A program made the translations under genes and the position numbers. From contig CASDWE010000002.1 in the NCBI GenBank assembly GCA_949284685.1, positions 596,106-660,105 of the forward strand: a stretch of DNA of 64,000 nucleotides, read 5' to 3'. The notes beneath the pieces are model-generated. The model had not been told where the DNA came from and made no database searches. It saw only the letters and a list, made by a program, of their open reading frames with translations. This DNA is from an uncultured bacterium. Its GTDB lineage: Bacteria > Bacillota_I > Bacilli_A > RFN20 > CAG-826. Position 1 is the first letter of the stretch. Each line of letters starts with the position of its first letter. Shown piece after piece: positions 1 through 64,000 of this stretch.

Positions 1-1
1 C

Positions 2-574
2 AATATTAATTGTCTACATAATGAAAAAAAATTATTTACATTAGCAAGATTAGATCTTAAACAAAAAAGATTAGATGTACTTATTAAAGCTTTTGATTTA
101 GTTTATCAAATACATCCTGAATACGTATTAGAAATTTATGGACGCGCAAATACAGAAGATGAGTATAAAGAAATTTTAGATATTATAAATTCCACTAGTG
201 CAAAAAATAATATAAGAATATTAAACCCTATTAAAAACGTTCATGAGAAAGTTAAAAACTATCGTGGTTTTATCTTAACTAGTGATTATGAAGGAATGAG
301 CAATGCATTGCTAGAGTGTTTTAGTTTAGGAATACCATGCATAAGCAGCGACTGGGATGGCGTTGAAGATGTTTTGACAAATAATGTTGATTCATTGATA
401 TATCACAGACAAGATATAACTCAATTAAAAAACTGTATTATTAAAATTATTGAAAACGATGTGTTTTGTGATGAAATCACTGCAAATGCCAAACAAAATT
501 GCAAAAAATTTGATAAAAATACTGTTATGAGCAAATATTTTGAAATTATAACTAAGGAAAAAAACAATGGATAA
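2..574 (+). CDS. GT4-family (GT1-fold) glycosyltransferase, C-terminal part; the 5' end lies outside the window
   Basis: The frame is open from nt 2 and reads ...VLEIYGRANTEDEYKEIL...GFILTSDYEGMSNALLECFSLGIPCISSDWDG, the typical GT4 C-terminal domain. It ends at the TAA at 572-574. Confidence 0.6.
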   Translation, partial: NINCLHNEKKLFTLARLDLKQKRLDVLIKAFDLVYQIHPEYVLEIYGRANTEDEYKEILDIINSTSAKNNIRILNPIKNVHEKVKNYRGFILTSDYEGMSNALLECFSLGIPCISSDWDGVEDVLTNNVDSLIYHRQDITQLKNCIIKIIENDVFCDEITANAKQNCKKFDKNTVMSKYFEIITKEKNNG

Positions 575-1331
575 CAATAAAGTTTCTATAATAACTCCGC
601 TTTACAATTGCGAGAAATACATAACCGATACATTTAATAGTGTCATTAATCAAACTTATAAAAATTGGGAATGGATAATTGTTGATGATTGTTCGAGCGA
701 TAATTCATTAAATTTGATAAAAAAATTAGCGAAAAATTATGAAAATATTAAGATAATTTCTCTTAAAAAAAATTCTGGTCCTTGTGTTGCTAGGAACAAA
801 GGATTAGATATAGCGACAGGTGATTATGTTTGTTTTTTAGATAGCGATGACATGTTAGATGCGACAATGTTTGAAAAGCAAATAAAATTTATTTCACAAA
901 ATGATTATGATATTGTTTACTGCTCATTTAGAAGACTGACTGATAAATCATGTTCAGATTATATCGTTCCAAAAATAAGTACTTATAAATCTATTTTAAA
1001 AGGTAATCCATTTTTTATAGGAGCGGTTATTTATAGATTAAAAACATTTAGCAAAGAAAGATTTAGGGAAGATTTATATCGTTCTAACGATCGTGAAGAT
1101 TATGCTTTTTGGCTATCTTTATTAAAAAAAGGATACATAGCTTACGCTAATCAGGAAGTTTTGTGTACATATCGAATTGTTAAAAATTCACGTTCCTCTA
1201 ATAAATTTAAAATGATTATTCCACAATGGCGAATTTATTTTAAAATTGAAAAATTAGGATTTTTTAAAAGTATTTATTATTTATTTTGCTGGGTTGTTTA
1301 TGGTTTAAAAAAATATAAAAATGTAAAATGA
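567..1331 (+). CDS. GT2-family glycosyltransferase
   Basis: The N-terminus reads SIITPLYNCEKYI...SVINQTY, followed by the DXD motif (LDSDD). There is an AAGGA ribosome-binding site (RBS) upstream. It overlaps the upstream GT4 gene by 8 nt, which suggests one operon. Confidence 0.7.
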   Translation: MDNNKVSIITPLYNCEKYITDTFNSVINQTYKNWEWIIVDDCSSDNSLNLIKKLAKNYENIKIISLKKNSGPCVARNKGLDIATGDYVCFLDSDDMLDATMFEKQIKFISQNDYDIVYCSFRRLTDKSCSDYIVPKISTYKSILKGNPFFIGAVIYRLKTFSKERFREDLYRSNDREDYAFWLSLLKKGYIAYANQEVLCTYRIVKNSRSSNKFKMIIPQWRIYFKIEKLGFFKSIYYLFCWVVYGLKKYKNVK

Positions 1332-1337
1332 TTTGAT

Positions 1338-2003
1338 TCATTTTGCACCCTTATGATTTAACACAGCAGGTATAGTTAAAAATATAAGTTTTAAATCGAA
1401 AAACAAACTTCTTTTTCTTAAATAGGCAAGTTCCATTTCTTGTCTTTTTCTATTTTTGTATGTGACATCGCTTCTTCCATAAGCTTGCCAATATCCAGTA
1501 AGTCCAGGTTTAACACTTAATAATGCATTTTGTTCCTCTTTTGTATAATTTGCATCTAATTCATTTCTTGCAACAGGGCGAGGTCCCACAAATGACATAT
1601 TTCCAATAAATATGTTAAACAATTGAGGCAATTCATCTAATGAAGTTTTTCTTAAGATTTTACCGATTTTGGTTATTCTTTTATCATTATCAATTTTTCG
1701 TTCAATTTTCCATTTTTCGATTTCTTCTTTTGACATATATTTTTCAATATTTGCTTCAGCATCAACATACATTGTGCGGAATTTATATACATTAATTTCT
1801 TTATGATTTCTTCCAACTCTTTTGTCTTTAAAAATAACTTTTCCTGGAGAATTTATAGCAATTAAAATAACAATTATTAAAAATAGAAAAGATAAAATAA
1901 TTATTGATAAAGTTGAAAATAAAATATCAAAAAATCTTTTAAAAAAATCATAAGTTTTTGATTTTCTAATATAAATTAAGTCAGCGTCCATTTTCTTTCC
2001 CAT
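1338..2003 (-). CDS. Bacterial sugar transferase, an undecaprenyl-phosphate hexose-1-phosphate transferase of the WbaP/CpsE C-terminal-domain type
   Basis: It has an N-terminal transmembrane (TM) helix, then KRFFDI...INSPGKVIFKDKRVGRN...YKFRTM...DELPQLFNIFIGNMSFVGPRP, the hallmark of this family. Confidence 0.75.
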   Translation of the reverse strand: MGKKMDADLIYIRKSKTYDFFKRFFDILFSTLSIIILSFLFLIIVILIAINSPGKVIFKDKRVGRNHKEINVYKFRTMYVDAEANIEKYMSKEEIEKWKIERKIDNDKRITKIGKILRKTSLDELPQLFNIFIGNMSFVGPRPVARNELDANYTKEEQNALLSVKPGLTGYWQAYGRSDVTYKNRKRQEMELAYLRKRSLFFDLKLIFLTIPAVLNHKGAK

Positions 2004-2231
2004 TTACAACATTTTCAAATTATACACAAATAAGTTTTATTTGCAACCATGGGTTACATATATTTATAGACATGTTGATATATTTATAAATTTTAATATA
2101 ATATTATCTGATTGGGGAGTAGCGTGACATATTTGTCGTCAATACGATATATTAAATATATCCGGCCATATGTGATAATATAGCAAGACCAAGTTACACA
2201 TTAATGCTTAATTATAAAGGAGTATTTCTTC

Positions 2232-5150
2232 ATGAGAAAAAAAGAAAAATCAAATAGTAGTTCACCTACTCAAAATAATAAAAAGATTGCTTATGAATCT
2301 TTAACAATAGAACAAACAAAGCAAGCTCTTTCAACTGATATTGATAAAGGTTTAACAAATGAAGAAGCGAAAGCAAGATTAGAAAAATATGGTCCAAATA
2401 AATTACAAGAAAAAAAGAAAAAAAGTTGGATAAGAATATTTTTTGAACAAATGAACAATCCAATGATTTTTGTTCTTTTTGCTGCGATTGGTGTTTGTAT
2501 AGCGGTTTCAATTTATGAAACAATCAATACAATGAATATTATAAATACTGGAGGAGAGGCTGCATTCGATTGGTTAGTAAATCATGGTTTTATTCTAGAA
2601 GGCACCGACTTTGATTCAAATTTAATTGGTCCCGCGAGTAGTCAAATCAACTGGTTTTTAGATATCGGGGATTGGTCTGATGTTATTATCATTTTAGCGG
2701 TCGTTTTATTAAATTCTATAATTGGTACTGTTCAAGAAGTTAAAGCTCAAACATCCTTAGAAGCTTTAAAAAAGCTGTCGTCACCAGAATCCACTGTTAT
2801 TAGAGGCGGGAAAAGATTTAAAGTTAAATCGTCTGATTTAGTTATTGGTGATGTAGTTATTTTAGAAGAAGGAGACACTATTGGAGCGGATTTACGTCTT
2901 GTTGAAGCTGTTAATTTAAAAGCAAACGAATCATCATTAACTGGTGAATCTGTTCCTGTTGATAAAGATTGTCAAATAACTTTTTCTAACGAAGTAGCAC
3001 TTGGTGACAAATGCAATATGGCTTTTATGTCCACTCCTGTTAGTTATGGTCGTGGTCGCGGTATTGTATGTGCAACAGGCATGAATACTGAAATAGGTAA
3101 AATTGCTACAGCATTAGATGAGGAAGAAGATAGCCAAACTCCACTTCAAAAAATATTAGCCAAACTATCAAAGTTCCTTGGTTTATTGACATTAGTAGTA
3201 GTAATTTTAGTTTTAATAGCAGATATTATTTGGATATTCGTTGATGGAAACGGAAGTAATATTGAATCCTGGATTGAAGCTATTTTATCTTCTATTGCAT
3301 TAGCGGTTGCTGCAATACCTGAAGGATTAGCTGCTGTTGTCACAATTGTTTTATCTATAGGTGTTAGAAAGATGACGAAAGTTAACACTATTGTTAGAAA
3401 ACTTCCGTCTGTTGAAACATTAGGTGCTGTTAGTGTTGTTTGTAGTGACAAAACTGGAACTTTAACTCAAAATAAGATGACCGTTTTAAAAGCTTATACA
3501 AACAATTCTTTCTATGTAAGTGAAGACTTTAATAAAGAAAATAAAGAAGAACATTTATTATTGTTAGCAAAAGGCATGTCGCTATGTAGTAACGCCACTG
3601 TTGATGAAGGATTGTATGGTGATCCTACTGAAATCGCTCTAGTGGCTTTTGCTAATGAATTTAATATGCGCAAAAAAGATTTAGAAAAAGCATTGCCACG
3701 TGTCGATGAATTGCCTTTTGATTCAGTTAGAAAAATGATGTCTACCAAACATAAAAAAGATGATAAAAAACACATCATTTTTACCAAAGGTGCGTTAGAC
3801 TCTATTCTTTCAAATACCTCATTTATTCTAGAAAATGGAAAAGAAAGAAAAATAACAAAACAAGATATTGATAAAATTTATGAAGTGAATTCCATGTATT
3901 CTAATGAGGCATTACGTGTATTGGCATTGGCTTATTCAAATAAAGAAACAATCGAAGAAAAAGATTTAATTTTTGTTGGTTTAGTGGCAATGATTGACCC
4001 CGCTAGACCTGAAGCAAAACCTGCAGTAAGTAAATTTAAAGGTGCTGGCATTGTGACAGTTATGATTACTGGCGACCATAAAGATACCGCTTTTGCTATC
4101 GCCAAAGAATTAGGAATAGTGGAAACAATTGATCAATGTGTAATGGGTAAAGAAATAGATGCTTTAACTTTTGATGAATTATGTGAAATTTGTAAAAAAA
4201 CTAGGGTTTTTGCAAGAGTTTCGCCAGAAAATAAGGTCCAAATTGTTAAAGCTTTCCAAGCAAATGGCAACATTTGTGCGATGACAGGTGATGGTGTTAA
4301 TGACGCTCCTTCTTTAAAAGCAGCAGATATTGGCATTGCAATGGGCATTACTGGAACCGATGTTGCTAAAGGTGCTGCTGATATGGTTTTAACCGACGAT
4401 AATTTTGCTAGCATTGAAAAAGCAGTAGAAGAAGGTCGAGGGATTTATGCTAATATCAAGAAAACTGTTATTTTCTTACTTTCTTCAAACATTGCAGAAG
4501 TATTAGCAATGTTTTTTATCATATGTATTGGCTTTCCCGCTCCATTAATTGCCATTCATTTGCTTTGGGTTAATTTAATTACTGACTCAACACCAGCAAT
4601 TGCACTAGGTATGGATGGAAAAGATAGCAATATCATGAAAGAAAAACCACGAGATCCAAAAGAAACTTTCTTTGCTCATGGCGGCCTTATTATTACTTTG
4701 GTTTATGGTGCAATACTAACTATTGCCGTACTACTTGCTTACTTTAGTTGTGCTTGGACGCATGGTGTATATGATTTTAATGGCATTAAAAATTTATATT
4801 CTGATAATCCTACAATTTTGCACGAAGCCCAAACAATGGCTTTTACGACCTTGGCGGTTGGAGAATTATTCCATATGGTTGGAATGTCAAATATCAAACA
4901 AAGTTTTGTTAGAATTTTCGCTAAGAAAAATTATATGATGTTAATCGCTTTTGTCGTTGGCATTGCTTTACAATTATTTGTTATTGAAACTCCAGGAGTT
5001 CAAGATGTTTTTAGTACCGCTAATCTTGATTGGAAAGAATGGTTGATTACTTGTTCGCTTTCTGTTATTCCATTAGTGGCACATGAATTAATTGTCTTTG
5101 GTATGTGGATTAAAAACAAAATTAAAAACAAAAAATTAAAAACAAATTAA
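2232..5150 (+). CDS. P-type cation-transporting ATPase of type IIA (Ca2+-ATPase-like)
   Basis: The phosphorylation motif CSDKTGTLTQN, MITGDHKDTA and the hinge GDGVNDAPSLKAADIGIAMG are all present, with multiple TM segments. An AAAGGAG RBS sits 8 nt upstream. Length is 972 aa. Confidence 0.85.
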   Translation: MRKKEKSNSSSPTQNNKKIAYESLTIEQTKQALSTDIDKGLTNEEAKARLEKYGPNKLQEKKKKSWIRIFFEQMNNPMIFVLFAAIGVCIAVSIYETINTMNIINTGGEAAFDWLVNHGFILEGTDFDSNLIGPASSQINWFLDIGDWSDVIIILAVVLLNSIIGTVQEVKAQTSLEALKKLSSPESTVIRGGKRFKVKSSDLVIGDVVILEEGDTIGADLRLVEAVNLKANESSLTGESVPVDKDCQITFSNEVALGDKCNMAFMSTPVSYGRGRGIVCATGMNTEIGKIATALDEEEDSQTPLQKILAKLSKFLGLLTLVVVILVLIADIIWIFVDGNGSNIESWIEAILSSIALAVAAIPEGLAAVVTIVLSIGVRKMTKVNTIVRKLPSVETLGAVSVVCSDKTGTLTQNKMTVLKAYTNNSFYVSEDFNKENKEEHLLLLAKGMSLCSNATVDEGLYGDPTEIALVAFANEFNMRKKDLEKALPRVDELPFDSVRKMMSTKHKKDDKKHIIFTKGALDSILSNTSFILENGKERKITKQDIDKIYEVNSMYSNEALRVLALAYSNKETIEEKDLIFVGLVAMIDPARPEAKPAVSKFKGAGIVTVMITGDHKDTAFAIAKELGIVETIDQCVMGKEIDALTFDELCEICKKTRVFARVSPENKVQIVKAFQANGNICAMTGDGVNDAPSLKAADIGIAMGITGTDVAKGAADMVLTDDNFASIEKAVEEGRGIYANIKKTVIFLLSSNIAEVLAMFFIICIGFPAPLIAIHLLWVNLITDSTPAIALGMDGKDSNIMKEKPRDPKETFFAHGGLIITLVYGAILTIAVLLAYFSCAWTHGVYDFNGIKNLYSDNPTILHEAQTMAFTTLAVGELFHMVGMSNIKQSFVRIFAKKNYMMLIAFVVGIALQLFVIETPGVQDVFSTANLDWKEWLITCSLSVIPLVAHELIVFGMWIKNKIKNKKLKTN

Positions 5151-5253
5151 CTAATATTGGTCAATAATTTGAAATTTGGTTCTAATTGATTACAAATTAT
5201 TCTTGCAATAAATACGTATTTAAATATAATATTATTTGCTGCGCTGCTAGAAC

Positions 5254-5330
5254 GCCGACTTAGCTCAATCTGGCAGAGCAACTGAATCGTAATCAGTAGG
5301 TTGTAGGTTCAATTCCTATAGTCGGCACCA
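5254..5330 (+). tRNA. tRNA-Thr, anticodon CGU as read by eye
   Basis: The acceptor stem gccgact/agtcggc pairs perfectly. D-loop agctcaatctggcagagc and T-loop gttcaattcc are present, and CCA is encoded. The anticodon loop reads aTCGTaa. Confidence 0.7.
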
Positions 5331-5348
5331 AAATTATTGACCAGCTAT

Positions 5349-5424
5349 GGATGTTTAGCTCAGCTGGGAGAGCACCTGTTTGACGTACAGGAGGTCGAGG
5401 GTTCGATCCCCCCAGCATCCACCA
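5349..5424 (+). tRNA. tRNA-Val, anticodon GAC
   Basis: The acceptor stem ggatgtt/agcatcc has one G-U pair. D-arm tagctcagctgggagagc, anticodon stem-loop cctgt-ttGACgt-acagg and T-loop ttcgatc are present, with an encoded CCA. Confidence 0.7.
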
Positions 5425-5464
5425 AATTATAAAAATACCGGTGTTCCGGTTTTTTTATACAAAC

Positions 5465-5535
5465 GCACCTGTAGTTCAATGGTAGAACGTTAGCTTCCCA
5501 AGCTGAATACGCGAGTTCGATTCTCGTCAGGTGCT
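5465..5535 (+). tRNA. tRNA-Gly. The anticodon was read as CCC, but UCC is not excluded
   Basis: The acceptor stem gcacctg/caggtgc pairs perfectly. D-arm gttcaatggtagaac resembles Gly tRNAs. The anticodon loop is ttCCCaa and the T-loop is ttcgatt. Confidence 0.6.
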
Positions 5536-5633
5536 CCGTCAAAATCTAAACATAAAGTTTTAGATAATTCCAAAATCATAAACTTTTTACTTTTTATGAA
5601 TTCAATTAAAATATTTTTGGAGGATACAATTAT

Positions 5634-6782
5634 ATGGTCAATAGAATAATTTTAAATGAAACAAGCTATCATGGTCGTGGTGCAATTTTAGAAATCGCTA
5701 ATGAAGCAAAGGCAAGAGGATTTAAAAAAGCGTTTCTTTGCTCGGATCCTGATTTATTAAAATTTCACGTCACGGATAAAGTTATTGATGTTTTAAAAAA
5801 CAATAATTTAGATTATGAAATTTATTCTGATATTAAAGCTAACCCAACAATTGAAAACGTTTTACATGGTGTCGAAACATTTCAAAAAAGTGGGGCTGAC
5901 TATATCATCGCTGTTGGTGGTGGATCTAGTATAGATACTGCAAAAGCGATAGGCATTATTGTTACAAATCCTGAATTTAAAGATGTTCGTTCTTTAGAAG
6001 GCGTAGCATCAACTAAACATCCTTGCATTCCTATTTTAGCTGTTCCTACTACAGCAGGAACCGCGGCGGAGGTAACTATTAACTATGTAATTACCGATGC
6101 ACAAAAGAAAAGAAAATTTGTTTGCGTGGATGTACATGATATTCCTATTGTAGCAATTATTGATCCTGAAATGATGGAAACAATGCCTAAAGGCTTGACT
6201 GCTGCGACCGGGATGGATGCATTAACACATGCAATCGAAGGTTATATAACAAACGCTGCCTGGGAAATGACTAATATGTTTCATCTAGAAGCTATTAGAT
6301 TGATTTCTAAACATTTAAGAGATGCTGTTTCTAACACAAAAGAAGGCAGAGATGGTATGGCTCTTGCTCAATACATTGCTGGAATGGGATTTTCTAATGT
6401 TGGATTAGGTATTGTCCATTCTATGGCGCATGCATTAGGTGCAGTATATGACACCCCGCACGGTGTTGCAAACGCTATTTTATTGCCAACAGTTATGGCT
6501 TTTAATGCTCCATGTACTGGTGAAAAATATCGTGAAATTGCGCGTGCAATGGGCGTGAAAGATGTCGATAAAATGAACCAAGAAGAATATAGAAATGCCG
6601 CTGTCTTAGCAGTTAGACAATTGGCACACGATGTTGGCATTCCAAGTGATTTAAAAAACATTGTTAAAGAAGAAGATTTAGATTTTTTATCTAATTCAGC
6701 TTATAACGATGCTTGTGCTCCTGGGAATCCACGCAAAGCATCTGTAGAAGAAATTAAAAATTTGTATAAATCATTAATGTAA
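5634..6782 (+). CDS. Iron-containing (group III) alcohol dehydrogenase, 1,2-propanediol oxidoreductase-like
   Basis: The nucleotide-binding motif GGGSSIDTAKAIG is present, with metal-binding His residues in HAIEGY and HSMAHALG. There is a GGAGG RBS. Confidence 0.8.
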   Translation: MVNRIILNETSYHGRGAILEIANEAKARGFKKAFLCSDPDLLKFHVTDKVIDVLKNNNLDYEIYSDIKANPTIENVLHGVETFQKSGADYIIAVGGGSSIDTAKAIGIIVTNPEFKDVRSLEGVASTKHPCIPILAVPTTAGTAAEVTINYVITDAQKKRKFVCVDVHDIPIVAIIDPEMMETMPKGLTAATGMDALTHAIEGYITNAAWEMTNMFHLEAIRLISKHLRDAVSNTKEGRDGMALAQYIAGMGFSNVGLGIVHSMAHALGAVYDTPHGVANAILLPTVMAFNAPCTGEKYREIARAMGVKDVDKMNQEEYRNAAVLAVRQLAHDVGIPSDLKNIVKEEDLDFLSNSAYNDACAPGNPRKASVEEIKNLYKSLM

Positions 6783-6816
6783 AATATTTATATTTTTTCT
6801 TTTTAAAATATAGTAT

Positions 6817-6859
6817 GCGGTGATTAATTATTATAAATAATTAACTCATCGCTTTTTTA
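6817..6859 (+). terminator. Rho-independent terminator
   Basis: The stem gcggtga...tcatcgc encloses an AT-rich, partly self-complementary loop and is followed by TTTTTT. It lies downstream of the alcohol dehydrogenase gene. Confidence 0.45.
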
Positions 6860-6946
6860 AATTAATTTATAATTTGTCTATATTTTTCATTTTCAATATT
6901 TTATAATGTTTTGTCAAATAAAGATTTTAAAAGGAGGATTTTTACA

Positions 6947-9900
6947 ATGTCTAAGAAGAAATTTTTGATTTTTTTGCCATTGGTAACATTAGCAATTACT
7001 GGTTGCAATGGCGATTCTTCTTCTAGTATTTTTTCATCTAGTGGTGGTGGAAGTTCAACAACTTCACAAACAACATCAACCACTACATCAACGTCGACTT
7101 CTACGTCAACATCTACATCGACTTCAACATCAACCACTACTGGTGGAGGTGGTACAACTTCAGAAATTACCCCAGAAGAATTATGGAATGCAGCATTAAA
7201 TCAAGACTACACTAATTCGACGACCTATACCATGGCGTCATCTAGTTCTGGTGATGGATATCCTGCTTATATCTATAATTATAATGGCTATAACATTGTT
7301 CACGATTATACCTATAATTACATGTATGGGGAAACTATTTACAATTATTATCATGATTATGAAGGTGTATCTCATCTATACTTTGAAGATGAAGGTAATG
7401 GTGATGCTTGGTTAAGTCTAGGTTATCATGATGCTCCTCTTGGAATTGAAAATAATTACTTTGATATTATGTATTTCCAAGAAGTGTTAAAAGAACTCGA
7501 TTATAGTAATGTCGAACCAGCATATATTGGTGGTTATTACATTACAGACACCGCAATTATGGAAGAACTTAATTATTCCATATTCATGTTTGAAGACCGC
7601 TACATTGAATATTGTTTTATTTCAATTGATGAAACTACTCAATTATTTGATTCCGTCATTGGATTTGTAAATTATGATGATGATCAAAATTATGTTGAAG
7701 CATCCTTTAGTGATATTGGTACGACAACATTTACTTATGCTACATTACCTCCAGAACCAAATGAAGAGAATGTTAGAACATACGCTGATTATAAAGGCGA
7801 AGATCCATGGGTTGAAACTCATGTTACATCTTTAACTTTATCAACTTTAGAACCTAATGCTTCTTTAACTCTTGATTTAGATGAAACATTGTTATTAAAA
7901 GTTGATTTTGCTCCAACAGACGCTAATACAATGTTATTGACTCCTCATTCAGATGATGAAAATGTTGTACTAATTGATTATGCAACTGAAACACGAACTT
8001 ATGAAGTTTATGGTTTGCACGAAGGAACAACAACTGTTTACATCGAAGATGAGGTAAGTGGTGTAATTTCTAATAAATTAACAATTACAGTTAATGGTGT
8101 TGCGCAACCTACTCGTGAAGATGTCGTTAATGATATCACATTTAAGTATATTTCGTTAACAGATGGAAGTATTGAATATACCGACAATGTTGTTGGTGCT
8201 GCACCTGTTGAATTTACACTTGATGATGGTGGAAATACCGATATTCGTGCTCATACAAATAATTCTGCATTAGAATTAGTTAGACCAAATGAAAGCGCAA
8301 TTTTATATTTTGAACCTGGTCAAGGTGGTGCAAATAATCCAGAAGCACATCTTGATATTGATATGTTAACAAATAGTGTTGATGGATTATCTTTCTACTA
8401 TGGATTAGAATTTGAAGATCATTATGCAAATATTAACTATCTCAGTGCTAAAGTTTATACTTCTACTGATGGAAGTGAATATACGTTAGCAGAAGATTTT
8501 ACTGATGAATATAAAGAAAATGTTTCACCATATAACATGTCTTTATACGAACTTAATTTCGACTCTTTAACTAGATATATTCGTATTGAATTTGATGTTA
8601 ATTTCATTGGCAAAAATGTTTGGACAGTTATTCAAGGTTTAAGACTTTATAAAACACCTTCAACTGATGTTTTAATGGAATCCGTTGAATTTAACGAATT
8701 TAATCAAACAATTTATGTCGATGATACTTTCCAAACTCCAATTACAGTTTTACCTGCTGACACAACTGATAAGAGCGTAACATTTACAAGTTCTGATGAA
8801 ACAGTTGTTCAAGTAGTGGATGCTGCTAATGGACAATTTAAAGCTTTAAAAGCTGGCACATCTATTTTGACTGTTAGTGCTAATCAAAATAAAGAATTAA
8901 CAGACACTCTATCTATCACAGTTAATGAGAAAATACCTGATGTTACATCTATTGAAATTACTAGTGAAAATGCATCTATGGAATGTGATCAAACTAGTGA
9001 TTTAACTGTTAATGTCGTGGCTAGACAACCTGATTTAACAGGATATTCGTTATCATTGAATGATAATACATTAGGTAGTATTGTATATGATGATTACAAC
9101 AATCCAAGTTTTCAAGCTAGAAAACCTGGGACAGTTGTAATTACTGCAACTAGCACAATTGATTCAACAAAATCCGACACCGTTTCTATTGAGATTACTC
9201 CAGTAATGGTTGATAACAATTCTTATGATAGTGCTACTTATGATTTAGAATCACCAGATGATTATTCTAAAGACTGGAATTATGAAGAAGTTACTGTTGC
9301 AAGTGCAAGATTAGTCAAAGCAAGCGATGATACTTTAGAAATGTTTGTTTCGGTCAATAATCAAGCAGAAGTTTCTTTCTATGCTTATTCATATTCATTT
9401 GGCGAACCAGTATATTTTAGAAGTTATGATGAAGATTTAGCTTTAGATGTTGAAGTTGAAACTTCATATGGTTCTATTTCCATTATGTCAGTGGATTATT
9501 CATGGGGACTATATATTATTCAAAGTGTTCCTGCTGAAGGTGTTGAGATTTTAGGCTTAGAGGAAGGATACACAGTTGGTGATACTATTGAACTTAGTGT
9601 TTCATTACTTCCTGATTACACTACTGATGCAATAACATCCGTTCAATGGACGATTAATGAAACTACTGTTGTCACAACAGAAGATACTCTTGATCATGAA
9701 ACATTAACATTAACTGCCAAAGAAGCAGGTAGTTGTACAGTTTCTGTTTTGGTTAATGGAGAATTCAATGCTGAAGCGACTATTAATGTTGTCGAAGCAG
9801 TTGAACCGGTCAGTATTCCTAGTGAATTTTATGGTACTTATACAGATGTTGATTGTATGATTGAATTAACTGTTGATTCTGATGGAATATATGTCATGGA

Positions 9901-10099
9901 ATATTCTCTTAGTATTTTTTCTCAATTTAGCGTAACATCATATGATGCTGAAACAAATACCGCTACTTTGGATGAACCTGAAGGAAATTATAATCTTAAA
10001 GTAGTGTTCTATGATACTGATGGCACAATTACTCTTGATATCACAATTTATAATTGGAGTGGCAGTGTTGAAGCAGAATACACTGGTTGTACACAATAA
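6947..10099 (+). CDS. Large surface lipoprotein with a Ser/Thr-rich linker and Tyr/Asp-rich beta-type repeats, possibly with Ig-like domains (1050 aa from the ATG)
   Basis: An AAAGGAGG RBS lies 10 nt upstream of the ATG at 6947. The track's 6911 start is a TTG upstream of that RBS. It has a signal peptide with lipobox LAITGC, a (ST)n linker, and YxYNY-rich repeats. Confidence 0.6.
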   Translation: MSKKKFLIFLPLVTLAITGCNGDSSSSIFSSSGGGSSTTSQTTSTTTSTSTSTSTSTSTSTSTTTGGGGTTSEITPEELWNAALNQDYTNSTTYTMASSSSGDGYPAYIYNYNGYNIVHDYTYNYMYGETIYNYYHDYEGVSHLYFEDEGNGDAWLSLGYHDAPLGIENNYFDIMYFQEVLKELDYSNVEPAYIGGYYITDTAIMEELNYSIFMFEDRYIEYCFISIDETTQLFDSVIGFVNYDDDQNYVEASFSDIGTTTFTYATLPPEPNEENVRTYADYKGEDPWVETHVTSLTLSTLEPNASLTLDLDETLLLKVDFAPTDANTMLLTPHSDDENVVLIDYATETRTYEVYGLHEGTTTVYIEDEVSGVISNKLTITVNGVAQPTREDVVNDITFKYISLTDGSIEYTDNVVGAAPVEFTLDDGGNTDIRAHTNNSALELVRPNESAILYFEPGQGGANNPEAHLDIDMLTNSVDGLSFYYGLEFEDHYANINYLSAKVYTSTDGSEYTLAEDFTDEYKENVSPYNMSLYELNFDSLTRYIRIEFDVNFIGKNVWTVIQGLRLYKTPSTDVLMESVEFNEFNQTIYVDDTFQTPITVLPADTTDKSVTFTSSDETVVQVVDAANGQFKALKAGTSILTVSANQNKELTDTLSITVNEKIPDVTSIEITSENASMECDQTSDLTVNVVARQPDLTGYSLSLNDNTLGSIVYDDYNNPSFQARKPGTVVITATSTIDSTKSDTVSIEITPVMVDNNSYDSATYDLESPDDYSKDWNYEEVTVASARLVKASDDTLEMFVSVNNQAEVSFYAYSYSFGEPVYFRSYDEDLALDVEVETSYGSISIMSVDYSWGLYIIQSVPAEGVEILGLEEGYTVGDTIELSVSLLPDYTTDAITSVQWTINETTVVTTEDTLDHETLTLTAKEAGSCTVSVLVNGEFNAEATINVVEAVEPVSIPSEFYGTYTDVDCMIELTVDSDGIYVMEYSLSIFSQFSVTSYDAETNTATLDEPEGNYNLKVVFYDTDGTITLDITIYNWSGSVEAEYTGCTQ
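7058..7143 (+). repeat. Coding low-complexity (ACN)n codon repeat encoding T/S-rich TSTSTSTSTSTS
   Basis: acaacatcaaccactacatcaacgtcgacttctacgtcaacatctacatcgacttcaacatca is visible in the sequence. It creates spurious antisense ORFs (6901-7137, 7008-7199). Confidence 0.6.
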
Positions 10100-10134
10100 T
10101 TAAAAGTAATTATCGTTACGAATCATCAATTAAA

Positions 10135-10160
10135 AGCGGTGACATATCATCGCTTTTTTA
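10135..10160 (+). terminator. Rho-independent terminator
   Basis: agcggtga-cata-tcatcgct is followed by TTTTTT. The stem sequence is the same as the terminator at 6817. Confidence 0.5.
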
Positions 10161-10220
10161 GTTTTACTATATTGACAAATTAAAACAGTTAATACAGAAT
10201 AAATATAAGGAATTTAATCT

Positions 10221-10688
10221 ATGAAAAATATAGTTTTTAAATTGCTTTTGTTAAATTGTACACTTATAAGTTTATCTTCGTGTTTAGCAATAGAAAAAAG
10301 AACTAACTTTGTAGTGCCGGGTGAATTTTATGGTGAGAATTTAGGCGTAACTTTCTATTTAAATATTAATAAAATTTCAAGAGATGATTTTGACGCTGCA
10401 GATGGATTAAATGTTTTAGAAGATTTTGCTAATCCTAATAATTATTATTCAATTGATTTTTATTACATTGATGATGACGATAATAAAATTAATTTGCCTT
10501 TCGAAAATTTTAAATATACGAGTACATCAATGCAGCCAGTTACATATATCGATGATTATAAAAATTATTTTACTCCAATGATTATGAATAAAAATGAGTT
10601 ATCAACTCAATTATTTGATAAATATTTTTATAGTATAGATTATAATAGATACAATTATGAATATTTTGTATATTTTAAGATGATATAA
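10221..10688 (+). CDS. Small lipoprotein, hypothetical
   Basis: It has a signal peptide and lipobox SLSSC, plus a VPGEFYGENLGVTFYL motif related to the C-terminus of the 6947 lipoprotein. There is an AAGGA RBS. Confidence 0.5.
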   Translation: MKNIVFKLLLLNCTLISLSSCLAIEKRTNFVVPGEFYGENLGVTFYLNINKISRDDFDAADGLNVLEDFANPNNYYSIDFYYIDDDDNKINLPFENFKYTSTSMQPVTYIDDYKNYFTPMIMNKNELSTQLFDKYFYSIDYNRYNYEYFVYFKMI

Positions 10689-10837
10689 TAAATTACTTTA
10701 AATTATAAATATGGCGTTTTTGCACTAATTTAAAAGAAATTTACGCAGTTTTTTGATTACTTAAAATTATTTTATAGTTATGTAAAGGCTTGTCGATAAA
10801 TATTTAAATTATATAATTATATATATTTGGAGGAATT

Positions 10838-11419
10838 ATGGAGCAAATAGATATTTCATTGTTTGATTGTATATTAGATAAAGACGAATATATTATTAAA
10901 ACAATTCGTCCAAACAAAAAAAGATATTGTCTCGTGAGTCAATTCGGTTATTTTATAAACTTTATTTTATTTTTTGTTATTGCAATCATTTTTTTAGTAT
11001 TGTCACTTAATAGCATCGTTGAAATGGGTTTCTTTTATGTTATTATCGGGTTAAGCGCTGCAATTTTGTTAGCGTTTATATGGAATATTATTTATGTATT
11101 AGTTAGCTATAAAAAAACATTTTATGCATGCACAAATAAAAGAATTATTATTCGTTCAGGATTTATTGGTGTTGATTTTAAAACCTTAGATATCAATATG
11201 ATTGGTACTATAAATGTTAATGTTTCATTTCTTGATAAGTTGATGAAAAAGAATACAGGTAGAATATCATTTGGTTCACAATCTTCACCAATGATTAATT
11301 ATCAAAATAATTACGTAAACAGCTTTGCTTTTGTTTGTCTTGATAATCCTTACGATTTGTATAAAGAAATTAAAGAAATTATTGATAGAGTTAAAAAGCA
11401 AGAAAAGGAGAAAAATTAA
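10838..11419 (+). CDS. Membrane protein with a bacterial PH (bPH_2 / YdbS-YdbT-like) domain
   Basis: Two TM helices are followed by YACTNKRIIIRSGFIGVDFKTLDINMIG...ISFGS, the typical bPH_2 pattern. There is a GGAGG RBS. Confidence 0.5.
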   Translation: MEQIDISLFDCILDKDEYIIKTIRPNKKRYCLVSQFGYFINFILFFVIAIIFLVLSLNSIVEMGFFYVIIGLSAAILLAFIWNIIYVLVSYKKTFYACTNKRIIIRSGFIGVDFKTLDINMIGTINVNVSFLDKLMKKNTGRISFGSQSSPMINYQNNYVNSFAFVCLDNPYDLYKEIKEIIDRVKKQEKEKN

Positions 11420-11421
11420 TT

Positions 11422-12228
11422 ATGTCAGAATGTAACCACGATTGTGAAAATTGCAGTCAAGATTGTGCTTCTAGAGAAAGTCAATCTTTAAAAGCTACTT
11501 TAAATGATGCTTCTCATATTAAAAAAACTATCGCTATTGTTTCGGGGAAAGGTGGCGTAGGTAAATCTTTAGTCGCTTCCTTATTAGCGGTCAGTCAAAA
11601 TCGCTTAAAGAAAGCAGTTGCGATTTTAGACGCTGATGTGACAGGTCCTTCAATTCCAAAATGTTTTGGTGTCCACGATCGTTTAGAAGGCGACGGTGAG
11701 TATATTTATCCATCTTTAAGTAAAAATAATATCAAATTGATAAGTGCCAACTTAATGATGGATGATGAAACCGAACCTATTATTTGGCGAGGACCTCTTA
11801 TTGCTAGTATGGTTAAGCAATTTTATAGTGATGTTAATTATGGCGATTTAGATTATTTATTTATTGATATGCCGCCAGGAACTGGCGATGTTTCTTTAAC
11901 TGTATTTCGATCATTAAATGTTGATGGAATTATTATTGTTACAACACCACAAGATCTTGTATCAATGATTGTTGAAAAAGCTATTAAAATGGCAAATATG
12001 ATGAATATTAAAGTTTTAGGTCTTGTAGAAAATATGTCATATGCCATTTGTCCTAAATGTGGAGAAAAGTTAGAAATATTTGGGCATAGTAAGGTTAATG
12101 ACGTGGCGAAAAAATATAACTTAGATATTTTAGCAAGAATACCAATTAATCAAAATTTAGCTAAATTATGTGATGAAGGAAAAATAGAGGAAGTTGAGCA
12201 AACATATTTTGAAAAAGTAAAATTATGA
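11422..12228 (+). CDS. Mrp/ApbC-family Fe-S cluster carrier ATPase
   Basis: The deviant Walker A IAIVSGKGGVGKS is present, followed by the CPxC region (ICPKCGE). The N-terminus is Cys-rich. There is an AAGGAG RBS. Confidence 0.8.
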   Translation: MSECNHDCENCSQDCASRESQSLKATLNDASHIKKTIAIVSGKGGVGKSLVASLLAVSQNRLKKAVAILDADVTGPSIPKCFGVHDRLEGDGEYIYPSLSKNNIKLISANLMMDDETEPIIWRGPLIASMVKQFYSDVNYGDLDYLFIDMPPGTGDVSLTVFRSLNVDGIIIVTTPQDLVSMIVEKAIKMANMMNIKVLGLVENMSYAICPKCGEKLEIFGHSKVNDVAKKYNLDILARIPINQNLAKLCDEGKIEEVEQTYFEKVKL

Positions 12229-13778
12229 GAAAACTATTTCGCTTTCTTTCGAGTAGATTTTTTTGGACTGCCTTGATTATTTTAATTGAGATTGGTTTAT
12301 TGTTTGTTTTTATTTTTGCACTGTCTAATTTGCATAAAAATATAGCTTTATATGTATATATTGCTATTGAAATCTTAAGTATATTTCAAATGATTTTTAT
12401 TATTTCCACGAATGGAAATATTGCTTATAAATTAGCGTGGGTATTTTTTGTTGGGGCTATACCTATCGTGGGATTTTTTTGTTATTTGATTTTTGGCAAT
12501 AAAAAAATTAGTAAACGACAAATTAAAAAAATAATGCCTATTTATATTTCTTTAAAAGATGCAAAATATGACACTAAGGCATTGGATTATGTTAAAAAGA
12601 ACAATCCTGACATTGGACATATTTTTGAATATCTTTATAAGCAAGGCGGAAACCCACCATTTGGCGATACGATTGTTAAATATTTTCCCCTTGGAGATAT
12701 CGCTTGGCCGATGATGTTAGAAAAACTCCAAAATGCTAAGCACTTCATTTTTATAGAATATTTTATTATCGCCTATGGTAAAATGTGGAATTCAATTTTA
12801 GCAATATTAAAACAAAAATCTATCGAAGGTTTAGATATTCGAATTATCTATGACGATTTTGGAAGTATAACAACACTTCCAAGTGATTTTGAACAGCGGA
12901 TGATAAATTTAGGCATTAAGTGTCATACGTATAATCGTTTTAAGCCTTTATTAGATGTCAAAATGAATAATCGTGATCATAGAAAGCTTTTAATAATAGA
13001 TGGTCATACTGGATTTACTGGTGGAATAAATATCGCGGATGAATATGTAAATTTAAAAATGCGTTTTGGGCATTGGAAAGATAACGCAATCATGCTAGTA
13101 GGGGAAGGAGTATGGGGATTAACCACAATGTTTTTAACTTTGTGGGATTTTCTTGATAATAGTCTGAGTGATTATAAAAATTTTTATTATGAAAAATACG
13201 CTAATGAACTTAGTAAACCAGTTAAAGAAAGCGGCTTTGTTCAACCATATAGCGATTTTCCTTTTGATAATGAAACCATTTCTCAAACGCTTTATATTAA
13301 TATTTTAATGCGTGCTAAAGATTATGTATTTATTACCACTCCTTATTTAATTTTATCTAACGAATTACAATTTGCTTTGACAAGTACAGCAAAGCAGGGT
13401 GTAAATGTTGTCGTTTTAACACCTCACATTCCCGATAAAAAATTAGTTTTCTCTGTAACGAGAAGCTATTATAGGAATTTATTAGAAGCAGGAGTAAAAA
13501 TTTATGAATATACACCAGGATTTGTCCATTCAAAAATGTTTATTTCTGATGACAAGGTCGCGGTAGTGGGTACCGCTAATTTAGATTATCGTTCTTTGTT
13601 TTTGCATATAGAAAATGGTGTTTTTATTTACGATAAGAAAGAAGTTTTGAATATGAAAAAAGATTTTCTAAATTCGTTAAAAGTTTCTCAACTATGGAAA
13701 CTTTCCGATTATAAGAAAATCAATATATTCAAAAGAATGTGGTGGTCATTTTTAAGATTGTTTGCCACTCTTATGTAG
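12225..13778 (+). CDS. cls: Cardiolipin synthase of the phospholipase D family
   Basis: N-terminal TM helices are present, with two HKD motifs (HRKLLIIDG... and HSKMFISDD). It overlaps the Mrp/ApbC gene by 4 nt. Confidence 0.8.
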   Translation: MRKLFRFLSSRFFWTALIILIEIGLLFVFIFALSNLHKNIALYVYIAIEILSIFQMIFIISTNGNIAYKLAWVFFVGAIPIVGFFCYLIFGNKKISKRQIKKIMPIYISLKDAKYDTKALDYVKKNNPDIGHIFEYLYKQGGNPPFGDTIVKYFPLGDIAWPMMLEKLQNAKHFIFIEYFIIAYGKMWNSILAILKQKSIEGLDIRIIYDDFGSITTLPSDFEQRMINLGIKCHTYNRFKPLLDVKMNNRDHRKLLIIDGHTGFTGGINIADEYVNLKMRFGHWKDNAIMLVGEGVWGLTTMFLTLWDFLDNSLSDYKNFYYEKYANELSKPVKESGFVQPYSDFPFDNETISQTLYINILMRAKDYVFITTPYLILSNELQFALTSTAKQGVNVVVLTPHIPDKKLVFSVTRSYYRNLLEAGVKIYEYTPGFVHSKMFISDDKVAVVGTANLDYRSLFLHIENGVFIYDKKEVLNMKKDFLNSLKVSQLWKLSDYKKINIFKRMWWSFLRLFATLM

Positions 13779-14184
13779 ATTTTTTAATTTTTTCTACAAG
13801 ATAGTTGATTATAGAACTTCTTCTAACAATTCCGATAAAATTGCCTAAATCATCATTTACAGGAACAAAGTTTTGATTAGAAATTAAATTAATAAGAGAA
13901 TCCATATCATTATTTATTGATATAGGTTTAATTTCTCTTGATGGCTTAACTTTACAAATGTTGATTTTTTCTGTTTTTTCAAAATCAAGACGATTATCTT
14001 TTAAATACCATAATAAATCCCCTTCAGAAATAGTTGTGATATATTTTCCTTTTTTTGAAAGAAGAGGAACCGCACTATAATGATGAAATTGCATTTTCTC
14101 TAAAGTTTGACGTATTGAATAGTCTTCTTCGACATATACAACACTTGATTTTGGAAGCAAAAAGAATAAAACGTTCATAAACAT
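13771..14184 (-). CDS. CBS-pair domain protein
   Basis: Two CBS-like segments are present: ...IRQTLEKMQFHHYSAVPLL... and ...GNFIGIVRRSSIINYL. Confidence 0.55.
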   Translation of the reverse strand: MFMNVLFFLLPKSSVVYVEEDYSIRQTLEKMQFHHYSAVPLLSKKGKYITTISEGDLLWYLKDNRLDFEKTEKINICKVKPSREIKPISINNDMDSLINLISNQNFVPVNDDLGNFIGIVRRSSIINYLVEKIKKST

Positions 14185-14813
14185 TCCTCCAATTCATTTA
14201 TATTATTTATTATTTTACAATTTATATCTTTTCTATTTTCTAAATAACCAAATCCATAATTAACTAATATACAATCAACATTACTATTTTTAGCAAATTC
14301 TAAATCAATTACACTATCGCCAACATATAAAACATCACTATTATTTAAATATAATTTTTGAATTACTGAAATCATCATTTCTTTATTTGGTTTTGTTTGT
14401 AATTTATTAGTTTGTCCTAATACAACATCAAATAAATTTGGATAAAACTTATTTATTAATAATGTGCAAATATCATTTGGTTTATTAGAAATTAATGCGA
14501 GTTTTGCACCCTTTTGTTTGATTTTTGCAAGAAAATCGAAAACCCCAGGATATGGTTTTGTGTACACATCAAAATGTGATAAATAATAATTTTTATAATC
14601 ATTATAGACAATATCAAACAATTCCAAACGTTTATCATCCATTGCATTTTTTATTAAATGATTAGAACCTAATCCTAAATAGGTCTGAATTGTTTTTTCA
14701 TCTTTTTGTAAAAATCCATGTTTTTTCAAAGAAAAATTAACTGCTTCAGTTATATCTTTTAACGTATTTAAAACAGTGCCATCTAAATCAAAAAAAACAG
14801 CTTTATATTTCAT
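14175..14813 (-). CDS. HAD-family hydrolase of the phosphoglycolate phosphatase/PGMB type
   Basis: Motif I FFDLDGTVLNT, motif II LISNK and motif III GDSVIDLEFA are present. Confidence 0.7.
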   Translation of the reverse strand: MKYKAVFFDLDGTVLNTLKDITEAVNFSLKKHGFLQKDEKTIQTYLGLGSNHLIKNAMDDKRLELFDIVYNDYKNYYLSHFDVYTKPYPGVFDFLAKIKQKGAKLALISNKPNDICTLLINKFYPNLFDVVLGQTNKLQTKPNKEMMISVIQKLYLNNSDVLYVGDSVIDLEFAKNSNVDCILVNYGFGYLENRKDINCKIINNINELEECL

Positions 14814-15910
14814 AAATTAAAACCTAAAACATCTATAATCATTTCTTTGTCAAGGCCACCGCCGTGATGACCAATAAAATGATTTTCATCGCGGCTAACA
14901 AACATCGCTTTATTTGAAATTGAAACTGCAAGGCAATCACCTAAAAATGATAATGCCTCATTGCTATATTTTGCATATCCAAATAAATTATTATTGATAA
15001 CTTCTTGCCTTGTATATAATTCAAAATCGCTAGAGAAATATTTATTAAACAATTTGATGAATTCTTCCTTTTTATTTTCTTTTATCTTAAAATTTGGAGA
15101 ACGAACTTCAAAACTTGGATGATAATATAAAGTCGATAAAAAATCTGGATAATCTTCTAAATAAATTGGCTCAATATTAATTTGACCATGATCGGCAATA
15201 ACAAAAATAGTAAATTCTGGATTATTTTTAGCAAATTGTTGGACTGTATCGTTTATGTTTTTAATATGATTTTTAACTTGAATAGAATCTACACCAAAAT
15301 CATGTGAATCATGGTCTGGATTAGTAAAATAAGCGTATGTAAATGTTGTTTCTTGTCTATTTGCTTTTTCTTGAACTTTTATTAATAATTCATCAAGAGT
15401 TTTTGGTCCACTTTTATCAACTGGATATTGGAAAACAGAAGAAGCAATTTCACAATTATTTGTTTTGTTTATTAATGTTGTAATTGATATATAAGGTTTA
15501 AGTTGTTTATATATTATTTCTTTATCGATAAACTCGTCCGTTTGACTATTTGCACCAGTAAATACATCAGCATTGACTTTGAAATCATCAAATGGTTGAG
15601 ACCAAGCCATATAACCTGTTTCACAAGGATATTTCCCACTTAATAAAGCAGTAGTAGCCGCTACTGTGGTAGGAGGAAAAGTAGATGTGATTGTTAATAT
15701 TTTATGTTTTAGCAAAAAACTAGAAACATCTTTATGAATATTTAATAAATAATCGCCCATTCCATCGCAAAGCAAAACGACTATTTTCTTTTTATCTTTA
15801 ATGATGTCAAAAAGAGAATCGATCTGTCTATGAAATGGTTTAACACCATATTTTTTCAAGAAAGTATTAGAGAAGTTTATCAAAGATAAATCTTTATCAA
15901 TCTTAAACAT
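14810..15910 (-). CDS. Alkaline-phosphatase-superfamily metalloenzyme, type I phosphodiesterase/nucleotide pyrophosphatase-like
   Basis: The metal-site motifs VVLLCDGMGDY and IADHGQI are present. It overlaps the HAD gene, forming a CBS-HAD-phosphatase operon on the minus strand. Confidence 0.55.
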   Translation of the reverse strand: MFKIDKDLSLINFSNTFLKKYGVKPFHRQIDSLFDIIKDKKKIVVLLCDGMGDYLLNIHKDVSSFLLKHKILTITSTFPPTTVAATTALLSGKYPCETGYMAWSQPFDDFKVNADVFTGANSQTDEFIDKEIIYKQLKPYISITTLINKTNNCEIASSVFQYPVDKSGPKTLDELLIKVQEKANRQETTFTYAYFTNPDHDSHDFGVDSIQVKNHIKNINDTVQQFAKNNPEFTIFVIADHGQINIEPIYLEDYPDFLSTLYYHPSFEVRSPNFKIKENKKEEFIKLFNKYFSSDFELYTRQEVINNNLFGYAKYSNEALSFLGDCLAVSISNKAMFVSRDENHFIGHHGGGLDKEMIIDVLGFNL

Positions 15911-15987
15911 AAATTAAATATAACATTATTTAATATAAATGTAAAAAAATAAGGCAATATTTTGTTAATGTATTATAATTTATATAC

Positions 15988-16063
15988 ACGCCAATAGCTC
16001 AATTGGATAGAGCATTAGACTTCGAATCTAACGGTTGCGGGTTCAAATCCTGTTTGGCGTGCC
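15988..16063 (+). tRNA. tRNA-Arg, anticodon UCG
   Basis: The acceptor stem acgccaa/ttggcgt pairs perfectly. D-arm agctcaattggatagagc, anticodon loop ctTCGaa and T-loop ttcaaat are present, with an encoded CCA. Confidence 0.7.
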
Positions 16064-16584
16064 ACTTGTTAAATAATATTTATGACTCTTATTAGTTATA
16101 GATTTTTTAATAAATAAAACTTTTTGTCATCAAACCACGTTTTAAATTTTGTATTTAACTTAGTATTTCCAAAATATGCATTAATTATATTTGTAAATAT
16201 AACCACAAACATATAAAAATGGTTGTGATAAGAAGTTCGATTAACAAAATGTTCTTTCACAAGCTTTCAAAAAACTGCAAGATTTCTACATTTAAAGACG
16301 CTATGAAATTATTAATGATAGAAAAACATTCTTGCAAGGCGGCATCTTATTCAAACAAGTATGATTTTGCTCACGATATACGATTTGAAGATGTGTTGCG
16401 TGCAATATTAAAAGTTATAAAAAATTATAACGAGTGGTAAGAATCAAAATATATAGAGAATTAAAACTAGTTTTTAATTTAAAATTTTTTAATAGTTTTT
16501 GTGAAAGCATGTGTTTTACCATGCAACTAAAACATTTATTTTTTTATTGTGTGTGAATATAATATAATCATCTTATAGATAGCG

Positions 16585-17457
16585 ATGACAATTACGAATA
16601 AGAAAGAATGTTTGTTTTTGGGTTTAATAGTTGTTTTTGACTTTATCATTTTTCTTATTTTTTCTCTTGTAACGTTATACACAAACGTCAATTATAATTC
16701 GTTATTTTTTACTCATTTTTTCTTTGTTATATTCTCATTAATTGCTTTTTTAATTTTGTTGTTTTTTGCTAAAGAAAGACACCGGGGATATATTTTTCAA
16801 ACAATTATTGCATCAGCGGTATTACTGATATTTTTAATAGGTTATTTAATTGATGATTTTTCTATCAGTGGTATAAATTTTCAAATTTTAGCACTTTCTA
16901 ATTCGTTTGTAATTTCATTAATCATCAAAGTTCAAATTCTAATTAATTTAATAATTGAGTATTTTTTAAAACCTATTTCTAAAACTTTTTCTCATTTAGC
17001 TTTATCTCTTATCTCTATATTTGGATTTGTTATTGAAATTTTAGCATTTGGTTTAATTTTTTCATTAATGTTAGGTGGAAATGAAACCAATTCTATAACC
17101 ATTAAATTATTTTTATATGTACTTGTCCTTATTAATATTTTAAGTGTTTTTTCTATTTCTACGATATTGAATGAAATTTATTTAGATAAGAAAATTTTAA
17201 ATATTATCTTGAATGTAACCATGTCATTAAGTGTATTTGTTATTATGATGAATGTATATTTAGCAATGGAAAGAATTTTGTTTGGACCAATTTCCGCTGA
17301 TAGTATTGGTGAGGCACTAGGAAATGGCATAGCGTTGATGGTTTATGTTGGTATTATATTAGTTCCAGCAATTTTGTTTGCAGTAGCACAATTTGTTTTG
17401 ATAATTATTGCATTAATTAAAAGTATTAAAGAAAAAAGCAATCATGTTAATGAATAG
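16585..17457 (+). CDS. Polytopic membrane protein, hypothetical
   Basis: The 290-aa ORF has at least 7 hydrophobic helices. No RBS is recognisable. Confidence 0.4.
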   Translation: MTITNKKECLFLGLIVVFDFIIFLIFSLVTLYTNVNYNSLFFTHFFFVIFSLIAFLILLFFAKERHRGYIFQTIIASAVLLIFLIGYLIDDFSISGINFQILALSNSFVISLIIKVQILINLIIEYFLKPISKTFSHLALSLISIFGFVIEILAFGLIFSLMLGGNETNSITIKLFLYVLVLINILSVFSISTILNEIYLDKKILNIILNVTMSLSVFVIMMNVYLAMERILFGPISADSIGEALGNGIALMVYVGIILVPAILFAVAQFVLIIIALIKSIKEKSNHVNE

Positions 17458-17483
17458 TTTTCGCAATTTACTTTGGTAAAAGA

Positions 17484-18773
17484 TTGTTCGATAATATAAA
17501 TATGAAAAAAATATTTCCTTTCATTAGCATTTTAATTCTTAGTTTAACAACATCTTGTGCAAATCAAGTTAATTATCAAGTGTTGAGTGCACCTTATGAC
17601 AAAAGTCAATATAGCGAACTGACTAAAAATAAATTTTCTTATGAAACTTTAATTAATAGCACAAATAGTTTTGCTAATAAATTCATGGATGCAATATACG
17701 ATGGTGATAGCAATGATAATTTAGTTATTTCTCCTATATCGATTTATACCTCATTAGCGTTATCTAGTGCTATTACAAATGGAAACACCAAATCAGAAAT
17801 TTTATCCGCTTTAGGTGTTGACTATGATGTCTTGTTAGAAAGCTTTGACGATTTGTATTTCAAATTAAATAGCATTTATGATGAGGGAATGATATCATTA
17901 AGCAATTCTCTTTGGATAAATCAAAATATTGATGTTAAGAAAAATTGTTTAGATGTTTTAGGAAATAATTTTTTAACTCACTCTTTTTATGTTGATTTTG
18001 TCAATAACACAAAAGGAGCAATACAGGCGATTCATGACTTTGTTTTTGAAAAAACAAACGGCTTAATTGACAAATATTATGCTTTAGATTCTTTTACATC
18101 ATTAGTAATATTAAATACGCTGTATTTAAAAGATACATGGAATATTTTTGGTGAAGATTTAAATTACACTAATGAGACATATTCCTTTGTTGATTCAAAA
18201 GGAAATGTCACAAACAAACAATTTATTTCTCCAAAATATAATCTTGGAAGAACATATGATAATGGGAACTTTAAAACATTTTATTCTACAACCGAAAACG
18301 GATTTAAAATTGATTTTATTGTTCCTAATGATGGATATTCAATACAAGATGTTTTTAACAAAGAAACTTTAGATATCTTAGATAATGTAGAATACACGAT
18401 TACAAACGATGAAGAAATGCTTAGATACAACACAAGTTGTGTGTTTCCAGAATTTCACGCTGAATATGATCAAGATATTAAAGGCATTTTGTGTGATGAA
18501 TTTAATATTGTAGATTTTTTCTCTAGCCAATGCGATTTATCAAGTTTAACAAATGGTGGTGGAAGTTGTTCTTCAGTGATACATACTGTTAATTTAACTG
18601 TCGATAAATCTGGTATGTTAGGTGCAGCAGCAACTGCACAAATTATATCCACTAGTCCTGGCCCAGATGGATATACCGATGTATATGAACATTTTGTAGT
18701 AGACAAATCTTTTGGCTATGTTATTTCAAGAAATAATATAAAATTATTTTGTGGTGTAATAAATAATATTTAA
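17484..18773 (+). CDS. Serpin (serine protease inhibitor), lipoprotein form
   Basis: It has a signal peptide and lipobox LTTSC. The serpin N-terminal region VISPISIYTSLALSSAIT is present. The hinge GMLGAAATAQII matches the serpin hinge GTEAAAAT. The C-terminal FVVDKSFGYVISRNNIKLFCGVIN matches the FxxDxPFxFxI...LFxG pattern. Confidence 0.75.
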   Translation: MFDNINMKKIFPFISILILSLTTSCANQVNYQVLSAPYDKSQYSELTKNKFSYETLINSTNSFANKFMDAIYDGDSNDNLVISPISIYTSLALSSAITNGNTKSEILSALGVDYDVLLESFDDLYFKLNSIYDEGMISLSNSLWINQNIDVKKNCLDVLGNNFLTHSFYVDFVNNTKGAIQAIHDFVFEKTNGLIDKYYALDSFTSLVILNTLYLKDTWNIFGEDLNYTNETYSFVDSKGNVTNKQFISPKYNLGRTYDNGNFKTFYSTTENGFKIDFIVPNDGYSIQDVFNKETLDILDNVEYTITNDEEMLRYNTSCVFPEFHAEYDQDIKGILCDEFNIVDFFSSQCDLSSLTNGGGSCSSVIHTVNLTVDKSGMLGAAATAQIISTSPGPDGYTDVYEHFVVDKSFGYVISRNNIKLFCGVINNI

Positions 18774-18782
18774 GGAGAGAAT

Positions 18783-19304
18783 ATGTTAAACGAAATTATA
18801 AATAATATTATCTTGCGTCGTAGTTGTCGTTCGTTTTTAAATAAGCCAATTTTAAAAGATGAATTAGATCAAATTCTTCTTGCTGGAACTTACGCTCCTA
18901 GCGGTAGGGGTGCTCAATCTCCTGTAATTGTTGCTATTACTAATCCTGATGAACGAAACCTTGTTAGTAAACTTAATGCTCAAATATTAAATTCTCATAA
19001 TGATCCCTACTATGGTGCACCATATATCATTCTTGTTTTAGCAGATAGTAATATTAATACATATATTGAAGACGGTAGTTGTGCTTTAGAAAATATGATG
19101 TTAGCAGCAACATCTTTAGGAATAGGAAGTTGTTGGATACATCGTGAGCGAGAAATGTTTGAAACCGAACAAGGAAAACAACTTTTAAAAAAGTGGGGTC
19201 TTTCCGAATCTTTAAAAGGGGTTGGTAGTCTAGCCATTGGCTATCCAAAAGAACTTAAGACAGAAGCAAAACCTCGCAAATCGGATTATATTAAAATTAT
19301 TTAG
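18783..19304 (+). CDS. Nitroreductase-family protein
   Basis: RRSCRSF...AGTYAPSG...SCW is typical of the FMN nitroreductase fold. There is an AAGGAG RBS. Confidence 0.7.
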   Translation: MLNEIINNIILRRSCRSFLNKPILKDELDQILLAGTYAPSGRGAQSPVIVAITNPDERNLVSKLNAQILNSHNDPYYGAPYIILVLADSNINTYIEDGSCALENMMLAATSLGIGSCWIHREREMFETEQGKQLLKKWGLSESLKGVGSLAIGYPKELKTEAKPRKSDYIKII

Positions 19305-20622
19305 ACTTTAATTTTTCTTTAATTTCTTTTATTTGTTTTAGACGTTCTTTATATCTAATTTCTAATCCTTCTTCACTAGGATGATAATATATTTTATTTT
19401 TTAAAGAATCTGGTAAACATTGCATGTTCGCCATTTTTTCTTTTGTGTCGTGAGCATAAACATAACCTTTTCCATATCCTAAATTTTTCATTAATGAAGT
19501 TTCAGCATTTCTTATCACCAATGGGACAGGTTCGTCTAGCATATTTAAAGCGTCTTCTTTTGCTAAATTATATGCAACTTCCATTGAATTTGATTTTGGA
19601 GACATTGCCATATATGTAACAGCGTGAGTTAAAATAACATTGCATTCTGGCATCCCTAAATAGTGGCAGGCTTGATAAGCATCTACAGCGATTGATAATG
19701 CCTTAGAATCAGCAAGACCAATATCTTCACTAGCAAAACGAATTATTCTTCTTGCAATATATAATGGATCTTCTCCAGACTCTAACATTCTGGCTAACCA
19801 ATATATCGCAGCGTCTGGATCTGAATTTCTCATCGACTTATGTAAGGCACTTATCAAGTTATAATGTTCTTCTCCTTTTTTATCATATAAGAAAGTTTTT
19901 TTAGAAGTGCATTGCTCTATATTGTTTTTATCAACTAAAATAGAGCCATCGCTTTTAACTTTCCCATTTAAAATTGCCATTTCTAAGGTGGTAAGAGCAT
20001 TTCTTGCATCTCCATTTGAAAATAATGCAATTGCATTTAATAATTCTTTAGAAATATTTATTTTTTGATTTCCGTAACCATTTGGACTTTTAAGAGCGTT
20101 TTGCAAAATTTCTAAAATATCATCAGTAGATAATTGATTTAATACAAATACTTTACAGCGAGATAAAAGCGCAGAATTCACTTCAAATGAAGGATTTTCT
20201 GTTGTTGCACCTATCAATATTATGCTCCCTTTTTCTACATATGGTAAAAAAGCATCTTGCTGAGCCTTGTTAAAGCGATGTATTTCATCCACAAACAAAA
20301 TAGTTTTTTCACCAAACTGTCTATTTTTTTCCGCTTCTTCCATAACGTTTTTTATTTCTTTTATGCCAGATGTTACAGCACTAAAATCAATAAAATGAGC
20401 TTTGGTTTTATTTGCTATTATTCTTGCAAGTGTTGTTTTGCCAACACCTGGCGGACCCCAAAATATCATCGACCCGACATTATCGCTTTCGATAATATTT
20501 CTTAAAACTTTGCCTTTACCTAAAAGATGTTTTTGTCCGATAAAATCTTCTAAAGTATTTGGTCTAAGTCTTGCCGCTAAAGGCTGCGAATCTATTTTTT
20601 CAAATAAATTAATTTGTTCCAT
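19297..20622 (-). CDS. rarA: Replication-associated recombination protein A (MgsA/RarA AAA+ ATPase)
   Basis: Walker A GPPGVGKTTLA, Walker B ILFVDEIHRFNKAQQD and the C-terminal MgsA helical domain are present. Confidence 0.85.
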   Translation of the reverse strand: MEQINLFEKIDSQPLAARLRPNTLEDFIGQKHLLGKGKVLRNIIESDNVGSMIFWGPPGVGKTTLARIIANKTKAHFIDFSAVTSGIKEIKNVMEEAEKNRQFGEKTILFVDEIHRFNKAQQDAFLPYVEKGSIILIGATTENPSFEVNSALLSRCKVFVLNQLSTDDILEILQNALKSPNGYGNQKINISKELLNAIALFSNGDARNALTTLEMAILNGKVKSDGSILVDKNNIEQCTSKKTFLYDKKGEEHYNLISALHKSMRNSDPDAAIYWLARMLESGEDPLYIARRIIRFASEDIGLADSKALSIAVDAYQACHYLGMPECNVILTHAVTYMAMSPKSNSMEVAYNLAKEDALNMLDEPVPLVIRNAETSLMKNLGYGKGYVYAHDTKEKMANMQCLPDSLKNKIYYHPSEEGLEIRYKERLKQIKEIKEKLKSK

Positions 20623-20624
20623 AT

Positions 20625-21338
20625 TTAGGCAAATTTTTCAGCGGTTTCTATGGCAACTTCAATCATTTTAGCTAAACCAAGTTGTCTTTGTTCACTAGTC
20701 AATTTTTCTTTTTTTATAAAATGATCTGTTACAGTTAAAATACAAAGTGCTCTTTTTTTGTATCTCATAGCGGTGGTGTAAAGAGCGTATGATTCCATTT
20801 CAACGCCCATAACATTTAATTTGGCCCATTTTTTCCAAAGATTAGGATCTTCATCGTAAAATACATCTGCACTTAAAATTTGTCCTACATGCAATGGCAT
20901 ATTTTTCTTTTTTAATATTTCGTATGCTTGTAAAGTTAATTCAAAGTCGCTTGCTGCACTTAATTGCGGAACATCGTATTGTTTGTACCAATTTGAATCT
21001 GTAGAGGCACTAGAACATAATAAAACGTCAAATAAGTTGATATTGTCTTGATACGCTCCACAGGTACCAACTCGAATAATTGTTTCAACATTATAAGATG
21101 TATATAGTTCATGACAATAAATACCAATTGATGGTATACCCATACCAGAAGCCATAACTGATATTAATTTGTTATTTTTTGTATATCCAGTATATCCTAG
21201 TATTCCACGAACTGAATTTACTTGCTTATAGTCGTGTAAAAATGTTTCCACTATCCACTTAGCGCGAAGAGGATCTCCTGGCATTAGGACTACTTTTGCA
21301 AAATCATTTTCTAAAGCATTAATATGAGGTGTTGGCAT
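20625..21338 (-). CDS. deoD: Purine nucleoside phosphorylase, DeoD type
   Basis: MPTPHINA...VVLMPGDPLRAKWIVETFL...GMGIPSIGIYCHEL...GTCGA matches DeoD closely. An AAGGAG RBS lies 8 nt upstream of the ATG at 21338. The track's 21386 start is upstream of that RBS. Confidence 0.8.
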   Translation of the reverse strand: MPTPHINALENDFAKVVLMPGDPLRAKWIVETFLHDYKQVNSVRGILGYTGYTKNNKLISVMASGMGIPSIGIYCHELYTSYNVETIIRVGTCGAYQDNINLFDVLLCSSASTDSNWYKQYDVPQLSAASDFELTLQAYEILKKKNMPLHVGQILSADVFYDEDPNLWKKWAKLNVMGVEMESYALYTTAMRYKKRALCILTVTDHFIKKEKLTSEQRQLGLAKMIEVAIETAEKFA

Positions 21339-21402
21339 AATATGATCTCCTTTATTTGTAATTAAATTATACTTTATTTTCTTCAATATATCATCATATT
21401 AT

Positions 21403-21798
21403 TTGTATAATAATCACATGGAAAAAGCATTTAAATTAACATTAATAGATTATCGACTCCTGCAAATTATATTACAACTCAACGATGTGAATTTGACCTC
21501 TAATAGATATGGAGTATATTGCATCGCAAAAGGCATAATAAATAATGAAACTGAAATGTTAAAAAATAATTCTTATTTTGGTACCATAAAAAGTTCTTCT
21601 CAAAAACAAATTTCGCTTCGTTTAATTAAATTACATAAAGCAAAACTTATTGAAAATTTATACATAGAAAAATATAACGATACGTTTTTAAAAATTACAA
21701 ATTTAGGTGAAGAAAGGGTAGAGAATTATTTTTCAAAACATAAAAATACAGTTGCAAAACCTAAACAAAACAAACAAAATATTGTTTTTTTAAAATAA
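21403..21798 (+). CDS. Hypothetical protein, possibly a winged-helix DNA-binding protein
   Basis: The 131-aa ORF is divergent from deoD. It has no firm motif. Confidence 0.3.
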   Translation: MYNNHMEKAFKLTLIDYRLLQIILQLNDVNLTSNRYGVYCIAKGIINNETEMLKNNSYFGTIKSSSQKQISLRLIKLHKAKLIENLYIEKYNDTFLKITNLGEERVENYFSKHKNTVAKPKQNKQNIVFLK

Positions 21799-21915
21799 TT
21801 TTTTTCAAAATCTTTGCAAAACTTGATTATTATTTTTTAAAACACCAATTTTGTTCATTTTTTATACAAATTTGCATTGTTTTTTGTTACTATAATTTAG
21901 GGAGAAATTCTTTTT

Positions 21916-22725
21916 ATGAATTTTATTTGGGACACAATAAACGAGCCTTATGGTGCTGATTTAGGTAACATTATTTTAGATATCATTATCATTACTTTGA
22001 TATATGGTCTTTTGTTTTTTATTTTTGTGAAAGCTATTAAAAGAAAATCGGGTTATATACTTTTAGGTATTTCTTTTGGCTTAACGATTTTGTCTTATAT
22101 TTTCTCTTTACAATTGGCACTTATTGTCGTTTCAGCTATAACTTCTTGTTTGGTTGCAGTTATGCTTTTTGCTAATATTGGCGACTTACGTTATTACATT
22201 GCTAATCCTTTTAAAAGAGCCAATCCAAAATCGAATAAAAATCATGTTGAAAAAATATTTGATAGACACGCTACTTATCAAATTATTGATAGTACTGTAA
22301 AAGCTTTATCAAAAGCTAAAATTGGTGCTTTAATGACTTTTGAAAGACAAACACTACTTGACGATTTTTGCAAAAATGGCGTTAAAATTGACGCTCCAAT
22401 TAGTCAAGAATTATTAATGACTATTTTTTATCCTGGCACTAGACTTCATGATGGGGCAGTTATTATTCATGGTGATATGATTAAGTCTGCTGCGGTATTT
22501 TTTACTCCATCAACAAAAGCGTTTACCAATAAATATGGTTCAAGACATCGTGCTGCTATTGGAATTAGCGAAGTAAGTGACTCGGTGACTATTGTTGTAA
22601 GTGAAGAAACTGGTCGTATTTCTTTTGCTGTCAATGGACAAATAGAATCAGTCACTAGTGAAAACTTTTTAAGAGTATTTGAAAATTATATGATTGATTA
22701 TGAAAACTCCACAGAAGAAGAATAA
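21916..22725 (+). CDS. cdaA: Diadenylate cyclase CdaA (DisA_N domain, c-di-AMP synthase)
   Basis: Three N-terminal TM helices are followed by the DAC-domain motifs DGAVIIHGDMIKSAAVFFTP...SRHRAAIGISEVSDSVTIVVSEETG. There is a GGGAG RBS. Confidence 0.8.
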   Translation: MNFIWDTINEPYGADLGNIILDIIIITLIYGLLFFIFVKAIKRKSGYILLGISFGLTILSYIFSLQLALIVVSAITSCLVAVMLFANIGDLRYYIANPFKRANPKSNKNHVEKIFDRHATYQIIDSTVKALSKAKIGALMTFERQTLLDDFCKNGVKIDAPISQELLMTIFYPGTRLHDGAVIIHGDMIKSAAVFFTPSTKAFTNKYGSRHRAAIGISEVSDSVTIVVSEETGRISFAVNGQIESVTSENFLRVFENYMIDYENSTEEE

Positions 22726-24049
22726 ATATTTTGGCACTGATGGAATTAGATTAAATGCCTATATGTTTGATAGGCATTTTTGTTTTTCAATAGGAAAATT
22801 TCTTGGCAATTATAATAATAAAAAAAACAAAATTTTGATTGCTCGTGATACTAGAGAAAGCGGAGAGCAGATTCTAAATGATATTTCTGATGGACTTTAT
22901 TCTAGCGGGGCAGAAATTTATAATTTAGATATTTCAACTACTCCTTCGATGTCTTATTTATTACAAGAAGAAAAAAAATTTGATTTTGGAATAATGATTA
23001 GTGCATCACATAATTCATATACAGATAATGGAATAAAAATTTTCTCAAAAGATGGAAGAAAAATCAGTGACGACTTGGAATTTGCGATTGAAGAATATAT
23101 TAATAATAATAAAAATAATTCTTCGATTAATTATTATGATAAGAAATACATTTATTCATCAAAAAAATTATTAAAAGATTATATTATCTTCCTTTCAGAA
23201 AAATATAAGTTTAATAATTCCTATAACATTCTTATCGATTGTGCTCATGGAAGCACATCCTTATTTGCTAAAACATTGTTTAAGGAACACTTACATCAAA
23301 ATGTTAAAATAATTAATGCCGATTACAATGGAAAAGATATTAATAAAGACTGTGGATCAACACATATAGATTGCTTAATCAATCATATTAAAGAAGGAAA
23401 TTATGATGTCGGTTTTAGTTTTGATGGTGATGGAGATAGATTAATTTGTGTAACAAAAAAAGGTATTGTTTGTGATGGTGATTTTCAACTATATTTGAAC
23501 GCTAAATATTTAAAAGATTGCAATAGATTAAGTAATAATCAAATTGTTCTTACTAGCATGTCAAATAATGGTTTGAAGTATGATTTAGATAATATTAATG
23601 TTTCTTATGTAACTGTTGATGTAGGTGATAAATATGTTGAAAAGGCTCTCGCTGATTTTAATTTAAATCTTGGTGGAGAGCAAAGCGGACATATTATTCA
23701 TTATGATGATTTGTGTACTGGCGATGGACTTTTAAGCGCTATTTACATGCTAAATATAATTTCTTATTATAACGCTAGTTTAGATGATTTAATTGAGGAT
23801 TTGCACATTTTTCCACAGATTTTGCACAATATTAAGGTAAATAACAAACGCGAAAACTATAAAAAAATTATTTCTGATACCCGTATAAAAAAAATATTAA
23901 AAGAAATTAAATATAATGAGAAATTGCTCATTAGAGAAAGCGGCACCGAACCTTTAATTAGGATAACAGTTTCCTCTATTGATTCTAAACGTTGTCATGA
24001 AATATTAAATAAGGCTATAACAATTATTAATGAAATAATTCAATCGTAA
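22694..24049 (+). CDS. glmM: Phosphoglucosamine mutase
   Basis: FGTDGIR, the phosphoserine loop SASHNSYTDNGIK and GDGDR are present. It overlaps the 3' end of cdaA, keeping the conserved cdaA-glmM synteny without an intervening cdaR. Confidence 0.8.
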   Translation: MIMKTPQKKNKYFGTDGIRLNAYMFDRHFCFSIGKFLGNYNNKKNKILIARDTRESGEQILNDISDGLYSSGAEIYNLDISTTPSMSYLLQEEKKFDFGIMISASHNSYTDNGIKIFSKDGRKISDDLEFAIEEYINNNKNNSSINYYDKKYIYSSKKLLKDYIIFLSEKYKFNNSYNILIDCAHGSTSLFAKTLFKEHLHQNVKIINADYNGKDINKDCGSTHIDCLINHIKEGNYDVGFSFDGDGDRLICVTKKGIVCDGDFQLYLNAKYLKDCNRLSNNQIVLTSMSNNGLKYDLDNINVSYVTVDVGDKYVEKALADFNLNLGGEQSGHIIHYDDLCTGDGLLSAIYMLNIISYYNASLDDLIEDLHIFPQILHNIKVNNKRENYKKIISDTRIKKILKEIKYNEKLLIRESGTEPLIRITVSSIDSKRCHEILNKAITIINEIIQS

Positions 24050-24474
24050 ATTTCCTTAACTTGTCTAATGTCCCTTAATTCTACTCCAATTTTTTGCAAA
24101 TTAATTTTAAGGTAATCAAAATTTATATCATCTTTTAAAAGTGTTATTTCATTTATAAATCCATCAACAGTTTTTTTAGAATAATAAAACATTTTAGGAT
24201 CATTTATGTCGTATGTTATTTCAGCTTTTTTTCCATTATTTAAGCGAAAAGTTTTTTTGTTATTTTTTAAATGATAATAGGCAACTCTACGATAAACAAA
24301 CGGCCAGAAAAAGTACCATCCTTCATAATAGCAATTATAAAATTCTTGCATTTTTTCGATAATGATTACTGAATTTTTTTTGACACGATAAATACATGCG
24401 ATGAAAAATATGATAATCCCAATTACAAAGGCACAAATAACAGATATCAAAATGACAATATCTTCTTTACTCAT
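24040..24474 (-). CDS. Hypothetical membrane-anchored protein
   Basis: The 144-aa ORF has one N-terminal TM helix. It is convergent with glmM. Confidence 0.35.
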   Translation of the reverse strand: MSKEDIVILISVICAFVIGIIIFFIACIYRVKKNSVIIIEKMQEFYNCYYEGWYFFWPFVYRRVAYYHLKNNKKTFRLNNGKKAEITYDINDPKMFYYSKKTVDGFINEITLLKDDINFDYLKINLQKIGVELRDIRQVKEIYD

Positions 24475-24570
24475 ATGAAGATATTATAATAATTTTTTTA
24501 AAAATTGCGTATCTTTTATAATTAAAATCTTTTATTATCATTTTCTCACTATTATATTTATAATAAATAT

Positions 24571-25179
24571 ATGGATTCAAAAGAAATTTATGATTTTTTA
24601 ATCAAAGTTCAATCAATTGCAAAAATTGGTTTAGTTTACAGCAAAGACCCATATGCAATTTCAAACTATCAGGAAATTAATAATTTAACTTTAAGGTTTT
24701 TAGAAGATTTTGAAAATATAAAGCTTAATCGTAACAATTATTTTAAAAGAGACGTTTATCCCACTCCAAACATTTCTGTTAGGACCATCATTTTAAATAA
24801 TGATAAAACAAAGGTTTTAATGGTTAGAGAAAAAAAAGATGAATCATTTTCATTGCCAGGTGGGTGGTGTGATCTATACGATTCACCTAGTGAAGCAGCA
24901 AAAAAAGAATGTCTTCAAGAAGCTGGTGCAAACGTAGAAATTATTCGTCTTGTCGGCATATTAAATCGAACGCCATTTAAACAAAAAACAAGCGTCCCTG
25001 AATATGTAATTGTATTTTTAGCTAAATTGAATGGTGAATTAGTGGAACATGAATATGAAACTGATGGAATATTTTTCTTTGATATTGACAATTTGCCGAC
25101 ATATTGTGATAAAGTATCTCTACCTGAAATTAAAAAAATGTTGCATGCCGCAATAAATAACGAAACGATTTTTGATTAA
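24571..25179 (+). CDS. NUDIX hydrolase
   Basis: The Nudix box GGWCDLYDSPSEAAKKECLQEAGANVE is present. Confidence 0.7.
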   Translation: MDSKEIYDFLIKVQSIAKIGLVYSKDPYAISNYQEINNLTLRFLEDFENIKLNRNNYFKRDVYPTPNISVRTIILNNDKTKVLMVREKKDESFSLPGGWCDLYDSPSEAAKKECLQEAGANVEIIRLVGILNRTPFKQKTSVPEYVIVFLAKLNGELVEHEYETDGIFFFDIDNLPTYCDKVSLPEIKKMLHAAINNETIFD

Positions 25180-25194
25180 ACGAAAGGAAACATT

Positions 25195-25851
25195 ATGCCT
25201 ATTACACTTGTTGATTTAGATCCTATCCAAATTACGTTTATTATAGTTGTTCCAATTATTGTTATTTTTATTGTATTCATTTTGTTATATAAACCGATAA
25301 TGCGCAAAATATATCGAAAAAAATTTAAAGATTTATATGGCAAAAAAATTTATAAAATTGCTCTATACGAAGATTTTTATTTAATAAATGATTTTATATT
25401 TAGTTATGAAGATACTAAAAACGCTAAAATTGATCATGTTTTATTTGGCGATAAGTTTATTTATCTAATAAATGATTATTATTACAATGGTTCGCTTGTT
25501 GGAAATGTTGATAATCAATCGTTAATTCTTGTTTCTCCAAACAATACTAAATCATACGCTGACAATCCTTTAAATGATAGCAAACTCATATTGAAAAGAT
25601 TATCTTTAATAACCAATATTGATTCTTCTCTTATGATAGGAATATCTTTAGTCAATGATGAATGTGCTATTGATATTGAGCAAACTAGCAAACAATTTTA
25701 TTTAATACAAGCTAGCAATCTTTCAAAACTAATAAAAGCCATCGAGTCTAGACCAATTCAACAAATAAATGCTGATCAATTACAAATTGTTGTTAAAGAA
25801 TTAGATAAATTTAATCGAAGAGGTAAACGTCGTGCTAAAAAATCTTCTTAA
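25195..25851 (+). CDS. Membrane-anchored NERD-domain (nuclease-related) protein, tentative
   Basis: An N-terminal TM helix is followed by IDHVLFGDKFIYLINDYYYNGSLVG, which resembles the NERD core. There is an AAAGGA RBS. Confidence 0.4.
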   Translation: MPITLVDLDPIQITFIIVVPIIVIFIVFILLYKPIMRKIYRKKFKDLYGKKIYKIALYEDFYLINDFIFSYEDTKNAKIDHVLFGDKFIYLINDYYYNGSLVGNVDNQSLILVSPNNTKSYADNPLNDSKLILKRLSLITNIDSSLMIGISLVNDECAIDIEQTSKQFYLIQASNLSKLIKAIESRPIQQINADQLQIVVKELDKFNRRGKRRAKKSS

Positions 25852-26854
25852 GGTATCTTTTTTAAATTTTAAAAAGAATATACTTTATTTTATATTTTTA
25901 TCATTAATTTTAGTTTTGTGTGGAGCAGTAACTTTTTCACTTGATTTGATTGGTTTTGGAATCGGAACACTAATCGTTTTTCCGTTTTTATTTATGCCGG
26001 TAGTGTTTGCGATTCAAGTAGCTATTTTTGGTTTCCGTCAAGATGCAAATCCCAATTGGCGTTTATTTTTTAGATTTTTTTCATCATATTTTAAATCAAC
26101 ATTTCGAGGTTGCTATCGTTTTATATTGTCTGCAGCTTTCGGAATAATATTGTTTAGTATTTTTTCTACTATTTTTTCATTTATATCTGAATCAATTTGC
26201 TTAAGTATTTTTCCAAATTTTTCACAACAATTAGAGGAAGTGATGAATAGTATATATAATGGAAACGTTGAAGATGTAATGTCTTTGATAAATAATGATG
26301 AAATACGCACCTGTTTTTATATTGCTTATTTACCTAGTATTGGAATAGGTGCTATTGGAGCTTTTGTTAGCATGTCATTTAATTCATTTTATATTTATTT
26401 TAGAATACAAAATTCAAGATTTGCTCCTCAATATAGCAAGGTGGTATATAGAGTTGCCAAAAATAAAATAAGAAAAAATCTTATTAAAGAATATTGGTCT
26501 TTAAATTGGCCTTTATATCTCTTATTTGTAGCTGGTTTTGTTGGTGGAACATGCTGCAGTTTTTATCTAGATTATAATTTTTATTATGCAATTAGTTTTG
26601 CTATTATTTTCGCTATTGTAGCGATGATATTTTATTTACCAATGTATTTTTCTAATATGGAAACTATATATTTATCGCACCAAGAAACATTTTTAAGTGC
26701 TCCTAATATTGCTAGGGAAATGATGATGAACAATTTACAGAATCAAATTAATATTATGAATCAGAATTTGCATGATTTAGAAAAGCAAAAAGATGAATTT
26801 AATTCCAAAGAAAAAAACGAAAATGGAAATGATGTAGATAATAAAGACTCATAA
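25832..26854 (+). CDS. Polytopic membrane protein with an acidic coiled-coil tail, hypothetical
   Basis: The 340-aa ORF has multiple TM helices. It overlaps the previous gene by 20 nt. Confidence 0.35.
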   Translation: MLKNLLKVSFLNFKKNILYFIFLSLILVLCGAVTFSLDLIGFGIGTLIVFPFLFMPVVFAIQVAIFGFRQDANPNWRLFFRFFSSYFKSTFRGCYRFILSAAFGIILFSIFSTIFSFISESICLSIFPNFSQQLEEVMNSIYNGNVEDVMSLINNDEIRTCFYIAYLPSIGIGAIGAFVSMSFNSFYIYFRIQNSRFAPQYSKVVYRVAKNKIRKNLIKEYWSLNWPLYLLFVAGFVGGTCCSFYLDYNFYYAISFAIIFAIVAMIFYLPMYFSNMETIYLSHQETFLSAPNIAREMMMNNLQNQINIMNQNLHDLEKQKDEFNSKEKNENGNDVDNKDS

Positions 26855-26913
26855 TACTATTTTCTATTATTTTTCTAAAATAATATGCTAAAATATATTG
26901 GCTTTCGGTTTAA

Positions 26914-26938
26914 AATAAAAAACCTAGGTCTACCTAGG
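26914..26938 (-). terminator. Rho-independent terminator for the minus-strand tRNA-Gly
   Basis: The palindrome cctagg-tcta-cctagg is followed, on the minus strand, by TTTTTTATTTT. Confidence 0.5.
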
Positions 26939-26949
26939 ATGTCGTCATC

Positions 26950-27023
26950 TGGAGCAGGTGACGAGAATCGAACTCGCATAACTACCTTGGCAAGGTAGTG
27001 TTCTACCACTGAACTACACCTGC
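26950..27023 (-). tRNA. tRNA-Gly, anticodon GCC
   Basis: The reverse complement reads gcaggtgtagttcagtggtagaacactaccttGCCaaggtag...ttcgattctcgtcacctgctcca. The acceptor stem gcaggtg/cacctgc pairs perfectly. Confidence 0.75.
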
Positions 27024-27092
27024 ATTACAGCGTGTATTATTATAATCAAAGTAAATTTAACTTTCAATAATTATTTTAAGGAGTTTAAAAAA

Positions 27093-28751
27093 ATGATTAC
27101 ATCAAAACAATTAGCGGATCTTATTTTTCCTGAAGTAACTAAAACAATTGATGATTTAGAAAAACTTTTTCCAAGTAGAAATCTTCCACAAGATGCGGAA
27201 GTAACGCGTTTTGCACCTTCTCCTACTGGGTTTTTGCATACTGGAAGTTTATTTACTTCAATGATTTGTCAAAAATTAGCAAAACAAACAAATGGTGTTT
27301 TTTATATTCGTTTAGAAGATACAGATACTAAAAGGGAAATTCAAGGGTCTGGAGAAAAATTGTTAGAAGAAATGAAACAATTTAATATCGTTCCAAATGA
27401 AGGCTATTTTGGTTCACATCAAAAGGGAGATTATGGTCCATATATTCAAAGCCAACGTTCTGAAATTTATAAAATCTGTATTAAATACCTTTTACAGCAA
27501 GGATTAGCGTATCCATGTTTTTGTTCAAGCAAAGATATTGAAGAATTAAGAACTGTTCAAGAAGCAAATAAAATATTGCCGGGATATTATGGACCATATG
27601 CAAAATGTCGAAGTCTTTCTCTTGATGAAGCTTATGGAAAAATTAAAAATAATGAACCATTTGTAATTAGATTTAAGTCAAGTGGAAATCATAATAATAA
27701 AATTAAAGTCGATGATTTAATTCATGGAACTTTTTCAATCGCAGAAAACGATCAAGATATTGTCATTTATAAATCAGATGGCCTTCCCACATATCATTTT
27801 GCTCATGTTTGTGATGATCATTTTATGCATACAACGACAGTAATACGTGGGGAAGAATGGATTTCATCACTACCAATTCATTTGCAATTATTTAAAGCAA
27901 TGAATTGGCAACCCCCAAAATACGCTCACGTGCCAGTAATCATGAAAGTTGATGAAAATGGTAACAAACGTAAATTATCAAAAAGAAAAGACGCTGAAGC
28001 AGCAGTTAGTTATTTTTTAGATGATGGTTATCCAAGCGAAGCACTTATCATGTATTTGATGACAATCGCTAATTCTAATTTTGAAGAATGGATTTTTGAA
28101 CACGATTTTAAAAATATGGAAGAATTTGAATTTTCATTTAGTAAAATGTCATTAGATGGTGCCTTGTTTGATATAAATAAATTACAGTTCTTCGCTCGCG
28201 AAATTTTGGCTAGAAAAACAAAACACGAAATGTTATTAATGGCTTTAGATTTTGCCAATAAACACGATCAAAATCTTTTATATCACATTAATTTAAATCA
28301 TGAATATTTTGAAGAAATAATGAATATAGAAAGAGAAGTAGAAAAACCAAGAAAAGATTATTATAAATTTGGTAACATGTTAGATTATATTGGATTTTTC
28401 TACCATGATTTATATGATGTTAATATTGATATTAATTTGTTTAATCAAAATATTGATAAAACGATTATTAAAAATGTTTTGTTGGATTTAAAAAAACTAG
28501 ATTTTAGCAAACCTCAAAATGAATGGTTTGAACAAATGAAAGAAATTGCCTCAAAACATAATTTCGCTTCCTCAAATAAAGAATATAAGCAAAACAAAGA
28601 TATGTATGTAGGGCAAGTAGGCGATGTTGCAGAAATGTTAAGAATAACTTTGTGCAATCGAAAAAACGCTCCTAATTTATATTGCGTGATGGTAGTTTTG
28701 GGCAAAAACGAAGTTATGCGTCGTATTGATAAAATCGTGACTTTGTTGTAA
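27093..28751 (+). CDS. gltX: Glutamate--tRNA ligase
   Basis: The class I HIGH motif reads RFAPSPTGFLHTGSL, and KLSKR is the KMSKS motif. There is an AAGGAG RBS. Confidence 0.85.
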   Translation: MITSKQLADLIFPEVTKTIDDLEKLFPSRNLPQDAEVTRFAPSPTGFLHTGSLFTSMICQKLAKQTNGVFYIRLEDTDTKREIQGSGEKLLEEMKQFNIVPNEGYFGSHQKGDYGPYIQSQRSEIYKICIKYLLQQGLAYPCFCSSKDIEELRTVQEANKILPGYYGPYAKCRSLSLDEAYGKIKNNEPFVIRFKSSGNHNNKIKVDDLIHGTFSIAENDQDIVIYKSDGLPTYHFAHVCDDHFMHTTTVIRGEEWISSLPIHLQLFKAMNWQPPKYAHVPVIMKVDENGNKRKLSKRKDAEAAVSYFLDDGYPSEALIMYLMTIANSNFEEWIFEHDFKNMEEFEFSFSKMSLDGALFDINKLQFFAREILARKTKHEMLLMALDFANKHDQNLLYHINLNHEYFEEIMNIEREVEKPRKDYYKFGNMLDYIGFFYHDLYDVNIDINLFNQNIDKTIIKNVLLDLKKLDFSKPQNEWFEQMKEIASKHNFASSNKEYKQNKDMYVGQVGDVAEMLRITLCNRKNAPNLYCVMVVLGKNEVMRRIDKIVTLL

Positions 28752-28774
28752 TATCATAAAGACAACAAGTCAAT

Positions 28775-28849
28775 GGCCCCATGGTCAAGAGGTTAAGACG
28801 AGACCCTCTCAAGGTCTAATCCCGAGTTCGATTCTCGGTGGGGTCGCCA
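28775..28849 (+). tRNA. tRNA-Glu, anticodon CUC as read by eye
   Basis: The acceptor stem ggcccca/tggggtc has one G-U pair. The Glu-type D-arm tggtcaagaggttaagac is present. The anticodon arm is agacc-ctCTCaa-ggtct and the T-arm is ccgag-ttcgatt-ctcgg, with an encoded CCA. Confidence 0.65.
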
Positions 28850-29120
28850 TCATTTGAATATTGTAAAAATTATTTTAGACAGTTATAGATTAAAAGAAAT
28901 GGCTGATTATATAAATAGAAAAAAGATATTTAATTTTTTAGCAGGAGAATTTTCGAAAGTTAAAGATGGGGAAAATTAAAAAAATATTAACATTTTAAAT
29001 TGATATTTCCCAAGCTCAAGAATGTTCATATTAATCTTAATTATTTTTAAAATGGTGTGGAAGTCATAGGTTAAAATGCAGCTGGTATATTTAATTTTGA
29101 TGAACTTTACTCATAATTAT

Positions 29121-29176
29121 TAGTTTTTCTCTCATTTTGTGTTATAATTTATGGGAAAGAGGTTGAATATGAGAGA
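29121..29176. repeat. Inverted-repeat module ttctctcat-N32-atgagagaa spanning the Fic promoter and start codon
   Basis: The left arm tagtttttctctcatttt (29121-29138) and right arm atatgagagaa (29166-29176) enclose an extended -10 (TGtTATAAT, 29140-29148). A second copy flanks the 3' end of the gene. Confidence 0.45.
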
Positions 29177-30218
29177 ATTTGATTATAGTAAACTAAAATA
29201 TAAATCTTGGAATAATGAAATACTTCTTAAGGTAGCAAATATTCATGAAGCAAAGGGAAAACAAGAGCTATATTTGGCTCAAAAACCTGATGATTTGAAT
29301 AGATTAGTTGAAATTGCTAAAATACAAAGTACTGAAGCAAGTAATGCAATAGAAGGAATTAGAACAACTGATTCAAGATTAAAACAACTTATAAACGAAA
29401 AGACTACTCCAAAAAATAGAAACGAAAAAGAAATAGCAGGATATAGAGATGCATTATCAACTATTCACGATAGTTTTGAATATATTCCATTAACGCCTAA
29501 TTATATTTTACAATTACATTCTATTTTATGTTCTCATAATGATGAAGTTAATGATGGTGGGAAATTTAAAAATGTCCAAAATTATATAAGTACAACTGAT
29601 GAAAAAGGTAATAGTTATACTTTATTTACCCCGCTTTCACCATTTGAAACTCCTTTCGCAATTAAAAATTTATGTGATGAATATAATAAGGCGGCAGAAA
29701 AAAAAGAAGTTGATCCACTTATTTTAATCCCCATTTTTATTCATGATTTTTTATGTATACATCCATTTAATGATGGTAATGGAAGAATGTCTAGGTTACT
29801 TACAACTTTACTTTTATATAAATCTGGATATTATGTTGGAAAATATATTTCTTTAGAAGCAAAAATATCAAAGATAAAAGATTTATATTATGATGCCTTG
29901 TTCGATTCTCAACATGGATGGCACGAAGGAAATGATAATCCAACCCCATTTGTTAAATATTTACTAAGCATTATTGAGATGGCCTATGATGATTTTGAAC
30001 AACGAGTAAAACTAATATCTAAAAAGCTGTCTGCATATGAACTGGTTGATAATGCAATTAAGCAAAAACTTGGCAAAATTACAAAATCTAATATTGCGGA
30101 ATTATGCCCAAGTTTATCTATTAGCGCTATTGAAAAAGCAATGGCTAAAATGGTAGAGGAAGGAAAACTTGAAAAACAAGGTTCTGGTAAAACAACATAT
30201 TACATAGTGAAATTATAG
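29169..30218 (+). CDS. Fic/Doc-family protein (AMPylation/adenylyltransferase fold)
   Basis: The canonical Fic motif HPFNDGNGRMSRLL is present. A GAAAGAGG RBS lies 6 nt upstream of the ATG at 29169. The track's 29151 start is in the same frame. Confidence 0.8.
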   Translation: MREFDYSKLKYKSWNNEILLKVANIHEAKGKQELYLAQKPDDLNRLVEIAKIQSTEASNAIEGIRTTDSRLKQLINEKTTPKNRNEKEIAGYRDALSTIHDSFEYIPLTPNYILQLHSILCSHNDEVNDGGKFKNVQNYISTTDEKGNSYTLFTPLSPFETPFAIKNLCDEYNKAAEKKEVDPLILIPIFIHDFLCIHPFNDGNGRMSRLLTTLLLYKSGYYVGKYISLEAKISKIKDLYYDALFDSQHGWHEGNDNPTPFVKYLLSIIEMAYDDFEQRVKLISKKLSAYELVDNAIKQKLGKITKSNIAELCPSLSISAIEKAMAKMVEEGKLEKQGSGKTTYYIVKL

Positions 30219-30270
30219 TTTCTCTCATTTGACATAATATTTTACGAGAAATTTTTTAAAAATGAGAGAA
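30218..30270. repeat. Second copy of the inverted-repeat module (ttctctcattt-N26-aaatgagagaa), immediately after the Fic stop codon
   Basis: tagtttctctcattt (30218-30232) and aaatgagagaa (30259-30269) repeat the motif seen at 29121-29176. Confidence 0.45.
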
Positions 30271-30563
30271 CCACCTCATAAAAGTACGATATGTCTGATA
30301 TAAACTTAGAAAATTTCTAGGTGTATCCAGACTTTTTTAATTTATATCCCCATCAAAACAGCTTTGAGATCTCCATATGGTGAGAAGGGTACGGGGTGAG
30401 CCACAAGGCCAAGATTGGCGGGCAAAGAAGAATACTATGGGAAATATCGATAAAACCTCAACTTTATATAGGGGTTGCAAAGTTGGCAAGGGGGTTGCGC
30501 TTTATAACTAGGGGTCGCAACCGCATTAAAATAGGTATTCTTGTCCATACGATATAAAAATAT

Positions 30564-30599
30564 AAACTTGAACAGAAAATAACTAGTTCAAGTTTTTTA
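30564..30599 (+). terminator. Rho-independent terminator, possibly bidirectional
   Basis: acttgaac-agaaaataacta-gttcaagt has an 8-bp perfect stem and is followed by TTTTTT. It is preceded by an A-run. Confidence 0.55.
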
Positions 30600-31004
30600 T
30601 CAATTAGTGGATAATTTAAACGTGTACGTATCTTTAAAAAGATTGTTTTATTCGATAAACTTTAATACAAGTTGTTAAATTCACAGCTTAGGATTGGAAG
30701 GTTTTTTATGTCTCACATCAATTAATTAAAGAATCATAGAAGTTTTAACAATAAATTAGAGTTTAACATCGAAAATAGGTCTATTTAAAGGAATTAAAAA
30801 GTAGCATAACGAACTGAGTATAAACAAGAGATGTAAAACAAGAAAAATCATATATTTAATATTTTTATCAAAAAAAAGCTTGATAATTATGATTCTTTTG
30901 TTATTCGTTTTAAAAATATTTGATGTTAATAATTTAAATTATCATAAAGACACGAATTAGATTGCTATAGCAAATAAAATACATATAAATTTAAATAAAA
31001 TCAC

Positions 31005-31026
31005 TGCAAAACTGACTTATTTTGTG
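31005..31026 (+). promoter_or_regulatory. Conserved upstream motif TGCAAAACTGACTTATTTT (copy 1), about 25 nt upstream of an extended -10 (TGaTAAAAT, 31046-31054)
   Basis: A near-identical 19-mer recurs at 38292-38310 upstream of another envelope-protein gene. Confidence 0.35.
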
Positions 31027-31088
31027 TACTCTTTTTCAAATATTTGATAAAATATTTAAGTCAGAAAAAATGAAAGGAGTGACAATTA

Positions 31089-33688
31089 ATGGAGAAAAAA
31101 TCTTTTTTATTTTTAGCGGTAGTTTTTTCGCTTCTTCTTGCTGGATGTAATAATGTTGATAATACATCTAGCGAGAATTCATCTACAACAAGTGTTGGTG
31201 GTAGTTCATCTTCTTCAAGTGAAGTTAACGTTAATCCACCATCATTTTTATTAGGTAAATTTTATGCTCCTACTGGAATACTTACCGTAAACGAAAAAGA
31301 AGCTGTTTTAGATGATTTAACTTTATCTTATATTGATTATGATGAAGCCGAAGAAATATTATATTTAGAAAATTTTAATGGCGGAGATGCATATCGTTTA
31401 TATCTTTCTAACAGTGAAAAAATGGAAGTCATTTTAGATATTCAAAATGGAGAAAATTTTGAAATTATTGATACTTTTATGCCAGATATCACTCAATTTG
31501 TAGGTACATACACTGCGTATGGTGATTCTAGTCCTTATAATATTCCTATCGTTATTACAGATGAATATGTTAGTGATTTAGATACCTTTACGGTTAATCA
31601 ACCACTTTATTCTTATGGTCTTATGATAATGATTATTACTATGTATCAACATATTTTGCATATATCGATGGTGAATTAAAAACAATGATCGACATCTTAG
31701 ATTACGAAGATGATTATCTTTATTATTCTTGCTATTTGACTATCAATAATGGGATTGCTTCGCTTTATGATGTTCTTTATGATAGCGAAGCATATTATGC
31801 TGATCTATCATTTGTATATGGGACTTATTTTGTTGATGATAATAAAACTTTATCGTTTGAATATTCTCCAGTTTATGATGAAAACACATGGGAATATTCT
31901 ATTAACTCAGAATTGATGATTGATGGAGAATCGTTCAACATTGAACTTATTTATGATAATGGTTCTTATCTAAAAATTTATAATGACAGCAGAGAAGCAC
32001 TTCTTCAATCTACCGCTTATGGATTAAAGTGGATTGAAAATAATAAAATTAACTATTATCCGTATAATACTCTTGAACATTTGGTTGGGACATATAAAAA
32101 TGAAGTTGGTTTTGTATATAGTTTTCAACTCGACAATGCGAATTTAATTGATGGAACACTTCTAATTAACAATCAGCAAAATGAATTCGAAGTAGTTATT
32201 TTTGAAGATAAATTAGGCATTTCGACCCATGTTGATGGATATAATGAAAATGTTGTATTTATCGAATTTAAAACAAATATATCTATAGAAATGTATGCAA
32301 ATGAATCTTTTTCCTATTTAATTAATTACGATGCTTTTTTAGAAGCTTTCCAACGAACTTATTTTCAAATTGTTTATACATCAAATGGATCCATAGTTCA
32401 TTTTTATAATGTTGATTCTAATTTAACATTAAGTTCTAATAATCAAACTTTTGAAGGATATTTTAAATATAATCCAAGAGAAGATTATCCAAAACTTGTT
32501 TATTCTGATTGGTCGATAAGTGTTATCGATTATGAAAATAAAATATTTGCTATGACTAATAACATCGATGGAAAAATAAAGTATTTATTTGATATATCTT
32601 TTTTTGATAATCTAGATAACAAAGATTACACTAACGGAAAAGAAAAAATATCTTTTATTTATGATAACGAGAAAATTAATTTAGATTATAAAAATGAAAA
32701 TCTTTCTTTTGTTTTAATTCCCATTTATGATGCATATTCTTTTTCGTATTTAATTGCTGTTGATTTTGAACTTGCTGGTGAGTATTTAGAATTAATTTAT
32801 TCTGAAGGTGGGCAATGGACAGAATATATTTTGGAAAACGAACAATATATTGCAAATGATAGTTATATTCCACTTGATACATTTAACAAATTAGTTGGCG
32901 TATATAAATATGAAGGACAATATGGTGTCGAAGGTTTCGAACTTACTAGCGATGGTCATTTTTACGCTGATACCTTAAATGAAAAAGGTGATGGATTAAT
33001 TTATCATCAAGAAATGGAATATCAATTACAAATGTATCCTCTTGGTAATGGTGAAGTTTCTCCTGTTATTTCCTTTTATTATGATGGAATGTGGATTAAT
33101 TGTTATTTTGAAGATTATTCTTTACTTGTCGTTGAAACTAGGTATGTAAGAGAAGAATTATTTAATTATAGTGGTATTTATGTCGATTCAACTAACACTA
33201 GCATAATTGCTATTTACCAAAACAAAATAATGATTAATGGAGTAGAAGCATTAATTAACAACATTAAAATTGTAGATGATACATTAAATATTGAAGTGAC
33301 AATAAATGGTGAAATATCAACAATTATACTATCAACTGTCGATGGAGTTAAAAAGATAACATATAACGATATTGAACTAATTTTAAATGATGTTAATTAT
33401 AGTTCATTTGTTGGTACTTATACCGATGAAAGTGGCAACACTTATACATTTGATAACCATTATGGATTAGGTGGTATTATTAACGGATTTGAACTAACCT
33501 ACACATCTGTCTCAAGTGGATTGCCAACAGTGTATACTGATTTTACTGTCATATTAATGAACGGACATATTACTTTAAAATTCAGTGGTATAAGCGAAAC
33601 TTATTATTTAGAAATGACCGATACTGGAGTTATAGCATCGCTTGAAAGTAGCATTCCTCTTCCACCCCCACCTCCACCAGTAGGATAG
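31089..33688 (+). pseudogene. Tyr/Asp-rich surface lipoprotein gene interrupted by a -1 frameshift near 31615-31640 (fragments 31089-31679 and 31685-33688)
   Basis: The first ORF has a signal peptide and lipobox LLAGC and ends after the out-of-character tail LMIMIITMYQHILHISMVN. The second ORF lacks a signal peptide. Its frame is open upstream of its ATG as ...SYDNDYYYVSTYFAYIDGELK, the same composition as the rest. The shift maps to a CTTATGgtCTTATG direct repeat. Both parts carry FVGTYT-type repeats. Confidence 0.45.
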
Positions 33689-33757
33689 TGCTTCAAATCT
33701 GAATGATAAAAATTTATAATTTGAAAAATCAAATTATTAATTTAAAATATTTATGAT

Positions 33758-35539
33758 ATGGTAAAACTAACTAATGTATTTTTGCTTTCGGTTGAATGGT
33801 TTAATACCTCACACCCATATTTTTATTTAGTTATCATTTTAGGTATTTTTATCATTGCATTATTAGCATATTTTATTATTTCTTTTTCATATGGAAAATC
33901 AGTAGTGCATCGTTATACTACAAAAATCAAAAACGAATCAAATACATTAAGAATATTTTCTATTGATGTTAAAAATGGTGTCGTAAAATATTTTGATCGT
34001 GTTGATATGAAAAATAAAAAAACTATTAATATGAGCGAGTTTTATAATTTTTTCAACGCCACTGATGTTGATAAAATTAAAAATTGGTTTGCTGATATCT
34101 CTTCACAAAAAGAAGATATTACTCCTTATTTAGAAGTTCAAAGTATTAGCGATACCGACACCGAATTGAATTTCTTTTCACTTTTAAAACTTATTTCTTT
34201 TCACAAAAAACAAAATGTTATTCATTTAGAAATGCAAACATTAAAGTATCTTTCAGTTAACACCAGTGAAAAAACCAAAAAGAAACTAATATCAAACACT
34301 ATTGTTAATATGTCCACTATAAAAATAATTATCGAAAATAACAAATCATTAAAAGGTTTTACTTTTTCTTTACGATTCACTTATGTTAATCAACTAGCAT
34401 TTGCAGAAAGCGAAGAAGAAAGATTGATGCTTTTAAAAATTAAAAATAGTGTTTATCCATATGCAAAAGATAAAAAACATCCTAGATATTTGTGCGAGGT
34501 TAATGCTTCTGAAATATTGATATTTGATTTAAAATTAACTGATAAAAAGGATGCTTACCAATTAGCATTATCATTATCAAATACCATTCATAAGGTTATG
34601 TTGCTAAATGATTTTAGTCGTTATTTTAAATTGACTATTGGTATTGTCCAAAATAATAAGTTTTATCAAGATTTTAATAATATTGTTAAAAGTGCTCAAG
34701 AAGCATCATTTATAGCAATAAATGAAAATAGAGAAATATGTTTTTACGAAAAAAATGTTGTCAAAGAATTAAACGAAGAGAAAAACAAAGAATTAATTGA
34801 TTCTTTAATTCGTGATGATAAAATCCGGTATTTGTTTCGTCCAATAGTGGACGTTAAAGGTAAAAAAGTTTTGGGATATATCGAATCTATTAAAACGTAT
34901 GGAGCGTCTTTTTCTTCTTATAATGAGATGATGAAATACGCTCACACGTGTCATAAAGATCGCGAATTATTCGCGGTCGTTGCTAAAAATGTTATACCAA
35001 GATACGCTGATGAAAATCCACGACCTAAATCATTATTATTTTTTCCTGTCTCTATTTTAGATTTTGAAAACATTCAAACAATTTTGCCACAAATAACAAG
35101 AATTGATAAAGTTCACTTGGTTTTGATTTTTGAAGAACAAGAAATTTCTCAAACATCATCTCATTTAAAAGAGTTGATGAATTCTTTATCTACTTTAAAA
35201 TTACTTGGCTATGAATTAGCACTTTCTATGATGGATAAAAATTTACTATTAGATGTAAATTTCTATAAAATTTTTGATTATTTTATTGCCGGAACCTCAA
35301 TGACTGGTGAATTAAAGAAAAATAATTTGACTCGATTATCTTTAAGAGCTTTGATTGAATCATTATTAAAATTTAAAAAACCAATTATCGCTACTGGTCT
35401 AGAAGGTTGGCAATCTGTTGAATTGATGGTTAAAAGTGGTGTAAACTTTGTTTCTAGTGAAGCTATATCACCTTCAAGTGAGATGATATTGCCAGTCGAA
35501 AAGAAAAAATTTGAAAAATTGATAGATTTTATTAAATAA
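33758..35539 (+). CDS. Membrane-anchored protein with a C-terminal degenerate EAL-like (c-di-GMP phosphodiesterase-fold) domain
   Basis: An N-terminal TM helix is present. The C-terminal half reads YLFRPIVDV...GYIESIKTY...(EAL to ESI)...KIFDYFIAG...TGLEGWQSVELMVKSGVNFVSSEAIS, in the order of EAL-domain blocks. Several catalytic signatures look degenerate. Confidence 0.4.
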   Translation: MVKLTNVFLLSVEWFNTSHPYFYLVIILGIFIIALLAYFIISFSYGKSVVHRYTTKIKNESNTLRIFSIDVKNGVVKYFDRVDMKNKKTINMSEFYNFFNATDVDKIKNWFADISSQKEDITPYLEVQSISDTDTELNFFSLLKLISFHKKQNVIHLEMQTLKYLSVNTSEKTKKKLISNTIVNMSTIKIIIENNKSLKGFTFSLRFTYVNQLAFAESEEERLMLLKIKNSVYPYAKDKKHPRYLCEVNASEILIFDLKLTDKKDAYQLALSLSNTIHKVMLLNDFSRYFKLTIGIVQNNKFYQDFNNIVKSAQEASFIAINENREICFYEKNVVKELNEEKNKELIDSLIRDDKIRYLFRPIVDVKGKKVLGYIESIKTYGASFSSYNEMMKYAHTCHKDRELFAVVAKNVIPRYADENPRPKSLLFFPVSILDFENIQTILPQITRIDKVHLVLIFEEQEISQTSSHLKELMNSLSTLKLLGYELALSMMDKNLLLDVNFYKIFDYFIAGTSMTGELKKNNLTRLSLRALIESLLKFKKPIIATGLEGWQSVELMVKSGVNFVSSEAISPSSEMILPVEKKKFEKLIDFIK

Positions 35540-35551
35540 AGAGGTGTGATT

Positions 35552-36991
35552 ATGAAAGAAAACAATGTAATTAAAAACGAATCGATAACTAGACAAGAAG
35601 ATGATTTTGCACAATGGTATACTGATGTTTGTTTAAAGGCAGAATTAATGGATTATAGTGATGTTAAAGGATTTATTATTTATCGTCCATACGGATATGC
35701 TTTATGGGAAAATATCAAAAACTATTTAGATATGCGTTTTAAACAAACCGGACATGAAAATATTTATATGCCTTTGGTCATTCCAGAATCTTTATTCAAT
35801 AAAGAAAAAGAACATGTTGAAGGTTTTGCACCAGAAACATTAATCGCAACAATCGGTGGTAAAAATAAATTAGAAGATCGTTTAATTATCCGTCCAACAT
35901 CAGAAGTTTTATTTTGCCAGCATTACGCAAAAGTTATTTCTTCATATCGTGATTTACCAAAAAAATATAATCAGTGGTGTTCGGTTGTCCGTTGGGAAAA
36001 AACTACTCGTCCATTTCTAAGAGGCAGTGAATTTTTATGGCAAGAAGGACACACTATGCATTTAACAGAACAAGAGGCAAGACACGAAACATTATCTATG
36101 TTGGAAATATACGATGAGTTAGGTAAAGATATTTTAGCCATACCTTTTGTTAAAGGCAAAAAGACTGATAAAGAAAAATTTGCCGGCGCATTAGAAACTT
36201 ATTCCATTGAAGCTTTAATGCCAGATGGAAAAGCTTTGCAAAGTGGGACGACCCATTATTTTGGTCAAGGATTTGCAAAAGCATTCAATGTTTCTTATCA
36301 ATCAAAAGAAGGCAAATTAGAGACTCCATATCAAACATCATGGGGCGTCTCAACAAGATTAATTGGATCAATTATTATGGTTCATGGTGATGATAATGGT
36401 TTGGTATTGCCACCTTATGTTGCGCCTATTCAAGTTGTTATTATACCAATCGCACAACAAAAACCAAATGTCTTACCAGAGGCAAGAAAAATATATGAAT
36501 TGTTAACTAAACATAATATAAGAGTCAAAATTGATGAAACTGATAAAACACCAGGGTATAAGTTTGCGGATTGGGAAATGAAAGGTGTTCCATTGCGTTT
36601 AGAAATTGGTCCTAGGGATATTGAAAATAATCGTTGTGTTCTAGTTAAACGAAACACACAAGAAAAAATAACAGTTAATCAAGATGATTTGTTAAATCAG
36701 GTCGATTTGTTATTAAAAACAATTCATCGAGAAATGTATCAAAAAGCTTATCAATTCCTTTTAGAACATATTACAGAAGTTCATTCATTAGATGAATTAA
36801 AACAAGTAGTGGATAGAGGTGGATATGCAAAAATGATGTGGTGTGGGGATGAGGACTGTGAAAACAAAATTAAAGAATTAACAACCGCGACCGCAAGATG
36901 CATGCCATTTAATCAGCAAGAATTTGATGATGTATGTCCAATATGTGGCAAAAAAGCCAAAAAAGTTGTTTTATTTGCTAAAGCATATTAA
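35552..36991 (+). CDS. proS: Proline--tRNA ligase (archaeal/eukaryote-like type with a C-terminal zinc-binding domain)
   Basis: Class II motifs are present, with a C-terminal CxxC...CPICGK Zn ribbon. An AAAGAGG RBS lies 7 nt upstream of the ATG at 35552. The track's GTG at 35546 sits too close to that RBS. Confidence 0.85.
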   Translation: MKENNVIKNESITRQEDDFAQWYTDVCLKAELMDYSDVKGFIIYRPYGYALWENIKNYLDMRFKQTGHENIYMPLVIPESLFNKEKEHVEGFAPETLIATIGGKNKLEDRLIIRPTSEVLFCQHYAKVISSYRDLPKKYNQWCSVVRWEKTTRPFLRGSEFLWQEGHTMHLTEQEARHETLSMLEIYDELGKDILAIPFVKGKKTDKEKFAGALETYSIEALMPDGKALQSGTTHYFGQGFAKAFNVSYQSKEGKLETPYQTSWGVSTRLIGSIIMVHGDDNGLVLPPYVAPIQVVIIPIAQQKPNVLPEARKIYELLTKHNIRVKIDETDKTPGYKFADWEMKGVPLRLEIGPRDIENNRCVLVKRNTQEKITVNQDDLLNQVDLLLKTIHREMYQKAYQFLLEHITEVHSLDELKQVVDRGGYAKMMWCGDEDCENKIKELTTATARCMPFNQQEFDDVCPICGKKAKKVVLFAKAY

Positions 36992-37040
36992 ATATTATTG
37001 CTAAAAATTGTCTATTTATGGTAATATAAATAGGCTTTGT

Positions 37041-37131
37041 GGAGCAATACCCAAGTTGGTGAAGGGGCGTCCCTGCTAAGGACGTAGGTCGGGTAACTGG
37101 CGCGAGAGTTCGAGTCTCTCTTGCTCCGCCA
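37041..37131 (+). tRNA. tRNA-Ser, anticodon GCU
   Basis: The acceptor stem ggagcaa/ttgctcc pairs perfectly. The anticodon arm is cgtcc-ctGCTaa-ggacg. A long variable arm and a T-arm are present. It is 91 nt with an encoded CCA. Confidence 0.75.
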
Positions 37132-37142
37132 AATAGCAAATT

Positions 37143-37166
37143 ATCTAGGCTGTGCCTAGATTTTTA
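37143..37166 (+). terminator. Rho-independent terminator after tRNA-Ser
   Basis: atctaggc-tgt-gcctagat is followed by TTTTTATT. Confidence 0.5.
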
Positions 37167-37392
37167 TTATAAATGTTTTCTATAATTATTCTCATATATC
37201 ATCATTAACAGCTAAACCTTAAAAAATTAAAGGTAAAAAATAATTGGATTAAATCATTTCTGAACATAATGAAGTATATTTTTCCTATGATAATGATAAT
37301 AAAATATACAAAATTGGTGGATTTGTTTTGTATTTTTGGCAATAAAAATAAAATATTTTGAATGTTTTATTTAATGTAATAAAATTAAAAAC

Positions 37393-38244
37393 ATGAGAGC
37401 AATCTTTGTTTATAATCCTAGTAGTGGTACACAAAAAATTAGTAACAAATTAGACTATATTGTCGATAAATTAATGATGGTTTTTGCAGTAGTGGATGTT
37501 TATCAATCAAAAGATAGAGAAGATTTTATAAACATTTGCAAAAAAGCTTGTGGTGTGTATGATTCTTTAATATTTGCGGGCGGGGATGGCACTTTTAATA
37601 TGGTTGTAAACGCCTTGGCTAATGAAGATAACCCACCAACTCTTGGCATTATTCCGACTGGTACAATAAACGATGCAGCAAAAAATTTCTCGATAAGAAA
37701 AAATGTAAAAAAAGCAGTGAATATTATTTTAAAACAACATGTGAAAAATTTTGATATAGGAAAAATTAATGATAAATATTTTGTATTTGCCGCTGCAATA
37801 GGGGCATACGCTGATATACCATTAATTACATCACCTAAATCAAAAAAGAAGTTAGGCCCGCTTGCATATTATTTTAAAGCTCTTCCTAAATTATTTAAAA
37901 TAAAAAAAATCGAAGGAGAAATATTGATAGATAACGAAAAATTAATTCACTATAAAACTCCTTTTATATTAATTTTAAACTCCACTCATATGGGGGGATT
38001 TAAAATAAATCCAAAAAGCAATATTAATGATGGCAAATTTGATTTATTTATGACAAAACCCGAACCATTTAATGGAATATTAAGTTATTTATTTTTTAAA
38101 AAAAGATTGCAACATTATCTTGTCAATAATTTGAAAATTGATGTTAAAATTAATGATTATTGGGATATCGATGGTGAAAAAGGGCCTCAAAATAGTGTTG
38201 AAATATCCCTAATACGCGACAAATTTCGTATATATGGAAAATAA
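37393..38244 (+). CDS. Diacylglycerol-kinase-family lipid kinase (YegS/DgkB-like)
   Basis: The DAGK catalytic domain motif GGDGT is present, with a conserved PxGTxND segment (IPTGTINDAA). Confidence 0.7.
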   Translation: MRAIFVYNPSSGTQKISNKLDYIVDKLMMVFAVVDVYQSKDREDFINICKKACGVYDSLIFAGGDGTFNMVVNALANEDNPPTLGIIPTGTINDAAKNFSIRKNVKKAVNIILKQHVKNFDIGKINDKYFVFAAAIGAYADIPLITSPKSKKKLGPLAYYFKALPKLFKIKKIEGEILIDNEKLIHYKTPFILILNSTHMGGFKINPKSNINDGKFDLFMTKPEPFNGILSYLFFKKRLQHYLVNNLKIDVKINDYWDIDGEKGPQNSVEISLIRDKFRIYGK

Positions 38245-38291
38245 ATATTTGGATTTTGCGGGTTTTTTTGGATGTAATTTCTTAAAATGCT

Positions 38292-38310
38292 TGCAAAATT
38301 GACTTATTTT
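38292..38310 (+). promoter_or_regulatory. Conserved upstream motif TGCAAAATTGACTTATTTT (copy 2), upstream of the 38381 gene
   Basis: This is the same 19-mer as at 31005-31026, with one mismatch. It contains a TTGACT -35-like hexamer. Confidence 0.35.
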
Positions 38311-38380
38311 TTAAAAATTATAGCAATTCCACTGAAATTATATTAAAATTGTTTTAGATTATATAGTAGGAGGATTTCTT

Positions 38381-40078
38381 ATGAAAAAGGCCTTAGGTGT
38401 TTTTACAATTTTAGAGGGAATATCGCTAGTAGTTTGGATTGTAATTCTTTTGTGTACTTTTGCATTTGCGGGTACTGGTACGGATTATTTGACATCGTTA
38501 GTTGATTTCTTTAGACCATTTGGTAATGTTTTTGCCAATTTAGGATCAATAGGCAATCCGAGTGTTTATGGTACTTATGGGTATGTCACACTTGTTTTGT
38601 TTGTAATTTTCTTAGTTTTAGTTTTATTATGGATTATCTTACTTGGTGTTAAGAAAAAACCAATTTATTTATCTTTCTTACCAATTGTTTTATTAGGTCT
38701 ATTTCCATTATTGTGCACTGTAGCAAACTTTGATGCATTCTTATCAATGTTTACTAATGGTATGACTCAAGAAACTATTGTTGGATTGGTAATATATTCT
38801 CTTTTATTTGCTTATGCTGTTTTAATAACTCTGTTGTTTGTAGTATTTTATATTTTGGGACTTGCCAATATTTTAAAACGTGTACCAACGAGCGAAACCA
38901 AAGAACTTCCAGTCGATGGAGATGCTGCAGTTGATGCTTCTTATCCTTATTCAACTGTTGAAGCACCCGCAATGTCTGTTGAAGAACCTACACCAGAACC
39001 TGCTCCTACATATGTTGAAGGAGTTGAACCAGAAGGCGAGCCTGCTCAACACGTTGATGAAACCAATGAACCTACACCAGAACCTGCTCCAACTCCTGCT
39101 CCGGAATCTGTTGGTATTAATGGAAATAATTTAGATGCACAGACTCTTGCACAAGCTATACGCGATGCAGTTCGTGATATAGTTAGAGATGAATTAGCAC
39201 GTGCTGAATTAAATAAACCGCATTCTGTTCCAACCAATTCTAATTCCACCATCACTGGTGCTACATTTGGTGGTCCTCTAGTGGTTCAATATTTTAATGG
39301 TGGTATAAATTCTGTTCCTGCACCAGAACCAAAACCTGTTGAACAGCCTGTTCAAAAAGAAGAGAAAAAATGTGAAGAGGAAGTTAAGGAAGAAAAAGTG
39401 GAAGAGGTTAAGGAAGAACCTGTAGTTGAAGAGCCAACACCAGAACCAACACCAGAACCTGAACCTATAGTTGAACCAGAACCAATTGTTGAAGAACCTG
39501 TTGTTGAACCAGAACCCGAACCCGTGCCTGATGAACCAACACCAGAACCTGTAGTTGAAGAGCCAATTGTTGAACCTGTAGTCGAACCAGAATCAACACC
39601 AGAACCAGTTGTTGTAGAGGAAAAACCACAAAAAGTTTATGAAAGAATATCTTTCATTGATCGTATGATTGATGCTGATAAAGATATGCAGGATAATTAC
39701 AATATTTTGAAAAATGAAATATTGTCATATGGTGTTAAATCTAGAGTTAGTAATTCTGGCGACACATTTAGATTACATAAGAAAACTTATGCTAAAATTA
39801 CAATTGCTGGCAAATCATTAAAATTATACTTTGCACTAGATCCAAAGGATTATGAAAATTCTACCATGCCAGTTCAAGATGCTGGTCATAAAGGAATTTA
39901 TGCTGAAATCCCATTAGTGTTCAAAGTTAGATCTGAATTATCTATGCGAAGATGTAAAGATTTAATTCAAACAGTTATGGAAAAAGATCACTTAGAACAA
40001 GGTGAAATACTTGATGTAAATTGGATTGAAGATTTAAAATCTATCGCCTTAGAAAAAGATAAAGAAGAGGACGATTAA
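38381..40078 (+). CDS. Membrane protein with a long Pro/Glu-rich (EPxPEP) repeat stalk and a C-terminal globular domain, hypothetical
   Basis: There is a GGAGG RBS. Five TM helices are followed by TPEPAP/EPVVEEP repeats (roughly nt 38980-39630) and a conserved-looking 140-aa C-terminus. Confidence 0.5.
   Translation: MKKALGVFTILEGISLVVWIVILLCTFAFAGTGTDYLTSLVDFFRPFGNVFANLGSIGNPSVYGTYGYVTLVLFVIFLVLVLLWIILLGVKKKPIYLSFLPIVLLGLFPLLCTVANFDAFLSMFTNGMTQETIVGLVIYSLLFAYAVLITLLFVVFYILGLANILKRVPTSETKELPVDGDAAVDASYPYSTVEAPAMSVEEPTPEPAPTYVEGVEPEGEPAQHVDETNEPTPEPAPTPAPESVGINGNNLDAQTLAQAIRDAVRDIVRDELARAELNKPHSVPTNSNSTITGATFGGPLVVQYFNGGINSVPAPEPKPVEQPVQKEEKKCEEEVKEEKVEEVKEEPVVEEPTPEPTPEPEPIVEPEPIVEEPVVEPEPEPVPDEPTPEPVVEEPIVEPVVEPESTPEPVVVEEKPQKVYERISFIDRMIDADKDMQDNYNILKNEILSYGVKSRVSNSGDTFRLHKKTYAKITIAGKSLKLYFALDPKDYENSTMPVQDAGHKGIYAEIPLVFKVRSELSMRRCKDLIQTVMEKDHLEQGEILDVNWIEDLKSIALEKDKEEDD
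39300..39630 (+). repeat. Coding Pro/Glu-rich tandem repeats (PEPTPEPEPIVEPEP...) inside the 38381 gene
   Basis: Reiterated gaaccagaaccaacaccagaacct-type codon blocks are visible. They generate spurious ORFs on other frames (38775-38972 and 39046-39255 on the minus strand, 38880-39134 on the plus strand). Confidence 0.55.
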
Positions 40079-40103
40079 TTCCTCATTGAAAAGCAAATTA
40101 GTT

Positions 40104-40133
40104 AAGGGTGCATTGAAGTGCATCCTTTTCTTT
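40104..40133 (+). terminator. Rho-independent terminator
   Basis: aagggtgca-ttgaag-tgcatcctt is followed by TTCTTT. Confidence 0.5.
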
Positions 40134-40328
40134 AATAATTGGTTGCACTAGATTATACTATTTGTATGATAAACCGTAATTTTGATTTAGAACCACGTGG
40201 TGAAAATGAGCCCAAATATAATCCAAATAACAAAACTGATAAAAAATTAGTGACAATTTTATCAATAGTTGCTGGTTTGTTTGTGTTAATTGCTATCGGC
40301 TGTTTTTTGATTTACTATTTTTTATTTT

Positions 40329-41252
40329 ATGTCAATTAATAAATATTTGAATAAACATCTTCCTTTAAATTTTGATTTATCTAATAAAATTTTTGTTATA
40401 ACTGGTGCTAATTCAGGCATTGGTTATGAGTTAGCAAAATTATTTGCTAATTATAATGCTACTATCGTATTTGCGTGTCGCAATAAAGAAAAAGCAAGTA
40501 ATGCTATCAATAATTTAAAAAAAATATATATGAATGCAAAATTTGCTTACTTGTATTTAGACCAAAGCAGCTTGGAAAGTGTTGATGAATTTGTTAATCA
40601 ATTGTTTTTATTATATCCAAATTTTGATTCATTAATTTTAAACGCAGGCATTTTATTTGCTGATCCGGATAGTAAAACAAAAGATGGATTTTATTTAGTT
40701 AATGGAACAAATTTTATTGGTATATATTATTTGATTAATAAATTAAATCAATTAATCTCTTCAAGTAATGTATCTTGCAAACATAAAATTATTTTTCAAG
40801 GTTCTTTTATGACAATGTTTTCAAAATATAAAAAAGGAGCATTATCTAATAAAAATAGCCATGGTTTTAAAGCATATAATATTTCTAAACTTGGTGTTGA
40901 ATCTATTTTTTATAATTTTGTCAAAAACAATAGTGACACGAATATGGTGTATGCATTAGCTGAACCAGGTGCTTGCAAAAGCAACATTTATCATAACTTG
41001 AATAAAATTTTAATTCCTATTGCTGATTTATTTATGTCAGTATTTTTTCATAGTACTGAAAAAGGTGCTTTGCCTGCTTTTATGTTAGCGGCAAACCCAA
41101 ATATTAAAAATGGAGATATACTTATTCCTCGTGGTATATTGTCATTAAGTGGCTTTCCTAAAAAAGGTAAAGTAAGAAAAAAAGTAAAAAGAAATTACTT
41201 AACTATACTTAATGAAGCAGAAGATCTTTTAAATTCTAAATATAATTTATAA
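40329..41252 (+). CDS. Short-chain dehydrogenase/reductase (SDR) family oxidoreductase
   Basis: The Rossmann motif ITGANSGIGYELAK and catalytic YxxxK (YNISK) are present. Confidence 0.7.
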   Translation: MSINKYLNKHLPLNFDLSNKIFVITGANSGIGYELAKLFANYNATIVFACRNKEKASNAINNLKKIYMNAKFAYLYLDQSSLESVDEFVNQLFLLYPNFDSLILNAGILFADPDSKTKDGFYLVNGTNFIGIYYLINKLNQLISSSNVSCKHKIIFQGSFMTMFSKYKKGALSNKNSHGFKAYNISKLGVESIFYNFVKNNSDTNMVYALAEPGACKSNIYHNLNKILIPIADLFMSVFFHSTEKGALPAFMLAANPNIKNGDILIPRGILSLSGFPKKGKVRKKVKRNYLTILNEAEDLLNSKYNL

Positions 41253-41755
41253 ACAATATCGCATACTTCTTCAATTGTGTGATTTTCCGTATTTACTATT
41301 CCATCAGCGTTAGTTAATTTACTCATTGAAAATTCTTGTTTATCTTTAAAAATTCTTTCTTTTGCATCTTCTATTTTGTCGCCTCTAAATATCATTCTTT
41401 CATATCTTGTTTTTTCGCTTGCCAATAATACAATTGCAAAAATATTTTTATTTTTAATTTTTTTATATGCATTTAAACCTTTTGGATCGACTACGACACA
41501 TTTATTATCTGCAATTTGATCTTTTCTCGACCCATAATAGTTCCCGTTATATATGGTATATTCAACAAACAAATCTTTTTTTATCATTTCTTTAAACAAA
41601 TCAGAAGAAATAAAAAAATAATCTTTTCCATTGACTTCGCCTTGTCTTTTTTTGCGCGTAGTGGTGGTAATAATTTTTTTAATACCATATTTTTGCGCTA
41701 ATAATTTAGCAACTTCTGTTTTTCCACTAGCACTAGCACCTACTAATACAATCAT
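41195..41755 (-). CDS. gmk: Guanylate kinase
   Basis: The P-loop GASASGKT is present. TTTRKKRQGEVNGKDYFFIS matches the GMP-binding signature TTRxxRxGExxGxDYxFV. It is convergent with the SDR gene and overlaps its 3' end. Confidence 0.7.
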   Translation of the reverse strand: MIVLVGASASGKTEVAKLLAQKYGIKKIITTTTRKKRQGEVNGKDYFFISSDLFKEMIKKDLFVEYTIYNGNYYGSRKDQIADNKCVVVDPKGLNAYKKIKNKNIFAIVLLASEKTRYERMIFRGDKIEDAKERIFKDKQEFSMSKLTNADGIVNTENHTIEEVCDIVYKLYLEFKRSSASLSIVK

Positions 41756-41853
41756 ACAAATATTATCTAATATTAAAATATTTAATTAAAGGAAATAAAT
41801 TATATTTTTAGTCAAATTAGATATTTCCACCTATAAGTAATTAAGGAGGGAAT

Positions 41854-42171
41854 ATGTTAGACATCAAATATGCATCTTTAAATAATAAAGAAAAAATAAA
41901 ACTTATTGCCAAACAATACGGAACGAGTTATCACCGATATGCGAGCAATACTTCCACTTATTCAGACATATATTTTATAAATGTTTTAAATAAAGCATTT
42001 GATCAATTAGACGACAAAGGAAAAATGTATATTAATAACATTTATTTTTTGCAACAAAACGCCAAATGGTGGAAAAACATTTATCCAAAATCTACTTATT
42101 ATAGGTTGAAAAACAAATATTTAAATCAATTTATTAAAAATGTGGAGGAAATATATGACACCTATTGTTAA
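41854..42171 (+). CDS. Hypothetical protein, first gene of the pilus-like operon
   Basis: There is a GGAGGG RBS. The 105-aa product has no recognisable motif. Confidence 0.3.
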   Translation: MLDIKYASLNNKEKIKLIAKQYGTSYHRYASNTSTYSDIYFINVLNKAFDQLDDKGKMYINNIYFLQQNAKWWKNIYPKSTYYRLKNKYLNQFIKNVEEIYDTYC

Positions 42172-43159
42172 AATCGCTTCTTTGTTAGCAATCTCGTTTT
42201 CTAGTTTATTTTCGCCAATTCAAGAACAAACAATTTATGTAACAGTTGATAAATTCGGGCCATTTTATCGTAATCAAGATGTTAGAGTGAATATCAAATT
42301 AGAAAGTAAAAGTCGTTATGAAGATTTGATAGTTGATTTATATTACAATATTGATGCAAACGATGACTATTTTTTAGTTGCCAGCAGCGGTTATATTGAT
42401 ATAGAACCAAATATTGCAACTATCACCGATATTAAGGTTCCAACATATTTGTTCCAACATTTTAATCCGATTAATTTTGAAATTAGAGTAACAAGAGATG
42501 CAACATATCAATTTCTTACAACTGTTCCTTTTAGATTGTATGAAGGCAAAGAATATCAAATCGATATACAAACATTAAAAAACTCTGAATCGATTTATAA
42601 TCCACCAAGAACAACTATTAGTATATTAAATAATGAAGTTTTTTATAGAGACAGTGACCAATTAAGTTTTAAAAGATTTTCTGAAAGTTTTGTTGAAGAA
42701 TATTATCATAGACTAACTTTTGGAAATAAATTTTTCTTCAATTATTATTCCAAAGCCAACATTATATATGACGATATATTTTTGATATTTAATGATAAAG
42801 AAAACTTATTTCCTTATCTTGCTGATGATACTAGAACAGTCAAAATAAGATTAAAAGCTGTTCAAAGTGGCACAAATTATATTCACACATTGGCTTTAAA
42901 TGAAGAAACACTTTTTGTAGATCCTACAACTTTACAAATGTCGAGAACAAAAAGAAATAACTATGTGAAAACAAATTATTTTTACTTGCCAGTTAACGGA
43001 AAATCTCTTTTTGAAACATATGATTTAATAATATATTTTAAAGGTTTGGGTCAAGGTGGTTTCGATTATTATTATTTGACAAATTATATGGCATCAAAGT
43101 CAATTATTGGAAATTGTTCATCTTCACAATTTTGTATAGTAGGAGGTATATATGATTAA
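42155..43159 (+). CDS. Secreted protein in the pilus-like operon, hypothetical
   Basis: A GGAGG RBS lies 6 nt upstream of the ATG at 42155. It has a Sec-type signal peptide, MTPIVKIASLLAISFSSLFSPIQ. Confidence 0.4.
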   Translation: MTPIVKIASLLAISFSSLFSPIQEQTIYVTVDKFGPFYRNQDVRVNIKLESKSRYEDLIVDLYYNIDANDDYFLVASSGYIDIEPNIATITDIKVPTYLFQHFNPINFEIRVTRDATYQFLTTVPFRLYEGKEYQIDIQTLKNSESIYNPPRTTISILNNEVFYRDSDQLSFKRFSESFVEEYYHRLTFGNKFFFNYYSKANIIYDDIFLIFNDKENLFPYLADDTRTVKIRLKAVQSGTNYIHTLALNEETLFVDPTTLQMSRTKRNNYVKTNYFYLPVNGKSLFETYDLIIYFKGLGQGGFDYYYLTNYMASKSIIGNCSSSQFCIVGGIYD

Positions 43160-43553
43160 CGCCTTCATAGCAATGATTGTTTGTGTCATGTCTTTTCAAA
43201 TATTTACTACGACATATCAATTAAGCGGAATTAACAAGACTCTTATAAATATGCCTAAATCTATCATAGAAAATTCTATTCCATTAGAGGGTGAAGAAAA
43301 TAATTTTATTCCAACAATTGATAAAACGCTATTACAAGAAAATGCAAACGAATATTTTAAGAAAAATTTATCTAGATATACAAACGAATATAAATTGCAG
43401 TACTTATTTTATGATAAAGATACAAATCGACCATGCATTATTAAAAATTGCAGTGGTGTAAGAATTACTTTGACTTGCAAAATTTTACAAATTTTTAATT
43501 ATAGTCAAACAATGTATTACGAAATTATAAAAGGAGATTTATGGACAGCTTAA
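43152..43553 (+). CDS. Small protein with an N-terminal hydrophobic segment (possible pseudopilin/pilus accessory protein)
   Basis: There is a GGAGG RBS. The N-terminus is MINAFIAMIVCVMSFQIF. It overlaps its neighbours. Confidence 0.3.
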   Translation: MINAFIAMIVCVMSFQIFTTTYQLSGINKTLINMPKSIIENSIPLEGEENNFIPTIDKTLLQENANEYFKKNLSRYTNEYKLQYLFYDKDTNRPCIIKNCSGVRITLTCKILQIFNYSQTMYYEIIKGDLWTA

Positions 43554-44545
43554 AAGTATATGATTTTATTAAAAATTCTTTTTTAAAACCTTTAATATTA
43601 GATGAGGATGTAACAGATATTTCTTATAATGGGAAAGATATATATTATCAAAACAATATTTTTGGTCGGAAAAAATACGATTTAGAAATAAGTTTAAATG
43701 ATGTTTATGATTTTTTACGACAAATAGCAAATTTATGCGAACAATATTTTTCGATTGCACATCCTATTTTAGATATATCAATACGCAATATACGATTAAA
43801 TGCGACATATTTTTCAATCGCACGAGTCGACTATGAAAAATCATTATCATTTTCAATAAGAATCGCTAGAGACAACTTAAATATTGATAGCAAAACATTT
43901 ATGTCTGATATTTGCCGTCAATTCCTTGTTGATTTAGTTCAATCAAAGTCATCCATCATTATATGCGGGCAAACATCATCAGGAAAAACTCAATTACAAA
44001 AATATTTGATTCGGCACTTATTACCAAATACTAGGGCAATTATCATTGATAATGTTTTGGAATTAAATGACTTAACTCAATGCAATGAATTAGATATTAC
44101 ATGTTGGCAATATGATGATTTAAAAGACAATATGACACTTAAAGTACTAATAAAAAACGCTTTAAGAAATAATCCAGATTATCTTGTATTAGCGGAATCA
44201 CGTGGAGAAGAAATGTTTGATATTATTAACGCTTCTTTATCTGGATGTCCTATAATTACAACAATACATAGTCATGATATTAAATCAATAATAGATAGAA
44301 TGGTGTCTCTTTCTTTACTTTGTGATAAAAAAATTACAGCCGAGTACGTTAAAAACAATATCTATCAAAATATCCATTATTTTGTTTTTGTAAATGTTAT
44401 AACAACAAAAAATGAAATGATTGAAAGATTTGTAGAAAAAATAGCGTACTTATCTAATGATGGATCTTTACAAATTATTTATGAAAAAAATAAAAAAGAA
44501 AATGATTTGACAAGACATAGAAAAATGTTAGGAGAATTAAGATGA
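43541..44545 (+). CDS. Type II/IV secretion-system ATPase of the CpaF/TadA/VirB11 (T2SSE) family
   Basis: Walker A ICGQTSSGKTQL is present. Asp box/Walker B DYLVLAESRGEEMFD and His box PIITTIHSHD are present, in the same block order as CpaF. There is an AAGGAG RBS. Confidence 0.7.
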   Translation: MDSLKVYDFIKNSFLKPLILDEDVTDISYNGKDIYYQNNIFGRKKYDLEISLNDVYDFLRQIANLCEQYFSIAHPILDISIRNIRLNATYFSIARVDYEKSLSFSIRIARDNLNIDSKTFMSDICRQFLVDLVQSKSSIIICGQTSSGKTQLQKYLIRHLLPNTRAIIIDNVLELNDLTQCNELDITCWQYDDLKDNMTLKVLIKNALRNNPDYLVLAESRGEEMFDIINASLSGCPIITTIHSHDIKSIIDRMVSLSLLCDKKITAEYVKNNIYQNIHYFVFVNVITTKNEMIERFVEKIAYLSNDGSLQIIYEKNKKENDLTRHRKMLGELR

Positions 44546-45255
44546 AAAAAATAATACTAGTAGACATAACAATTGTTTTTGTTGTCGGATTATCTAGTTA
44601 CTTATGTACAGATAATTTGTATTTAATGTGTGGTGTCATATTTATATTTGCTTTGTATTTATTTATTGTTTTTAACAGGATGTATAAAAAACAACTATCA
44701 AATATAAACCGCTACCACGAATGCTTTAATTTTATGAACGATTACATTGTGTCATTAAACACTAATCAATCTCTTTTAGGTGCATTTGCCGCTATTCAAA
44801 ATAATTTTTCAAAAGAATTAGATATAGAAATTGAGGGAGTTAAAGACACTGATATTATTCAAAAAATTGAATATTTGCAGGGTTATTTTCCATTTCATGT
44901 ATATTTTTTATTTTGTCAAATTATCAAAATATACGATAAACAAGGTGGCAATATTTTAAACATGTCTTCTTATTTAATTAAACAGGCTAGAAGCGTTGAA
45001 GAATATATCGATACAACTGAAAAATATAGGTCACAAAAAATAATTGAAATAATAATATTATGGTCTTGTTGCCTTTTAATTTTAATTTTTATAAGATTTG
45101 GTCTAAATCAATTTTTTAGCACCATAAAAAACAATCTTATCTATGTCATTTTCGTCGGCGCTTTTTATCTTTTCCTTCTTTTATTTATTCATATGAGTGG
45201 GTTAGTATTATTCAAATTTGATGTGCGGGGGTTTGTTAAAAATGAAAAAAATTAA
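44542..45255 (+). CDS. TadB-like inner-membrane platform protein (single T2SSF-type domain), tentative
   Basis: The 237-aa protein has an N-terminal TM helix plus two C-terminal TM helices. It is translationally coupled to the ATPase by a 4-nt overlap. Confidence 0.45.
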   Translation: MKKIILVDITIVFVVGLSSYLCTDNLYLMCGVIFIFALYLFIVFNRMYKKQLSNINRYHECFNFMNDYIVSLNTNQSLLGAFAAIQNNFSKELDIEIEGVKDTDIIQKIEYLQGYFPFHVYFLFCQIIKIYDKQGGNILNMSSYLIKQARSVEEYIDTTEKYRSQKIIEIIILWSCCLLILIFIRFGLNQFFSTIKNNLIYVIFVGAFYLFLLLFIHMSGLVLFKFDVRGFVKNEKN

Positions 45256-45910
45256 AAATTATTTAGAATCATTAAACTTGTCTTTTAAGAAAGAAATTTT
45301 GCTATTTATCATTTGCAATTTATTGTGTATTGCCATTGTATTAGTGGTATCCATTATCTCTAAAAATTATTTATTTTTTATTGTCGGAATTTTGTTAAAT
45401 ATCGGAATAAATATTTCTTTAATAATGCGATATTCGTATATTAAAAGTAACATTATTAAAAATCATGAAAGCGAATTTGTTTACTTTATTCAATATTTAG
45501 AGATTTTTTTATCCAATAAATATAATGTTTATTCATCATTTTTAGCAGTCAAAGAATACATGAGTGATTGGATGCAAAATAGAATAGATGAGTTAATCAA
45601 CGATATAGATAAAGATAAAAGCATAAATCCATACATTAATTTTGCTAAAAATTTTAAGGCTCCTGTAGTTAGTAACGTTATGATGAATATTTATCAAATG
45701 GTAAACGAAGGAGAAGACGAGATGCGTTTGCAACAATTTGATCTATTATTTGTTAAATATTTTGAAAATTATCAAGAAATTCGAATTGACAAAAGAAAGA
45801 AAAATCTTGACAATTTATCAATTTATCCACTTATAGGTGCGGGGATTATAACAATTATTTTAATTTTAGGAGTTGTAATAATTATGGAGGATATGATTAA
45901 TGTCTTATAA
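45242..45910 (+). CDS. TadC-like inner-membrane platform protein, tentative
   Basis: A GGGGG RBS precedes the ATG at 45242. The track's 45218 start is a TTG. The TM topology is similar to the TadB-like gene. Confidence 0.45.
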   Translation: MKKIKNYLESLNLSFKKEILLFIICNLLCIAIVLVVSIISKNYLFFIVGILLNIGINISLIMRYSYIKSNIIKNHESEFVYFIQYLEIFLSNKYNVYSSFLAVKEYMSDWMQNRIDELINDIDKDKSINPYINFAKNFKAPVVSNVMMNIYQMVNEGEDEMRLQQFDLLFVKYFENYQEIRIDKRKKNLDNLSIYPLIGAGIITIILILGVVIIMEDMINVL

Positions 45911-46241
45911 GATATCTTTAATTTTATCAATGGTATTTGTAGCTATGTTTTTCTTGCTTGGTATTGATTTTATTGGTCTTCAATTTGCATATACTGAATT
46001 AGATCAAAAAGCTATTACTATTAGTTATTTAATAGCACAAAACGGCAATCTTTTACCAAGTTTTATTAACAGAATAGAAATTACATATGATGTTGAATTT
46101 GTTTGTAACACAAATTGTACGCCTGCTTTTGGCGATGTTGTTGAGTTTACATTAATTGATGAGTTTAATCCGATAGTGATAAGCAATGACACTATCGATG
46201 TCTCCATTAAACGAACATCAATTATTGGATATTATGATTAA
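45900..46241 (+). CDS. TadE-like pseudopilin-type protein, tentative
   Basis: The 113-aa protein has one N-terminal TM helix (ISLILSMVFVAMFFLLGIDFIG) followed by a beta-rich domain. There is a GGAGG RBS. Confidence 0.3.
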   Translation: MSYKISLILSMVFVAMFFLLGIDFIGLQFAYTELDQKAITISYLIAQNGNLLPSFINRIEITYDVEFVCNTNCTPAFGDVVEFTLIDEFNPIVISNDTIDVSIKRTSIIGYYD

Positions 46242-46256
46242 AGAAGGAGGGATGCT

Positions 46257-46439
46257 ATGTCAGAAATAAAAGGACAACTTTTGGGTATATTGCTTGTCCT
46301 TGCAATTTTTGGAACAGTAGCCGGAACATTAACCACTGTATTTTCATCTTTAGCAGAAGATGTTGAAAGTGAAGTTTCTGGTCTAAATAGTTCACTAAAA
46401 AATTCTAACGTCTTAGAAAAAGAATTATTACATTATTAA
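46257..46439 (+). CDS. Flp/pilin-like small hydrophobic protein, tentative
   Basis: The 60-aa product reads MSEIKGQLLGILLVLAIFGTVAGTL. A Gly lies before the hydrophobic helix. A canonical Flp GxxxxEY or ComGC FTLIE motif is absent. There is a strong AAGGAGGG RBS. Confidence 0.3.
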   Translation: MSEIKGQLLGILLVLAIFGTVAGTLTTVFSSLAEDVESEVSGLNSSLKNSNVLEKELLHY

Positions 46440-46445
46440 AACTTT

Positions 46446-46480
46446 AGGAGGATTAATCACCAAGTCCTCCTTTATTTTTT
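46446..46480 (+). terminator. Rho-independent terminator closing the pilus-like operon
   Basis: aggagga-ttaatcaccaag-tcctcct is followed by TTTATTTTTT. Confidence 0.55.
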
Positions 46481-46543
46481 CTAGACTATTTTATTTTTTT
46501 TAATATAATTGAATTGATTTAAATAAAAAGAGGGAATTTATTT

Positions 46544-46771
46544 ATGGAAAATGTAGCAGATAAAATTCGAAAAATAATTACAAAACATGTAGATATTACA
46601 AATGCAAAAGAGGACACACCTCTTTCAGAATTAGATATCGATTCGCTTGATTTAGTGGAAGCGATGATGGAAATCGAAGAAGAATTTAACATTGAATTTG
46701 ATAATGATGAAATATTGAATTTAAAATGCTTTAACGACATTGTCAGCGTTGTTGAAAACAAATTAAAATAA
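46544..46771 (+). CDS. acpP: Acyl carrier protein
   Basis: The phosphopantetheine attachment site DIDSLDLVEAMMEIEEEF (Ser in the DSLD motif) is present. There is an AGAGGG RBS. Length is 75 aa. Confidence 0.8.
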   Translation: MENVADKIRKIITKHVDITNAKEDTPLSELDIDSLDLVEAMMEIEEEFNIEFDNDEILNLKCFNDIVSVVENKLK

Positions 46772-46848
46772 TTTATTCAGTTTTATTTATAAAAATGTTT
46801 GCTTTAAAAACATATATATGCTAATATTTTTGTTGCGTTAAAACGCAC

Positions 46849-46924
46849 GCCTACTTAGCTCAGTCGGTAGAGCTATCGGCTGTTAACCGATCGGTCGTGG
46901 GTTCGAGTCCCTCAGTAGGCGCCA
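46849..46924 (+). tRNA. tRNA-Asn, anticodon GUU
   Basis: The acceptor stem gcctact/agtaggc pairs perfectly. The anticodon arm is atcgg-ctGTTaa-ccgat and the T-loop is ttcgagt, with an encoded CCA. Confidence 0.75.
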
Positions 46925-46929
46925 ATTTT

Positions 46930-47006
46930 GGCCCGTTGGAGAAGTGGCTTAACTCATATGCCTTTCACGCATACACTCATGGGTTCGAATCCCGTACGGG
47001 TCACCA
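46930..47006 (+). tRNA. tRNA-Glu, anticodon UUC
   Basis: The acceptor stem ggcccgt/acgggtc has one G-U pair. The anticodon arm is tatgc-ctTTCac-gcata and the T-loop is ttcgaat, with an encoded CCA. Confidence 0.75.
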
Positions 47007-47019
47007 TTAGAAAGATACT

Positions 47020-47050
47020 CGCTAGAATTGTAATGATTCTAGCGTTTTTT
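47020..47050 (+). terminator. Rho-independent terminator after the tRNA-Asn/tRNA-Glu pair
   Basis: cgctagaat-tgtaatg-attctagcg has a 9-bp perfect stem and is followed by TTTTTT. Confidence 0.55.
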
Positions 47051-47274
47051 CATTATTCATAGGCATTTTTATTACTTTTTATAAGTTTTAAATATCTATG
47101 AAGTAGAATTTTTGACTTTAATACATATCAAAAATGCAAAAATGTGATACAATAAAAGCATTATTTAATGATAAGTTTTTATTTGAATTAACTATTGACG
47201 TTATCTTTAATATGTAATAAATGCCTGATTTCAAATAATAATTATTATTGAAGGAAAGATTGATTGACTAATTT

Positions 47275-48237
47275 ATGACTCAAGACGAAAAATTGATATA
47301 TTTAAATGAAATTGTTAAAAATAATTTTACAAGTGAATATAAGGGCCCTTTAATTTTGTATAAATATAGACCATTTGATGAGTATACTTTTGAAATGCTA
47401 GATAATGATTATATTTTCTTGTGTCCAGCCGAAAAAGAAGATGATGAAACTGAGTGCTTAACTACAACGAATCTTAATGAAATGTTAGATCCTAAGACTG
47501 GTAATTTATCAAAAAAATACTTAAATAAAATCGTTAGTTTGATAAAACCTAGTTCAACCGATAAGAATTATGAAATTGCTAAAGATAAAGTTTTTGAAAT
47601 TGCTGATAAAGAAGGTACTAATCCAATAATTTTTAATAAAGATTTTGCTATAGAACTTAAAAAAATGGCACCAGAAGGTACAGATGTTGGTCCAATAATA
47701 AAGGCAATTGAAAACATACCAGAAATGCTTAATAAGCCGGAAATGAGCAAAACTCTTGAACCAGCCTTCAAATTAGCAATTGATGCAAGAAAGAAAATTG
47801 GTATATGTTCATTAGCTGAAACAAATAATATAGATTATATGTGGAAGAATTACGCTCAAGAATCTTCTGGCTATTGTATTGAATATGACTTAAATGATTA
47901 TGAACTAGTAAAGAATATTTTACCTGTTATTTATCAAGATGAAAGAGAAACTAATATAATAGTTCAGTTTACAGGCACTATGCTAGGCTTACTTATATGT
48001 GCTATCAGCAAAGGATTAATACCTGCAGATGCGTCACACTTTATTAGATTATTCTTAACAAAATATAAGAAGTGGGAATATCAAAATGAGTGGAGATATA
48101 TAGGTAGTGCTAATGACAAGCCTAAGGCTCCAAAAGTAAAAACAATTTACTTAGGAAAGAATGTTACTGCTGAGAACGAAATAGAAATGAGAAAATATGC
48201 AGCTTTAAAGAGCATACCAGTTATAAAACTTAATTAG
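47275..48237 (+). CDS. DUF2971-like protein (defence-island associated), tentative
   Basis: The N-terminal region LILYKYRPFDEYTFEMLDNDYIFLCPAEKEDDETE resembles the ...lyKYrs...N-DpfE signature of the DUF2971 family. Confidence 0.45.
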   Translation: MTQDEKLIYLNEIVKNNFTSEYKGPLILYKYRPFDEYTFEMLDNDYIFLCPAEKEDDETECLTTTNLNEMLDPKTGNLSKKYLNKIVSLIKPSSTDKNYEIAKDKVFEIADKEGTNPIIFNKDFAIELKKMAPEGTDVGPIIKAIENIPEMLNKPEMSKTLEPAFKLAIDARKKIGICSLAETNNIDYMWKNYAQESSGYCIEYDLNDYELVKNILPVIYQDERETNIIVQFTGTMLGLLICAISKGLIPADASHFIRLFLTKYKKWEYQNEWRYIGSANDKPKAPKVKTIYLGKNVTAENEIEMRKYAALKSIPVIKLN

Positions 48238-48249
48238 GGAGGAAAGGCT

Positions 48250-49410
48250 ATGAAAATCCATAATATTCATATACATTTTGATTTTGGAAACTGTCTTGTG
48301 ATAAGAAACGATACTCCATTGCTTGATTGTTATCAAATCCAAAAAGATAATGCTAATGCAGCATTAATTGATAAAATTGAAAAAGAAACAAGTGGTAAGT
48401 TTGTATATTTCTTAATTGATATAAATCAAGCAAAGAACGTAAAAAGAAATATTTATATTGGAAAAACAAACAGCTTGATGAATCGAATTATCAGTCATAG
48501 AAAGAATAAAGACTGGTGGAATACGATTATCGTATTTGGTAACAAGTATTTATCTTCAGATGACATAGATGCTATTGAAAAGCTTCTTATTGAGGAATAT
48601 GAAAATTCTGATCTTTATACAATCAAAAATGATGTGGGATCTAATGCTAAATTAAGTGAGCAACATAATGATTATAGAGAATACATTGTTGATATTATGG
48701 ATTTTCTATCTTATGGAGTTACTAAAACTGTCATTACTCCTGAGACTAAAACTAATCAAGTGGTTATTCAAACAGCTGCTCAACCATTATCTAATTCTAG
48801 TAGACAAGAATCATTTAAATTTTCAATGTTAGATATAAAACCTGGTGAGATACTTTCATTTATTAACAATGATAAAGTAACTTGCGAAGTTGTTGATGAT
48901 AAGAATGTTAAATATAAAGGGAAGTTATATTCTTTAAGTTCTTTGGCAAAAGAATTATTGAATACTAATGTTCCTAAAAGAGGAACTGATTATTTTTTAT
49001 ATAAAGGTAAGACTTTAAGAGTTTTAAGAGATGAAAAGAATGGAATACAAGTTTCTGATGTTGAAAAAACTAATAATTGGATTATTTCTTGTAATAAAGA
49101 GTTCTATGATTTAGATAATGCATTAAACGAAATGAAAATTATTGATTTTAAACAAAATGCTAATGTTGAAGCTGGTAGTAAAGTATATATTTATTCATCA
49201 GGTGAAGATAAAAAATTAGTTTATATAACTGAAGCTGTTGTAGTTAATAAACCAGAACAGACTATAAATGACGATAAATATATAAAGAATAAGAGTGGTT
49301 ATGCTGATTCTAATAGATACATGGAACTTAAGCTAGTAAAAAAACTCGAATCTGATAAATTATCATTATCTGATTTAAAGAAAAATGGACTTAGAGGTAA
49401 CTTGCAATGA
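48250..49410 (+). CDS. GIY-YIG nuclease-family protein with a C-terminal extension (DUF4357-like), tentative
   Basis: FVYFLIDIN...NIYIGKTNSLMNRIISHRKN fits the GIY...YIG...R...H spacing. There is a GGGAGG RBS. Confidence 0.5.
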   Translation: MKIHNIHIHFDFGNCLVIRNDTPLLDCYQIQKDNANAALIDKIEKETSGKFVYFLIDINQAKNVKRNIYIGKTNSLMNRIISHRKNKDWWNTIIVFGNKYLSSDDIDAIEKLLIEEYENSDLYTIKNDVGSNAKLSEQHNDYREYIVDIMDFLSYGVTKTVITPETKTNQVVIQTAAQPLSNSSRQESFKFSMLDIKPGEILSFINNDKVTCEVVDDKNVKYKGKLYSLSSLAKELLNTNVPKRGTDYFLYKGKTLRVLRDEKNGIQVSDVEKTNNWIISCNKEFYDLDNALNEMKIIDFKQNANVEAGSKVYIYSSGEDKKLVYITEAVVVNKPEQTINDDKYIKNKSGYADSNRYMELKLVKKLESDKLSLSDLKKNGLRGNLQ

Positions 49411-49481
49411 CCTTGTAGAGTCCCTGTTGAATTACAAGCATATATAGATTTTATTATTAAGTAGAAAGGTGGTGAGACGAT

Positions 49482-51149
49482 ATGTCTTTATTTAAAGAAA
49501 AACCGATATTATTTGAAACAATGTACTTCAAAGGTGGAGATTATGCAGGTGCTTTCTTTTTAAAGAATGTCGTTGACAATCTTTCTTATATTGAAACAAC
49601 TTTATCTTCGTTTGATTACTCAATTAATTCTATTGAAGATTTGTTTGATTTTTTGTGGTTGTCAGACTTTATAGAGATGGCAAATGAATTAGATATATTT
49701 AAAATCGATGAGGATATTAAAACAAGAATTCGTAATCTTGCTGATTCTATATATACTAATCCAAAAGAGTTTATAAAGTTTATTAATAATGATCCTGAAT
49801 TGGTTTTTACAAAACAAAATATTAATAAACCAATGTATTGGCATCTTTACTTACCGAGAATGTTAAATCTATGCTTTAACAAATATTCAACATCATTGAG
49901 ACAAAATGTTTTTGACTTCATAGAAGAAAATCTATATTTGAATGTATTATCATCATTTGATGAGTACCAAAAGTATTATCTAAAACATAAAGAATCATTT
50001 AAAAAGTTATTTAATTCTTTGAAAGAAACCAGACCATTTGATGACCAGATTTATAAAAACTTTTTATTAAAAAAGAATGATATTATAGATCTCGAATTCT
50101 TAAAAGAACAAGCCACATTTATATGTGAAAGAGCATATGATGAAATAATAAAAATGGGGTTAGATTCAGAAAATAAAGAAATTATGCAAGCAGTTAATTT
50201 TTTTGATGAATATTATGAACTTGCTCGTTTTTATAAACTTAAATGTGCAAATAAATATAGTGCCTATAAACCAAAAATAGAAAAAGTGTTAAATGATTAC
50301 ATTGTTAAGCATGGTCAACATATGGATTTTGGTCCTATAGATTTAAAACCAGCGCTAGATATTTTTGAAAAATCAGATGATGTATATAGATTTTTTCAAC
50401 TAACACATAGCATGAAAGATGATAAATACTATAACAATTTAAATAATGTATTTGAAACTACTCCGCCTGATGGTTTATCAGAATTATTTCCACCGAGAGG
50501 TAAAGTTGGTAGTGAGAATTATCCTATCTATAGACAGGATCATATTGATTTATATCTTTCGATTAATTCGAGTATTTTAAATATGATAATAGTTCATCCA
50601 AAGTTATCTGTTGATTTTTCGAATTATATCGGTGCAATCTGCTCTCATGTTCAAACTAACTATTTTGATGATCAAATCAATATTTTCAAAGAAATCGGTG
50701 GAAGTTATGAGATGATTAGTAATCTTTATATGCTTAGAACAAAGAAGCAGAGTGACTCTTTATTGTATAAAGCATTATGTAACGGATGCTGTGTAAATTT
50801 ATGTGGAACCATTGAAAAGATACTAAGAAATATAATAATTAAAGAAGAATCAGACAATGTTTACATTGATGAAAGTAAACTCACATTAGGTCAAATTTTT
50901 AAAAGAACGCATAATTTATCATCAATTTCAAATGGTATTAAATACTATTTAAAATACATATTAATGACTGATGAAGAGACTTCACCAATAAAAGAAAAAA
51001 GACCAGGTAGGGATATAAGAAATTGGCAGATGCATAACGCAAATGATAAGTATGATAAAACAAGTTATCAATTATGCGTTGAACTATTCTATTTAACTAT
51101 ATCTCTTGTAGTTGATTTAGTTGTAGTATCGTTAAAATACGACGAGTAG
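49482..51149 (+). CDS. Hypothetical protein with a C-terminal HEPN-like Rx4H motif
   Basis: The 555-aa product has a C-terminal ...RPGRDIRNWQMHNANDKYD... (R-x4-H) motif, similar to the motif in the 58195 gene. Confidence 0.4.
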   Translation: MSLFKEKPILFETMYFKGGDYAGAFFLKNVVDNLSYIETTLSSFDYSINSIEDLFDFLWLSDFIEMANELDIFKIDEDIKTRIRNLADSIYTNPKEFIKFINNDPELVFTKQNINKPMYWHLYLPRMLNLCFNKYSTSLRQNVFDFIEENLYLNVLSSFDEYQKYYLKHKESFKKLFNSLKETRPFDDQIYKNFLLKKNDIIDLEFLKEQATFICERAYDEIIKMGLDSENKEIMQAVNFFDEYYELARFYKLKCANKYSAYKPKIEKVLNDYIVKHGQHMDFGPIDLKPALDIFEKSDDVYRFFQLTHSMKDDKYYNNLNNVFETTPPDGLSELFPPRGKVGSENYPIYRQDHIDLYLSINSSILNMIIVHPKLSVDFSNYIGAICSHVQTNYFDDQINIFKEIGGSYEMISNLYMLRTKKQSDSLLYKALCNGCCVNLCGTIEKILRNIIIKEESDNVYIDESKLTLGQIFKRTHNLSSISNGIKYYLKYILMTDEETSPIKEKRPGRDIRNWQMHNANDKYDKTSYQLCVELFYLTISLVVDLVVVSLKYDE

Positions 51150-51184
51150 TCTTGCATTTGTTTTTTATATTAATGAGGTAGAAT

Positions 51185-51901
51185 ATGAAATCATTGAATG
51201 AAATAAAGTTATCTATAATAGATGAATTATCTAAGAACAAAGCGTATGATTTACCAAATATATGTTCTGCACTAGGGTTGGAAGATGGTACTGAAAACGA
51301 AGCCTATAATAGTAAAAGAATGTATGTGAGTAAACGAATTAATCATCTTTCTAAAGTTGAAATAAATAAATTACTATATGCAATGAAAGAAAATTTTGAT
51401 ATTGACCTATTACCAGAAGAAAACTGTAACTTTGATAATCTAAAAAAAGTCTCTGAAGAAATAAATAGTGACTATATAAATGTACAAATAGAATTAATGA
51501 AAAAATTTCAAAAAGAAAATCCAACAGAGGCTATTGGTAAAGCGAAGGAACTTTTAGAAACTATTTGTAAAACCATTTTAAAAAGATTAAATATAGAATT
51601 CGATGAATCATGTGAAATCCAAGCCTTAGCAAAAGCAACTTATAAAGCCTTGAAATTATCTCCAGATGAAGTAAAGGATGGCCCTTTATCTCAAACAATA
51701 AAACAAATATTAGGTGGATTGAATAGTATTTCAAGTGGTTTGGCTAGTTTGAGAAACTCTTATGGAAGTGGACATGGCAAGGACGAAAGTTATAAGGGGC
51801 TTCCAGAAAGATATTCAAAGTTAGCAATTGGAAGTGTATCTACACTAGTGGTGTTTCTATGGGAAACAATGCTATATCAAATTGATAAAAATCAAGAGTA
51901 A
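51185..51901 (+). CDS. Abi_C-like abortive-infection protein (HEPN superfamily), tentative
   Basis: The C-terminal ...SSGLASLRNSYGSGHGKD... fits the Abi_C pattern R-N-x5-H-G. There is a GAGG RBS. Confidence 0.5.
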   Translation: MKSLNEIKLSIIDELSKNKAYDLPNICSALGLEDGTENEAYNSKRMYVSKRINHLSKVEINKLLYAMKENFDIDLLPEENCNFDNLKKVSEEINSDYINVQIELMKKFQKENPTEAIGKAKELLETICKTILKRLNIEFDESCEIQALAKATYKALKLSPDEVKDGPLSQTIKQILGGLNSISSGLASLRNSYGSGHGKDESYKGLPERYSKLAIGSVSTLVVFLWETMLYQIDKNQE

Positions 51902-52132
51902 ATAATTGTAGTGATTTTATTCTTAAACTTGCATTTAGTAGAAACTAATGGAATAAGTATGTTAAAACCTGTCGTTTGGGTGAAAAAAATAACATTAGCA
52001 AATTTAAGGTCAAATAACTGTAGAGTTATTGTAGGTTCAGTAAATTGATAAAATAACTCTTTTGTTATATAATTATACCGATAATCTAAAGTACCAGAAA
52101 GTTGAGGAAGGGCTCAAAGGAGGTACTTGTGT

Positions 52133-52363
52133 ATGGATTATCAAAAAGCCATATTAGATAAAGAAGCAACAAGTATTAAACTTAGGTCCCTTAGAATCAA
52201 AGCTAATCTAACACATGATAGACTAGCTGCATTACTTCAACTAAACACACCTCGTGTGATTTATGATTGGGAATGTGCAAAGAAGATGCCTAATGTTGAA
52301 AACTTGTATAATCTGGCTCTAATATTTAATATGAAAATGGAGGATTTACTTGTGACCAAGTAG
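52133..52363 (+). CDS. XRE-family helix-turn-helix transcriptional regulator
   Basis: The HTH_3 core LRSLRIKANLTHDRLAALLQLNTPRVIYDWECAKKMPNVENLYNLALIF is present. An AAGGAGG RBS lies 9 nt upstream of the ATG at 52133. The track's 52127 start is a TTG. Confidence 0.7.
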   Translation: MDYQKAILDKEATSIKLRSLRIKANLTHDRLAALLQLNTPRVIYDWECAKKMPNVENLYNLALIFNMKMEDLLVTK

Positions 52364-52672
52364 ATCCTTCTTTTTTATTTTTGAACTATAGTACATTTTT
52401 TATTCCTGGATTTATTGTTAAAATAATAACAGTATCTATGAATATGTCCGTTGATATTGAAATAAATTTCAATAATGTGATATAATTATATAAAGATACA
52501 TATGCAGGTTCTGAAACAGTGGAGTAAGAACTTTACCTATATGAAATGTTGGAACAAATCCTATGGTTGGGATATACCATATGAGGAGTAAACCAATAGT
52601 TAAAAGCTAATTTTCAAGAGTGGTATTGCGTGTCTAAACAAAATAACATAATAAGAGGAAGAATGTTATTGA

Positions 52673-52708
52673 AGTGGCGATAGGCTAATACCTACCGTCA
52701 CTTTTTTG
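52673..52708 (+). terminator. Intrinsic terminator (attenuator-like) at the end of a ~370-nt leader, 7 nt upstream of the operon RBS
   Basis: agtggcgatagg-ctaata-cctaccgtcact forms a 12-bp stem with one G-U pair and one mismatch, followed by TTTTTTG. The AAGGAGG RBS and the ATG at 52731 follow. Confidence 0.5.
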
Positions 52709-52730
52709 TATATAAGGAGGTGTCAATAAC

Positions 52731-53660
52731 ATGAAAAAGAAAAGCAAAGTCATCGGTAAAGACTATGATAAATTAGAAAAAGATAATAGATTCGATCAGA
52801 TTGATTATTATGGTCTTATTGCTAAAGATGGCAGAATTAAAATTGACACAAAGAGATATAAAAAATTCTTTACTATTCCTGATACTAAAATAGAAAGAAG
52901 ACAATCTGTTTATTACCTTCCAACAAAGCAACATAGATCCGATTATAAATGTAATTGGTTCAGAGATTTGTTAGCAGGTTATAAACAATTGTGGTTTAGA
53001 GAATATAAAAGTTTTATTGATAGCATTAAGACACCAAAGCAAGTAGAAGATAGTGCGAGATTAGATTATTTAGCTGATGGTGTTCTTGAGTACGATGAAG
53101 CTAATGCAAAAGCATTTATTGCAGGTATGAAAAGAAGTGCTGACTATAAAGTGATTATTAAATCTTTATATGCTCAATTCTTCCATCAAATGATGTCTAG
53201 CATTGATGCTTTATGTTTAAAGATGTTAACTGCCTGTGGTTATAAAGAAGAAGATTATACTAAGAAACAATTTGATATTTATATTCAAGGTTTGCAAGGT
53301 AATAATGCATTATCATTCAGACAATACGATAATTATCAATTATATGATAGAGCATTTACTGTTTGGAACTTCCTAAAGCATAACTCTCTTAGATCATATA
53401 AGATCTTGAAGCAATGGTATCCTAAAATGGTATGGGATCCAGAAGAGAAATATCAAAATGGTGAATCTGCACTTACTGTTGTTAAATTAGATGAGAAATT
53501 CATCTTAGATTGTATTGATAACTTACATTTATTCTTTGATGAATTATGTGCGAGAGCTTTTGGTGAAAATGCTGATGATGCACAATGGGATTATGATGAT
53601 TACTTCTTAGACGTCGTACAAGATGAAATAGATGTTATTGTTAATCCACTAGGTATATAG
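52731..53660 (+). CDS. Hypothetical protein, first gene of the helicase operon
   Basis: The 309-aa product has a strong AAGGAGG RBS and no recognisable catalytic motif. Confidence 0.45.
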   Translation: MKKKSKVIGKDYDKLEKDNRFDQIDYYGLIAKDGRIKIDTKRYKKFFTIPDTKIERRQSVYYLPTKQHRSDYKCNWFRDLLAGYKQLWFREYKSFIDSIKTPKQVEDSARLDYLADGVLEYDEANAKAFIAGMKRSADYKVIIKSLYAQFFHQMMSSIDALCLKMLTACGYKEEDYTKKQFDIYIQGLQGNNALSFRQYDNYQLYDRAFTVWNFLKHNSLRSYKILKQWYPKMVWDPEEKYQNGESALTVVKLDEKFILDCIDNLHLFFDELCARAFGENADDAQWDYDDYFLDVVQDEIDVIVNPLGI

Positions 53661-53672
53661 GAGGGCGGAAGA

Positions 53673-56600
53673 ATGGCATATTTATTTCTATCTTTTACTG
53701 ACAGATTGAATAATGGTTCTAATTTTAAAAGTGAATTATATAATCAATCTCTAACTGAACAATTTGAATATATCCAAAAAAGAATCCCTCTTGAAAGACA
53801 AGTTAGTAGCTTTAGATCATTTATAGAAGAATGCTTTACTACAGGAATGATGAAGAAATATTACATTTCTTGCCCTAACTTCTTAAGAGAAAAAGAATCT
53901 TCAAAAAGTGGTAAAGTGCAATATCTTGATAATGTAGTTGTACGTCCAGAATTAACTTTATCAATGAGAAAAGTGTTACCTGATAATCAAAACATAATTC
54001 TTATCGGTAAGATTGTAGAAGGTGGCAAACAAAAACATTTAGAGGTAAAAGGGATACAATTAATAGATTCCTCTATGTCTTCACCTAATGATATTGTTAT
54101 TTCTGCAGCTGCATGTAATTCATTTTCTGAAGAAAAAAGAGCAAGCATGTATGGTGGTACATTTGCTGTTAACATATGGTCGGTTCCAAATGTTCCTTAT
54201 GAAGATACTGTATTTACACCTAATTTTGTATATGAACTAATTCAATCATGCTGGACTGTATCTAAGCCAGAGCAAATTAGACAATCTTATGATATTTGGA
54301 ATAAATACATTGAATTTAGAAAGTACTATCTTCAAGAACAATCAAAGCGTAATTTTAAATTAGATAGAGCTATGTTTGTTGAAGCATATGCCGTCAATAG
54401 AAAAGACTACAAAAAGAATGCTTCAATTTATGATGAATATCTACTTGATGGACGAGATGAGTTTAAATGGGGAGATATGATTGTTTTATCTGAAAAGATA
54501 GAAGATGCTGAAGAATTCCCACTTATTAGATTAGATATTGAAAGAAATAGAAAAGCTTTTAATGAAGCTAAAGTTACAAAACGTGGAAAATTAGTTAATG
54601 AAGAAGAACGTAAGATTCGTTCATTATCTAGTGATAATGTATTTATTACTGCTATTGATCCTGAAAGTAAATCACAGCATAACGATAGACAGGTTACTTT
54701 TGGTGAATTATTAAATGCTGGATATGCATTAGGTGATAGATTTAAAATTGTTTCTTATGATATCGAACCTACTGAGCATTTAGAAGAATTAGATCAAGTA
54801 TATACAAAAGATATTGATAACTCATATAAAAATATAGATGCTAAGTTTGAAAAGATTATTAAAGAAGAAGTAAAACAAGCAGTTACTTTATATGAAAAAG
54901 AATTAAATAAACAAGCTAAAGAAAGAATTGATTCTTATAAAAATGAACTAGATAGTTCTTTAGAACAAGATGTTTTAGAAAATAAAGATAAAAATATTAT
55001 TAGTTTAATTGATAAAAAGAAAAAAGAAATTGAAGCTAATGTTAAAAAGAATAATAAACAAGATAAAAAAGAAAAAGATAATGAATATGCATTAAGAATA
55101 AAAGCGTTAATTGAAGATGAAATATCTAAAATTGATGTCAAGTCATATTATGTTGAAAGAAATTCTAAATTATTACAAGATAATGCGAATAAGATTGAAG
55201 TTGAACTAAAGAGATTATTGGCACAGTATGAAGTAAAAAAGAATTCTGAAATTACTAACAAATATAAAGATGATGTTAGAAATGAAAAGATTAAATCAAA
55301 AGAAGAACTTGATGCTAAGTTAAAGTCTGATAAAGAAAAAGCAATTGAAGAAGAAACAATTATTAGATTCTCGTTATATTTTAGATTAGGTGATTCTAAT
55401 AATTTTATTTCTGATAAGCAAAAAAAGGTTGTAGATTCTTGTGAATATATTGTTTATGATAATCGTGCTGAAAAGGCAAAGATATCAAGACAAGAAGCAG
55501 CTTTAGATAATTTCTATTCTGGATATGTTAAGAATCCATATCTTTCAACATATCTTTTTAATCCTGAAGAATTAGATACTGTTAAAGCTGAACCTAGCGA
55601 TTGGATATGGTATTTAGATTCTCTTAATGAAAAGCAAAAAGAGGCTGTAAGAAAAGCAGTTTCAAGTAACGGTATATTCTTACTTCAAGGTCCTCCAGGA
55701 ACTGGTAAAACACAAGTAATTGCTGAAACAGTAGCTCAGTTAATTAAAAAAGGTAAGAAGGTATTAATTTCATCAGAAACTCATAAGGCAATTGATAATG
55801 TATTTGAAAGATTACCTAAGATTGCTGAAATTGTACCTATTAGATTAATTCCTTCTAATAATGATAAAAAGAAAGAAAACGAATATGATCCAAAATTCCT
55901 AGTAGATAATTTCTATTTAAATATTTCTTCTAATATGAAGAAAGCTGTTAATAGATATAAGAATTTTGAAAAGAACAAAATAGAATTTGCTGAAAACTTT
56001 GATAAATTAAAGTTGGCAAAAGCCAAAATAGAAAAATCTCAAAAGGTTTTAGATAAGGCTAACGAAGAAATCAAAAAGTTTGAAGACAATGCTAAAGACA
56101 TTAATTCTAAGATATCAGTATTAAATGATAAAAAGGACTTGGTCAGAATTGATATTGATATCTTAAGAAGAACTAAACGTCATATTGAAAATGATAATTT
56201 GAGACCTGATGAAGATGTAAAGGTTGACTTGATTGTTGATGTAAGAAAGAAACTAGAACCTTTATTTGAAAAAGATGTTTATATCGATGATGATTTAGGC
56301 CAATTATTAAAAAATATTAATTTAATTAAAAATGATGAAATAGAACGTGAGTTAGCAGTCATTAATCCTGAATCCAATAAAACTATTCTTGAAGTTAAGA
56401 AAAATGATTTAAAGGCTGAATTAAATAAATATGTTGATGAATTGGGAGACATTATTAATCCTAATAATGAAGAAAAAGTTGAAGAAATTAAAAATGAATT
56501 AAGAAAGGTTTTAAAAGAACTTAAGGCTGAATCAGTTGACATATCTTTAAGCGATTTAAAACTTAATAAGATTTTTAATTATTCATATTTAGTTGCTAAT

Positions 56601-58202
56601 ATTTCTCTAATTCCAGAAGTTATTAGAACTGTAAAAGATAGAATTATTGAGATTAAATCTTCAACGATAGAAGTTCTTAATAAAGAATTACGTACTATTG
56701 AAGATAAACAAGCAGAACTAGATAAAGAAATAGATTCATTAAAGCAACAAATAAAAGTAATTAATGAAAATATTATTGATATTCAAGAAAGAAATGATGT
56801 TAAAGATATTCAAGAAGCTAAATACAAGCTTGAGAATGATTTAATAAAATTCTTTAAAGATTTTGAAATTGCTGAACCATATAGAGATGTAGATGAAGGT
56901 CTAAAGATTATTAAACGTAAATGGTCTGAGCTTGAAGATGATTTCCAAGCGAAAGAACAAGAAAATAGAGAAAAAATACCTATGTATGAAAAGATCGCAA
57001 ATTACATCACTAGTGAAGATGTAATTGAAGAAGATAGAAAGGTATTTACTAAAGACTTGTTTGAAAATGCTAATGTATTTGGTATTACATGTACATCTAA
57101 CGATAGATTCAGTGGAAGAAATGTTGATGCATTATCTGAATATAATATCGATGAGATTGATATTAAGTCTGTAGGTATTGATGTAGTTATTATTGACGAA
57201 GTTTCTAAATCAAGTTTTATAGATTTATTGATACCTATTCTTTATGGTAAAACAGTTATTCTAGTTGGAGACCATAGACAATTACCTCCAATGTATGAAT
57301 TCTCAAAATTAAGAGATGATGATTTTGAAGGATTAGATGAGACAATTATTAATAAAGAAATTAATAAAGAGTTCACTAAATTGTATGAAGAGTGTTTCTT
57401 CAAAACTCTATTTGAAAGAATACCAGATAGTTATAAAACTATGTTAGTTCAACAATATAGATGTCATGAACATATTATGAATGTATTTAACCATTTCTAT
57501 AAAGGCGAATTAAAACTAGGTTTTGCAGGTCAAAACAATAATAAACATCATAATGTTAAATTACTATCAAATGGTAGAAATATTATCGAACCAGATAAAC
57601 ATATTTATTTTGTTGATTGTAAGCAAAATGAAACGCATGAAGCTGATTCAACATCTATGTACAATACTGGTGAAGCTAGAGTTGTAGTTGAATTAATCAG
57701 AAAATTAAATACATACTTTAAATCGCATCCTGAACTTGAAAAGTTAAGCATTGGTGTTATTTGTACTTACGGAGACCAAGCTAGAAAAGTAAAAGAATTA
57801 CTTAAGAGTGAAAAGGTTAAAACTGATGCATTTAAAACTGACGTTGAAAAGATGATAGTCTCTACAGTCGATGATTTCCAAGGCGATGAAAGAGATATTA
57901 TTATCTTGACTACAGTTAGAAATCCTGAGAATCCAAAAAGAAGTAATCCTGGATTCATCTTGGCTTATCAAAGAATTAATGTTGCCTTATCTAGAGCTAG
58001 AAGAATGCTTGTTATGGTAGGTAATAGAAAATACCTAGAAGAAAAAGGTGTGATAGATCTACCAGATGTCTATGGTCGTGTTGGTAAAGAGCAACGAAAC
58101 TTTAGAGTTTATGAAGAAATCCTATCTACTATTGAACGATATGGTAAGGTCATTGAGGATATTGATGTATTAGATGATAAGGAGGCGAGAATAAATGGAT
58201 AA
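53673..58202 (+). CDS. Giant Upf1/DNA2-like superfamily-1B helicase (1509 aa) with an unassigned ~640-aa N-terminus and a ~500-aa Lys/Glu coiled-coil insertion
   Basis: Motif I is LLQGPPGTGKTQ and motif II is VVIIDEVSKSSF. VGDHRQLPPM is motif III and QYRCHEHI is motif IV. VSTVDDFQGDERDIIILTTVR and YQRINVALSRARRMLVMVGN are motifs V and VI, the AAA_11/AAA_12 architecture. There is a GGAGGG RBS. Confidence 0.8.
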   Translation: MAYLFLSFTDRLNNGSNFKSELYNQSLTEQFEYIQKRIPLERQVSSFRSFIEECFTTGMMKKYYISCPNFLREKESSKSGKVQYLDNVVVRPELTLSMRKVLPDNQNIILIGKIVEGGKQKHLEVKGIQLIDSSMSSPNDIVISAAACNSFSEEKRASMYGGTFAVNIWSVPNVPYEDTVFTPNFVYELIQSCWTVSKPEQIRQSYDIWNKYIEFRKYYLQEQSKRNFKLDRAMFVEAYAVNRKDYKKNASIYDEYLLDGRDEFKWGDMIVLSEKIEDAEEFPLIRLDIERNRKAFNEAKVTKRGKLVNEEERKIRSLSSDNVFITAIDPESKSQHNDRQVTFGELLNAGYALGDRFKIVSYDIEPTEHLEELDQVYTKDIDNSYKNIDAKFEKIIKEEVKQAVTLYEKELNKQAKERIDSYKNELDSSLEQDVLENKDKNIISLIDKKKKEIEANVKKNNKQDKKEKDNEYALRIKALIEDEISKIDVKSYYVERNSKLLQDNANKIEVELKRLLAQYEVKKNSEITNKYKDDVRNEKIKSKEELDAKLKSDKEKAIEEETIIRFSLYFRLGDSNNFISDKQKKVVDSCEYIVYDNRAEKAKISRQEAALDNFYSGYVKNPYLSTYLFNPEELDTVKAEPSDWIWYLDSLNEKQKEAVRKAVSSNGIFLLQGPPGTGKTQVIAETVAQLIKKGKKVLISSETHKAIDNVFERLPKIAEIVPIRLIPSNNDKKKENEYDPKFLVDNFYLNISSNMKKAVNRYKNFEKNKIEFAENFDKLKLAKAKIEKSQKVLDKANEEIKKFEDNAKDINSKISVLNDKKDLVRIDIDILRRTKRHIENDNLRPDEDVKVDLIVDVRKKLEPLFEKDVYIDDDLGQLLKNINLIKNDEIERELAVINPESNKTILEVKKNDLKAELNKYVDELGDIINPNNEEKVEEIKNELRKVLKELKAESVDISLSDLKLNKIFNYSYLVANISLIPEVIRTVKDRIIEIKSSTIEVLNKELRTIEDKQAELDKEIDSLKQQIKVINENIIDIQERNDVKDIQEAKYKLENDLIKFFKDFEIAEPYRDVDEGLKIIKRKWSELEDDFQAKEQENREKIPMYEKIANYITSEDVIEEDRKVFTKDLFENANVFGITCTSNDRFSGRNVDALSEYNIDEIDIKSVGIDVVIIDEVSKSSFIDLLIPILYGKTVILVGDHRQLPPMYEFSKLRDDDFEGLDETIINKEINKEFTKLYEECFFKTLFERIPDSYKTMLVQQYRCHEHIMNVFNHFYKGELKLGFAGQNNNKHHNVKLLSNGRNIIEPDKHIYFVDCKQNETHEADSTSMYNTGEARVVVELIRKLNTYFKSHPELEKLSIGVICTYGDQARKVKELLKSEKVKTDAFKTDVEKMIVSTVDDFQGDERDIIILTTVRNPENPKRSNPGFILAYQRINVALSRARRMLVMVGNRKYLEEKGVIDLPDVYGRVGKEQRNFRVYEEILSTIERYGKVIEDIDVLDDKEARING

Positions 58203-60327
58203 GTTTAAATTAGAAACTTCTATGCAATTTCCATTCTTTAAATTGAATGAACTTGCTATATATTCAGAAGTTAAAAAGCCTAGTGGTGTAGCCTATATTT
58301 TACTAGTACTTATCAGTGAGTCAAAAAATAAAAATGATAGATTATCTAAAGTGCTAGAGAATTTTGGTATACCTAAATCTTTACATTATATTTTTGCTGA
58401 TAATGTTCAATACCTTATGAATCAGGGAATACTAGAAGAATTTAACTTTTACAAAACTGAATTTGATAGTTATCTTATAGGATCATTTCAATTTACTTCA
58501 AAAGGTAAAAAAATATTTGCAGAAGAATCTATTCCTACAGGTGTTAATAAAGAATTAAAGGTTGCAGTCTTTTATGATATTGCAATGAATGCATTATCTT
58601 TAAAAATGGATGTTGATTTAGATCCTAAACCATTAATGGACTGTGCAATTACACCTGAATTTATGAATTCATTTAAATGTGAAAAGAATGTAGAAAATTT
58701 CTTAAACCTTCAAAAAGGTAAAGGAATAGGCATAAAGAAAGAAGAAATAATTACTAGCGTAGAGTTATTAAATCAAGAAAATTGGATTGGAAAATATGAT
58801 TGTGACATGAATATCAAAGGCGATGATATAGAAATCAAATTTGATGAAGCGTTACTACAAAAATTCTTTGATGCTAATTACAATCAAGAAATGGTTAATT
58901 TAGCCATATCATATAAAAACAAGTTCAAGTTTAAATCTTCTTTTAAAGATAATCTAAAACTAAGTAGTTATGGTTTTGATAGAATTGCTGGAATTATTAT
59001 TCCAAAAGAAATTGATGATGTGTTAAAGCAAAAAAATCAATTATTACTTACAAAAGGTAATTATAAAACTTCAAATGGTTATATGGTTACTAGTGCTGAT
59101 TCACTTGCTGGATTTGATGATACAATTGAATTCATACAAGTTGATATGCATGATTCGATTTATGCATATATTCCAGGCAACTTTAATTTTAATAATAGTA
59201 TATTTGGAACTATTACAATTCCTTTGGCTGTTAAAATTAAACTAACTGATGAGGAATTGAAAAATGTTATTAGACCATATGTACTTTCTTTATCTTCATA
59301 TAGCGAAGATAACTTTAGAGAGCTTGTTAAGGTAACAAATATCACTGATGACTTAAAGTTAGCAAAAGAGATTATTGAAGGTTATGTTAATAAAAATGCA
59401 GAAAGCAATATTGTCTTGTTAAATGAAATGAAGCCATATGCAATATCTAATGGTGGTATTTCAAATATCTATAGAGAGCTATTAGAAAAGAACTATAACA
59501 ATTATATGGATAATTTAACTGAAGACAATCTTGAAACAGCATTAAAGATAACTGCTTCAGTTCCTAAATTCCTAAATATTCCAAATAAGGACGTTTTATC
59601 TAAAATCTTTAAGAATGTAAAGGCTAGAAGTGAATTGAAGATTTATGAAACTTTAGTAAATAAAGGATTTGATAAATCACTAGTTGTTCTATATGTTAAC
59701 CCAGTAAATGAAATACTTAAGTTGAGAGATTCTGAAGAGAAGAGTCTTATTGATTTAATTAATTATGATGATGCTTTGGAAGAAATGAAACGCATAACAA
59801 ATATAAGTGATTATAAGAGTTATTTGTATGATGAAGAAAAGATAAATCATAATGAATTTAAAACAAATTATAACAAAGCATTCAATCTTCAAAAGAATAT
59901 TTTAGTGTTTAAAAATGGCAATGAAGCATTATTTGCAAATTATGATGGTTTTATGAAGCTGTTCTCTACAATTAATGATGATATTAATATGGTTGAGTCA
60001 GCTCTTAAAAATCCTAATAATCTGAAACTAGATTTAATTGAAAAGAAAATATCTAGTGGTGAATATCAATTTGTATTTGTTAATCTATCTGCAAAATTAG
60101 AAACAATTCTTAAAAACAAGTATAAATTAGAAGGTAAATTATCTGACATGCTAAATGATGCAAGATCTAATGGTATAATCGATAAAAAGATTGTCAGTGA
60201 TTTGCATGATTTTAGAGATAACAGAAATGCAAATGTTCATCCTGAAGATAGAACGTCTAACTATGATGCAAATGATCTCAGAAGATGGGCAAAAGAAATC
60301 TTTGATTTGGAGGTGAAAAAGAAATGA
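58195..60327 (+). CDS. Hypothetical 710-aa protein with a C-terminal HEPN-like (DUF4145-type) Rx4H motif
   Basis: The C-terminal ...LHDFRDNRNANVHPEDRTSNYD... (R-x4-H) is present. There is an AAGGAGG RBS. It overlaps the helicase gene by 8 nt. Confidence 0.45.
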   Translation: MDKFKLETSMQFPFFKLNELAIYSEVKKPSGVAYILLVLISESKNKNDRLSKVLENFGIPKSLHYIFADNVQYLMNQGILEEFNFYKTEFDSYLIGSFQFTSKGKKIFAEESIPTGVNKELKVAVFYDIAMNALSLKMDVDLDPKPLMDCAITPEFMNSFKCEKNVENFLNLQKGKGIGIKKEEIITSVELLNQENWIGKYDCDMNIKGDDIEIKFDEALLQKFFDANYNQEMVNLAISYKNKFKFKSSFKDNLKLSSYGFDRIAGIIIPKEIDDVLKQKNQLLLTKGNYKTSNGYMVTSADSLAGFDDTIEFIQVDMHDSIYAYIPGNFNFNNSIFGTITIPLAVKIKLTDEELKNVIRPYVLSLSSYSEDNFRELVKVTNITDDLKLAKEIIEGYVNKNAESNIVLLNEMKPYAISNGGISNIYRELLEKNYNNYMDNLTEDNLETALKITASVPKFLNIPNKDVLSKIFKNVKARSELKIYETLVNKGFDKSLVVLYVNPVNEILKLRDSEEKSLIDLINYDDALEEMKRITNISDYKSYLYDEEKINHNEFKTNYNKAFNLQKNILVFKNGNEALFANYDGFMKLFSTINDDINMVESALKNPNNLKLDLIEKKISSGEYQFVFVNLSAKLETILKNKYKLEGKLSDMLNDARSNGIIDKKIVSDLHDFRDNRNANVHPEDRTSNYDANDLRRWAKEIFDLEVKKK

Positions 60328-61412
60328 GCCAGCAAGTAACTGTTGATTACCAAGGTGTATCTATTCAAGTGCAAGCTAAATGTGATACAGCTGTTCATTC
60401 GCTATGTCAAATAGATAAAGTGCTTGATAGAATACATAAAACAGCAGATAAGCTAGAAACATCAAAAGTAAAAGAATATGAAGCTTATTTGCAAAAATCC
60501 AAGGAAACAATCAAAGAAAAGATTGAAGCGTTTAAGAAGACTCTAGAAAAATATAAAGAAGCTAGGGCTTATTCGGTTAATAATCATCAACCAGATTATC
60601 AACAATTCATTAATTTTACTAATAAAGTTCAAGCTGAATCACAAGAATTAATTAGAACAGTAAATGAGTTAACTGGTTCTAAACTTGCAGTAATTGATCA
60701 GATGATTGATGAAGGATTATTAAATGCTGGACAAGAAACTACTCAAGCTATGCTTGATAAATTACATGGTGTTATTTCGATTTCAGATGATGTTTTATTA
60801 AAGATTAATAGTATAGAAGATGTTTCATTAAGAGAATTAGCTTATAGAGAAATTCTTAAAAATGATAAACTTAGTTTTGATGAAGCAATTACTAAAGCAC
60901 AAGAAGAATATGATGTTCTCTTAGGTAAACAAACAAAGAAAGTTATTCAAGAATATAAAGAAGAACTTACTGCTAAGGGTATTACTGTTGAAGAATTAGA
61001 TAAAGCTAAATCTATTGATGAAGCTAATGCTATTGCTAATGAAGCAATTACTGATGAAACAGTAAGAAAAGAAACTTTAAAAGTTATTATTAAAGCAATC
61101 AAAGATAGAGGATTCATTGTTGATACAAAGAAGAATCTTAAAATCGATAAAGAAAGAAATATTGTTAAGCTTGTTGCATTAAAGGCATCTGGACAAATGG
61201 CTGAATTTGAAATTCAACTTAATGGTAAGTTTATGTACCACTTTGATGAATATGAAGGTCATGCATGTAAGAAAGATATAGAACCATTCTTAGAAGATTT
61301 AAAGAATATCTACGATATCAATATTCTTCATGAAGAAGTAACGTGGGAAAATCCAGATAAGATTCAAACTCAAAAATATCAATACATAAACAAAAATAAG
61401 GGTACTAATTAG
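60324..61412 (+). CDS. Hypothetical coiled-coil protein (362 aa), possible partner of the downstream ClpB-like ATPase
   Basis: There is a GGAGG RBS and a 4-nt overlap with the upstream gene. It has no catalytic motif. Confidence 0.4.
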   Translation: MSQQVTVDYQGVSIQVQAKCDTAVHSLCQIDKVLDRIHKTADKLETSKVKEYEAYLQKSKETIKEKIEAFKKTLEKYKEARAYSVNNHQPDYQQFINFTNKVQAESQELIRTVNELTGSKLAVIDQMIDEGLLNAGQETTQAMLDKLHGVISISDDVLLKINSIEDVSLRELAYREILKNDKLSFDEAITKAQEEYDVLLGKQTKKVIQEYKEELTAKGITVEELDKAKSIDEANAIANEAITDETVRKETLKVIIKAIKDRGFIVDTKKNLKIDKERNIVKLVALKASGQMAEFEIQLNGKFMYHFDEYEGHACKKDIEPFLEDLKNIYDINILHEEVTWENPDKIQTQKYQYINKNKGTN

Positions 61413-61423
61413 GAGGTAAACAT

Positions 61424-63238
61424 ATGTCTTTACAAAATAGTTTTAATAAAATCAGAAGAAATGCTGGAATTAAAAAATGTGTCATGATTGATGGCAATGT
61501 TGGTGACGTTTATTTAAATGAAAAAAATAATATCGTCACATTAAGAGAATATCTTGAAGCAATGTTCAAAGATATGGATTATCAAGACATTGTTTACTGG
61601 GATAGAGTTGAAGGTGCAACTGGTGCAATTGATAAGCTTACTTTAACAGATGAAGTTGAAGTAGAAGGTGATGCATATGATTTAGGTGATGAAGAAGAAA
61701 CACCTAAAGCACAACAAGGCTTATTTAAATCACCAGCTGAAATCTTAAATGTTGTTTATAAGAATGTAATTGATAAAAAGAAAAAAGTAGCTTTTATTAT
61801 CAATTGGTCTGAATATTTATTCAGTGTTAATGGGTTAAGCGATGATGAAAGACAAAATATTACTTTATTAGGTAAAGCTCTAAAGGATAGAAAAGTAGAT
61901 TATTTAAACACTGACTGCAACGAAAGTGTTGTTGTCATTATTTTAAATAAAGCGTCTGGATTACCATTATCTTTCTATCAAGGAAATCCTGAAGTTGAAA
62001 TTGTAACATTACAAAAACCAGATAGAGAAGAAAGAAAACAAATGATTCAAAAGATAGAAGATTCATTTGAAGTTAGATTAAAATCTGGTACTAGCTCATT
62101 GCTTGATAATGAAAATATCGATTGTATTGATATGCTTGAAGATTTCACTAATCGTGAGATTATTCAATTATCAAGAATGTCTAGAAAAGAAGATAAGATG
62201 ACTTTTGATAAGTTATTCTATTTATTCAAATATGGTGAAAAAGAAAATCCATGGGAAAAATTAGAACAATCTAGAGTTAAGAATATCAAAAAAGAATTAT
62301 CTGACAGAGTTATAGGTCAAGAAGAAGCAATTGATAAAATTGAAAAGACTGTTGTTAAAGCATATATGGGTTTAACAGGCCTTCATAAAACTTCATCTAG
62401 ATCAATGCCAAAAGGTGTATTCTTCTTTGTTGGTCCTACTGGTGTAGGTAAAACTGAGCTTTCAAAGGCTTTAGCTAAATTCTTATTTGGTGATGAACAA
62501 GCTTGTATTAGATTTGATATGTCTGAATATGCTCAAGAGAATAGTGATCAAAAATTAATTGGTGCAGCTCCTGGATATGTTGGATATGAAGAAGGTGGCC
62601 AATTAACTAATGCAATTAAAGAACATCCATTCTCAGTTGTATTATTTGATGAAATTGAAAAGGCTGCAAAACCTAATCCACGTATTCTAGATATTTTCTT
62701 ACAAATTCTAGAAGATGGTCGTTTAACAGATTCTAAAGGTGAAACTGTATACTTCAGCGACACAATTATAGTATTCACATCTAACTTGGGTGCTAACCAA
62801 GTTCAAGCATCATCTGATAAAGAAGGTGTAGCAAAAGAATTCATTAAGATTGTAAAAGATTACTTTGATAATGAATTAAAGAGACCAGAATTATTAGGAC
62901 GTATCGGATACAATAATATCGTTCCATTTAATTTCATTCAAGATAGAGATTTCCAAGTTAAGATTTGTAAGAACAAACTAAAACCAGTTATCAGGGGAAT
63001 AGAAGAAAAATATAAACTTGAATTGGAATTTGAGAAAGAATTGGAAGCTATCGAATATATCTTAAAAGCTGTAGATTCATCTAAAGGTGGTCGTGATATT
63101 TTAAATGCTATCAATGATAGATTATTAGATCCACTAGCAATGTTCTTATTTGAAAATAAAGATGAATTACGTTCTTTAAAAGGAAGCAGAATTATTACAA
63201 AGGTAACAAAAGATGGATTCAGCTTTGACTTCGATTAA
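61424..63238 (+). CDS. ClpA/ClpB-D2-like AAA+ ATPase with an unassigned ~300-aa N-terminal domain
   Basis: RVIGQEEAI...FFFVGPTGVGKTELSKALA...LIGAAPGYVGYEEGGQLT...VVLFDEIEKAAKPNPRILDIFLQILEDGRLTDSKG...VFTSN is the canonical ClpB second nucleotide-binding domain, with sensor and D2-small domain. There is an AGGAGG RBS. Confidence 0.75.
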   Translation: MSLQNSFNKIRRNAGIKKCVMIDGNVGDVYLNEKNNIVTLREYLEAMFKDMDYQDIVYWDRVEGATGAIDKLTLTDEVEVEGDAYDLGDEEETPKAQQGLFKSPAEILNVVYKNVIDKKKKVAFIINWSEYLFSVNGLSDDERQNITLLGKALKDRKVDYLNTDCNESVVVIILNKASGLPLSFYQGNPEVEIVTLQKPDREERKQMIQKIEDSFEVRLKSGTSSLLDNENIDCIDMLEDFTNREIIQLSRMSRKEDKMTFDKLFYLFKYGEKENPWEKLEQSRVKNIKKELSDRVIGQEEAIDKIEKTVVKAYMGLTGLHKTSSRSMPKGVFFFVGPTGVGKTELSKALAKFLFGDEQACIRFDMSEYAQENSDQKLIGAAPGYVGYEEGGQLTNAIKEHPFSVVLFDEIEKAAKPNPRILDIFLQILEDGRLTDSKGETVYFSDTIIVFTSNLGANQVQASSDKEGVAKEFIKIVKDYFDNELKRPELLGRIGYNNIVPFNFIQDRDFQVKICKNKLKPVIRGIEEKYKLELEFEKELEAIEYILKAVDSSKGGRDILNAINDRLLDPLAMFLFENKDELRSLKGSRIITKVTKDGFSFDFD

Positions 63239-63767
63239 GTTTAATGTAGCATATATAAAATTATGTACTAAAACTGAAGGTCCATATAAGAGATGCTGTA
63301 TTTGGTTTCAAGGATGTAACATTAATTGTAGAGGATGTTGTAATAACGATTTACAACCATTAGTTCCAAATCATATAGTTACATTAAAAGAACTTATCGA
63401 TATAGTTAAAGAAGCTAAAGATAAGTTTGATATAGAAGGTATAACTCTTAGTGGTGGTGAACCTTCTTTACAAACTGGTTTAAAATTCTTCAATAATGAA
63501 ATTCATAAATTAGGATTAGGAATTATTATGTTTTCAGGAAAAAATAAACAACTTCTTGACAAAGAACTAGTTGAATCTGTTGATTTATTAATAGATGGTC
63601 CATTTATTGAAGAACAACTTGATGATAAAAGAGTTTTATTAGGTTCTAAAAATAAACGATTATCTTTTATTACTGATAGATATAAAAAAGAAGAAAATTA
63701 TTTCAATAATCCTATAGCTATAGAAGAAGTAACAGCTGAGGATTATATCTTCATAAATGGAGACTGA
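63213..63767 (+). CDS. Small radical-SAM / 4Fe-4S activase-like protein (NrdG/QueE-like)
   Basis: The cluster motif FQGCNINCRGC is CX3CX2C. ITLSGGEP (SAM-binding) is present. The 184-aa size is typical of NrdG-type activases. Confidence 0.7.
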   Translation: MDSALTSIKFNVAYIKLCTKTEGPYKRCCIWFQGCNINCRGCCNNDLQPLVPNHIVTLKELIDIVKEAKDKFDIEGITLSGGEPSLQTGLKFFNNEIHKLGLGIIMFSGKNKQLLDKELVESVDLLIDGPFIEEQLDDKRVLLGSKNKRLSFITDRYKKEENYFNNPIAIEEVTAEDYIFINGD

Positions 63768-63769
63768 TT

Positions 63770-64000
63770 ATGGATAAAAAGAGAATAGAAAGTGAAATGA
63801 GAGAATTAGAACTTAAAATTCATTATCATTTCAATGACATATCTTGGCTTGCTAAAGCTATGGGTTCTATAAAAGTACCTGTTCCAGGTCAAGGAAAGAA
63901 TGGTTCTGAATATTCTAATGAAGGCTTGGCTACTGTTGGTGATACTATATTAAAATCAGTTATTGCTGATAAGTTTTATAGAGAAGGAATAAGAACCAAA
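63770..64000 (+). CDS. Divergent RNase III-like protein, N-terminal 77 aa; the gene continues beyond the window
   Basis: LELKIHYHFNDISWLAKAMGS...SEYSNEGLATVGDTILKSVIADKFYREG aligns with the RNase III N-terminal LxxxLGYxFxDxxLLxxALTHxS...NERLEFLGDAxLxxVVxxxLY. The ERLEFLGD signature has diverged to EGLATVGD. The ATG is 2 nt after the radical-SAM stop. Confidence 0.6.
   Translation, partial: MDKKRIESEMRELELKIHYHFNDISWLAKAMGSIKVPVPGQGKNGSEYSNEGLATVGDTILKSVIADKFYREGIRTK

Follow-up and report, generated by a model that had tools for sequence, protein, structure and literature searches.

A SoFic/CccR-type Fic gene with a predicted autoregulatory operator array at its promoter and a second array after its stop codon

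The closest described counterpart of the locus reported here is CccR, a T6SS effector of Yersinia pseudotuberculosis in which a class II Fic domain is followed by a C-terminal HTH (PDB 7XUX). The CccR dimer represses its own promoter via AGATAATCAT-N26-ATGATAATCT near the -35/-10 region, i.e., inverted repeats of about 10 bp with an unusually long spacer. Footprinting and EMSA as well as reporter fusions and ITC established this (PMC9755527). The dimer of SoFic from Shewanella oneidensis (SO_4266; PDB 3EQX) binds specifically to the 100-bp stretch that precedes its own start codon, and the Fic plus winged-helix organization occurs in about 1,800 InterPro entries (bioRxiv 10.64898/2026.07.09.737422). 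In the E. coli Sofic system, a small antitoxin gene, AS1, lies downstream (PMC12249575). Winged-helix Fic enzymes are widespread and have been linked to anti-phage defence and interbacterial toxicity. To our knowledge, only two of them have been studied with regard to their regulation.

Second operators are a classical feature of the lac (O1/O2), gal (OE/OI), and lambda (OL/OR) systems, where they lie hundreds of bp from the promoter, in or beyond the gene. These auxiliary operators have no promoter function, and looping raises the local repressor concentration, which results in stronger repression.

The window analyzed here, a stretch of 64,000 nucleotides from an uncultured bacterium (contig CASDWE010000002.1), contains a Fic gene whose product of 349 aa has the length of most homologues. 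By its sequence, this product is a class II Fic AMP-transferase carrying a winged helix at its C terminus. Indeed, it matches Pfam Fic (PF02661; 69.6 bits, 4e-19) and carries the catalytic motif HxFx(D/E)GNGRxxR as HPFNDGNGRMSR in the translation. The class II inhibitory motif (S/T)xxxE(G/N), as defined for CccR (S59ARIEG) in PMC9755527, is found as SNAIEG within STEASNAIEGIRT, upstream of the Fic core. The C-terminal 75 aa match the Pfam DsrD winged helix (25.7 bits against a cut-off of 24.2), with weak matches to other winged-helix families. Among known structures, PDB 8UQU matches the full length of the protein (1e-73), SoFic matches at 1e-8, and CccR, which is of the same two-domain protein type, at E = 9e-8 over residues 61-336, across the Fic and HTH regions. 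The PADLOC model PDLC03963 for SoFic covers nearly the whole protein (E = 3e-42), with residues 14-334 aligned to positions 20-337 of the 361-position profile. By profile, the protein therefore matches the SoFic anti-phage defence family, with a predicted role in defence. The features of the locus are listed in Table 1.

Table 1 Features of the Fic locus, in positions of the window.
Feature	Positions	Strand	Remarks
tRNA-Glu(CUC)	28775-28849	+	ARAGORN; Rfam tRNA, 60 bits
Upstream auxiliary half-site TTTACTCAT	29106-29114	+	7/9 match to TTCTCTCAT; about 20 nt upstream of left arm
Predicted sigma-70-type promoter	29120-29148	+	-35 TTAGTT (29120-29125), 17-nt spacer, extended -10 TGtTATAAT (29140-29148)
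Left half-site 1 (left arm) TTCTCTCAT	29127-29135	+	Slot of TTCCCTTAA or TTCTCCTAA in distant relatives
Left half-site 2 (proximal, inverted) TTATGGGAA	29149-29157	+	13 nt after half-site 1
RBS AAGAGG	29157-29162	+	ATG 29169 comes 6 nt later
Left half-site 3 (distal, inverted) ATGAGAGAA	29169-29177	+	Fic start codon plus codons 2 and 3
Fic gene, 349 aa, SoFic/CccR type	29169-30218	+	Pfam Fic, PADLOC SoFic, and PDB matches
Right half-site 1' TTCTCTCAT	30220-30228	+	2 nt after stop TAG (30216-30218); conserved across lineages
Right half-site 2' TTACGAGAA	30242-30250	+	13 nt after 1', as in the left module; sole copy in the window
Right half-site 3' ATGAGAGAA	30262-30270	+	11 nt after 2', a spacing shared with the left module; no RBS before it
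Terminator-like hairpin GTCTG...CAGAC, then TTTTTT	30292-30338	+	RNA fold

The two ends of the gene share a repeat module. An earlier, sequence-only reading had pointed to a TAGTTT(T) motif at each end, and its first copy is indeed present, as TAGTTTTTCTCTCATTTT at 29121-29138. The second copy exists as well, as TAGTTTCTCTCATTT, but at 30216-30230 and not at 30218-30232 as had been given; its TAG is the stop codon of the Fic gene. We also confirm that each copy pairs with a downstream arm, giving TTCTCTCAT-N33-ATGAGAGAA at 29127-29177 and 30220-30270, with a spacer of exactly 33 nt in both modules. This pattern has two matches in the window and none in 100 shuffles, the chance expectation being none. 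Both modules lie inside an ungapped 59-nt direct repeat (29119-29177 and 30212-30270, 71% identical). The 11-mer TTCTCTCATTT occurs four times in the window, where 0.18 occurrences are expected; its fourth copy (63795) lies within a coding region and was rejected as a chance match. Within the window, the 9-mer half-site is confined to the Fic gene, bar one chance match inside a coding region. A scan of 185,579 species genomes for the exact module gave 14 matches, 10 of them at Fic homologues and the rest at chance level. The single exact match in viral contigs, in a giant-virus MAG without Fic, was likewise set aside as chance. Rfam searches (gathering thresholds over the whole window, E <= 10 over 28700-31200) found only tRNAs. 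Most likely, the module is an array of three or four half-sites that follow the consensus TTCTC..A. in one or the other orientation and are recognized by a dimeric DNA-binding protein specific to this gene.

At the left end, the array is interleaved with the predicted promoter. The first half-site sits in the -35/-10 spacer, and the extended -10 follows it directly, between the two arms, in line with the overlap first noticed. The third half-site, a perfect complement of the first across the 33-nt spacer, begins at the ATG, so that the 3' arm overlaps the start codon as had been described. Between them, half-site 2 is degenerate compared with the TTACGAGAA that relatives carry, as seen from their alignment, and would lie at the predicted transcription start. 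The locus thus has an inverted-repeat operator over its own -35/-10, with TTCTCTCAT in the 17-nt spacer and two inverse copies. The weaker upstream half-site has counterparts 5' of the -35 in other loci (TTCTCTCGTAT in L024, TTCCCGTAAT in L012, and TTCTCTCAA in L116) and also marks the left limit of the DNA common to loci in different contexts, the common block starting at 29105-29112. Further upstream of the unit, a AATTTTGATG motif is common to the window, L001, and L004 at variable distance and is absent in other lineages.

About 70 distinct relatives show a common order of -35, half-site, -10, inverse half-site, RBS, and a third half-site at the ATG, with the promoter layout TTGAYT-N17/18-TATAAT kept throughout. 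The half-sites themselves come in lineage-specific pairs (TTCCCTTAA/TTAAGGGAA, TTCTCCTAA/TTAGGAGAA, TTCTCGTAA/TTACGAGAA, and TTTCTCACC/GGTGAGAAA), and the recognition helix of the winged helix differs by half-site class. This association is confounded with phylogeny, except at L056, where two tandem Fic paralogues have orthogonal operators and different recognition helices. In distant relatives, the pairing partner shifts from the distal (N33) to the proximal (N13) half-site, with all half-sites kept.

Because of this shared promoter layout and of half-sites that track both lineage and recognition helix, the assignment of the left module as a CccR-type autoregulatory operator, a kind already known, is well supported at the sequence level. 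The autoregulatory operator proposed in the sequence-only reading thus holds up: the gene encodes a winged-helix Fic, CccR and SoFic bind or repress their own promoters, and the layout is conserved in about 70 distinct relatives. Because of the homology to CccR and SoFic, the half-sites are most probably bound by the Fic protein itself, through its C-terminal winged helix. Compared with CccR, the left module has 9-bp arms and a 33-nt spacer that spans the -10, and three or four half-sites of another sequence in N13 and N33 arrangement instead of a single N26 pair; moreover, CccR is a proteobacterial T6SS effector, whereas the present gene lies in a small low-GC Bacilli-type genome. Like SoFic, the protein combines class II Fic and winged helix; the SoFic binding site is not defined at base level.

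The right module keeps the three half-sites with the exact 13-nt and 11-nt spacings, while the -10 and RBS are gone. It is located in the 3' untranslated region, since the hairpin and TTTTTT lie 3' of it. A simple terminator scan, with stricter loop and stem rules, listed neither of the hairpin-plus-T-run sites; both were found by folding. The order of stop codon, operator copy, and terminator recurs in L015, L021, L022, L056, L082, and L073. In right modules from 10 lineages, half-site columns are 89% identical and spacer columns 60% (permutation p < 2e-4), with half-site 2' as the best-conserved block. In a distant clade of about 60% identity, we observe 17 matches to the clade members' own half-sites within 80 nt after the stop codon, against 1.14 expected (P ~9e-15), and six of these distant loci have a full palindrome at +12 to +44 after the stop, followed by a terminator. 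Nevertheless, the right copy is dispensable: of the 53 distant loci, only about 10 carry a post-stop copy, L012, L013, and L114 lack it, and in L026 and L113 it is decayed. The outcome for the sequence-only reading, which had asked whether the repeat is a generic regulator site and whether related genomes have Fic without it, is split: 10 of the 14 exact matches at Fic genes show that the module is not generic, yet the relatives lacking the downstream copy do have Fic without the full repeat pair.

The post-stop copies of distant relatives, each built from that lineage's own operator, speak for an auxiliary operator maintained by selection and against cassette ends. We infer that the right module is such an operator, bound by the same protein, with looping, roadblock, and decoy as conceivable roles. 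In a limited survey of the Fic literature, no description of a post-stop operator copy at Fic genes was found; for CccR, the promoter site alone is described in the available text (PMC9755527). A small antitoxin ORF like E. coli AS1, starting from the right ATGAGAGAA, was considered and rejected, given the variable length and sequence among loci and the missing RBS; in a by-eye comparison, the short ORFs read MREPPHKSTICLI followed by a stop in the window, 26 aa in L001, and 7 aa in L024. Unlike in the E. coli system, no conserved small ORF follows the gene.

The loss of -10 and RBS, the decayed or absent right copies listed above, and the existence of tandem Fic paralogues (L056) would also be compatible with a functionless relic, i.e., a leftover of a tandem duplication or of a lost paralogue's promoter undergoing neutral decay. 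We judge this very unlikely because the decay is uneven, sparing the half-site blocks relative to the spacers as well as the exact 13-nt and 11-nt spacings. Furthermore, the own-lineage half-sites of the distant right copies would need continued selection or repeated re-creation, and no Fic coding remnant stands beside right modules or beside modules that occur alone.

Function at the RNA level is another explanation, although an unlikely one. Here, the right module would be a 3'-UTR stem-loop (11 bp, 29-nt loop) acting on transcript stability, as a termination aid, or through an anti-start-codon UUCUCUCAU that could pair with AUGAGAGAA of the mRNA 5' end, and the left module would fold in tRNA read-through transcripts and hide the start codon, comparable to IS10-type protection against outside promoters. 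The right module does form an 11-bp hairpin just before the terminator hairpin (region fold z-score -2.8), and its constant position before the terminator implies that it is always transcribed. Nevertheless, this hairpin does not have the features of an intrinsic terminator, being AT-rich, with a 29-nt loop, and followed by CCACCUCAU and not by a U-tract. Stem pairing is kept by a compensated C>T/G>A pair in L004 and by an A>G change that leaves a U.G pair in the L022 group, whereas the outer stem positions vary (TTT, TTG, TTA) without compensation, and the best-conserved block is the loop motif TTTTACGAGAA, for which a stem-loop model gives no reason. At the left end, same-strand tRNA genes do lie upstream in several loci, but half-site 1 and the upstream half-site are conserved even though they are 5' of the predicted transcription start, and the left hairpin shows no excess stability over shuffled sequence (z = -0.4), which led us to reject fold-back inhibition by the left module. 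The switch from N33 to N13 pairing in distant relatives, with all half-sites kept, also argues against an RNA element.

Our preferred explanation is therefore that of an operator pair. With half-sites in the -35/-10 spacer, at the predicted transcription start, at the start codon, and, more weakly, upstream of the -35, Fic bound at the left array would occlude RNA polymerase and repress its own synthesis. Autorepression of this type was shown experimentally for CccR (PMC9755527). The right copy would be a paralogous array that has retained only the determinants for binding by the same Fic protein, and its likeliest role would be to cooperate with the promoter array by looping the 1.09-kb gene, so that a toxic enzyme is repressed more tightly; alternatively, it might act as a transcription roadblock or insulator, or as a titrating decoy. 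Taken as a whole, with half-sites bound by Fic, a left array repressing its own promoter, and a right array as auxiliary operator, we consider this explanation probable, if well short of certain. Looping would require dimer-dimer contacts, none of which are known, and the N26 spacing of the CccR operator differs from both spacings seen here. In comparison with lac, gal, and lambda, the putative auxiliary site of this gene duplicates an entire array of several half-sites and sits precisely between stop codon and terminator, and looping and oligomerization beyond the dimer are hypothetical for this Fic protein.

A bolder version, which seems to us quite unlikely, is that Fic clamps both gene ends in a closed loop while the transcribed right copy puts an anti-start-codon into the 3' UTR, so that a single element would act as DNA and as RNA, or that the paired arrays serve as portable homology or recombination arms. 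If the latter were true, defence islands would exchange whole Fic-plus-operator units, and the co-evolution of protein and site would enforce specificity. In either version, a toxic defence gene would be packaged, in a way not described before, into a unit that insulates and silences itself.

The operator-pair explanation offers a base-level model that may be transferable across the family, in which three or four half-sites keep a fixed spacing and interleave with the -35, the -10, and the start codon. The natural specificity variants, including the orthogonal paralogue pair, could be used for decoding winged-helix recognition and for building orthogonal repressors, and the second array that recurs just 3' of the coding sequence suggests that a toxic gene is looped or insulated.

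The sequence-only reading had also seen the locus as a degraded integrated element, and its observations on the surroundings are accurate: tRNA-Glu(CUC) lies 272 nt upstream, where 270 had been given, and the 870 nt after the Fic gene contain no convincing ORF until the next ORF start at 31089. The neighbouring genes are DAC, PGM, Nudix, NERD-like, GluRS, two unknowns, EAL, and ProRS. The tRNA-Glu gene marks the beginning of an island that varies between genomes, and the distant relative L013 has the same order of GluRS, tRNA-Glu(CUC), and then a Fic-containing island; the Fic proteins of the window and L013 are 77% identical and the adjacent GluRS only 51%. A common block, bounded almost exactly by the first and the last half-site (about 29105 to about 30279), recurs in at least five unrelated contexts with unrelated flanks, and this unit of 1.17 kb is often found in islands downstream of tRNA genes. 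A mobile unit in a tRNA-linked island is thus plausible, which preserves that part of the claim but not the idea that the modules are cassette termini.

As a mechanism, such termini would be att- or attC-like recombination ends of a 1.1-kb Fic cassette, with the recombinase encoded elsewhere, a reading that we find highly improbable. The limits of the common block, the tRNA linkage, and the Fic/GluRS contrast with L013 are in its favour, as are modules that form direct repeats, each an inverted repeat in itself. Like integron attC sites, a promoter-proximal and a post-stop site, each an imperfect inverted repeat, bracket one gene in many contexts; the window nevertheless lacks an integrase, RYYYAAC/GTTRRRY boxes, and arrays, no R/L box consensus being visible, its arms are TTCTCTCAT and ATGAGAGAA, and its left site is a predicted promoter/operator. 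Within about 5 kb on either side of Fic there is no integrase or transposase, the flanks at about 29105 and 30279 show no target-site duplication, no att repeat was found, and the tRNA 3' end is not repeated at the far border, so that neither a tRNA-integrative island, with integrase and repeat, nor transposon, IS, or MITE ends are indicated; the orientation of the modules is direct, not inverted. Repeats resembling the tRNA are limited to 18-nt, 78% matches within the Fic coding region, at chance level.

In L020, L023, and L017, a different Fic allele (65% identity) is preceded at about 100 nt by a solo module closely resembling right modules. This solo module occupies the same slot of a larger element that L015, L021, and L024 also have, and it could be read as the footprint of an excision or insertion event; no Fic coding remnants were found upstream of these solo modules. 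Look-ups of the flanking GluRS and 196-aa protein for an empty site gave only same-strain contigs carrying Fic, and the 870-nt downstream spacer had no DNA-level match among the fetched Fic loci. No module-linked Fic array exists among 113 Fic loci, and the sole tandem pair (L056) has no common operator sequence, its first gene ending at a terminator without its own half-site copy and a separate reading frame lying between the genes. The modules are direct copies of the operator array in which only the half-sites are conserved, co-varying with the winged helix, as recombination sites would not. After transfer, any self-contained gene would still be delimited by its own promoter and operator. 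A repeat that resembles cassette ends can be accounted for by regulation.

As context for the predicted defence role, relatives of the gene adjoin GmrSD (L013), Schlafen/AlbA (SLFN_AlbA_2) and AAA_14 (L012), and RloB (L113). In the window, a GC-rich island at 30350-30550 matched neither an Rfam family nor any entry of the phage and plasmid collections searched. In L082, a neighbouring reading frame resembles, by eye, a phage portal gene.

The two modules around the Fic gene share one geometry. A pattern search for TTCTCTCAT-N33-ATGAGAGAA returned two matches in the window and none in 100 shuffles, confirming the repeat noted in the sequence-only reading, and both modules lie within an ungapped 59-nt direct repeat of 71% identity. 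In each, half-site 1 is followed by 13 nt, half-site 2, 11 nt and half-site 3. The 3' arm of the left module is indeed the Fic start codon, 6 nt past AAGAGG, and an extended -10 lies between the arms, with TTAGTT 17 nt upstream. The half-site centres place neighbours about two helical turns apart and the perfectly complementary pair four turns apart. The right module is paralogous to the left array as a whole, without -10 and RBS, and begins at the Fic stop codon; its coordinates had first been given 2 nt too high. A fourth copy of the 11-mer, within a coding region, is ascribed to chance.

Coordinates of the features (window, unless a relative's Fic locus, L plus number, is named)
Feature	Position	Detail
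Left module	29127-29177	Fic promoter
Right module	30220-30270	after Fic stop
Direct repeat	29119-29177; 30212-30270	contains both modules
Left-array half-site centres	about 29110, 29131, 29153, 29173	
Extended -10	29140-29148	TGtTATAAT
Fic start	29169	ATG
Fic stop	30216-30218	TAG
Fourth 11-mer copy	63795	
DNA common to loci	about 29105-30279	
Terminator-like hairpin, T-run	30292-30338	3' of right module
GC-rich island	30350-30550	post-Fic spacer
Terminator-like hairpin	30565-30598	after GC-rich island
Two adjacent ORFs	31089-33688	196 and 667 aa
L056 Fic paralogues	538-1584; 2501-3547	tandem, same strand
Solo modules	L020 4861-4911; L023 2714-2764; L017 3482-3532	window type
L013 genes ahead of Fic	1363-3571	
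L004 degraded frame	about 3400-3840	tRNA-Ala to Fic promoter

In the product, 349 aa as in most homologues, Pfam detects a Fic domain (4e-19) that contains the catalytic motif HPFNDGNGRMSR; the class II inhibitory motif SNAIEG is also present. On the DsrD winged-helix model the C-terminal 75 aa reach 25.7 bits (cut-off 24.2), and we therefore assign a C-terminal winged helix. The PADLOC SoFic defence model matches nearly end to end (3e-42), and PDB matches are 8UQU (1e-73), SoFic 3EQX (1e-8) and 7XUX (9e-8), the last being CccR of Yersinia pseudotuberculosis. The CccR dimer represses its own promoter by binding two 10-bp inverted repeats, 26 bp apart, near -35 and -10; EMSA, ITC, DNase footprinting and lacZ fusions demonstrated this (PMC9755527). 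Specific binding of the SoFic dimer to the 100 bp that precede its start codon is described in bioRxiv 10.64898/2026.07.09.737422, and the E. coli Sofic, with a small antitoxin gene downstream, is toxic and active in phage defence (PMC12249575).

Gut metagenomes contain many close homologues (75-95% identity), and Fic loci were collected by exact protein look-up and a protein-based metagenome scan. A scan of 185,579 species genomes for the exact module gave 14 loci, 10 of them at Fic homologues; the other four, and one match from a separate viral scan, have no Fic gene and are at about chance level for an 18-base pattern, so the module is not a generic regulatory site, the reading that would have spoken against the original proposal. 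The promoter follows the same plan at every Fic locus. A -35 (TTGAYT) and then a half-site precede the -10, an inverse half-site coincides with the predicted transcription start, the RBS comes next, and another inverse half-site is placed on the ATG or immediately before it. An extra half-site or whole palindrome is often present upstream. The half-site sequence differs by lineage, and the winged-helix recognition helix varies in step with it, a correlation confounded with phylogeny.

Half-site classes and recognition helices
Lineage	Half-site / inverse	Recognition helix
Most of ~60%-identity clade	TTCCCTTAA / TTAAGGGAA	SLSxSSxEGALRKLV
Sub-clade of ~60%-identity clade	TTCTCCTAA / TTAGGAGAA	TxxKASxENxIKxLV
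L012	TTCTCGTAA / TTACGAGAA	
65%-identity clade	TTTCTCACC / GGTGAGAAA	SLSSTSIERSLKELC
Window clade	TTCTCTCAT / TTACGAGAA / ATGAGAGAA	SLSISAIEKAMAKMV

The two Fic paralogues of L056 are a within-genome control for this correlation, since their operators are orthogonal (TTTCGTCCAA/TTGGACGAAA versus TTCCCTTAA) and their recognition helices differ. The conserved layout with lineage-specific half-sites, in front of a CccR-type protein, supports the earlier view of the left copy as an autoregulatory operator, here a putative CccR-type array of a known kind.

Across the right modules of 10 lineages, mean identity is 89% in the three half-site blocks and 60% in the spacers (permutation p < 2e-4). This uneven conservation contradicts a functionless, neutral remnant, as does the match of post-stop copies to the half-site of their own lineage, which argues that these copies are under selection to be bound by the cognate protein. 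Independent loci of the ~60%-identity clade have their own operator duplicated 3' of the stop codon; in L056 only the second paralogue does (TTTCCCTTAA-N13-TTAAGGGAAA at +18). The upstream and distal half-sites are part of some of these copies, and a terminator follows several. Over 53 distinct loci, 17 matches to the locus's own half-site fall within 80 nt downstream of the stop, versus 1.14 expected from the remainder of the loci (P about 9e-15), and a full palindrome occurs in six, at +12 to +20 and +36 to +44. L012, L013 and L114 lack the right copy, which has decayed in L026 and L113 and diverged in L116.

The right module could instead act as an RNA stem-loop: it can form an 11-bp hairpin, and two substitutions fit pairing, a compensated one in L004 and a U.G-compatible one in the L022 group. 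However, its best conserved block, TTTTACGAGAA, would fall in the loop of any hairpin and is left unexplained, variation in the outer stem is uncompensated, and the pairing partner changes between clades. Moreover, the left hairpin is unstable (z = -0.4), and left half-sites located 5' of the predicted start of transcription are nonetheless conserved. In L015, L021 and L022, as in the window, the stop codon is followed by an operator copy and then by a terminator.

In the best-supported model, Fic dimers would bind the promoter array, shutting off transcription, and also the array 3' of the stop codon. The favoured role for the second array would be cooperative looping over 1.09 kb, with a roadblock/insulator or titrating decoy as alternatives. 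Its proposed function resembles that of the auxiliary operators lac O2 and gal OI. A recurrent, co-evolving operator copy at the gene's 3' end is not mentioned in the Fic papers compared.

Could the modules be termini of a mobile Fic cassette, as had also been suggested? The DNA that loci from five or more unrelated contexts have in common runs almost exactly from first to last half-site, and in L020, L023 and L017 a solo module precedes another Fic allele, in the same larger-element slot as L015, L021 and L024. Nevertheless, neither a recombinase nor a target duplication was found, there is no att repeat and no Fic array linked to the module, and conservation is limited to the half-sites, and cassette ends are not supported as a mechanism.

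The solo modules are 82-84% identical to right modules, flanking TCTATA included, and lie ~100 nt ahead of Fic genes of 64-65% identity whose promoters use different half-sites (TTTCTCACC / GGTGAGAAA); no Fic remnant was found upstream of them. A conserved element, CATAC(T/C)TAAGTGTCAC..TGTCACGCCAGTCACGTGTCAC with four GTCAC repeats, occurs ~100-150 nt downstream of Fic in L015, L021, L020, L023 and partly L022, following both 88%- and 65%-identity alleles, and L023, L015, L021 and L024 share an upstream divergent gene. These shared flanks point to a fixed slot, within a larger and possibly mobile element, at which different Fic alleles are exchanged.

The Fic gene resides in variable islands, often downstream of same-strand tRNA genes (window, L001, L004, L013, L026). 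The window comes from a 722-kb contig (ERZ16268261 scaffold_0). It shares with L013, a distant relative, the order GluRS, tRNA-Glu(CUC), Fic-containing island; between the two, GluRS is only 51% and Fic 77% identical. The L013 island additionally carries, ahead of Fic, an IS fragment (a broken IS3-type transposase start) and a GmrSD gene (GmrSD_N, DUF262). The identity contrast and these extras fit horizontal transfer into a hot spot, and the L013 layout fits a defence islet at tRNA-Glu(CUC). A look-up of the flanking genes recovered no empty site. The degraded frame in L004 has a Doc/Fic-like motif (..IFNDGNKRASVIFANQFLISNGA*..) and looks like the pseudogene of another Fido-family toxin within that island. 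In L082, a gene ~120 nt after the Fic terminator starts, by eye, like a phage portal protein (MSILSGLFRSRDKP...); if so, the Fic unit would be a self-contained gene inserted inside a prophage.

The GC-rich island of the window (46-48% GC versus about 25% background) contains three AGGGG(G)T(T/C)GC copies ~21 nt apart, then AACTTGAAC...GTTCAAGTTTTTT, and has a fold z-score of -1.8. With no match in Rfam or in phage/plasmid collections and no homologue in related loci, it may represent foreign debris, an iteron-like array or a small RNA of the orphan kind. The two ORFs beyond it match no Pfam family confidently; the 196-aa ORF has a lipoprotein-like signal (..LLLAGC) and the 667-aa ORF the C-terminus PPPPPPVG.

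Follow-up and report, generated by a model that had tools for sequence, protein, structure and literature searches.

What is a short, GC-rich patch of non-coding DNA doing behind a Fic gene in an AT-rich genome? The question is raised by the 64-kb stretch of bacterial DNA analysed here (the window), in the 870-nt intergenic gap that follows the gene (30219-31088; 27.6% GC). Within this gap, the GC content of positions 30360-30530 is 46.2%, with flanks at about 22-28%, and it peaks at 53.7% over 80 nt. The other non-coding GC peaks listed at that level coincide with tRNA genes. An initial annotation, made from the sequence alone, had pointed out this segment, called it a relic, and offered three readings: a structured small RNA, a ribozyme, or a fragment of foreign DNA of higher GC content. 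The contrast in composition is real, the term relic is apt, and it is the third reading that fits. We put at about 85% the probability that the patch is the attR-proximal end, some 150 bases long, of a prophage that was inserted at the 3' CCA of tRNA-Glu(CTC) and has for the most part been deleted. A decayed prophage end is an ordinary kind of genomic scar. Its evenly spaced repeats would be a conserved, unstudied feature of the attachment arm of this phage family.

The patch as a probable prophage remnant

The patch is not an assembly artefact of the window, since an independent Logan assembly (L001) carries its sequence at 100% identity; Logan run ERR10610652 contains an identical contig. 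The 64-kb window contains no further copy of it. A blastn search with 30280-30620 gave no match to annotated plasmids and a single 26-nt chance match to annotated phages. The coding content of the patch is small, as had been claimed from a single open reading frame of about 46 codons: the short frames over it have 44, 53, 50 and 37 codons.

We propose that a temperate phage integrated at the 3' CCA of tRNA-Glu(CTC), and that the prophage was later almost wholly deleted, in which case four pieces would have survived. The first is a hairpin terminator just after Fic (30284-30338, + strand), absent from the initial annotation, whose hairpin at 30293-30338 has a folding energy of -14.3 kcal/mol (z = -3.6). 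Window positions 30284-30349 are 80% identical to positions 4762-4825 of L337 (E = 8e-10), a decayed element where the homologue of 30284-30338 starts 5 nt past the tRNA-Glu(ctc). We regard this hairpin as the probable left-end terminator of the element. The second piece (30333-30387, +) is a scrap of an internal intergenic segment of intact elements, with 79% identity over 56 nt to L326 (8703-8758) and L329 (6662-6717; E = 2e-5).

The third piece (30400-30453, +) is the 3' relic of a phage gene encoding an AP2-domain protein. It consists of the last 17 codons (ATRPRLAGKEEYYGKYR) and a TAA stop, and its in-frame translation ends in RLAGKEEYYGKYR before the stop. In tblastn searches these 17 residues are 71% identical to L085 and 76% identical to L086, at the C-termini of AP2-domain proteins. 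They resemble many database proteins (P0003 and P0016, ending in RLAGEEEYYGKYR), and blastn gives 80% identity over 49 nt to gene ends in L326-L330. Here the patch is indeed a fragment of a known gene, the outcome that the initial annotation had named as contrary to its own proposal. An extension of the AP2 gene 5' of 30399/30400, prompted by the likeness of 'GYGVSH' to 'GVRGVH', was discarded: the best local score lies below the shuffle mean and is equalled by 97 of 100 shuffles.

The fourth piece is a complete terminal module (30454-30547, +), made of direct repeats and a terminal arm. The repeat units are GGGGTTGCAA at 30471-30480, GGGGTTGCGC at 30491-30500 and GGGGTCGCAA at 30511-30520, each starting 20 nt after the previous one. 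The arm, CCGCATTAAAATAGGTATTCTTGTCCA (30521-30547), ends in CCA at the crossover junction and would be the element half of attR. The three G4-T-(T/C)-GC repeats previously noticed by eye are thus all present, as GGGGTYGC at 30471, 30491 and 30511 on the + strand. Over 107 nt, window positions 30442-30548 share 88% identity with the right end of element L327 (9063-9169; E = 7e-33), and the module is 85% identical over 89 nt to L326 (10182-10270). Together with the AP2 gene end, this match bears out the reading of the patch as foreign DNA of higher GC content.

The window copy is a remnant, not a functional element. A tblastn search of the 64-kb window with six recombinase sequences found nothing at E <= 0.01, and the lack of an integrase gene there makes the relic probably inert. 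It is presumably still GC-rich only because its decay towards the 28% GC of the host is incomplete.

Other copies have decayed at the same place. A strain of the same species (L002, 97% identical) lacks window positions 28859-33475, a difference of 4.6 kb, and shows at the tRNA site only a 96-nt integrase fragment that starts 5 nt past the tRNA and is 78% identical to residues 154-185 of integrase 2 (E = 9e-12). In L337 the order is tRNA, terminator, relic of the C-terminus of integrase 2, cargo, DUF4238 and AP2. Both decayed elements begin right after tRNA-Glu(ctc), in the same orientation.

Intact relatives and the integration site

The family was defined from L085, L246, L326, L327, L335 and L341. 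Intact elements carry, in this order, lysis genes (holin and XhlA), small HTH/Zn-ribbon and SHOCT proteins, two tandem large serine integrases, and variable cargo, which often includes an AP2-domain DNA-binding gene. At the right end come the repeats, an arm of about 27 bp ending in CCA, and the tRNA-Glu terminator of the host. Searches against PHROGs identified the holin (E = 6e-29) and assigned both recombinases to the integrase family phrog_95 (E = 1e-119 and 3e-138). Their Pfam domains are Resolvase, Recombinase and Zn_ribbon_recom. One relative, L338, carries HsdR and GmrSD defence genes upstream. The window would belong to this two-integrase family on about 200 nt of homology.

The site of insertion can be read from one pair of loci. 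The empty site L034 reads tRNA-Glu ...ACCA followed by TATTGAAAGCAATGGTTTGATAC, and the occupied site L246 reads ...TTGCCA followed by the same TATTGAAAGCAATGGTTTGATAC, the two loci being aligned over L246 5712-6516 and L034 7780-8584 (E = 6e-145). The two sequences show that integration in this family takes place precisely at the CCA that ends tRNA-Glu(CTC). Homology among the elements likewise ends at CCA(T/A).

In the window, tRNA-Glu(CTC) (28775-28849, +; identified by Rfam and ARAGORN) lies 1.7 kb upstream of the module, in the same orientation, and its 3' CCA, the integration target of the family, would be the attB side of attL. Homology to L327 ends at 30548, from which the presumed host-side sequence reads TACGATATAAAAATATAAACTTGAAC. 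By analogy with the relatives, the right junction would fall at 30547|30548; the sequence around it has no significant match in L003, the closest other species. Since the CCA of the tRNA is the insertion point, the 1,698 bp between it and the displaced right junction (28850-30547, +), Fic included, would be inserted DNA, left over from one or more integrated elements.

A search for the left ends of intact prophages in 11 IMG/VR loci revealed no tRNA in the 7 kb upstream of the integrases, and scanning for the exact pattern of the left-end terminator gave no match.

The repeats as probable accessory sites

The GGGGTYGC motif occurs five times in the whole window, with 0.24 occurrences expected from shuffled sequences, none of which reached five in 100 trials. 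One of the two matches outside the patch is the 3' end of tRNA-Glu (28840). The repeat unit is nevertheless no copy or mimic of that end: GGGGTCGCAA and GGGGTCGCCA agree at 9 of 10 positions, but by coincidence, as the same units are found in another host, where the tRNA has ACGGACTACCA at its end.

Modules of the window's type, which we call type A, were also found in L085, L246, L335 and L341. Their conserved blocks are a lead-in, CTTTATATA, three GGGGTYGCAA units and the arm, GCATYAAAATAGGTATT..TTG.CCA, the units and the arm being invariant in a six-sequence alignment (A3). Every family member found has three to five direct repeats with a period of about 20 bp at its right end, the spacing being mostly 20 nt (range 18-22). 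The start of the last unit lies 36 nt from the CCA in the three cases checked (the window, L085 and L246), and the repeats span 28-77 bp from the crossover. The units themselves differ: GGGGTYGCAA in type A, GGGGTWTCG in L086 and L331, GGGTGTCG five times in L087, and CAAGGGTGCGT four times in L345. In these sequences, geometry is conserved while the unit sequence varies. Other viral matches to the triple-repeat pattern are unrelated, namely a 20-nt tandem repeat in L082 and clusters of GGGGTCGCAA with a 10-nt period in the AT-rich L083 and L084.

The neighbours of the module also differ. It directly follows AP2 in L085, L086, L087, L246 and L335, a 148-aa ORF in L327 and an HI_0787_N gene in L331. 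In L326 about 3.8 kb of cargo separate AP2 from the module, and L341 has the module with no AP2 homologue in 12.8 kb. Judged by its position in these elements, the module is a mark of the element end rather than of any one gene.

We infer that the repeats are probably accessory protein-binding sites beside attP. They would lie on the P arm, just outside a core attP of about 50 bp, where either integrase or the small HTH protein might bind. Once bound, they would help to assemble or to direct the synapse for integration or excision.

One might instead regard the repeats as operators or promoter elements of an inward promoter on the minus strand, bound by a phage HTH regulator and without any role in recombination. 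A minus-strand TTGCCA-17-TAAAGT does lie between units 1 and 2 (30489-30461), and similar hexamers can be seen by eye in L327, L326 and L085. Furthermore, L326 and L329 have a 54-aa minus-strand ORF just inside the module, HTH-like by eye though with no Pfam match, which is preceded by three related units, (G/T)TGAGCAA, spaced by 21-22 nt. But the gene inside the module is mostly on the plus strand and variable, so that there is no constant gene to regulate. The candidate promoter has a weak -10, and the count of promoter-like sites around it equals that expected from shuffled sequences. A constant distance of 36 nt to the crossover CCA suits recombination better. We thus consider this explanation unlikely, if the most serious of the competitors.

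Less probable still is that the neighbouring AP2-domain protein binds the repeats, for example as a homing-endonuclease-like enzyme or as a regulator on its own 3' flank. AP2 domains bind DNA (the Pfam match here, at E = 3e-4, is below the family cut-off), and the DNA-binding modules of the protein match PHROGs that carry an HNH endonuclease annotation. The repeats also start 0-40 nt past the stop codon in L085, L086, L087, L246, L251, L335 and the window. Against this reading stand the type-A repeats of L341, which has no AP2 homologue, the distance in L326, and the C-terminally extended members (L088, L248-L250), where the 240 nt past the stop show no obvious repeats.

Direct repeats numbering three to five, with a period of about 20 bp and next to very AT-rich DNA (30599-31088; 21.8% GC), also recall the iterons of a replication origin, where the AT-rich DNA would be the unwinding element of an excised phage or plasmid-like form. 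This is very improbable. By analogy with L034 and L246, the AT-rich DNA beyond the junction would be host intergenic sequence; no Rep-like gene was noticed beside the module in any member; and a constant register to the crossover is unexpected for an origin.

Returning to accessory recombination sites, a bolder version can be entertained, which we hold tentatively and think more apt to fail than to stand. Three to five repeats phased at 20 bp, in fixed register to the CCA, might form an undescribed class of accessory site for a two-integrase system at tRNA-Glu. The window relic might then be an orphan half-site array, still able to bind, or recombine with the help of, the proteins of a sibling prophage. 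Our literature search on paired serine recombinases with direct repeats or with integration at tRNA-Glu found nothing specific.

RNA readings of the patch

Like tRNA genes, the patch stands out by its GC content in an AT-rich genome; a terminator lies downstream of it; and a local hairpin is predicted within it. These features would favour a stand-alone structured small RNA or ribozyme, ended by the terminator at 30564-30598. The Rfam scan and covariation check that had been suggested lent it no support. Covariance models of Rfam 15 identified no family in 30290-30600 at gathering thresholds. At E <= 10 there was no match inside the GC-rich patch and three chance-level matches over 30150-31150, the sole one within 30290-30600 being a weak mir-70 (E = 2.1; 30288-30337), which corresponds to the hairpin after Fic. 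ARAGORN found no tRNA or tmRNA gene in 30290-30600. Minimum-free-energy folding of 30340-30605 is not unusual on either strand (z about -1.8). RNAalifold on six homologues gave -7.5 kcal/mol with 15 pairs, a covariation term of +0.19 and no compensatory pair in which both sides had changed; the conserved columns are those of the direct repeats, not of helices. The 7-bp hairpin reported earlier (GGTTGCG...CGCAACC) does belong to the minimum-free-energy fold, which is unexceptional (z = -1.6). It is a consequence of the near-palindrome TTGCAA within the repeat unit, and its pairing is not conserved.

With the 5' third of the patch a fragment of a coding gene, the segment missing from the sister strain L002, no plus-strand promoter-like site upstream, ordinary folding throughout (z = -1.8, -1.8 and -1.6), and neither Rfam matches nor compensatory changes, the small RNA and the ribozyme are largely refuted. 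An array of type III toxin-antitoxin RNA (ToxI-like), in which RNA repeats of about 30-40 nt stand in tandem just upstream of the gene for a toxin endoribonuclease, with a terminator in between, was discarded as well: the 10-nt units here are separated by unrelated 10-nt spacers, no ORF of at least 30 aa starts within about 420 nt past the terminator, and the repeats sit at the element end in every homologue. The window thus loses a candidate non-coding RNA.

Comparison with known recombination systems

Repeated sites beside the core, integration at tRNA 3' ends and remnants left by tRNAs are familiar from lambda and from P4-like islands. The P and P' arms of lambda and the islands at tRNA 3' ends depend on tyrosine integrases with short direct arm sites. 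In contrast, the enzymes here are serine recombinases, and no long duplicated 3' segment of the tRNA flanks the element.

Among serine recombinases, the res subsites II and III of Tn3/gamma-delta and Sin are extra recombinase-binding sites that build or regulate the synapse, and the ends of IS607-family transposons contain several subterminal direct repeats. The enzymes of these systems are devoid of the large C-terminal domains of the integrases found here. Moreover, res subsites are dimer sites made of inverted repeats, whereas ours are direct repeats, with binding by a recombinase only putative.

The CcrA/CcrB system of SCCmec likewise combines two adjacent large serine recombinase genes with variable cargo and integrates at the 3' end of a conserved housekeeping gene. 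However, its target is rlmH (orfX) and it is not a phage, whereas the present elements target a tRNA and carry holin and XhlA.

A further parallel is with phages of the phiC31 type, whose integrases have the same Resolvase, Recombinase and Zn_ribbon_recom domains. In phiC31, Bxb1, A118, TP901-1 and SPbeta the integrase gene adjoins the attachment site at the prophage end, as here. Identity between phage and host at attP/attR is a short core in the phiC31 type; here the junctions share CCA(T). The differences are that there are two tandem integrase genes instead of one, that integration occurs at the CCA with which a tRNA gene ends, and that the window keeps the end alone, its integrase being gone. 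Finally, characterised large serine integrases are described as needing only sites of about 40-50 bp (PMC12286644), and the three to five phased repeats at 28-77 bp from the crossover lie outside a site of that size. Accessory sites here would thus be atypical. If they are real, the family would present an 'arm-type' architecture in recombinases thought to be limited to minimal sites of about 50 bp. They would then be of some interest to those who engineer serine integrases, because these enzymes are valued for their presumed short and simple sites.

For this family of paired-integrase temperate phages of gut Bacilli (RF39-like), the integration site, the exact right junction and the conserved sub-terminal repeat array are newly defined. 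Decay of one such prophage at tRNA-Glu(CTC) would account for the patch, the two terminators, the position of Fic and the 4.6-kb difference from the sister strain.

The probably displaced terminator and Fic

The terminator claimed at 30564-30599 was found at 30564-30598 (+; -10.1 kcal/mol, z = -3.9). Its stem of 10-12 bp is A/T-rich and followed by T6; with so few G-C pairs, it escaped a simple terminator scan. The hairpin that follows the module in L246, L326, L341 and L087 corresponds to the terminator behind tRNA-Glu in the empty site L034. By this analogy the terminator would not be part of the relic: it is probably host DNA, the native tRNA-Glu terminator, displaced 1.7 kb by the insertion. 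Compared with the terminator in L003, it shows no significant similarity.

The Fic/DOC-family gene (29151-30218, +; Pfam Fic E = 4e-19) likely starts at ATG 29169 and is probably cargo or a later insertion in the remnant. Together with 28850-29118, it lies between the tRNA and the candidate left-end terminator, and three origins are conceivable for this segment: cargo, a second integration in tandem, or an insertion at a later time. Homologues of Fic with about 60% identity are common in IMG/VR contigs. A link between Fic and the patch was rejected, since 80 IMG/VR loci with such a homologue contain neither the AP2 gene, nor the repeats, nor similar downstream DNA. A 59-nt repeat flanking Fic was considered as a cassette boundary, but it proved to be an operator-like palindrome surrounding the -10, common to the Fic homologues. 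One homologue, L170, has an additional copy of this operator-like repeat downstream.

A prophage end beside tRNA-Glu

The window comes from the chromosome of an uncultured gut Bacilli bacterium and has a GC content of 28.5%; its best match is the MAG BRZ_SM__bin58 (L002), at ~97% identity. Downstream of the Fic gene (29151-30218) lie 870 nt without a long ORF, in which GC rises to 46% at 30360-30530 and peaks at 53.7% in an 80-nt window; elsewhere in the window, the non-coding GC peaks reaching this level fall on tRNA genes. GGGGTYGC repeats start at 30471, 30491 and 30511, and the motif occurs five times in the whole window against 0.24 expected. A hairpin terminator follows at 30564-30598 (-10.1 kcal/mol, z = -3.9), and a second, overlooked by the initial annotation, lies just 3' of Fic (30293-30338; -14.3 kcal/mol, z = -3.6). 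Recomputation thus confirmed the GC-rich segment, repeats and terminator described earlier, and the identical patch sequence is present in L001, an independent Logan assembly.

What remains here is the attR end of a prophage that has decayed next to a tRNA gene, as is very commonly seen. Scanning IMG/VR for the exact pattern of three GGGGTYGC spaced 20 nt found the locus L085, where three GGGGTCGCAA units stand immediately 3' of a 202-aa ORF ending in ...AVKARLAGEEEYFGKYR. Read in frame, window positions 30400-30453 give ...ATRPRLAGKEEYYGKYR, immediately before the window's own repeats. Given the resemblance of the two endings, the 5' part of the patch is, as judged from its reading frame, the 3' end of a gene homologous to the L085 ORF; upstream of 30399 no significant similarity to this gene was found. 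The gene's product has an AP2 domain and two Zn-ribbon-like repeats, and similarity in these DNA-binding modules links it to phage families carrying the annotation HNH endonuclease. The foreign DNA that had been suspected here is therefore a phage AP2-type gene end followed by a prophage end module.

Intact elements and the repeat module

Many close relatives of the AP2 protein were present in a large protein collection, and their contigs yielded intact elements. L327 has genes for HTH_SB and SHOCT proteins and for two large serine recombinases of 431 and 525 aa, together with the AP2 gene and a 148-aa ORF; then comes a stretch matching window 30442-30548 at 88% identity over 107 nt (E = 7e-33). 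In L326 and L329 the same end segment (85%) lies ~3.8 kb further along, past ABC ATPases and a nucleotidyltransferase, and the same repeats accompany the recombinase pair of L341, which lacks an AP2 gene. Hence, the repeats are a property of the element end and not of the AP2 gene. Upstream holin and XhlA genes, and the match of both recombinases to phrog_95 'integrase', identify the elements by gene content as temperate phages.

Every member found has three to five direct repeats with a period of 18-22 bp, mostly exactly 20, and then a ~27-bp arm terminating in CCA; in all three members checked (the window, L085 and L246), the last unit starts 36 nt before this CCA. The unit is GGGGTYGCAA (type A) in the window, L085, L246, L326, L327, L335 and L341, GGGGTWTCG in L086 and L331, GGGTGTCG (five copies) in L087 and CAAGGGTGCGT (four copies) in L345, and the spacers between units are unconserved. 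Such constant geometry, with lineage-specific units and freely varying spacers, is the pattern expected of protein-binding sites.

Other arrays were also seen. In L326 (at 10100-10180) and L329, three extra (G/T)TGAGCAA units, spaced 21-22 nt, separate the type-A module from a minus-strand 54-aa ORF that is HTH-like by eye; counting them, L326 has six consecutive GCAA-containing units. Just inside the tRNA-proximal (left) end of a decayed element, L337 (4840-4945) has two direct TACACGGCGTA copies 19 nt apart and an inverted copy 60 nt upstream. On the left arm, these may correspond to the repeats of the right arm; clusters of the unit were found in no locus other than L337. The AT-rich viral contigs L083 (1720-1900) and L084 (3990-4170) have intergenic GGGGTCGCAA clusters with a 10-nt period and inverted copies, which proved unrelated to the family.

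Integration site and decay

We collected 46 tRNA-Glu 3' flanks from GltX-anchored loci. In L034 the flank reads ...GGACTACCA|TATTGAAAGCAATGGTTTGATAC... and leads into a terminator, and the DNA that follows the module of L246 reads ...TTATTGCCA|TATTGAAAGCAATGGTTTGATAC... Since the two loci have TATTGAAAGCAATGGTTTGATAC in common and L246 5712-6516 aligns to L034 7780-8584 (E = 6e-145), L034 is an empty and L246 an occupied site, and the hairpin after the L246 module is the host's own tRNA terminator. The insertion point of the family is therefore exactly the CCA end of tRNA-Glu(CTC). Two decayed copies agree with this target: in L337, tRNA-Glu(ctc) precedes a terminator, the remains of the integrase-2 C-terminus, cargo, DUF4238 and AP2, with all of these in one orientation, and in L002 a 96-nt fragment that begins 5 nt after tRNA-Glu shares 78% identity with integrase 2 residues 154-185 (E = 9e-12).

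In the window, tRNA-Glu(ctc) (28775-28849) is followed by 1,698 bp of inserted DNA (28850-30547), the probable right junction (GTCCA/TACG) at 30547/30548 and, at 30564-30598, the probable native tRNA-Glu terminator. Within the insert are Fic and its pair of operator-like palindromes, a terminator (30284-30338) sharing 80% identity with the tRNA-abutting one of L337, a 55-nt remnant whose homologue in L326 is internal intergenic DNA, the AP2 3' relic and the complete terminal module. Fic, placed between the tRNA and this candidate left-end terminator, may have been carried as cargo, have come with a second, tandem integration or have been inserted later. No recombinase gene was found anywhere in the 64-kb window. 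L002 lacks window 28859-33475 (4.6 kb; compared with L002 2080-2171), and its integrase fragment stands there instead; it has lost Fic and the relic, and host genes too: the gene for a 196-aa lipoprotein is gone, and a 667-aa ORF, missing its first ~590 codons, is cut to the last ~73. The two strains most likely represent divergent decay of one ancestral insertion.

The sole tRNA-Glu difference between the window and L002 is the discriminator base, which adjoins the integration junction: G in the window (GGGGTCGCCA; 28846, position 72 of 75) versus A in L002 and L003 (GGGGTCACCA). Recombination at this CCA might have left the change. At its GltX/tRNA-Glu(ctc) locus (L005, 7205-10732), a rumen Bacilli MAG has a tandem pair of large serine recombinase genes that share 33-44% identity with those of the family, lie on the opposite strand and start ~345 nt past the tRNA, beyond its terminator. 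It is probably a different two-integrase element in the same neighbourhood.

Role of the repeats

These comparisons showed the homology, architecture, target and junction. The repeats would serve as accessory sites for protein binding, placed on the P arm immediately beyond the core attachment site, and their binder may be one of the two integrases or the small HTH/Zn-ribbon protein. The window's own repeats are most likely inert. The repeats might instead serve as operators for an inward promoter, as suggested by a weak minus-strand site (TTGCCA-17-TAAAGT) and by the TGAGCAA units before the small, by eye HTH-like, minus-strand ORF in L326. Binding by the AP2 protein itself is weakened by L341 and L326. 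Against origin iterons, no Rep gene was noticed beside the module in any member and the AT-rich DNA lies beyond the junction.

The structured small RNA proposed in the initial annotation is largely refuted. Rfam gave no match in the patch at gathering thresholds and, at E <= 10 over 30150-31150, three matches at chance level, the sole one inside 30290-30600 being a weak mir-70 on the Fic terminator hairpin; ARAGORN found no gene in 30290-30600. Neither strand folds with unusual stability (z ~ -1.8), and RNAalifold on six aligned homologous copies gave -7.5 kcal/mol with zero compensatory pairs, the conserved columns being the direct repeats and the terminal block, not helices. The 7-bp hairpin noted earlier arises from a near-palindrome, TTGCAA, within the repeat unit.

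Among known systems, the repeats come closest to the arm-type sites of tyrosine integrases and to the accessory sites that small serine recombinases and IS607-family transposons possess. Three features set the family apart from characterised large-serine-integrase systems: two integrase genes, a tRNA 3' end as target and phased sub-terminal repeats. By contrast, the characterised enzymes are reported to require no more than ~40-50-bp sites (PMC12286644). Our literature searches found no description of this two-integrase tRNA-Glu prophage family. The patch is thus an explained relic and not an RNA, of low interest in itself; the repeat array is a modest lead.

Accompanying genes

Defence or toxin genes, carried either by the family elements or by adjoining islands, lie upstream of the two integrase genes or their remnant: HsdR (type I), GmrSD, CTD6 and MC2 in L338 (1-10000) and an RHS/YD-repeat toxin gene in L331 (1-10000). 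Around Fic, the inverted repeat TTCTCTCAT...ATGAGAGAA is present in two copies that share a 42-nt offset: at 29127-29177, spanning the Fic -10 region and start codon, and at 30220-30270, beginning 2 nt past the stop. It looks like an autoregulatory operator, possibly bound by the winged-helix C-terminus of Fic. IMG/VR Fic homologues have an equivalent palindrome (TTTCCCTTA..TAAGGGAAA) around the -10, and one of them, L170, has a second copy downstream.

Follow-up and report, generated by a model that had tools for sequence, protein, structure and literature searches.

A conserved operon of uncultured gut Bacilli predicted to encode a minimal, Tad-like type IV pilus

Gene content and organization of the locus

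The locus consists of eight co-directional, mostly overlapping genes on the plus strand (41854-46439; g1 to g8 in Table 1), which were identified by ORF calling on the window, that is, the entire 64-kb stretch of DNA analyzed here, while gene prediction carried out independently on the source contig (ENA ERZ16268261 scaffold_0, 722 kb) recovered the same eight. The preliminary description of this DNA counted nine genes, all of them overlapping, although its own list likewise sums to eight. The overlaps hold for g1 to g7 (17-32 nt for g1/g2, 8 nt for g2/g3, 13 nt for g3/g4, 4 nt for g4/g5, 14 nt for g5/g6 and 11 nt for g6/g7), whereas g7 and g8 are separated by a 15-nt gap. The g6 product reaches 230 aa only if translation starts at an upstream TTG.

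A candidate promoter is located in the 98-nt gap between g1 and the divergently oriented gmk; it was missed by the consensus scan because the final base of the -10 hexamer is G. At the other end of the operon, the reported 60-aa hydrophobic peptide, its strong ribosome-binding site and the terminator are all present (the terminator scan of the region found 2, against 1.1 expected).

Table 1. Genes and putative expression signals of the locus, in window coordinates
Feature	Position	Strand	Length	Description
Candidate promoter	41809..41837	+		sigma-70-type (TAGTCA, 17 nt, TATAAG); read from the sequence, candidate only
g1	41854..42171	+	105 aa	
g2	42155..43159	+	334 aa	339 aa with the upstream ATG at 42140
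g3	43152..43553	+	133 aa	
g4	43541..44545	+	334 aa	T2SSE-superfamily ATPase
g5	44542..45255	+	237 aa	Predicted platform protein, 4 TM, TadB/TadC-like, first of the pair
g6	45242..45910	+	222 aa	Predicted platform protein, 3 TM, T2SSF (GspF/PilC) cytoplasmic domain
g7	45900..46241	+	113 aa	Putative minor pilin, TadE/TadF-like
Shine-Dalgarno sequence	46243..46251	+		GAAGGAGGG, 5 nt 5' of the g8 start codon; read from the sequence
g8	46257..46439	+	60 aa	Putative major pilin
Intrinsic terminator	46446..46481	+		9-bp stem with 4 GC pairs, then TTTATTTTTT; hairpin and T-run at 46446-46471

Conservation and genomic context

The order of the eight genes is retained in approximately 80 species-level MAGs or representatives, and the block is preceded by gmk in 59 of 65 loci and followed by acpP in 48 of 57. 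Given this conservation, the gene block is far beyond a chance arrangement. Evidence that the ATPase groups with conjugative VirB11 and that the genes belong to an ICE had been named at the outset as what would overturn a pilus assignment. The operon is not part of an ICE because the genes reappear in the same order, between gmk and acpP, in the approximately 80 species-level MAGs; furthermore, no VirB4, VirD4 or relaxase is encoded within 8-10 kb on each side, in the window and in related loci (L002-L005), and no VirB6/8 or cell-wall hydrolase within 8 kb on each side in the window and related loci. In a neighbor-joining tree, the ATPases of RF39-type genomes are monophyletic, which indicates vertical descent. 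Altogether, this is a vertically inherited, chromosomal operon of uncultured gut Bacilli with small genomes (RF39-type MAGs).

The secretion ATPase

The g4 protein matches the Pfam T2SSE family (PF00437) with 67 bits, against a cutoff of 24.9, and its catalytic motifs are intact, namely the Walker A motif GQTSSGKT, the NPDYLVLAESRGEE box and the TTIHSH box; the Walker A, Asp/Walker B and His boxes are invariant across 17 homologues. The best NCBIfam matches are to VirB11 (112 bits; cutoff 250), TadA-like (82 bits for the TadA-family model; cutoff 373) and FlaI models, all far below the respective cutoffs, and the ComGA model scores 63 bits with a cutoff of 300. When compared with PDB sequences, the g4 profile scores afGspE at 94, HP0525 at 84, FlaI at 79 and CpaF at 69 bits, and in tblastn searches VirB11/TrbB sequences (57-68 bits) score below CpaF (76-81 bits). 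The neighbor-joining tree, which contained no archaeal sequence, places g4 as the sister of ATPases from the pLS20, pXO2 and Listeria plasmids with 100% bootstrap support; two CpaF sequences fall apart from this clade of g4 and Bacillota plasmids, with the deep nodes supported by only 14-55%, and the VirB11 of Agrobacterium and Campylobacter and the TrbB of Neisseria lie outside the clade of RF39 and Bacillota plasmids.

The assignment of g4 to a CpaF/TadA/VirB11-type ATPase thus stands at the level of the T2SSE superfamily and its motifs, but not at the level of the CpaF clade. Membership in the TadA/CpaF clade was rejected on the basis of the NCBIfam score and the tree placement, and membership in the VirB11/TrbB clade was rejected given the score below the NCBIfam cutoff and the position of the true VirB11/TrbB sequences outside the clade. 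From its sequence, g4 is assigned to the VirB11/archaeal/CpaF wing of the superfamily and is predicted to be a hexameric secretion ATPase, the putative assembly motor of the system.

Platform proteins

The two membrane proteins of about 235 aa reported to follow the ATPase are present (237 and 222 aa). In g5, two TM helices at either end flank a cytoplasmic middle part, and the predicted structure of g6 is a single T2SSF domain with the GspF/PilC fold. The g5 and g6 families are remotely similar to each other (hhalign E 4.4e-5), and Pfam T2SSF matches 2 of 63 g5 orthologues. The T2SSF assignment rests on the predicted structure together with weak HMM matches because the g5 and g6 profiles show no significant similarity to proteobacterial TadB, TadC or HofC (hhalign) and a g6 profile finds only 433 relatives among 1.84 billion representatives; the platform and pilin families are almost unseen by Pfam. 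Of the split TadB/TadC-like platform described initially, the pair of remote paralogues and the modelled fold of g6 stand, but a sequence match to TadB or TadC does not. We conclude that the platform is split over two single-domain proteins, with the T2SSF fold predicted for g6 alone. Tad systems and the Epd systems of archaea are characterized by such a split platform of single-domain proteins (PMC6668835).

Pilin-like proteins and their leaders

The g8 protein starts with the leader MSEIKG, followed by QLLG, about 20 hydrophobic residues and a variable tail with HY at its end. The N-terminal sequence of g8, MSE[IVL]K[GA]|[QT]LL, hardly varies among more than 50 species, while the ATPases share just 40-60% identity: among 54 distinct orthologues, M1, E3, K5 and L9 are invariant, G6 is found in 53 and Q7 in 45. 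Position +5 is occupied by Ile and position +6 by Leu or Ile; Glu5 is absent. No Flp or other pilin family of Pfam matches g8, and Flp (PF04964) is absent from the 54 orthologues even at E <= 1. The preliminary description was correct that neither the Flp GxxxxEY nor the ComGC FTLIE motif occurs in this protein, which nevertheless carries a motif of its own, the nearly invariant class-III-type leader. Cleavage is predicted before Q7. In size and position, g8 matches a Flp-class pilin.

A comparable leader of 6 residues, M[SGA]YK[LI][GSA], precedes the hydrophobic helix of g7 (MSYKxG|LILS), so that both leaders have the same length and end in G/A/S. Both proteins show the layout, highly conserved, of a class III signal (a polar leader with a G/A end and about 20 hydrophobic residues), without Glu5 or a match to a pilin HMM. 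Pfam TadF (PF16964) matches 11 of 65 g7 orthologues, the best at 2.4e-4, under the curated threshold. A single-TM protein of 113 aa is present as described, and hhalign comparisons of g7 with three proteobacterial TadE sequences gave no significant match; g7 is a putative TadE/TadF-like minor pilin with apparent remote homology to the TadF family. As already noticed, the operon lacks a prepilin peptidase; none was detected among the polytopic ORFs of the 64-kb window either, nor within 8 kb on each side of 80 related loci.

Relationship to plasmid conjugation operons

The closest annotated relatives of g4 are the 'putative VirB11' proteins of the pLS20-family, pXO2/pAW63 and Listeria plasmids (tblastn 115-134 bits), which are scored at 212 and 162 bits by the RF39 ATPase profile. 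The relationship extends to the adjacent genes: plasmid genes 38, 39 and 40 are homologous to g5, g6 and g7 in the same order (hhalign E 9e-5, 3e-6 and 2e-7; 8.7e-5 for g5 against pLS20 gene 38, and 1.7e-7 with a probability of 94% for g7 against gene 40 of pLS20/pXO2). Judging by these comparisons, the homology between the locus and conjugation operons of the pLS20/pXO2 type covers genes 37-40 of the latter. Plasmid genes 36-41 encode, in the same order as in the locus, a bitopic protein of about 130 aa, the ATPase, two membrane proteins of about 240-270 aa, a bitopic protein of about 120 aa and hydrophobic peptide(s) of 47-50 aa, and an exported protein is likewise encoded upstream. The plasmid blocks differ in that they are mobile and form part of a T4SS operon that also encodes VirD4 and VirB4, and their ATPases carry an N-terminal extension of 70-120 aa. 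The KG|Q leader is missing from their small peptides, which show no detectable homology to g8, and the exported protein encoded upstream, a thioester adhesin, is unrelated to g2.

Given that g4 groups with ATPases of conjugation operons and that the genes are not on an ICE, one half of the counter-evidence named in the preliminary description is observed and the other is not. This grouping invites the reading of the locus as a remnant or domesticated Gram-positive conjugative T4SS, with g4 as the VirB11 equivalent and the small membrane proteins as channel or mating-pair parts. Both the fully supported ATPase clade and the collinearity with plasmid genes that lie a few genes upstream of VirD4 agree with such an origin. 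Nevertheless, we consider it highly unlikely, given the absence of the T4SS and mobilization genes listed above within 8 kb on either side, the fixed housekeeping position between gmk and acpP in most genomes, the monophyly of the RF39 ATPases, the low tblastn rank of true VirB11/TrbB relative to CpaF and the predicted GspF/PilC fold of g6, a fold of type IV filament machines rather than of T4SS. Conversely, the plasmid blocks appear to be filament modules of the same kind, although their genes are listed as being of unknown function and Gram-positive conjugation is said to involve no pili (PMC8557374, PMC11730352). The only close relatives of the operon are thus unannotated gene blocks inside plasmid conjugation operons that are considered pilus-less.

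Upstream genes

The g1 protein is cytoplasmic and matches NCBIfam NF045770 (MG284/MPN403 family) with 58.6 bits (cutoff 37.3); this model matches 33 of 36 g1 orthologues, the ArpU regulator family matches 6 of 36, and a profile comparison gives a weak match to region 4 of FliA. Across loci, g1 retains the first place in the operon, and it is a putative ArpU/sigma-region-4-like transcriptional regulator of the operon. The bitopic g3 protein, present in 79 of 86 loci, has a hydrophobic helix from residue 1 and a Cys pair in its ectodomain. It has no family match and resembles plasmid gene 36 weakly (E 0.01-0.2); g3 could be an accessory or minor-pilin-like protein, the positional equivalent of pLS20 gene 36.

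The g2 protein has a hydrophobic N-terminus with a signal-like segment and a conserved C-terminal motif, G-x-C-x2-S-x-[FY]-C-[IV]-x-G-G. Identity among its orthologues is 14-32%, C321, C327 and P279 being invariant; there is no match in Pfam, NCBIfam or PDB, and the AF2 model is unusable (pLDDT 31.6). It appears to be a fast-evolving exported protein, a candidate adhesin or filament-associated protein. The constant co-transcription of an upstream gene for an exported protein, g2 in RF39 and the thioester adhesin in pLS20 and the Listeria plasmid, raises the question of whether the machine exports or displays g2 in the manner of a pseudopilus, by means of a short piston or stalk that would push it across or onto the envelope as in type II secretion. 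The lack of a retraction ATPase is compatible with this scheme, as is the analogy with display of the Tie adhesin in pLS20, which is reported not to be sortase-anchored and whose display route is unknown (PMC8092201). Still, there is no homology between g2 and the plasmid adhesins, and g8, being Flp-like in size and highly conserved, fits a polymerizing major subunit, so we regard an export device as distinctly unlikely.

Predicted mechanism and function

Taken together, the locus very probably builds a thin type-IV-filament pilus of a minimal, Tad-like kind (probability of roughly 0.7). Leader cleavage, filament formation, the roles of g1, g2 and g3 and the biological function are inferred as follows. 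The small MG284/ArpU-like DNA-binding protein g1 would probably switch the operon on. The prepilin g8 and the minor pilin g7 would insert into the membrane, where a prepilin peptidase encoded elsewhere would remove their six-residue leaders after Gly6. The g4 hexamer would dock on a heterodimeric platform of g5 and g6, with one T2SSF-type domain each, and spend ATP to lift mature pilins from the bilayer into a thin helical fibre; g7, and possibly g3, would prime the fibre, and exported g2 might be carried or displayed.

The most likely function is adhesion or cell contact, with the pilus attaching to surfaces of the host or to other cells. In monoderms, type IV filaments are mostly competence pili, and DNA uptake is a live alternative: a competence pseudopilus replacing ComG could feed DNA or nucleotides to an auxotrophic cell with a reduced genome. 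The small genome (722-kb scaffold) suggests a scavenging lifestyle, the universal conservation of the operon in the lineage would befit a core function, and there is a precedent in Micrococcus luteus, where Flp/Tad-type pili are reported to mediate transformation (PMC4322843). A competence role nonetheless appears unlikely given the ComGA score of the ATPase, the split platform in place of the two-domain ComGB and the lack of a ComGC-type motif in g8; in addition, no comEA, comEC, comF or dprA-type gene was recognized among the scanned window ORFs, and none lies beside the operon in relatives.

Comparison with known type IV filament systems

The ComG system of Bacilli shares with the locus a monoderm host, a compact operon that combines ATPase and platform genes with several pilin genes, the small ones last, and, as predicted here for the locus, a peptidase encoded elsewhere. 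It differs in its PilB-type ATPase ComGA, the single two-domain platform protein ComGB and pilins with G|FTLxE, and a ComG assignment was accordingly rejected (ComGA score far below the cutoff, split platform, no FTLxE).

The archaeal Epd (EppA-dependent) pili of Methanococcus resemble the putative pilus in the split platform and the very short major pilin, and the g4 profile does as well against archaeal secretion ATPases (afGspE, FlaI) as against any from bacteria. The Epd leader is short and has a Gly end and Gln at +1, as in g8 (PMC3875500). In contrast, Epd pilins have retained Glu5 as well as the DUF361 motif, and the Epd locus encodes the peptidase EppA and a FlaH-like second ATPase.

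With respect to the Tad/Flp systems (tad of Aggregatibacter, cpa of Caulobacter), the original reading holds for a type-IV-filament machine with Tad-style architecture, but not for the Flp motif, TadZ, TadV or the CpaF clade. The locus lacks the Flp motif and a Pfam Flp match, as well as TadZ, TadV, CpaB/RcpC and TadG, with neither a TadZ-type ParA-like P-loop protein nor a peptidase among the eight genes or in relatives; g4, placed outside the CpaF clade, is shorter by about 100 aa, and the platform proteins, which have no detectable sequence likeness to TadB/TadC, by about 90 aa. What the two have in common is an ATPase from the non-PilB wing, a split platform, a pilin (putative in g8) of Flp size (about 54 aa when mature), a minor pilin to which g7 would correspond as a TadE/TadF-like protein, and a single ATPase with no dedicated retraction motor.

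Operon organization

Eight open reading frames (g1-g8), rather than the nine of the preliminary description, were counted on the forward strand of the window (see the table), and the same eight are present in the gene calls of the source record (ENA ERZ16268261 scaffold_0, a 722-kb MAG scaffold). Neighboring genes overlap by 4-32 nt, as had been described, except that g7 and g8 are set 15 nt apart. The strong ribosome-binding site and the terminator attributed to the pilin gene were both located, the former as GAAGGAGGG 5' of g8, the latter as a 9-bp hairpin followed by a T-run. The operon is flanked on one side by the divergently transcribed guanylate kinase gene (gmk) and on the other by acpP, beyond which lie two tRNA genes and then a variable island; the GC content is about 25-29% across the whole region, with no compositional break. 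A chance run of open reading frames is ruled out by the retention of the operon in about 80 species.

The variable island, which contains defence-like genes, encodes DUF2971 and Abi_C proteins, a 1509-aa SF1 helicase (AAA_11/AAA_12), a DUF4145 protein, an AAA_2 ATPase and a radical-SAM protein. Related loci carry different genes at this position (PvuRts1I/SRA, AAA_14-DUF4143 and Fic in L004; purB/purA in L002). On the gmk side of the operon, a membrane protein begins with four TM helices and has an extended low-complexity middle part rich in Pro, Glu, Thr and Val; it has no Pfam match, and varies from 509 to 785 aa among syntenic relatives.

Features of the operon region and of the related plasmid records, with the matches of operon products to plasmid proteins
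Feature	Record	Coordinates	Strand	Length (aa)	Description	Plasmid counterpart and match
Operon g1-g8	window	41854-46439	+
g1	window		+	105	MG284/MPN403-family protein
g2	window		+	334/339	exported protein
g3	window		+	133	bitopic protein	gene 36; E ~0.01-0.2 only
g4	window		+	334	ATPase	gene 37; 212 and 162 bits (RF39 family HMM/profile)
g5	window		+	237	platform protein	gene 38; hhalign E 8.7e-5
g6	window		+	222 (230 from upstream TTG)	platform protein	gene 39; hhalign E 2.7e-6, 88% probability
g7	window		+	113	TadE/TadF-like minor pilin	gene 40; hhalign E 1.7e-7, 94% probability
g8	window		+	60	putative major pilin	small peptides; no match
Terminator	window	46446-46481			hairpin and T-run
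tRNA genes	window	46849-47006			tRNA-Asn, tRNA-Glu
Variable island	window	47275-63767			defence-like genes
Abi_C gene	window	51185-51901			in variable island
Low-complexity protein	window	38381-40078		565	membrane protein
Polytopic ORF	window	16585-17457		290	~9 TM helices
Polytopic ORF	window	25832-26854		340	~5 TM helices
Plasmid block	L087 (pLS20 family)	6383-10440			genes annotated hypothetical
Plasmid block	L088 (pXO2)	6152-10273			genes annotated hypothetical
Plasmid block	L091 (Listeria plasmid)	6405-10443			genes annotated hypothetical
Tad-like cluster	L090 (pXO1)	4980-12277			more canonical Tad-like genes

Distribution and inheritance

Relatives were sought by pattern matching and tblastn in a genome set with a single representative of each GTDB species, with an ATPase alignment as the query, which yielded 343 loci. 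The best 80 of these 343 all come from MAGs of gut, rumen or faecal origin that are labelled as uncultured Bacilli, Bacillales or 'Erysipelotrichaceae' or belong to the candidate genera Ca. Enteromonas, Alloenteromonas, Fiminaster and Onthovivens. We take the carriers to be members of the RF39 order; Ca. Onthovivens is placed by NCBI in Bacilli incertae sedis. Bacilli of the RF39 type are common in the gut, uncultured, and small in genome size (about 0.7 Mb).

When the individual genes were searched by BLAST with the window proteins in 86 loci, g4 was recovered in all 86, g5 in 84, g6 in 82, g7 in 81, g3 in 79, g8 in 74, g2 in 69 and g1 in 44; the gene order is always identical, and the absences correspond to short contigs or very divergent copies. 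Among loci that are informative on this point, gmk is the immediate upstream neighbor in 59 of 65 and acpP the immediate downstream neighbor in 48 of 57, and the RF39 ATPases are monophyletic in a neighbor-joining tree. Neither the flanks of the window operon nor the related loci encode VirB4, VirD4, a relaxase or a hydrolase close to the operon. The conserved gmk/acpP synteny, together with this lack of nearby transfer genes, rules out an origin of the locus in an ICE or plasmid; it is a core operon that is vertically inherited.

The ATPase and the platform proteins

The g4 protein belongs to the T2SSE superfamily (67 bits in Pfam), with the Walker A, Asp/Walker B and His boxes all intact, and falls below the threshold of every curated NCBIfam model (VirB11, 112 bits against a cutoff of 250; TadA-like, 82 against 373; FlaI, 79 against 550; ComGA, 63 against 300). 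When the g4-family profile was compared with PDB sequences, archaeal GspE scored highest (94 bits), followed by the VirB11 protein HP0525 (84), FlaI (79) and CpaF (69), with PilB, PilT and GspE at no more than 41 bits. Given this ranking and the subthreshold NCBIfam scores, profile comparison places g4 within the VirB11/archaeal/Tad wing of the superfamily, outside every named family of that wing.

Both g5 and g6 are predicted to contain two N-terminal TM helices, a cytoplasmic segment of about 110 aa and one or two C-terminal TM helices. The lack of T2SSF domains in these proteins had been proposed as an observation that would speak against a pilus operon. Pfam T2SSF is not significant for g5 and g6 of the window; among orthologues it is the most common Pfam match of g6 (7 of 59, best 2.3e-4) and is found in 2 of 63 g5 proteins, and the two families align with each other (hhalign E 4.4e-5). 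The objection therefore does not apply to g6; for g5 the answer is inferential. The family stands very much alone in sequence: of 1.84 billion representatives, the g6 profile retrieved no more than 433 at E <= 1e-3. In hhalign comparisons with small alignments of TadB, TadC and TadE from proteobacteria, of E. coli HofC and of the platform protein of pXO1, g5, g6, g7 and g3 gave nothing significant, and the g5, g6 and g8 profiles produced only noise against PDB sequences. Tad and archaeal Epd-like systems are described as being distinguished by a platform made of two single-domain proteins (PMC6668835). A repetitive 3397-aa protein (P0290) matches positions 141-180 of the g6 profile in 34 separate stretches (227 bits).

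Pilins and the prepilin peptidase

The g8 orthologues are 45-73 aa long and, among 54 distinct sequences, M1, E3, K5 and L9 are invariant, G6 and L8 are each present in 53, and Q7 in 45 (T or S in the others). The leader is followed by about 20 hydrophobic residues and a variable tail, in which HY is often the C-terminal pair. This conservation is far above that of the ATPase (40-60% identical), as might be expected for the recognition site of a processing enzyme and a polymerization helix. As previously noted, g8 lacks the Flp motif, including Glu5 and Tyr6, and no pilin HMM matches it. The leader resembles that of EppA-dependent archaeal pilins, which is likewise reported to be short and to end in Gly with Gln at +1 (PMC3875500). 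In g7, a leader of the same length (M[SGA]YK[LI][GSA], with G at position 6 in 50 of 65 sequences, S in 11 and A in 2) precedes a conserved G-x-D and an LD motif, and 11 of 65 orthologues match Pfam TadF (best 2.4e-4).

The reported absence of a prepilin peptidase from the operon extends to the whole window: no A24 peptidase was detected among all open reading frames with at least two predicted TM helices. Two polytopic products listed in the table have no Pfam match and no prepilin-peptidase-like GxGD motif.

Genes upstream of the ATPase

Apart from g4, only g1 has an above-threshold family match. MG284/MPN403, an uncharacterized family considered mycoplasma-specific that has clear members here, is matched by 33 of 36 g1 orthologues, and 6 of 36 have a further match to ArpU, a family that regulates late genes in phages; against PDB sequences, the g1 profile aligns weakly with the start of sigma-28 (FliA) region 4, the remaining hits being noise. 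On the basis of the ArpU and sigma-28 alignments, g1 appears to be a small sigma-region-4-like transcription factor, which suggests the same for the mycoplasma proteins. The g2 protein has a signal-like N-terminus, evolves fast (14-32% identity among orthologues) and retains a C-terminal Cys-x5-Cys-[IV]-x-G-G motif; a word-indexed protein search gave two matches, the family being too divergent, and an AlphaFold model from three sequences (pLDDT 31.6) provided no usable structure. The helix of g3 begins at Met1, with no leader, and no relatives of this protein were recognizable; neither g3 nor g2 showed any relation to g7.

Related gene blocks on conjugative plasmids

In a tblastn search of 72,556 plasmids, g4 best matched pLS20-family plasmids of Bacillus (125-134 bits), a Listeria plasmid (126) and pXO2 (115), followed by pXO1 (100), proteobacterial CpaF (76-81) and true VirB11/TrbB (56-68). 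The plasmid gene order is that of the operon: a bitopic protein of ~126-132 aa, the ATPase, two membrane proteins of ~245-270 aa, a bitopic protein of ~114-120 aa and hydrophobic peptides of 47-56 aa. Both pLS20 and the Listeria plasmid encode a thioester adhesin upstream of the block and VirD4 a few genes downstream. The block is partly homologous to the operon (see the table) and looks like the same filament module. Pfam detected no T2SSF or Tad domain in plasmid proteins 36 and 38-41, only weak matches to DUF4320 (gene 40) and DUF5411 (gene 36). In published work, pLS20 gene 37 is listed as a 'putative VirB11', no function is given for genes 36 and 38-41, Gram-positive conjugative elements are said to form no pili, and the pLS20 adhesin Tie has no sortase anchoring (PMC8557374, PMC8092201, PMC11730352).

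A neighbor-joining tree confined to bacterial ATPases (312 columns, 200 bootstraps) joins the RF39 and pLS20/pXO2/Listeria proteins at 100%, and pXO1 attaches to them at 74%; VirB11, TrbB and CpaF lie outside this group, the deep nodes being without resolution. Thus, half of an outcome named beforehand as contradicting a pilus operon was observed: the ATPase does group with those of conjugation operons, but the genes are not on a mobile element. A domesticated remnant of a conjugation system, to which this grouping might point, is unlikely for a vertically inherited core operon.

Several further observations concern mobile elements. In pLS20, two identical 47-aa peptide genes are arranged in tandem. 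A second, more canonical Tad-like cluster is present on pXO1; besides CpaB, its products are an AAA ATPase where TadZ would be expected, an ATPase of the CpaF/VirB11 family, a membrane protein of 310 aa, two peptides of ~67 aa and WxL/DUF916 surface proteins. Two 'Listeria phage' records of ~21 kb (OR848116.1, OR846771.1) encode an ATPase that shares 28.6% identity with g4 across 90% of its length, as much as the Listeria plasmid copy does; accordingly, these records may derive from a plasmid or an ICE and not from phages.

Proposed function and comparison with known systems

The best-supported reading of the operon is a minimal Tad-like type IV filament. In such a machine, g4 would be the motor and g5 and g6 the platform; g8 would be the major pilin, and g7, perhaps with g3, would prime the fibre; as an exported protein, g2 is a candidate for a partner or adhesin, and g1 is a likely regulator. 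The prepilin peptidase would be encoded elsewhere in the genome, as in the comG system of Bacilli, where the peptidase gene comC is likewise separate. Both filament formation and leader cleavage are predicted properties, with Gln7, possibly modified, as the expected N-terminus of mature g8. Adhesion or cell-cell contact is the most likely role, in view of the relationship to mating-related modules and of a lifestyle that is host-associated and goes with a reduced genome. A DNA-uptake pseudopilus is possible, with Flp pili performing this function in Micrococcus (PMC4322843); another rival reading is a short piston for display or secretion of g2. Under the Tad-like filament reading, a machine kept at one chromosomal site in nearly every species is probably central to attachment to host or partner cells, and the operon products offer a concrete target for enrichment, imaging and antibodies.

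More broadly, and with somewhat less than even odds, the RF39 operon and plasmid genes 36-41 (pLS20, pXO2/pAW63, Listeria) would form an unrecognized Bacillota clade of type IV filament machines, too diverged for the standard T2SSF, Flp and TadE models; a major Gram-positive conjugation class would then make a pilus or pseudopilus, on which Tie, itself unanchored, may be displayed, and the vertically inherited chromosomal version would be a core surface organelle of a whole uncultured gut order. The kinship with pLS20/pXO2 genes 37-40 translates into a testable hypothesis on mating-pair formation in systems held to encode no pilus, and pLS20 genetics in Bacillus subtilis already exist. Searches on MG284/MPN403, RF39 pili or competence, and a pLS20 pilus or Tad system found no prior description in the literature covered, outside of which lie most subscription journals. 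HMM-based detectors now in use miss this branch of the superfamily. In architecture, the operon represents a known kind of machine; in sequence, it is a distinct branch beyond the standard models. This branch is conserved throughout a whole order of uncultured bacteria and has links to genes that lack annotation in Gram-positive plasmids, well studied as these are.
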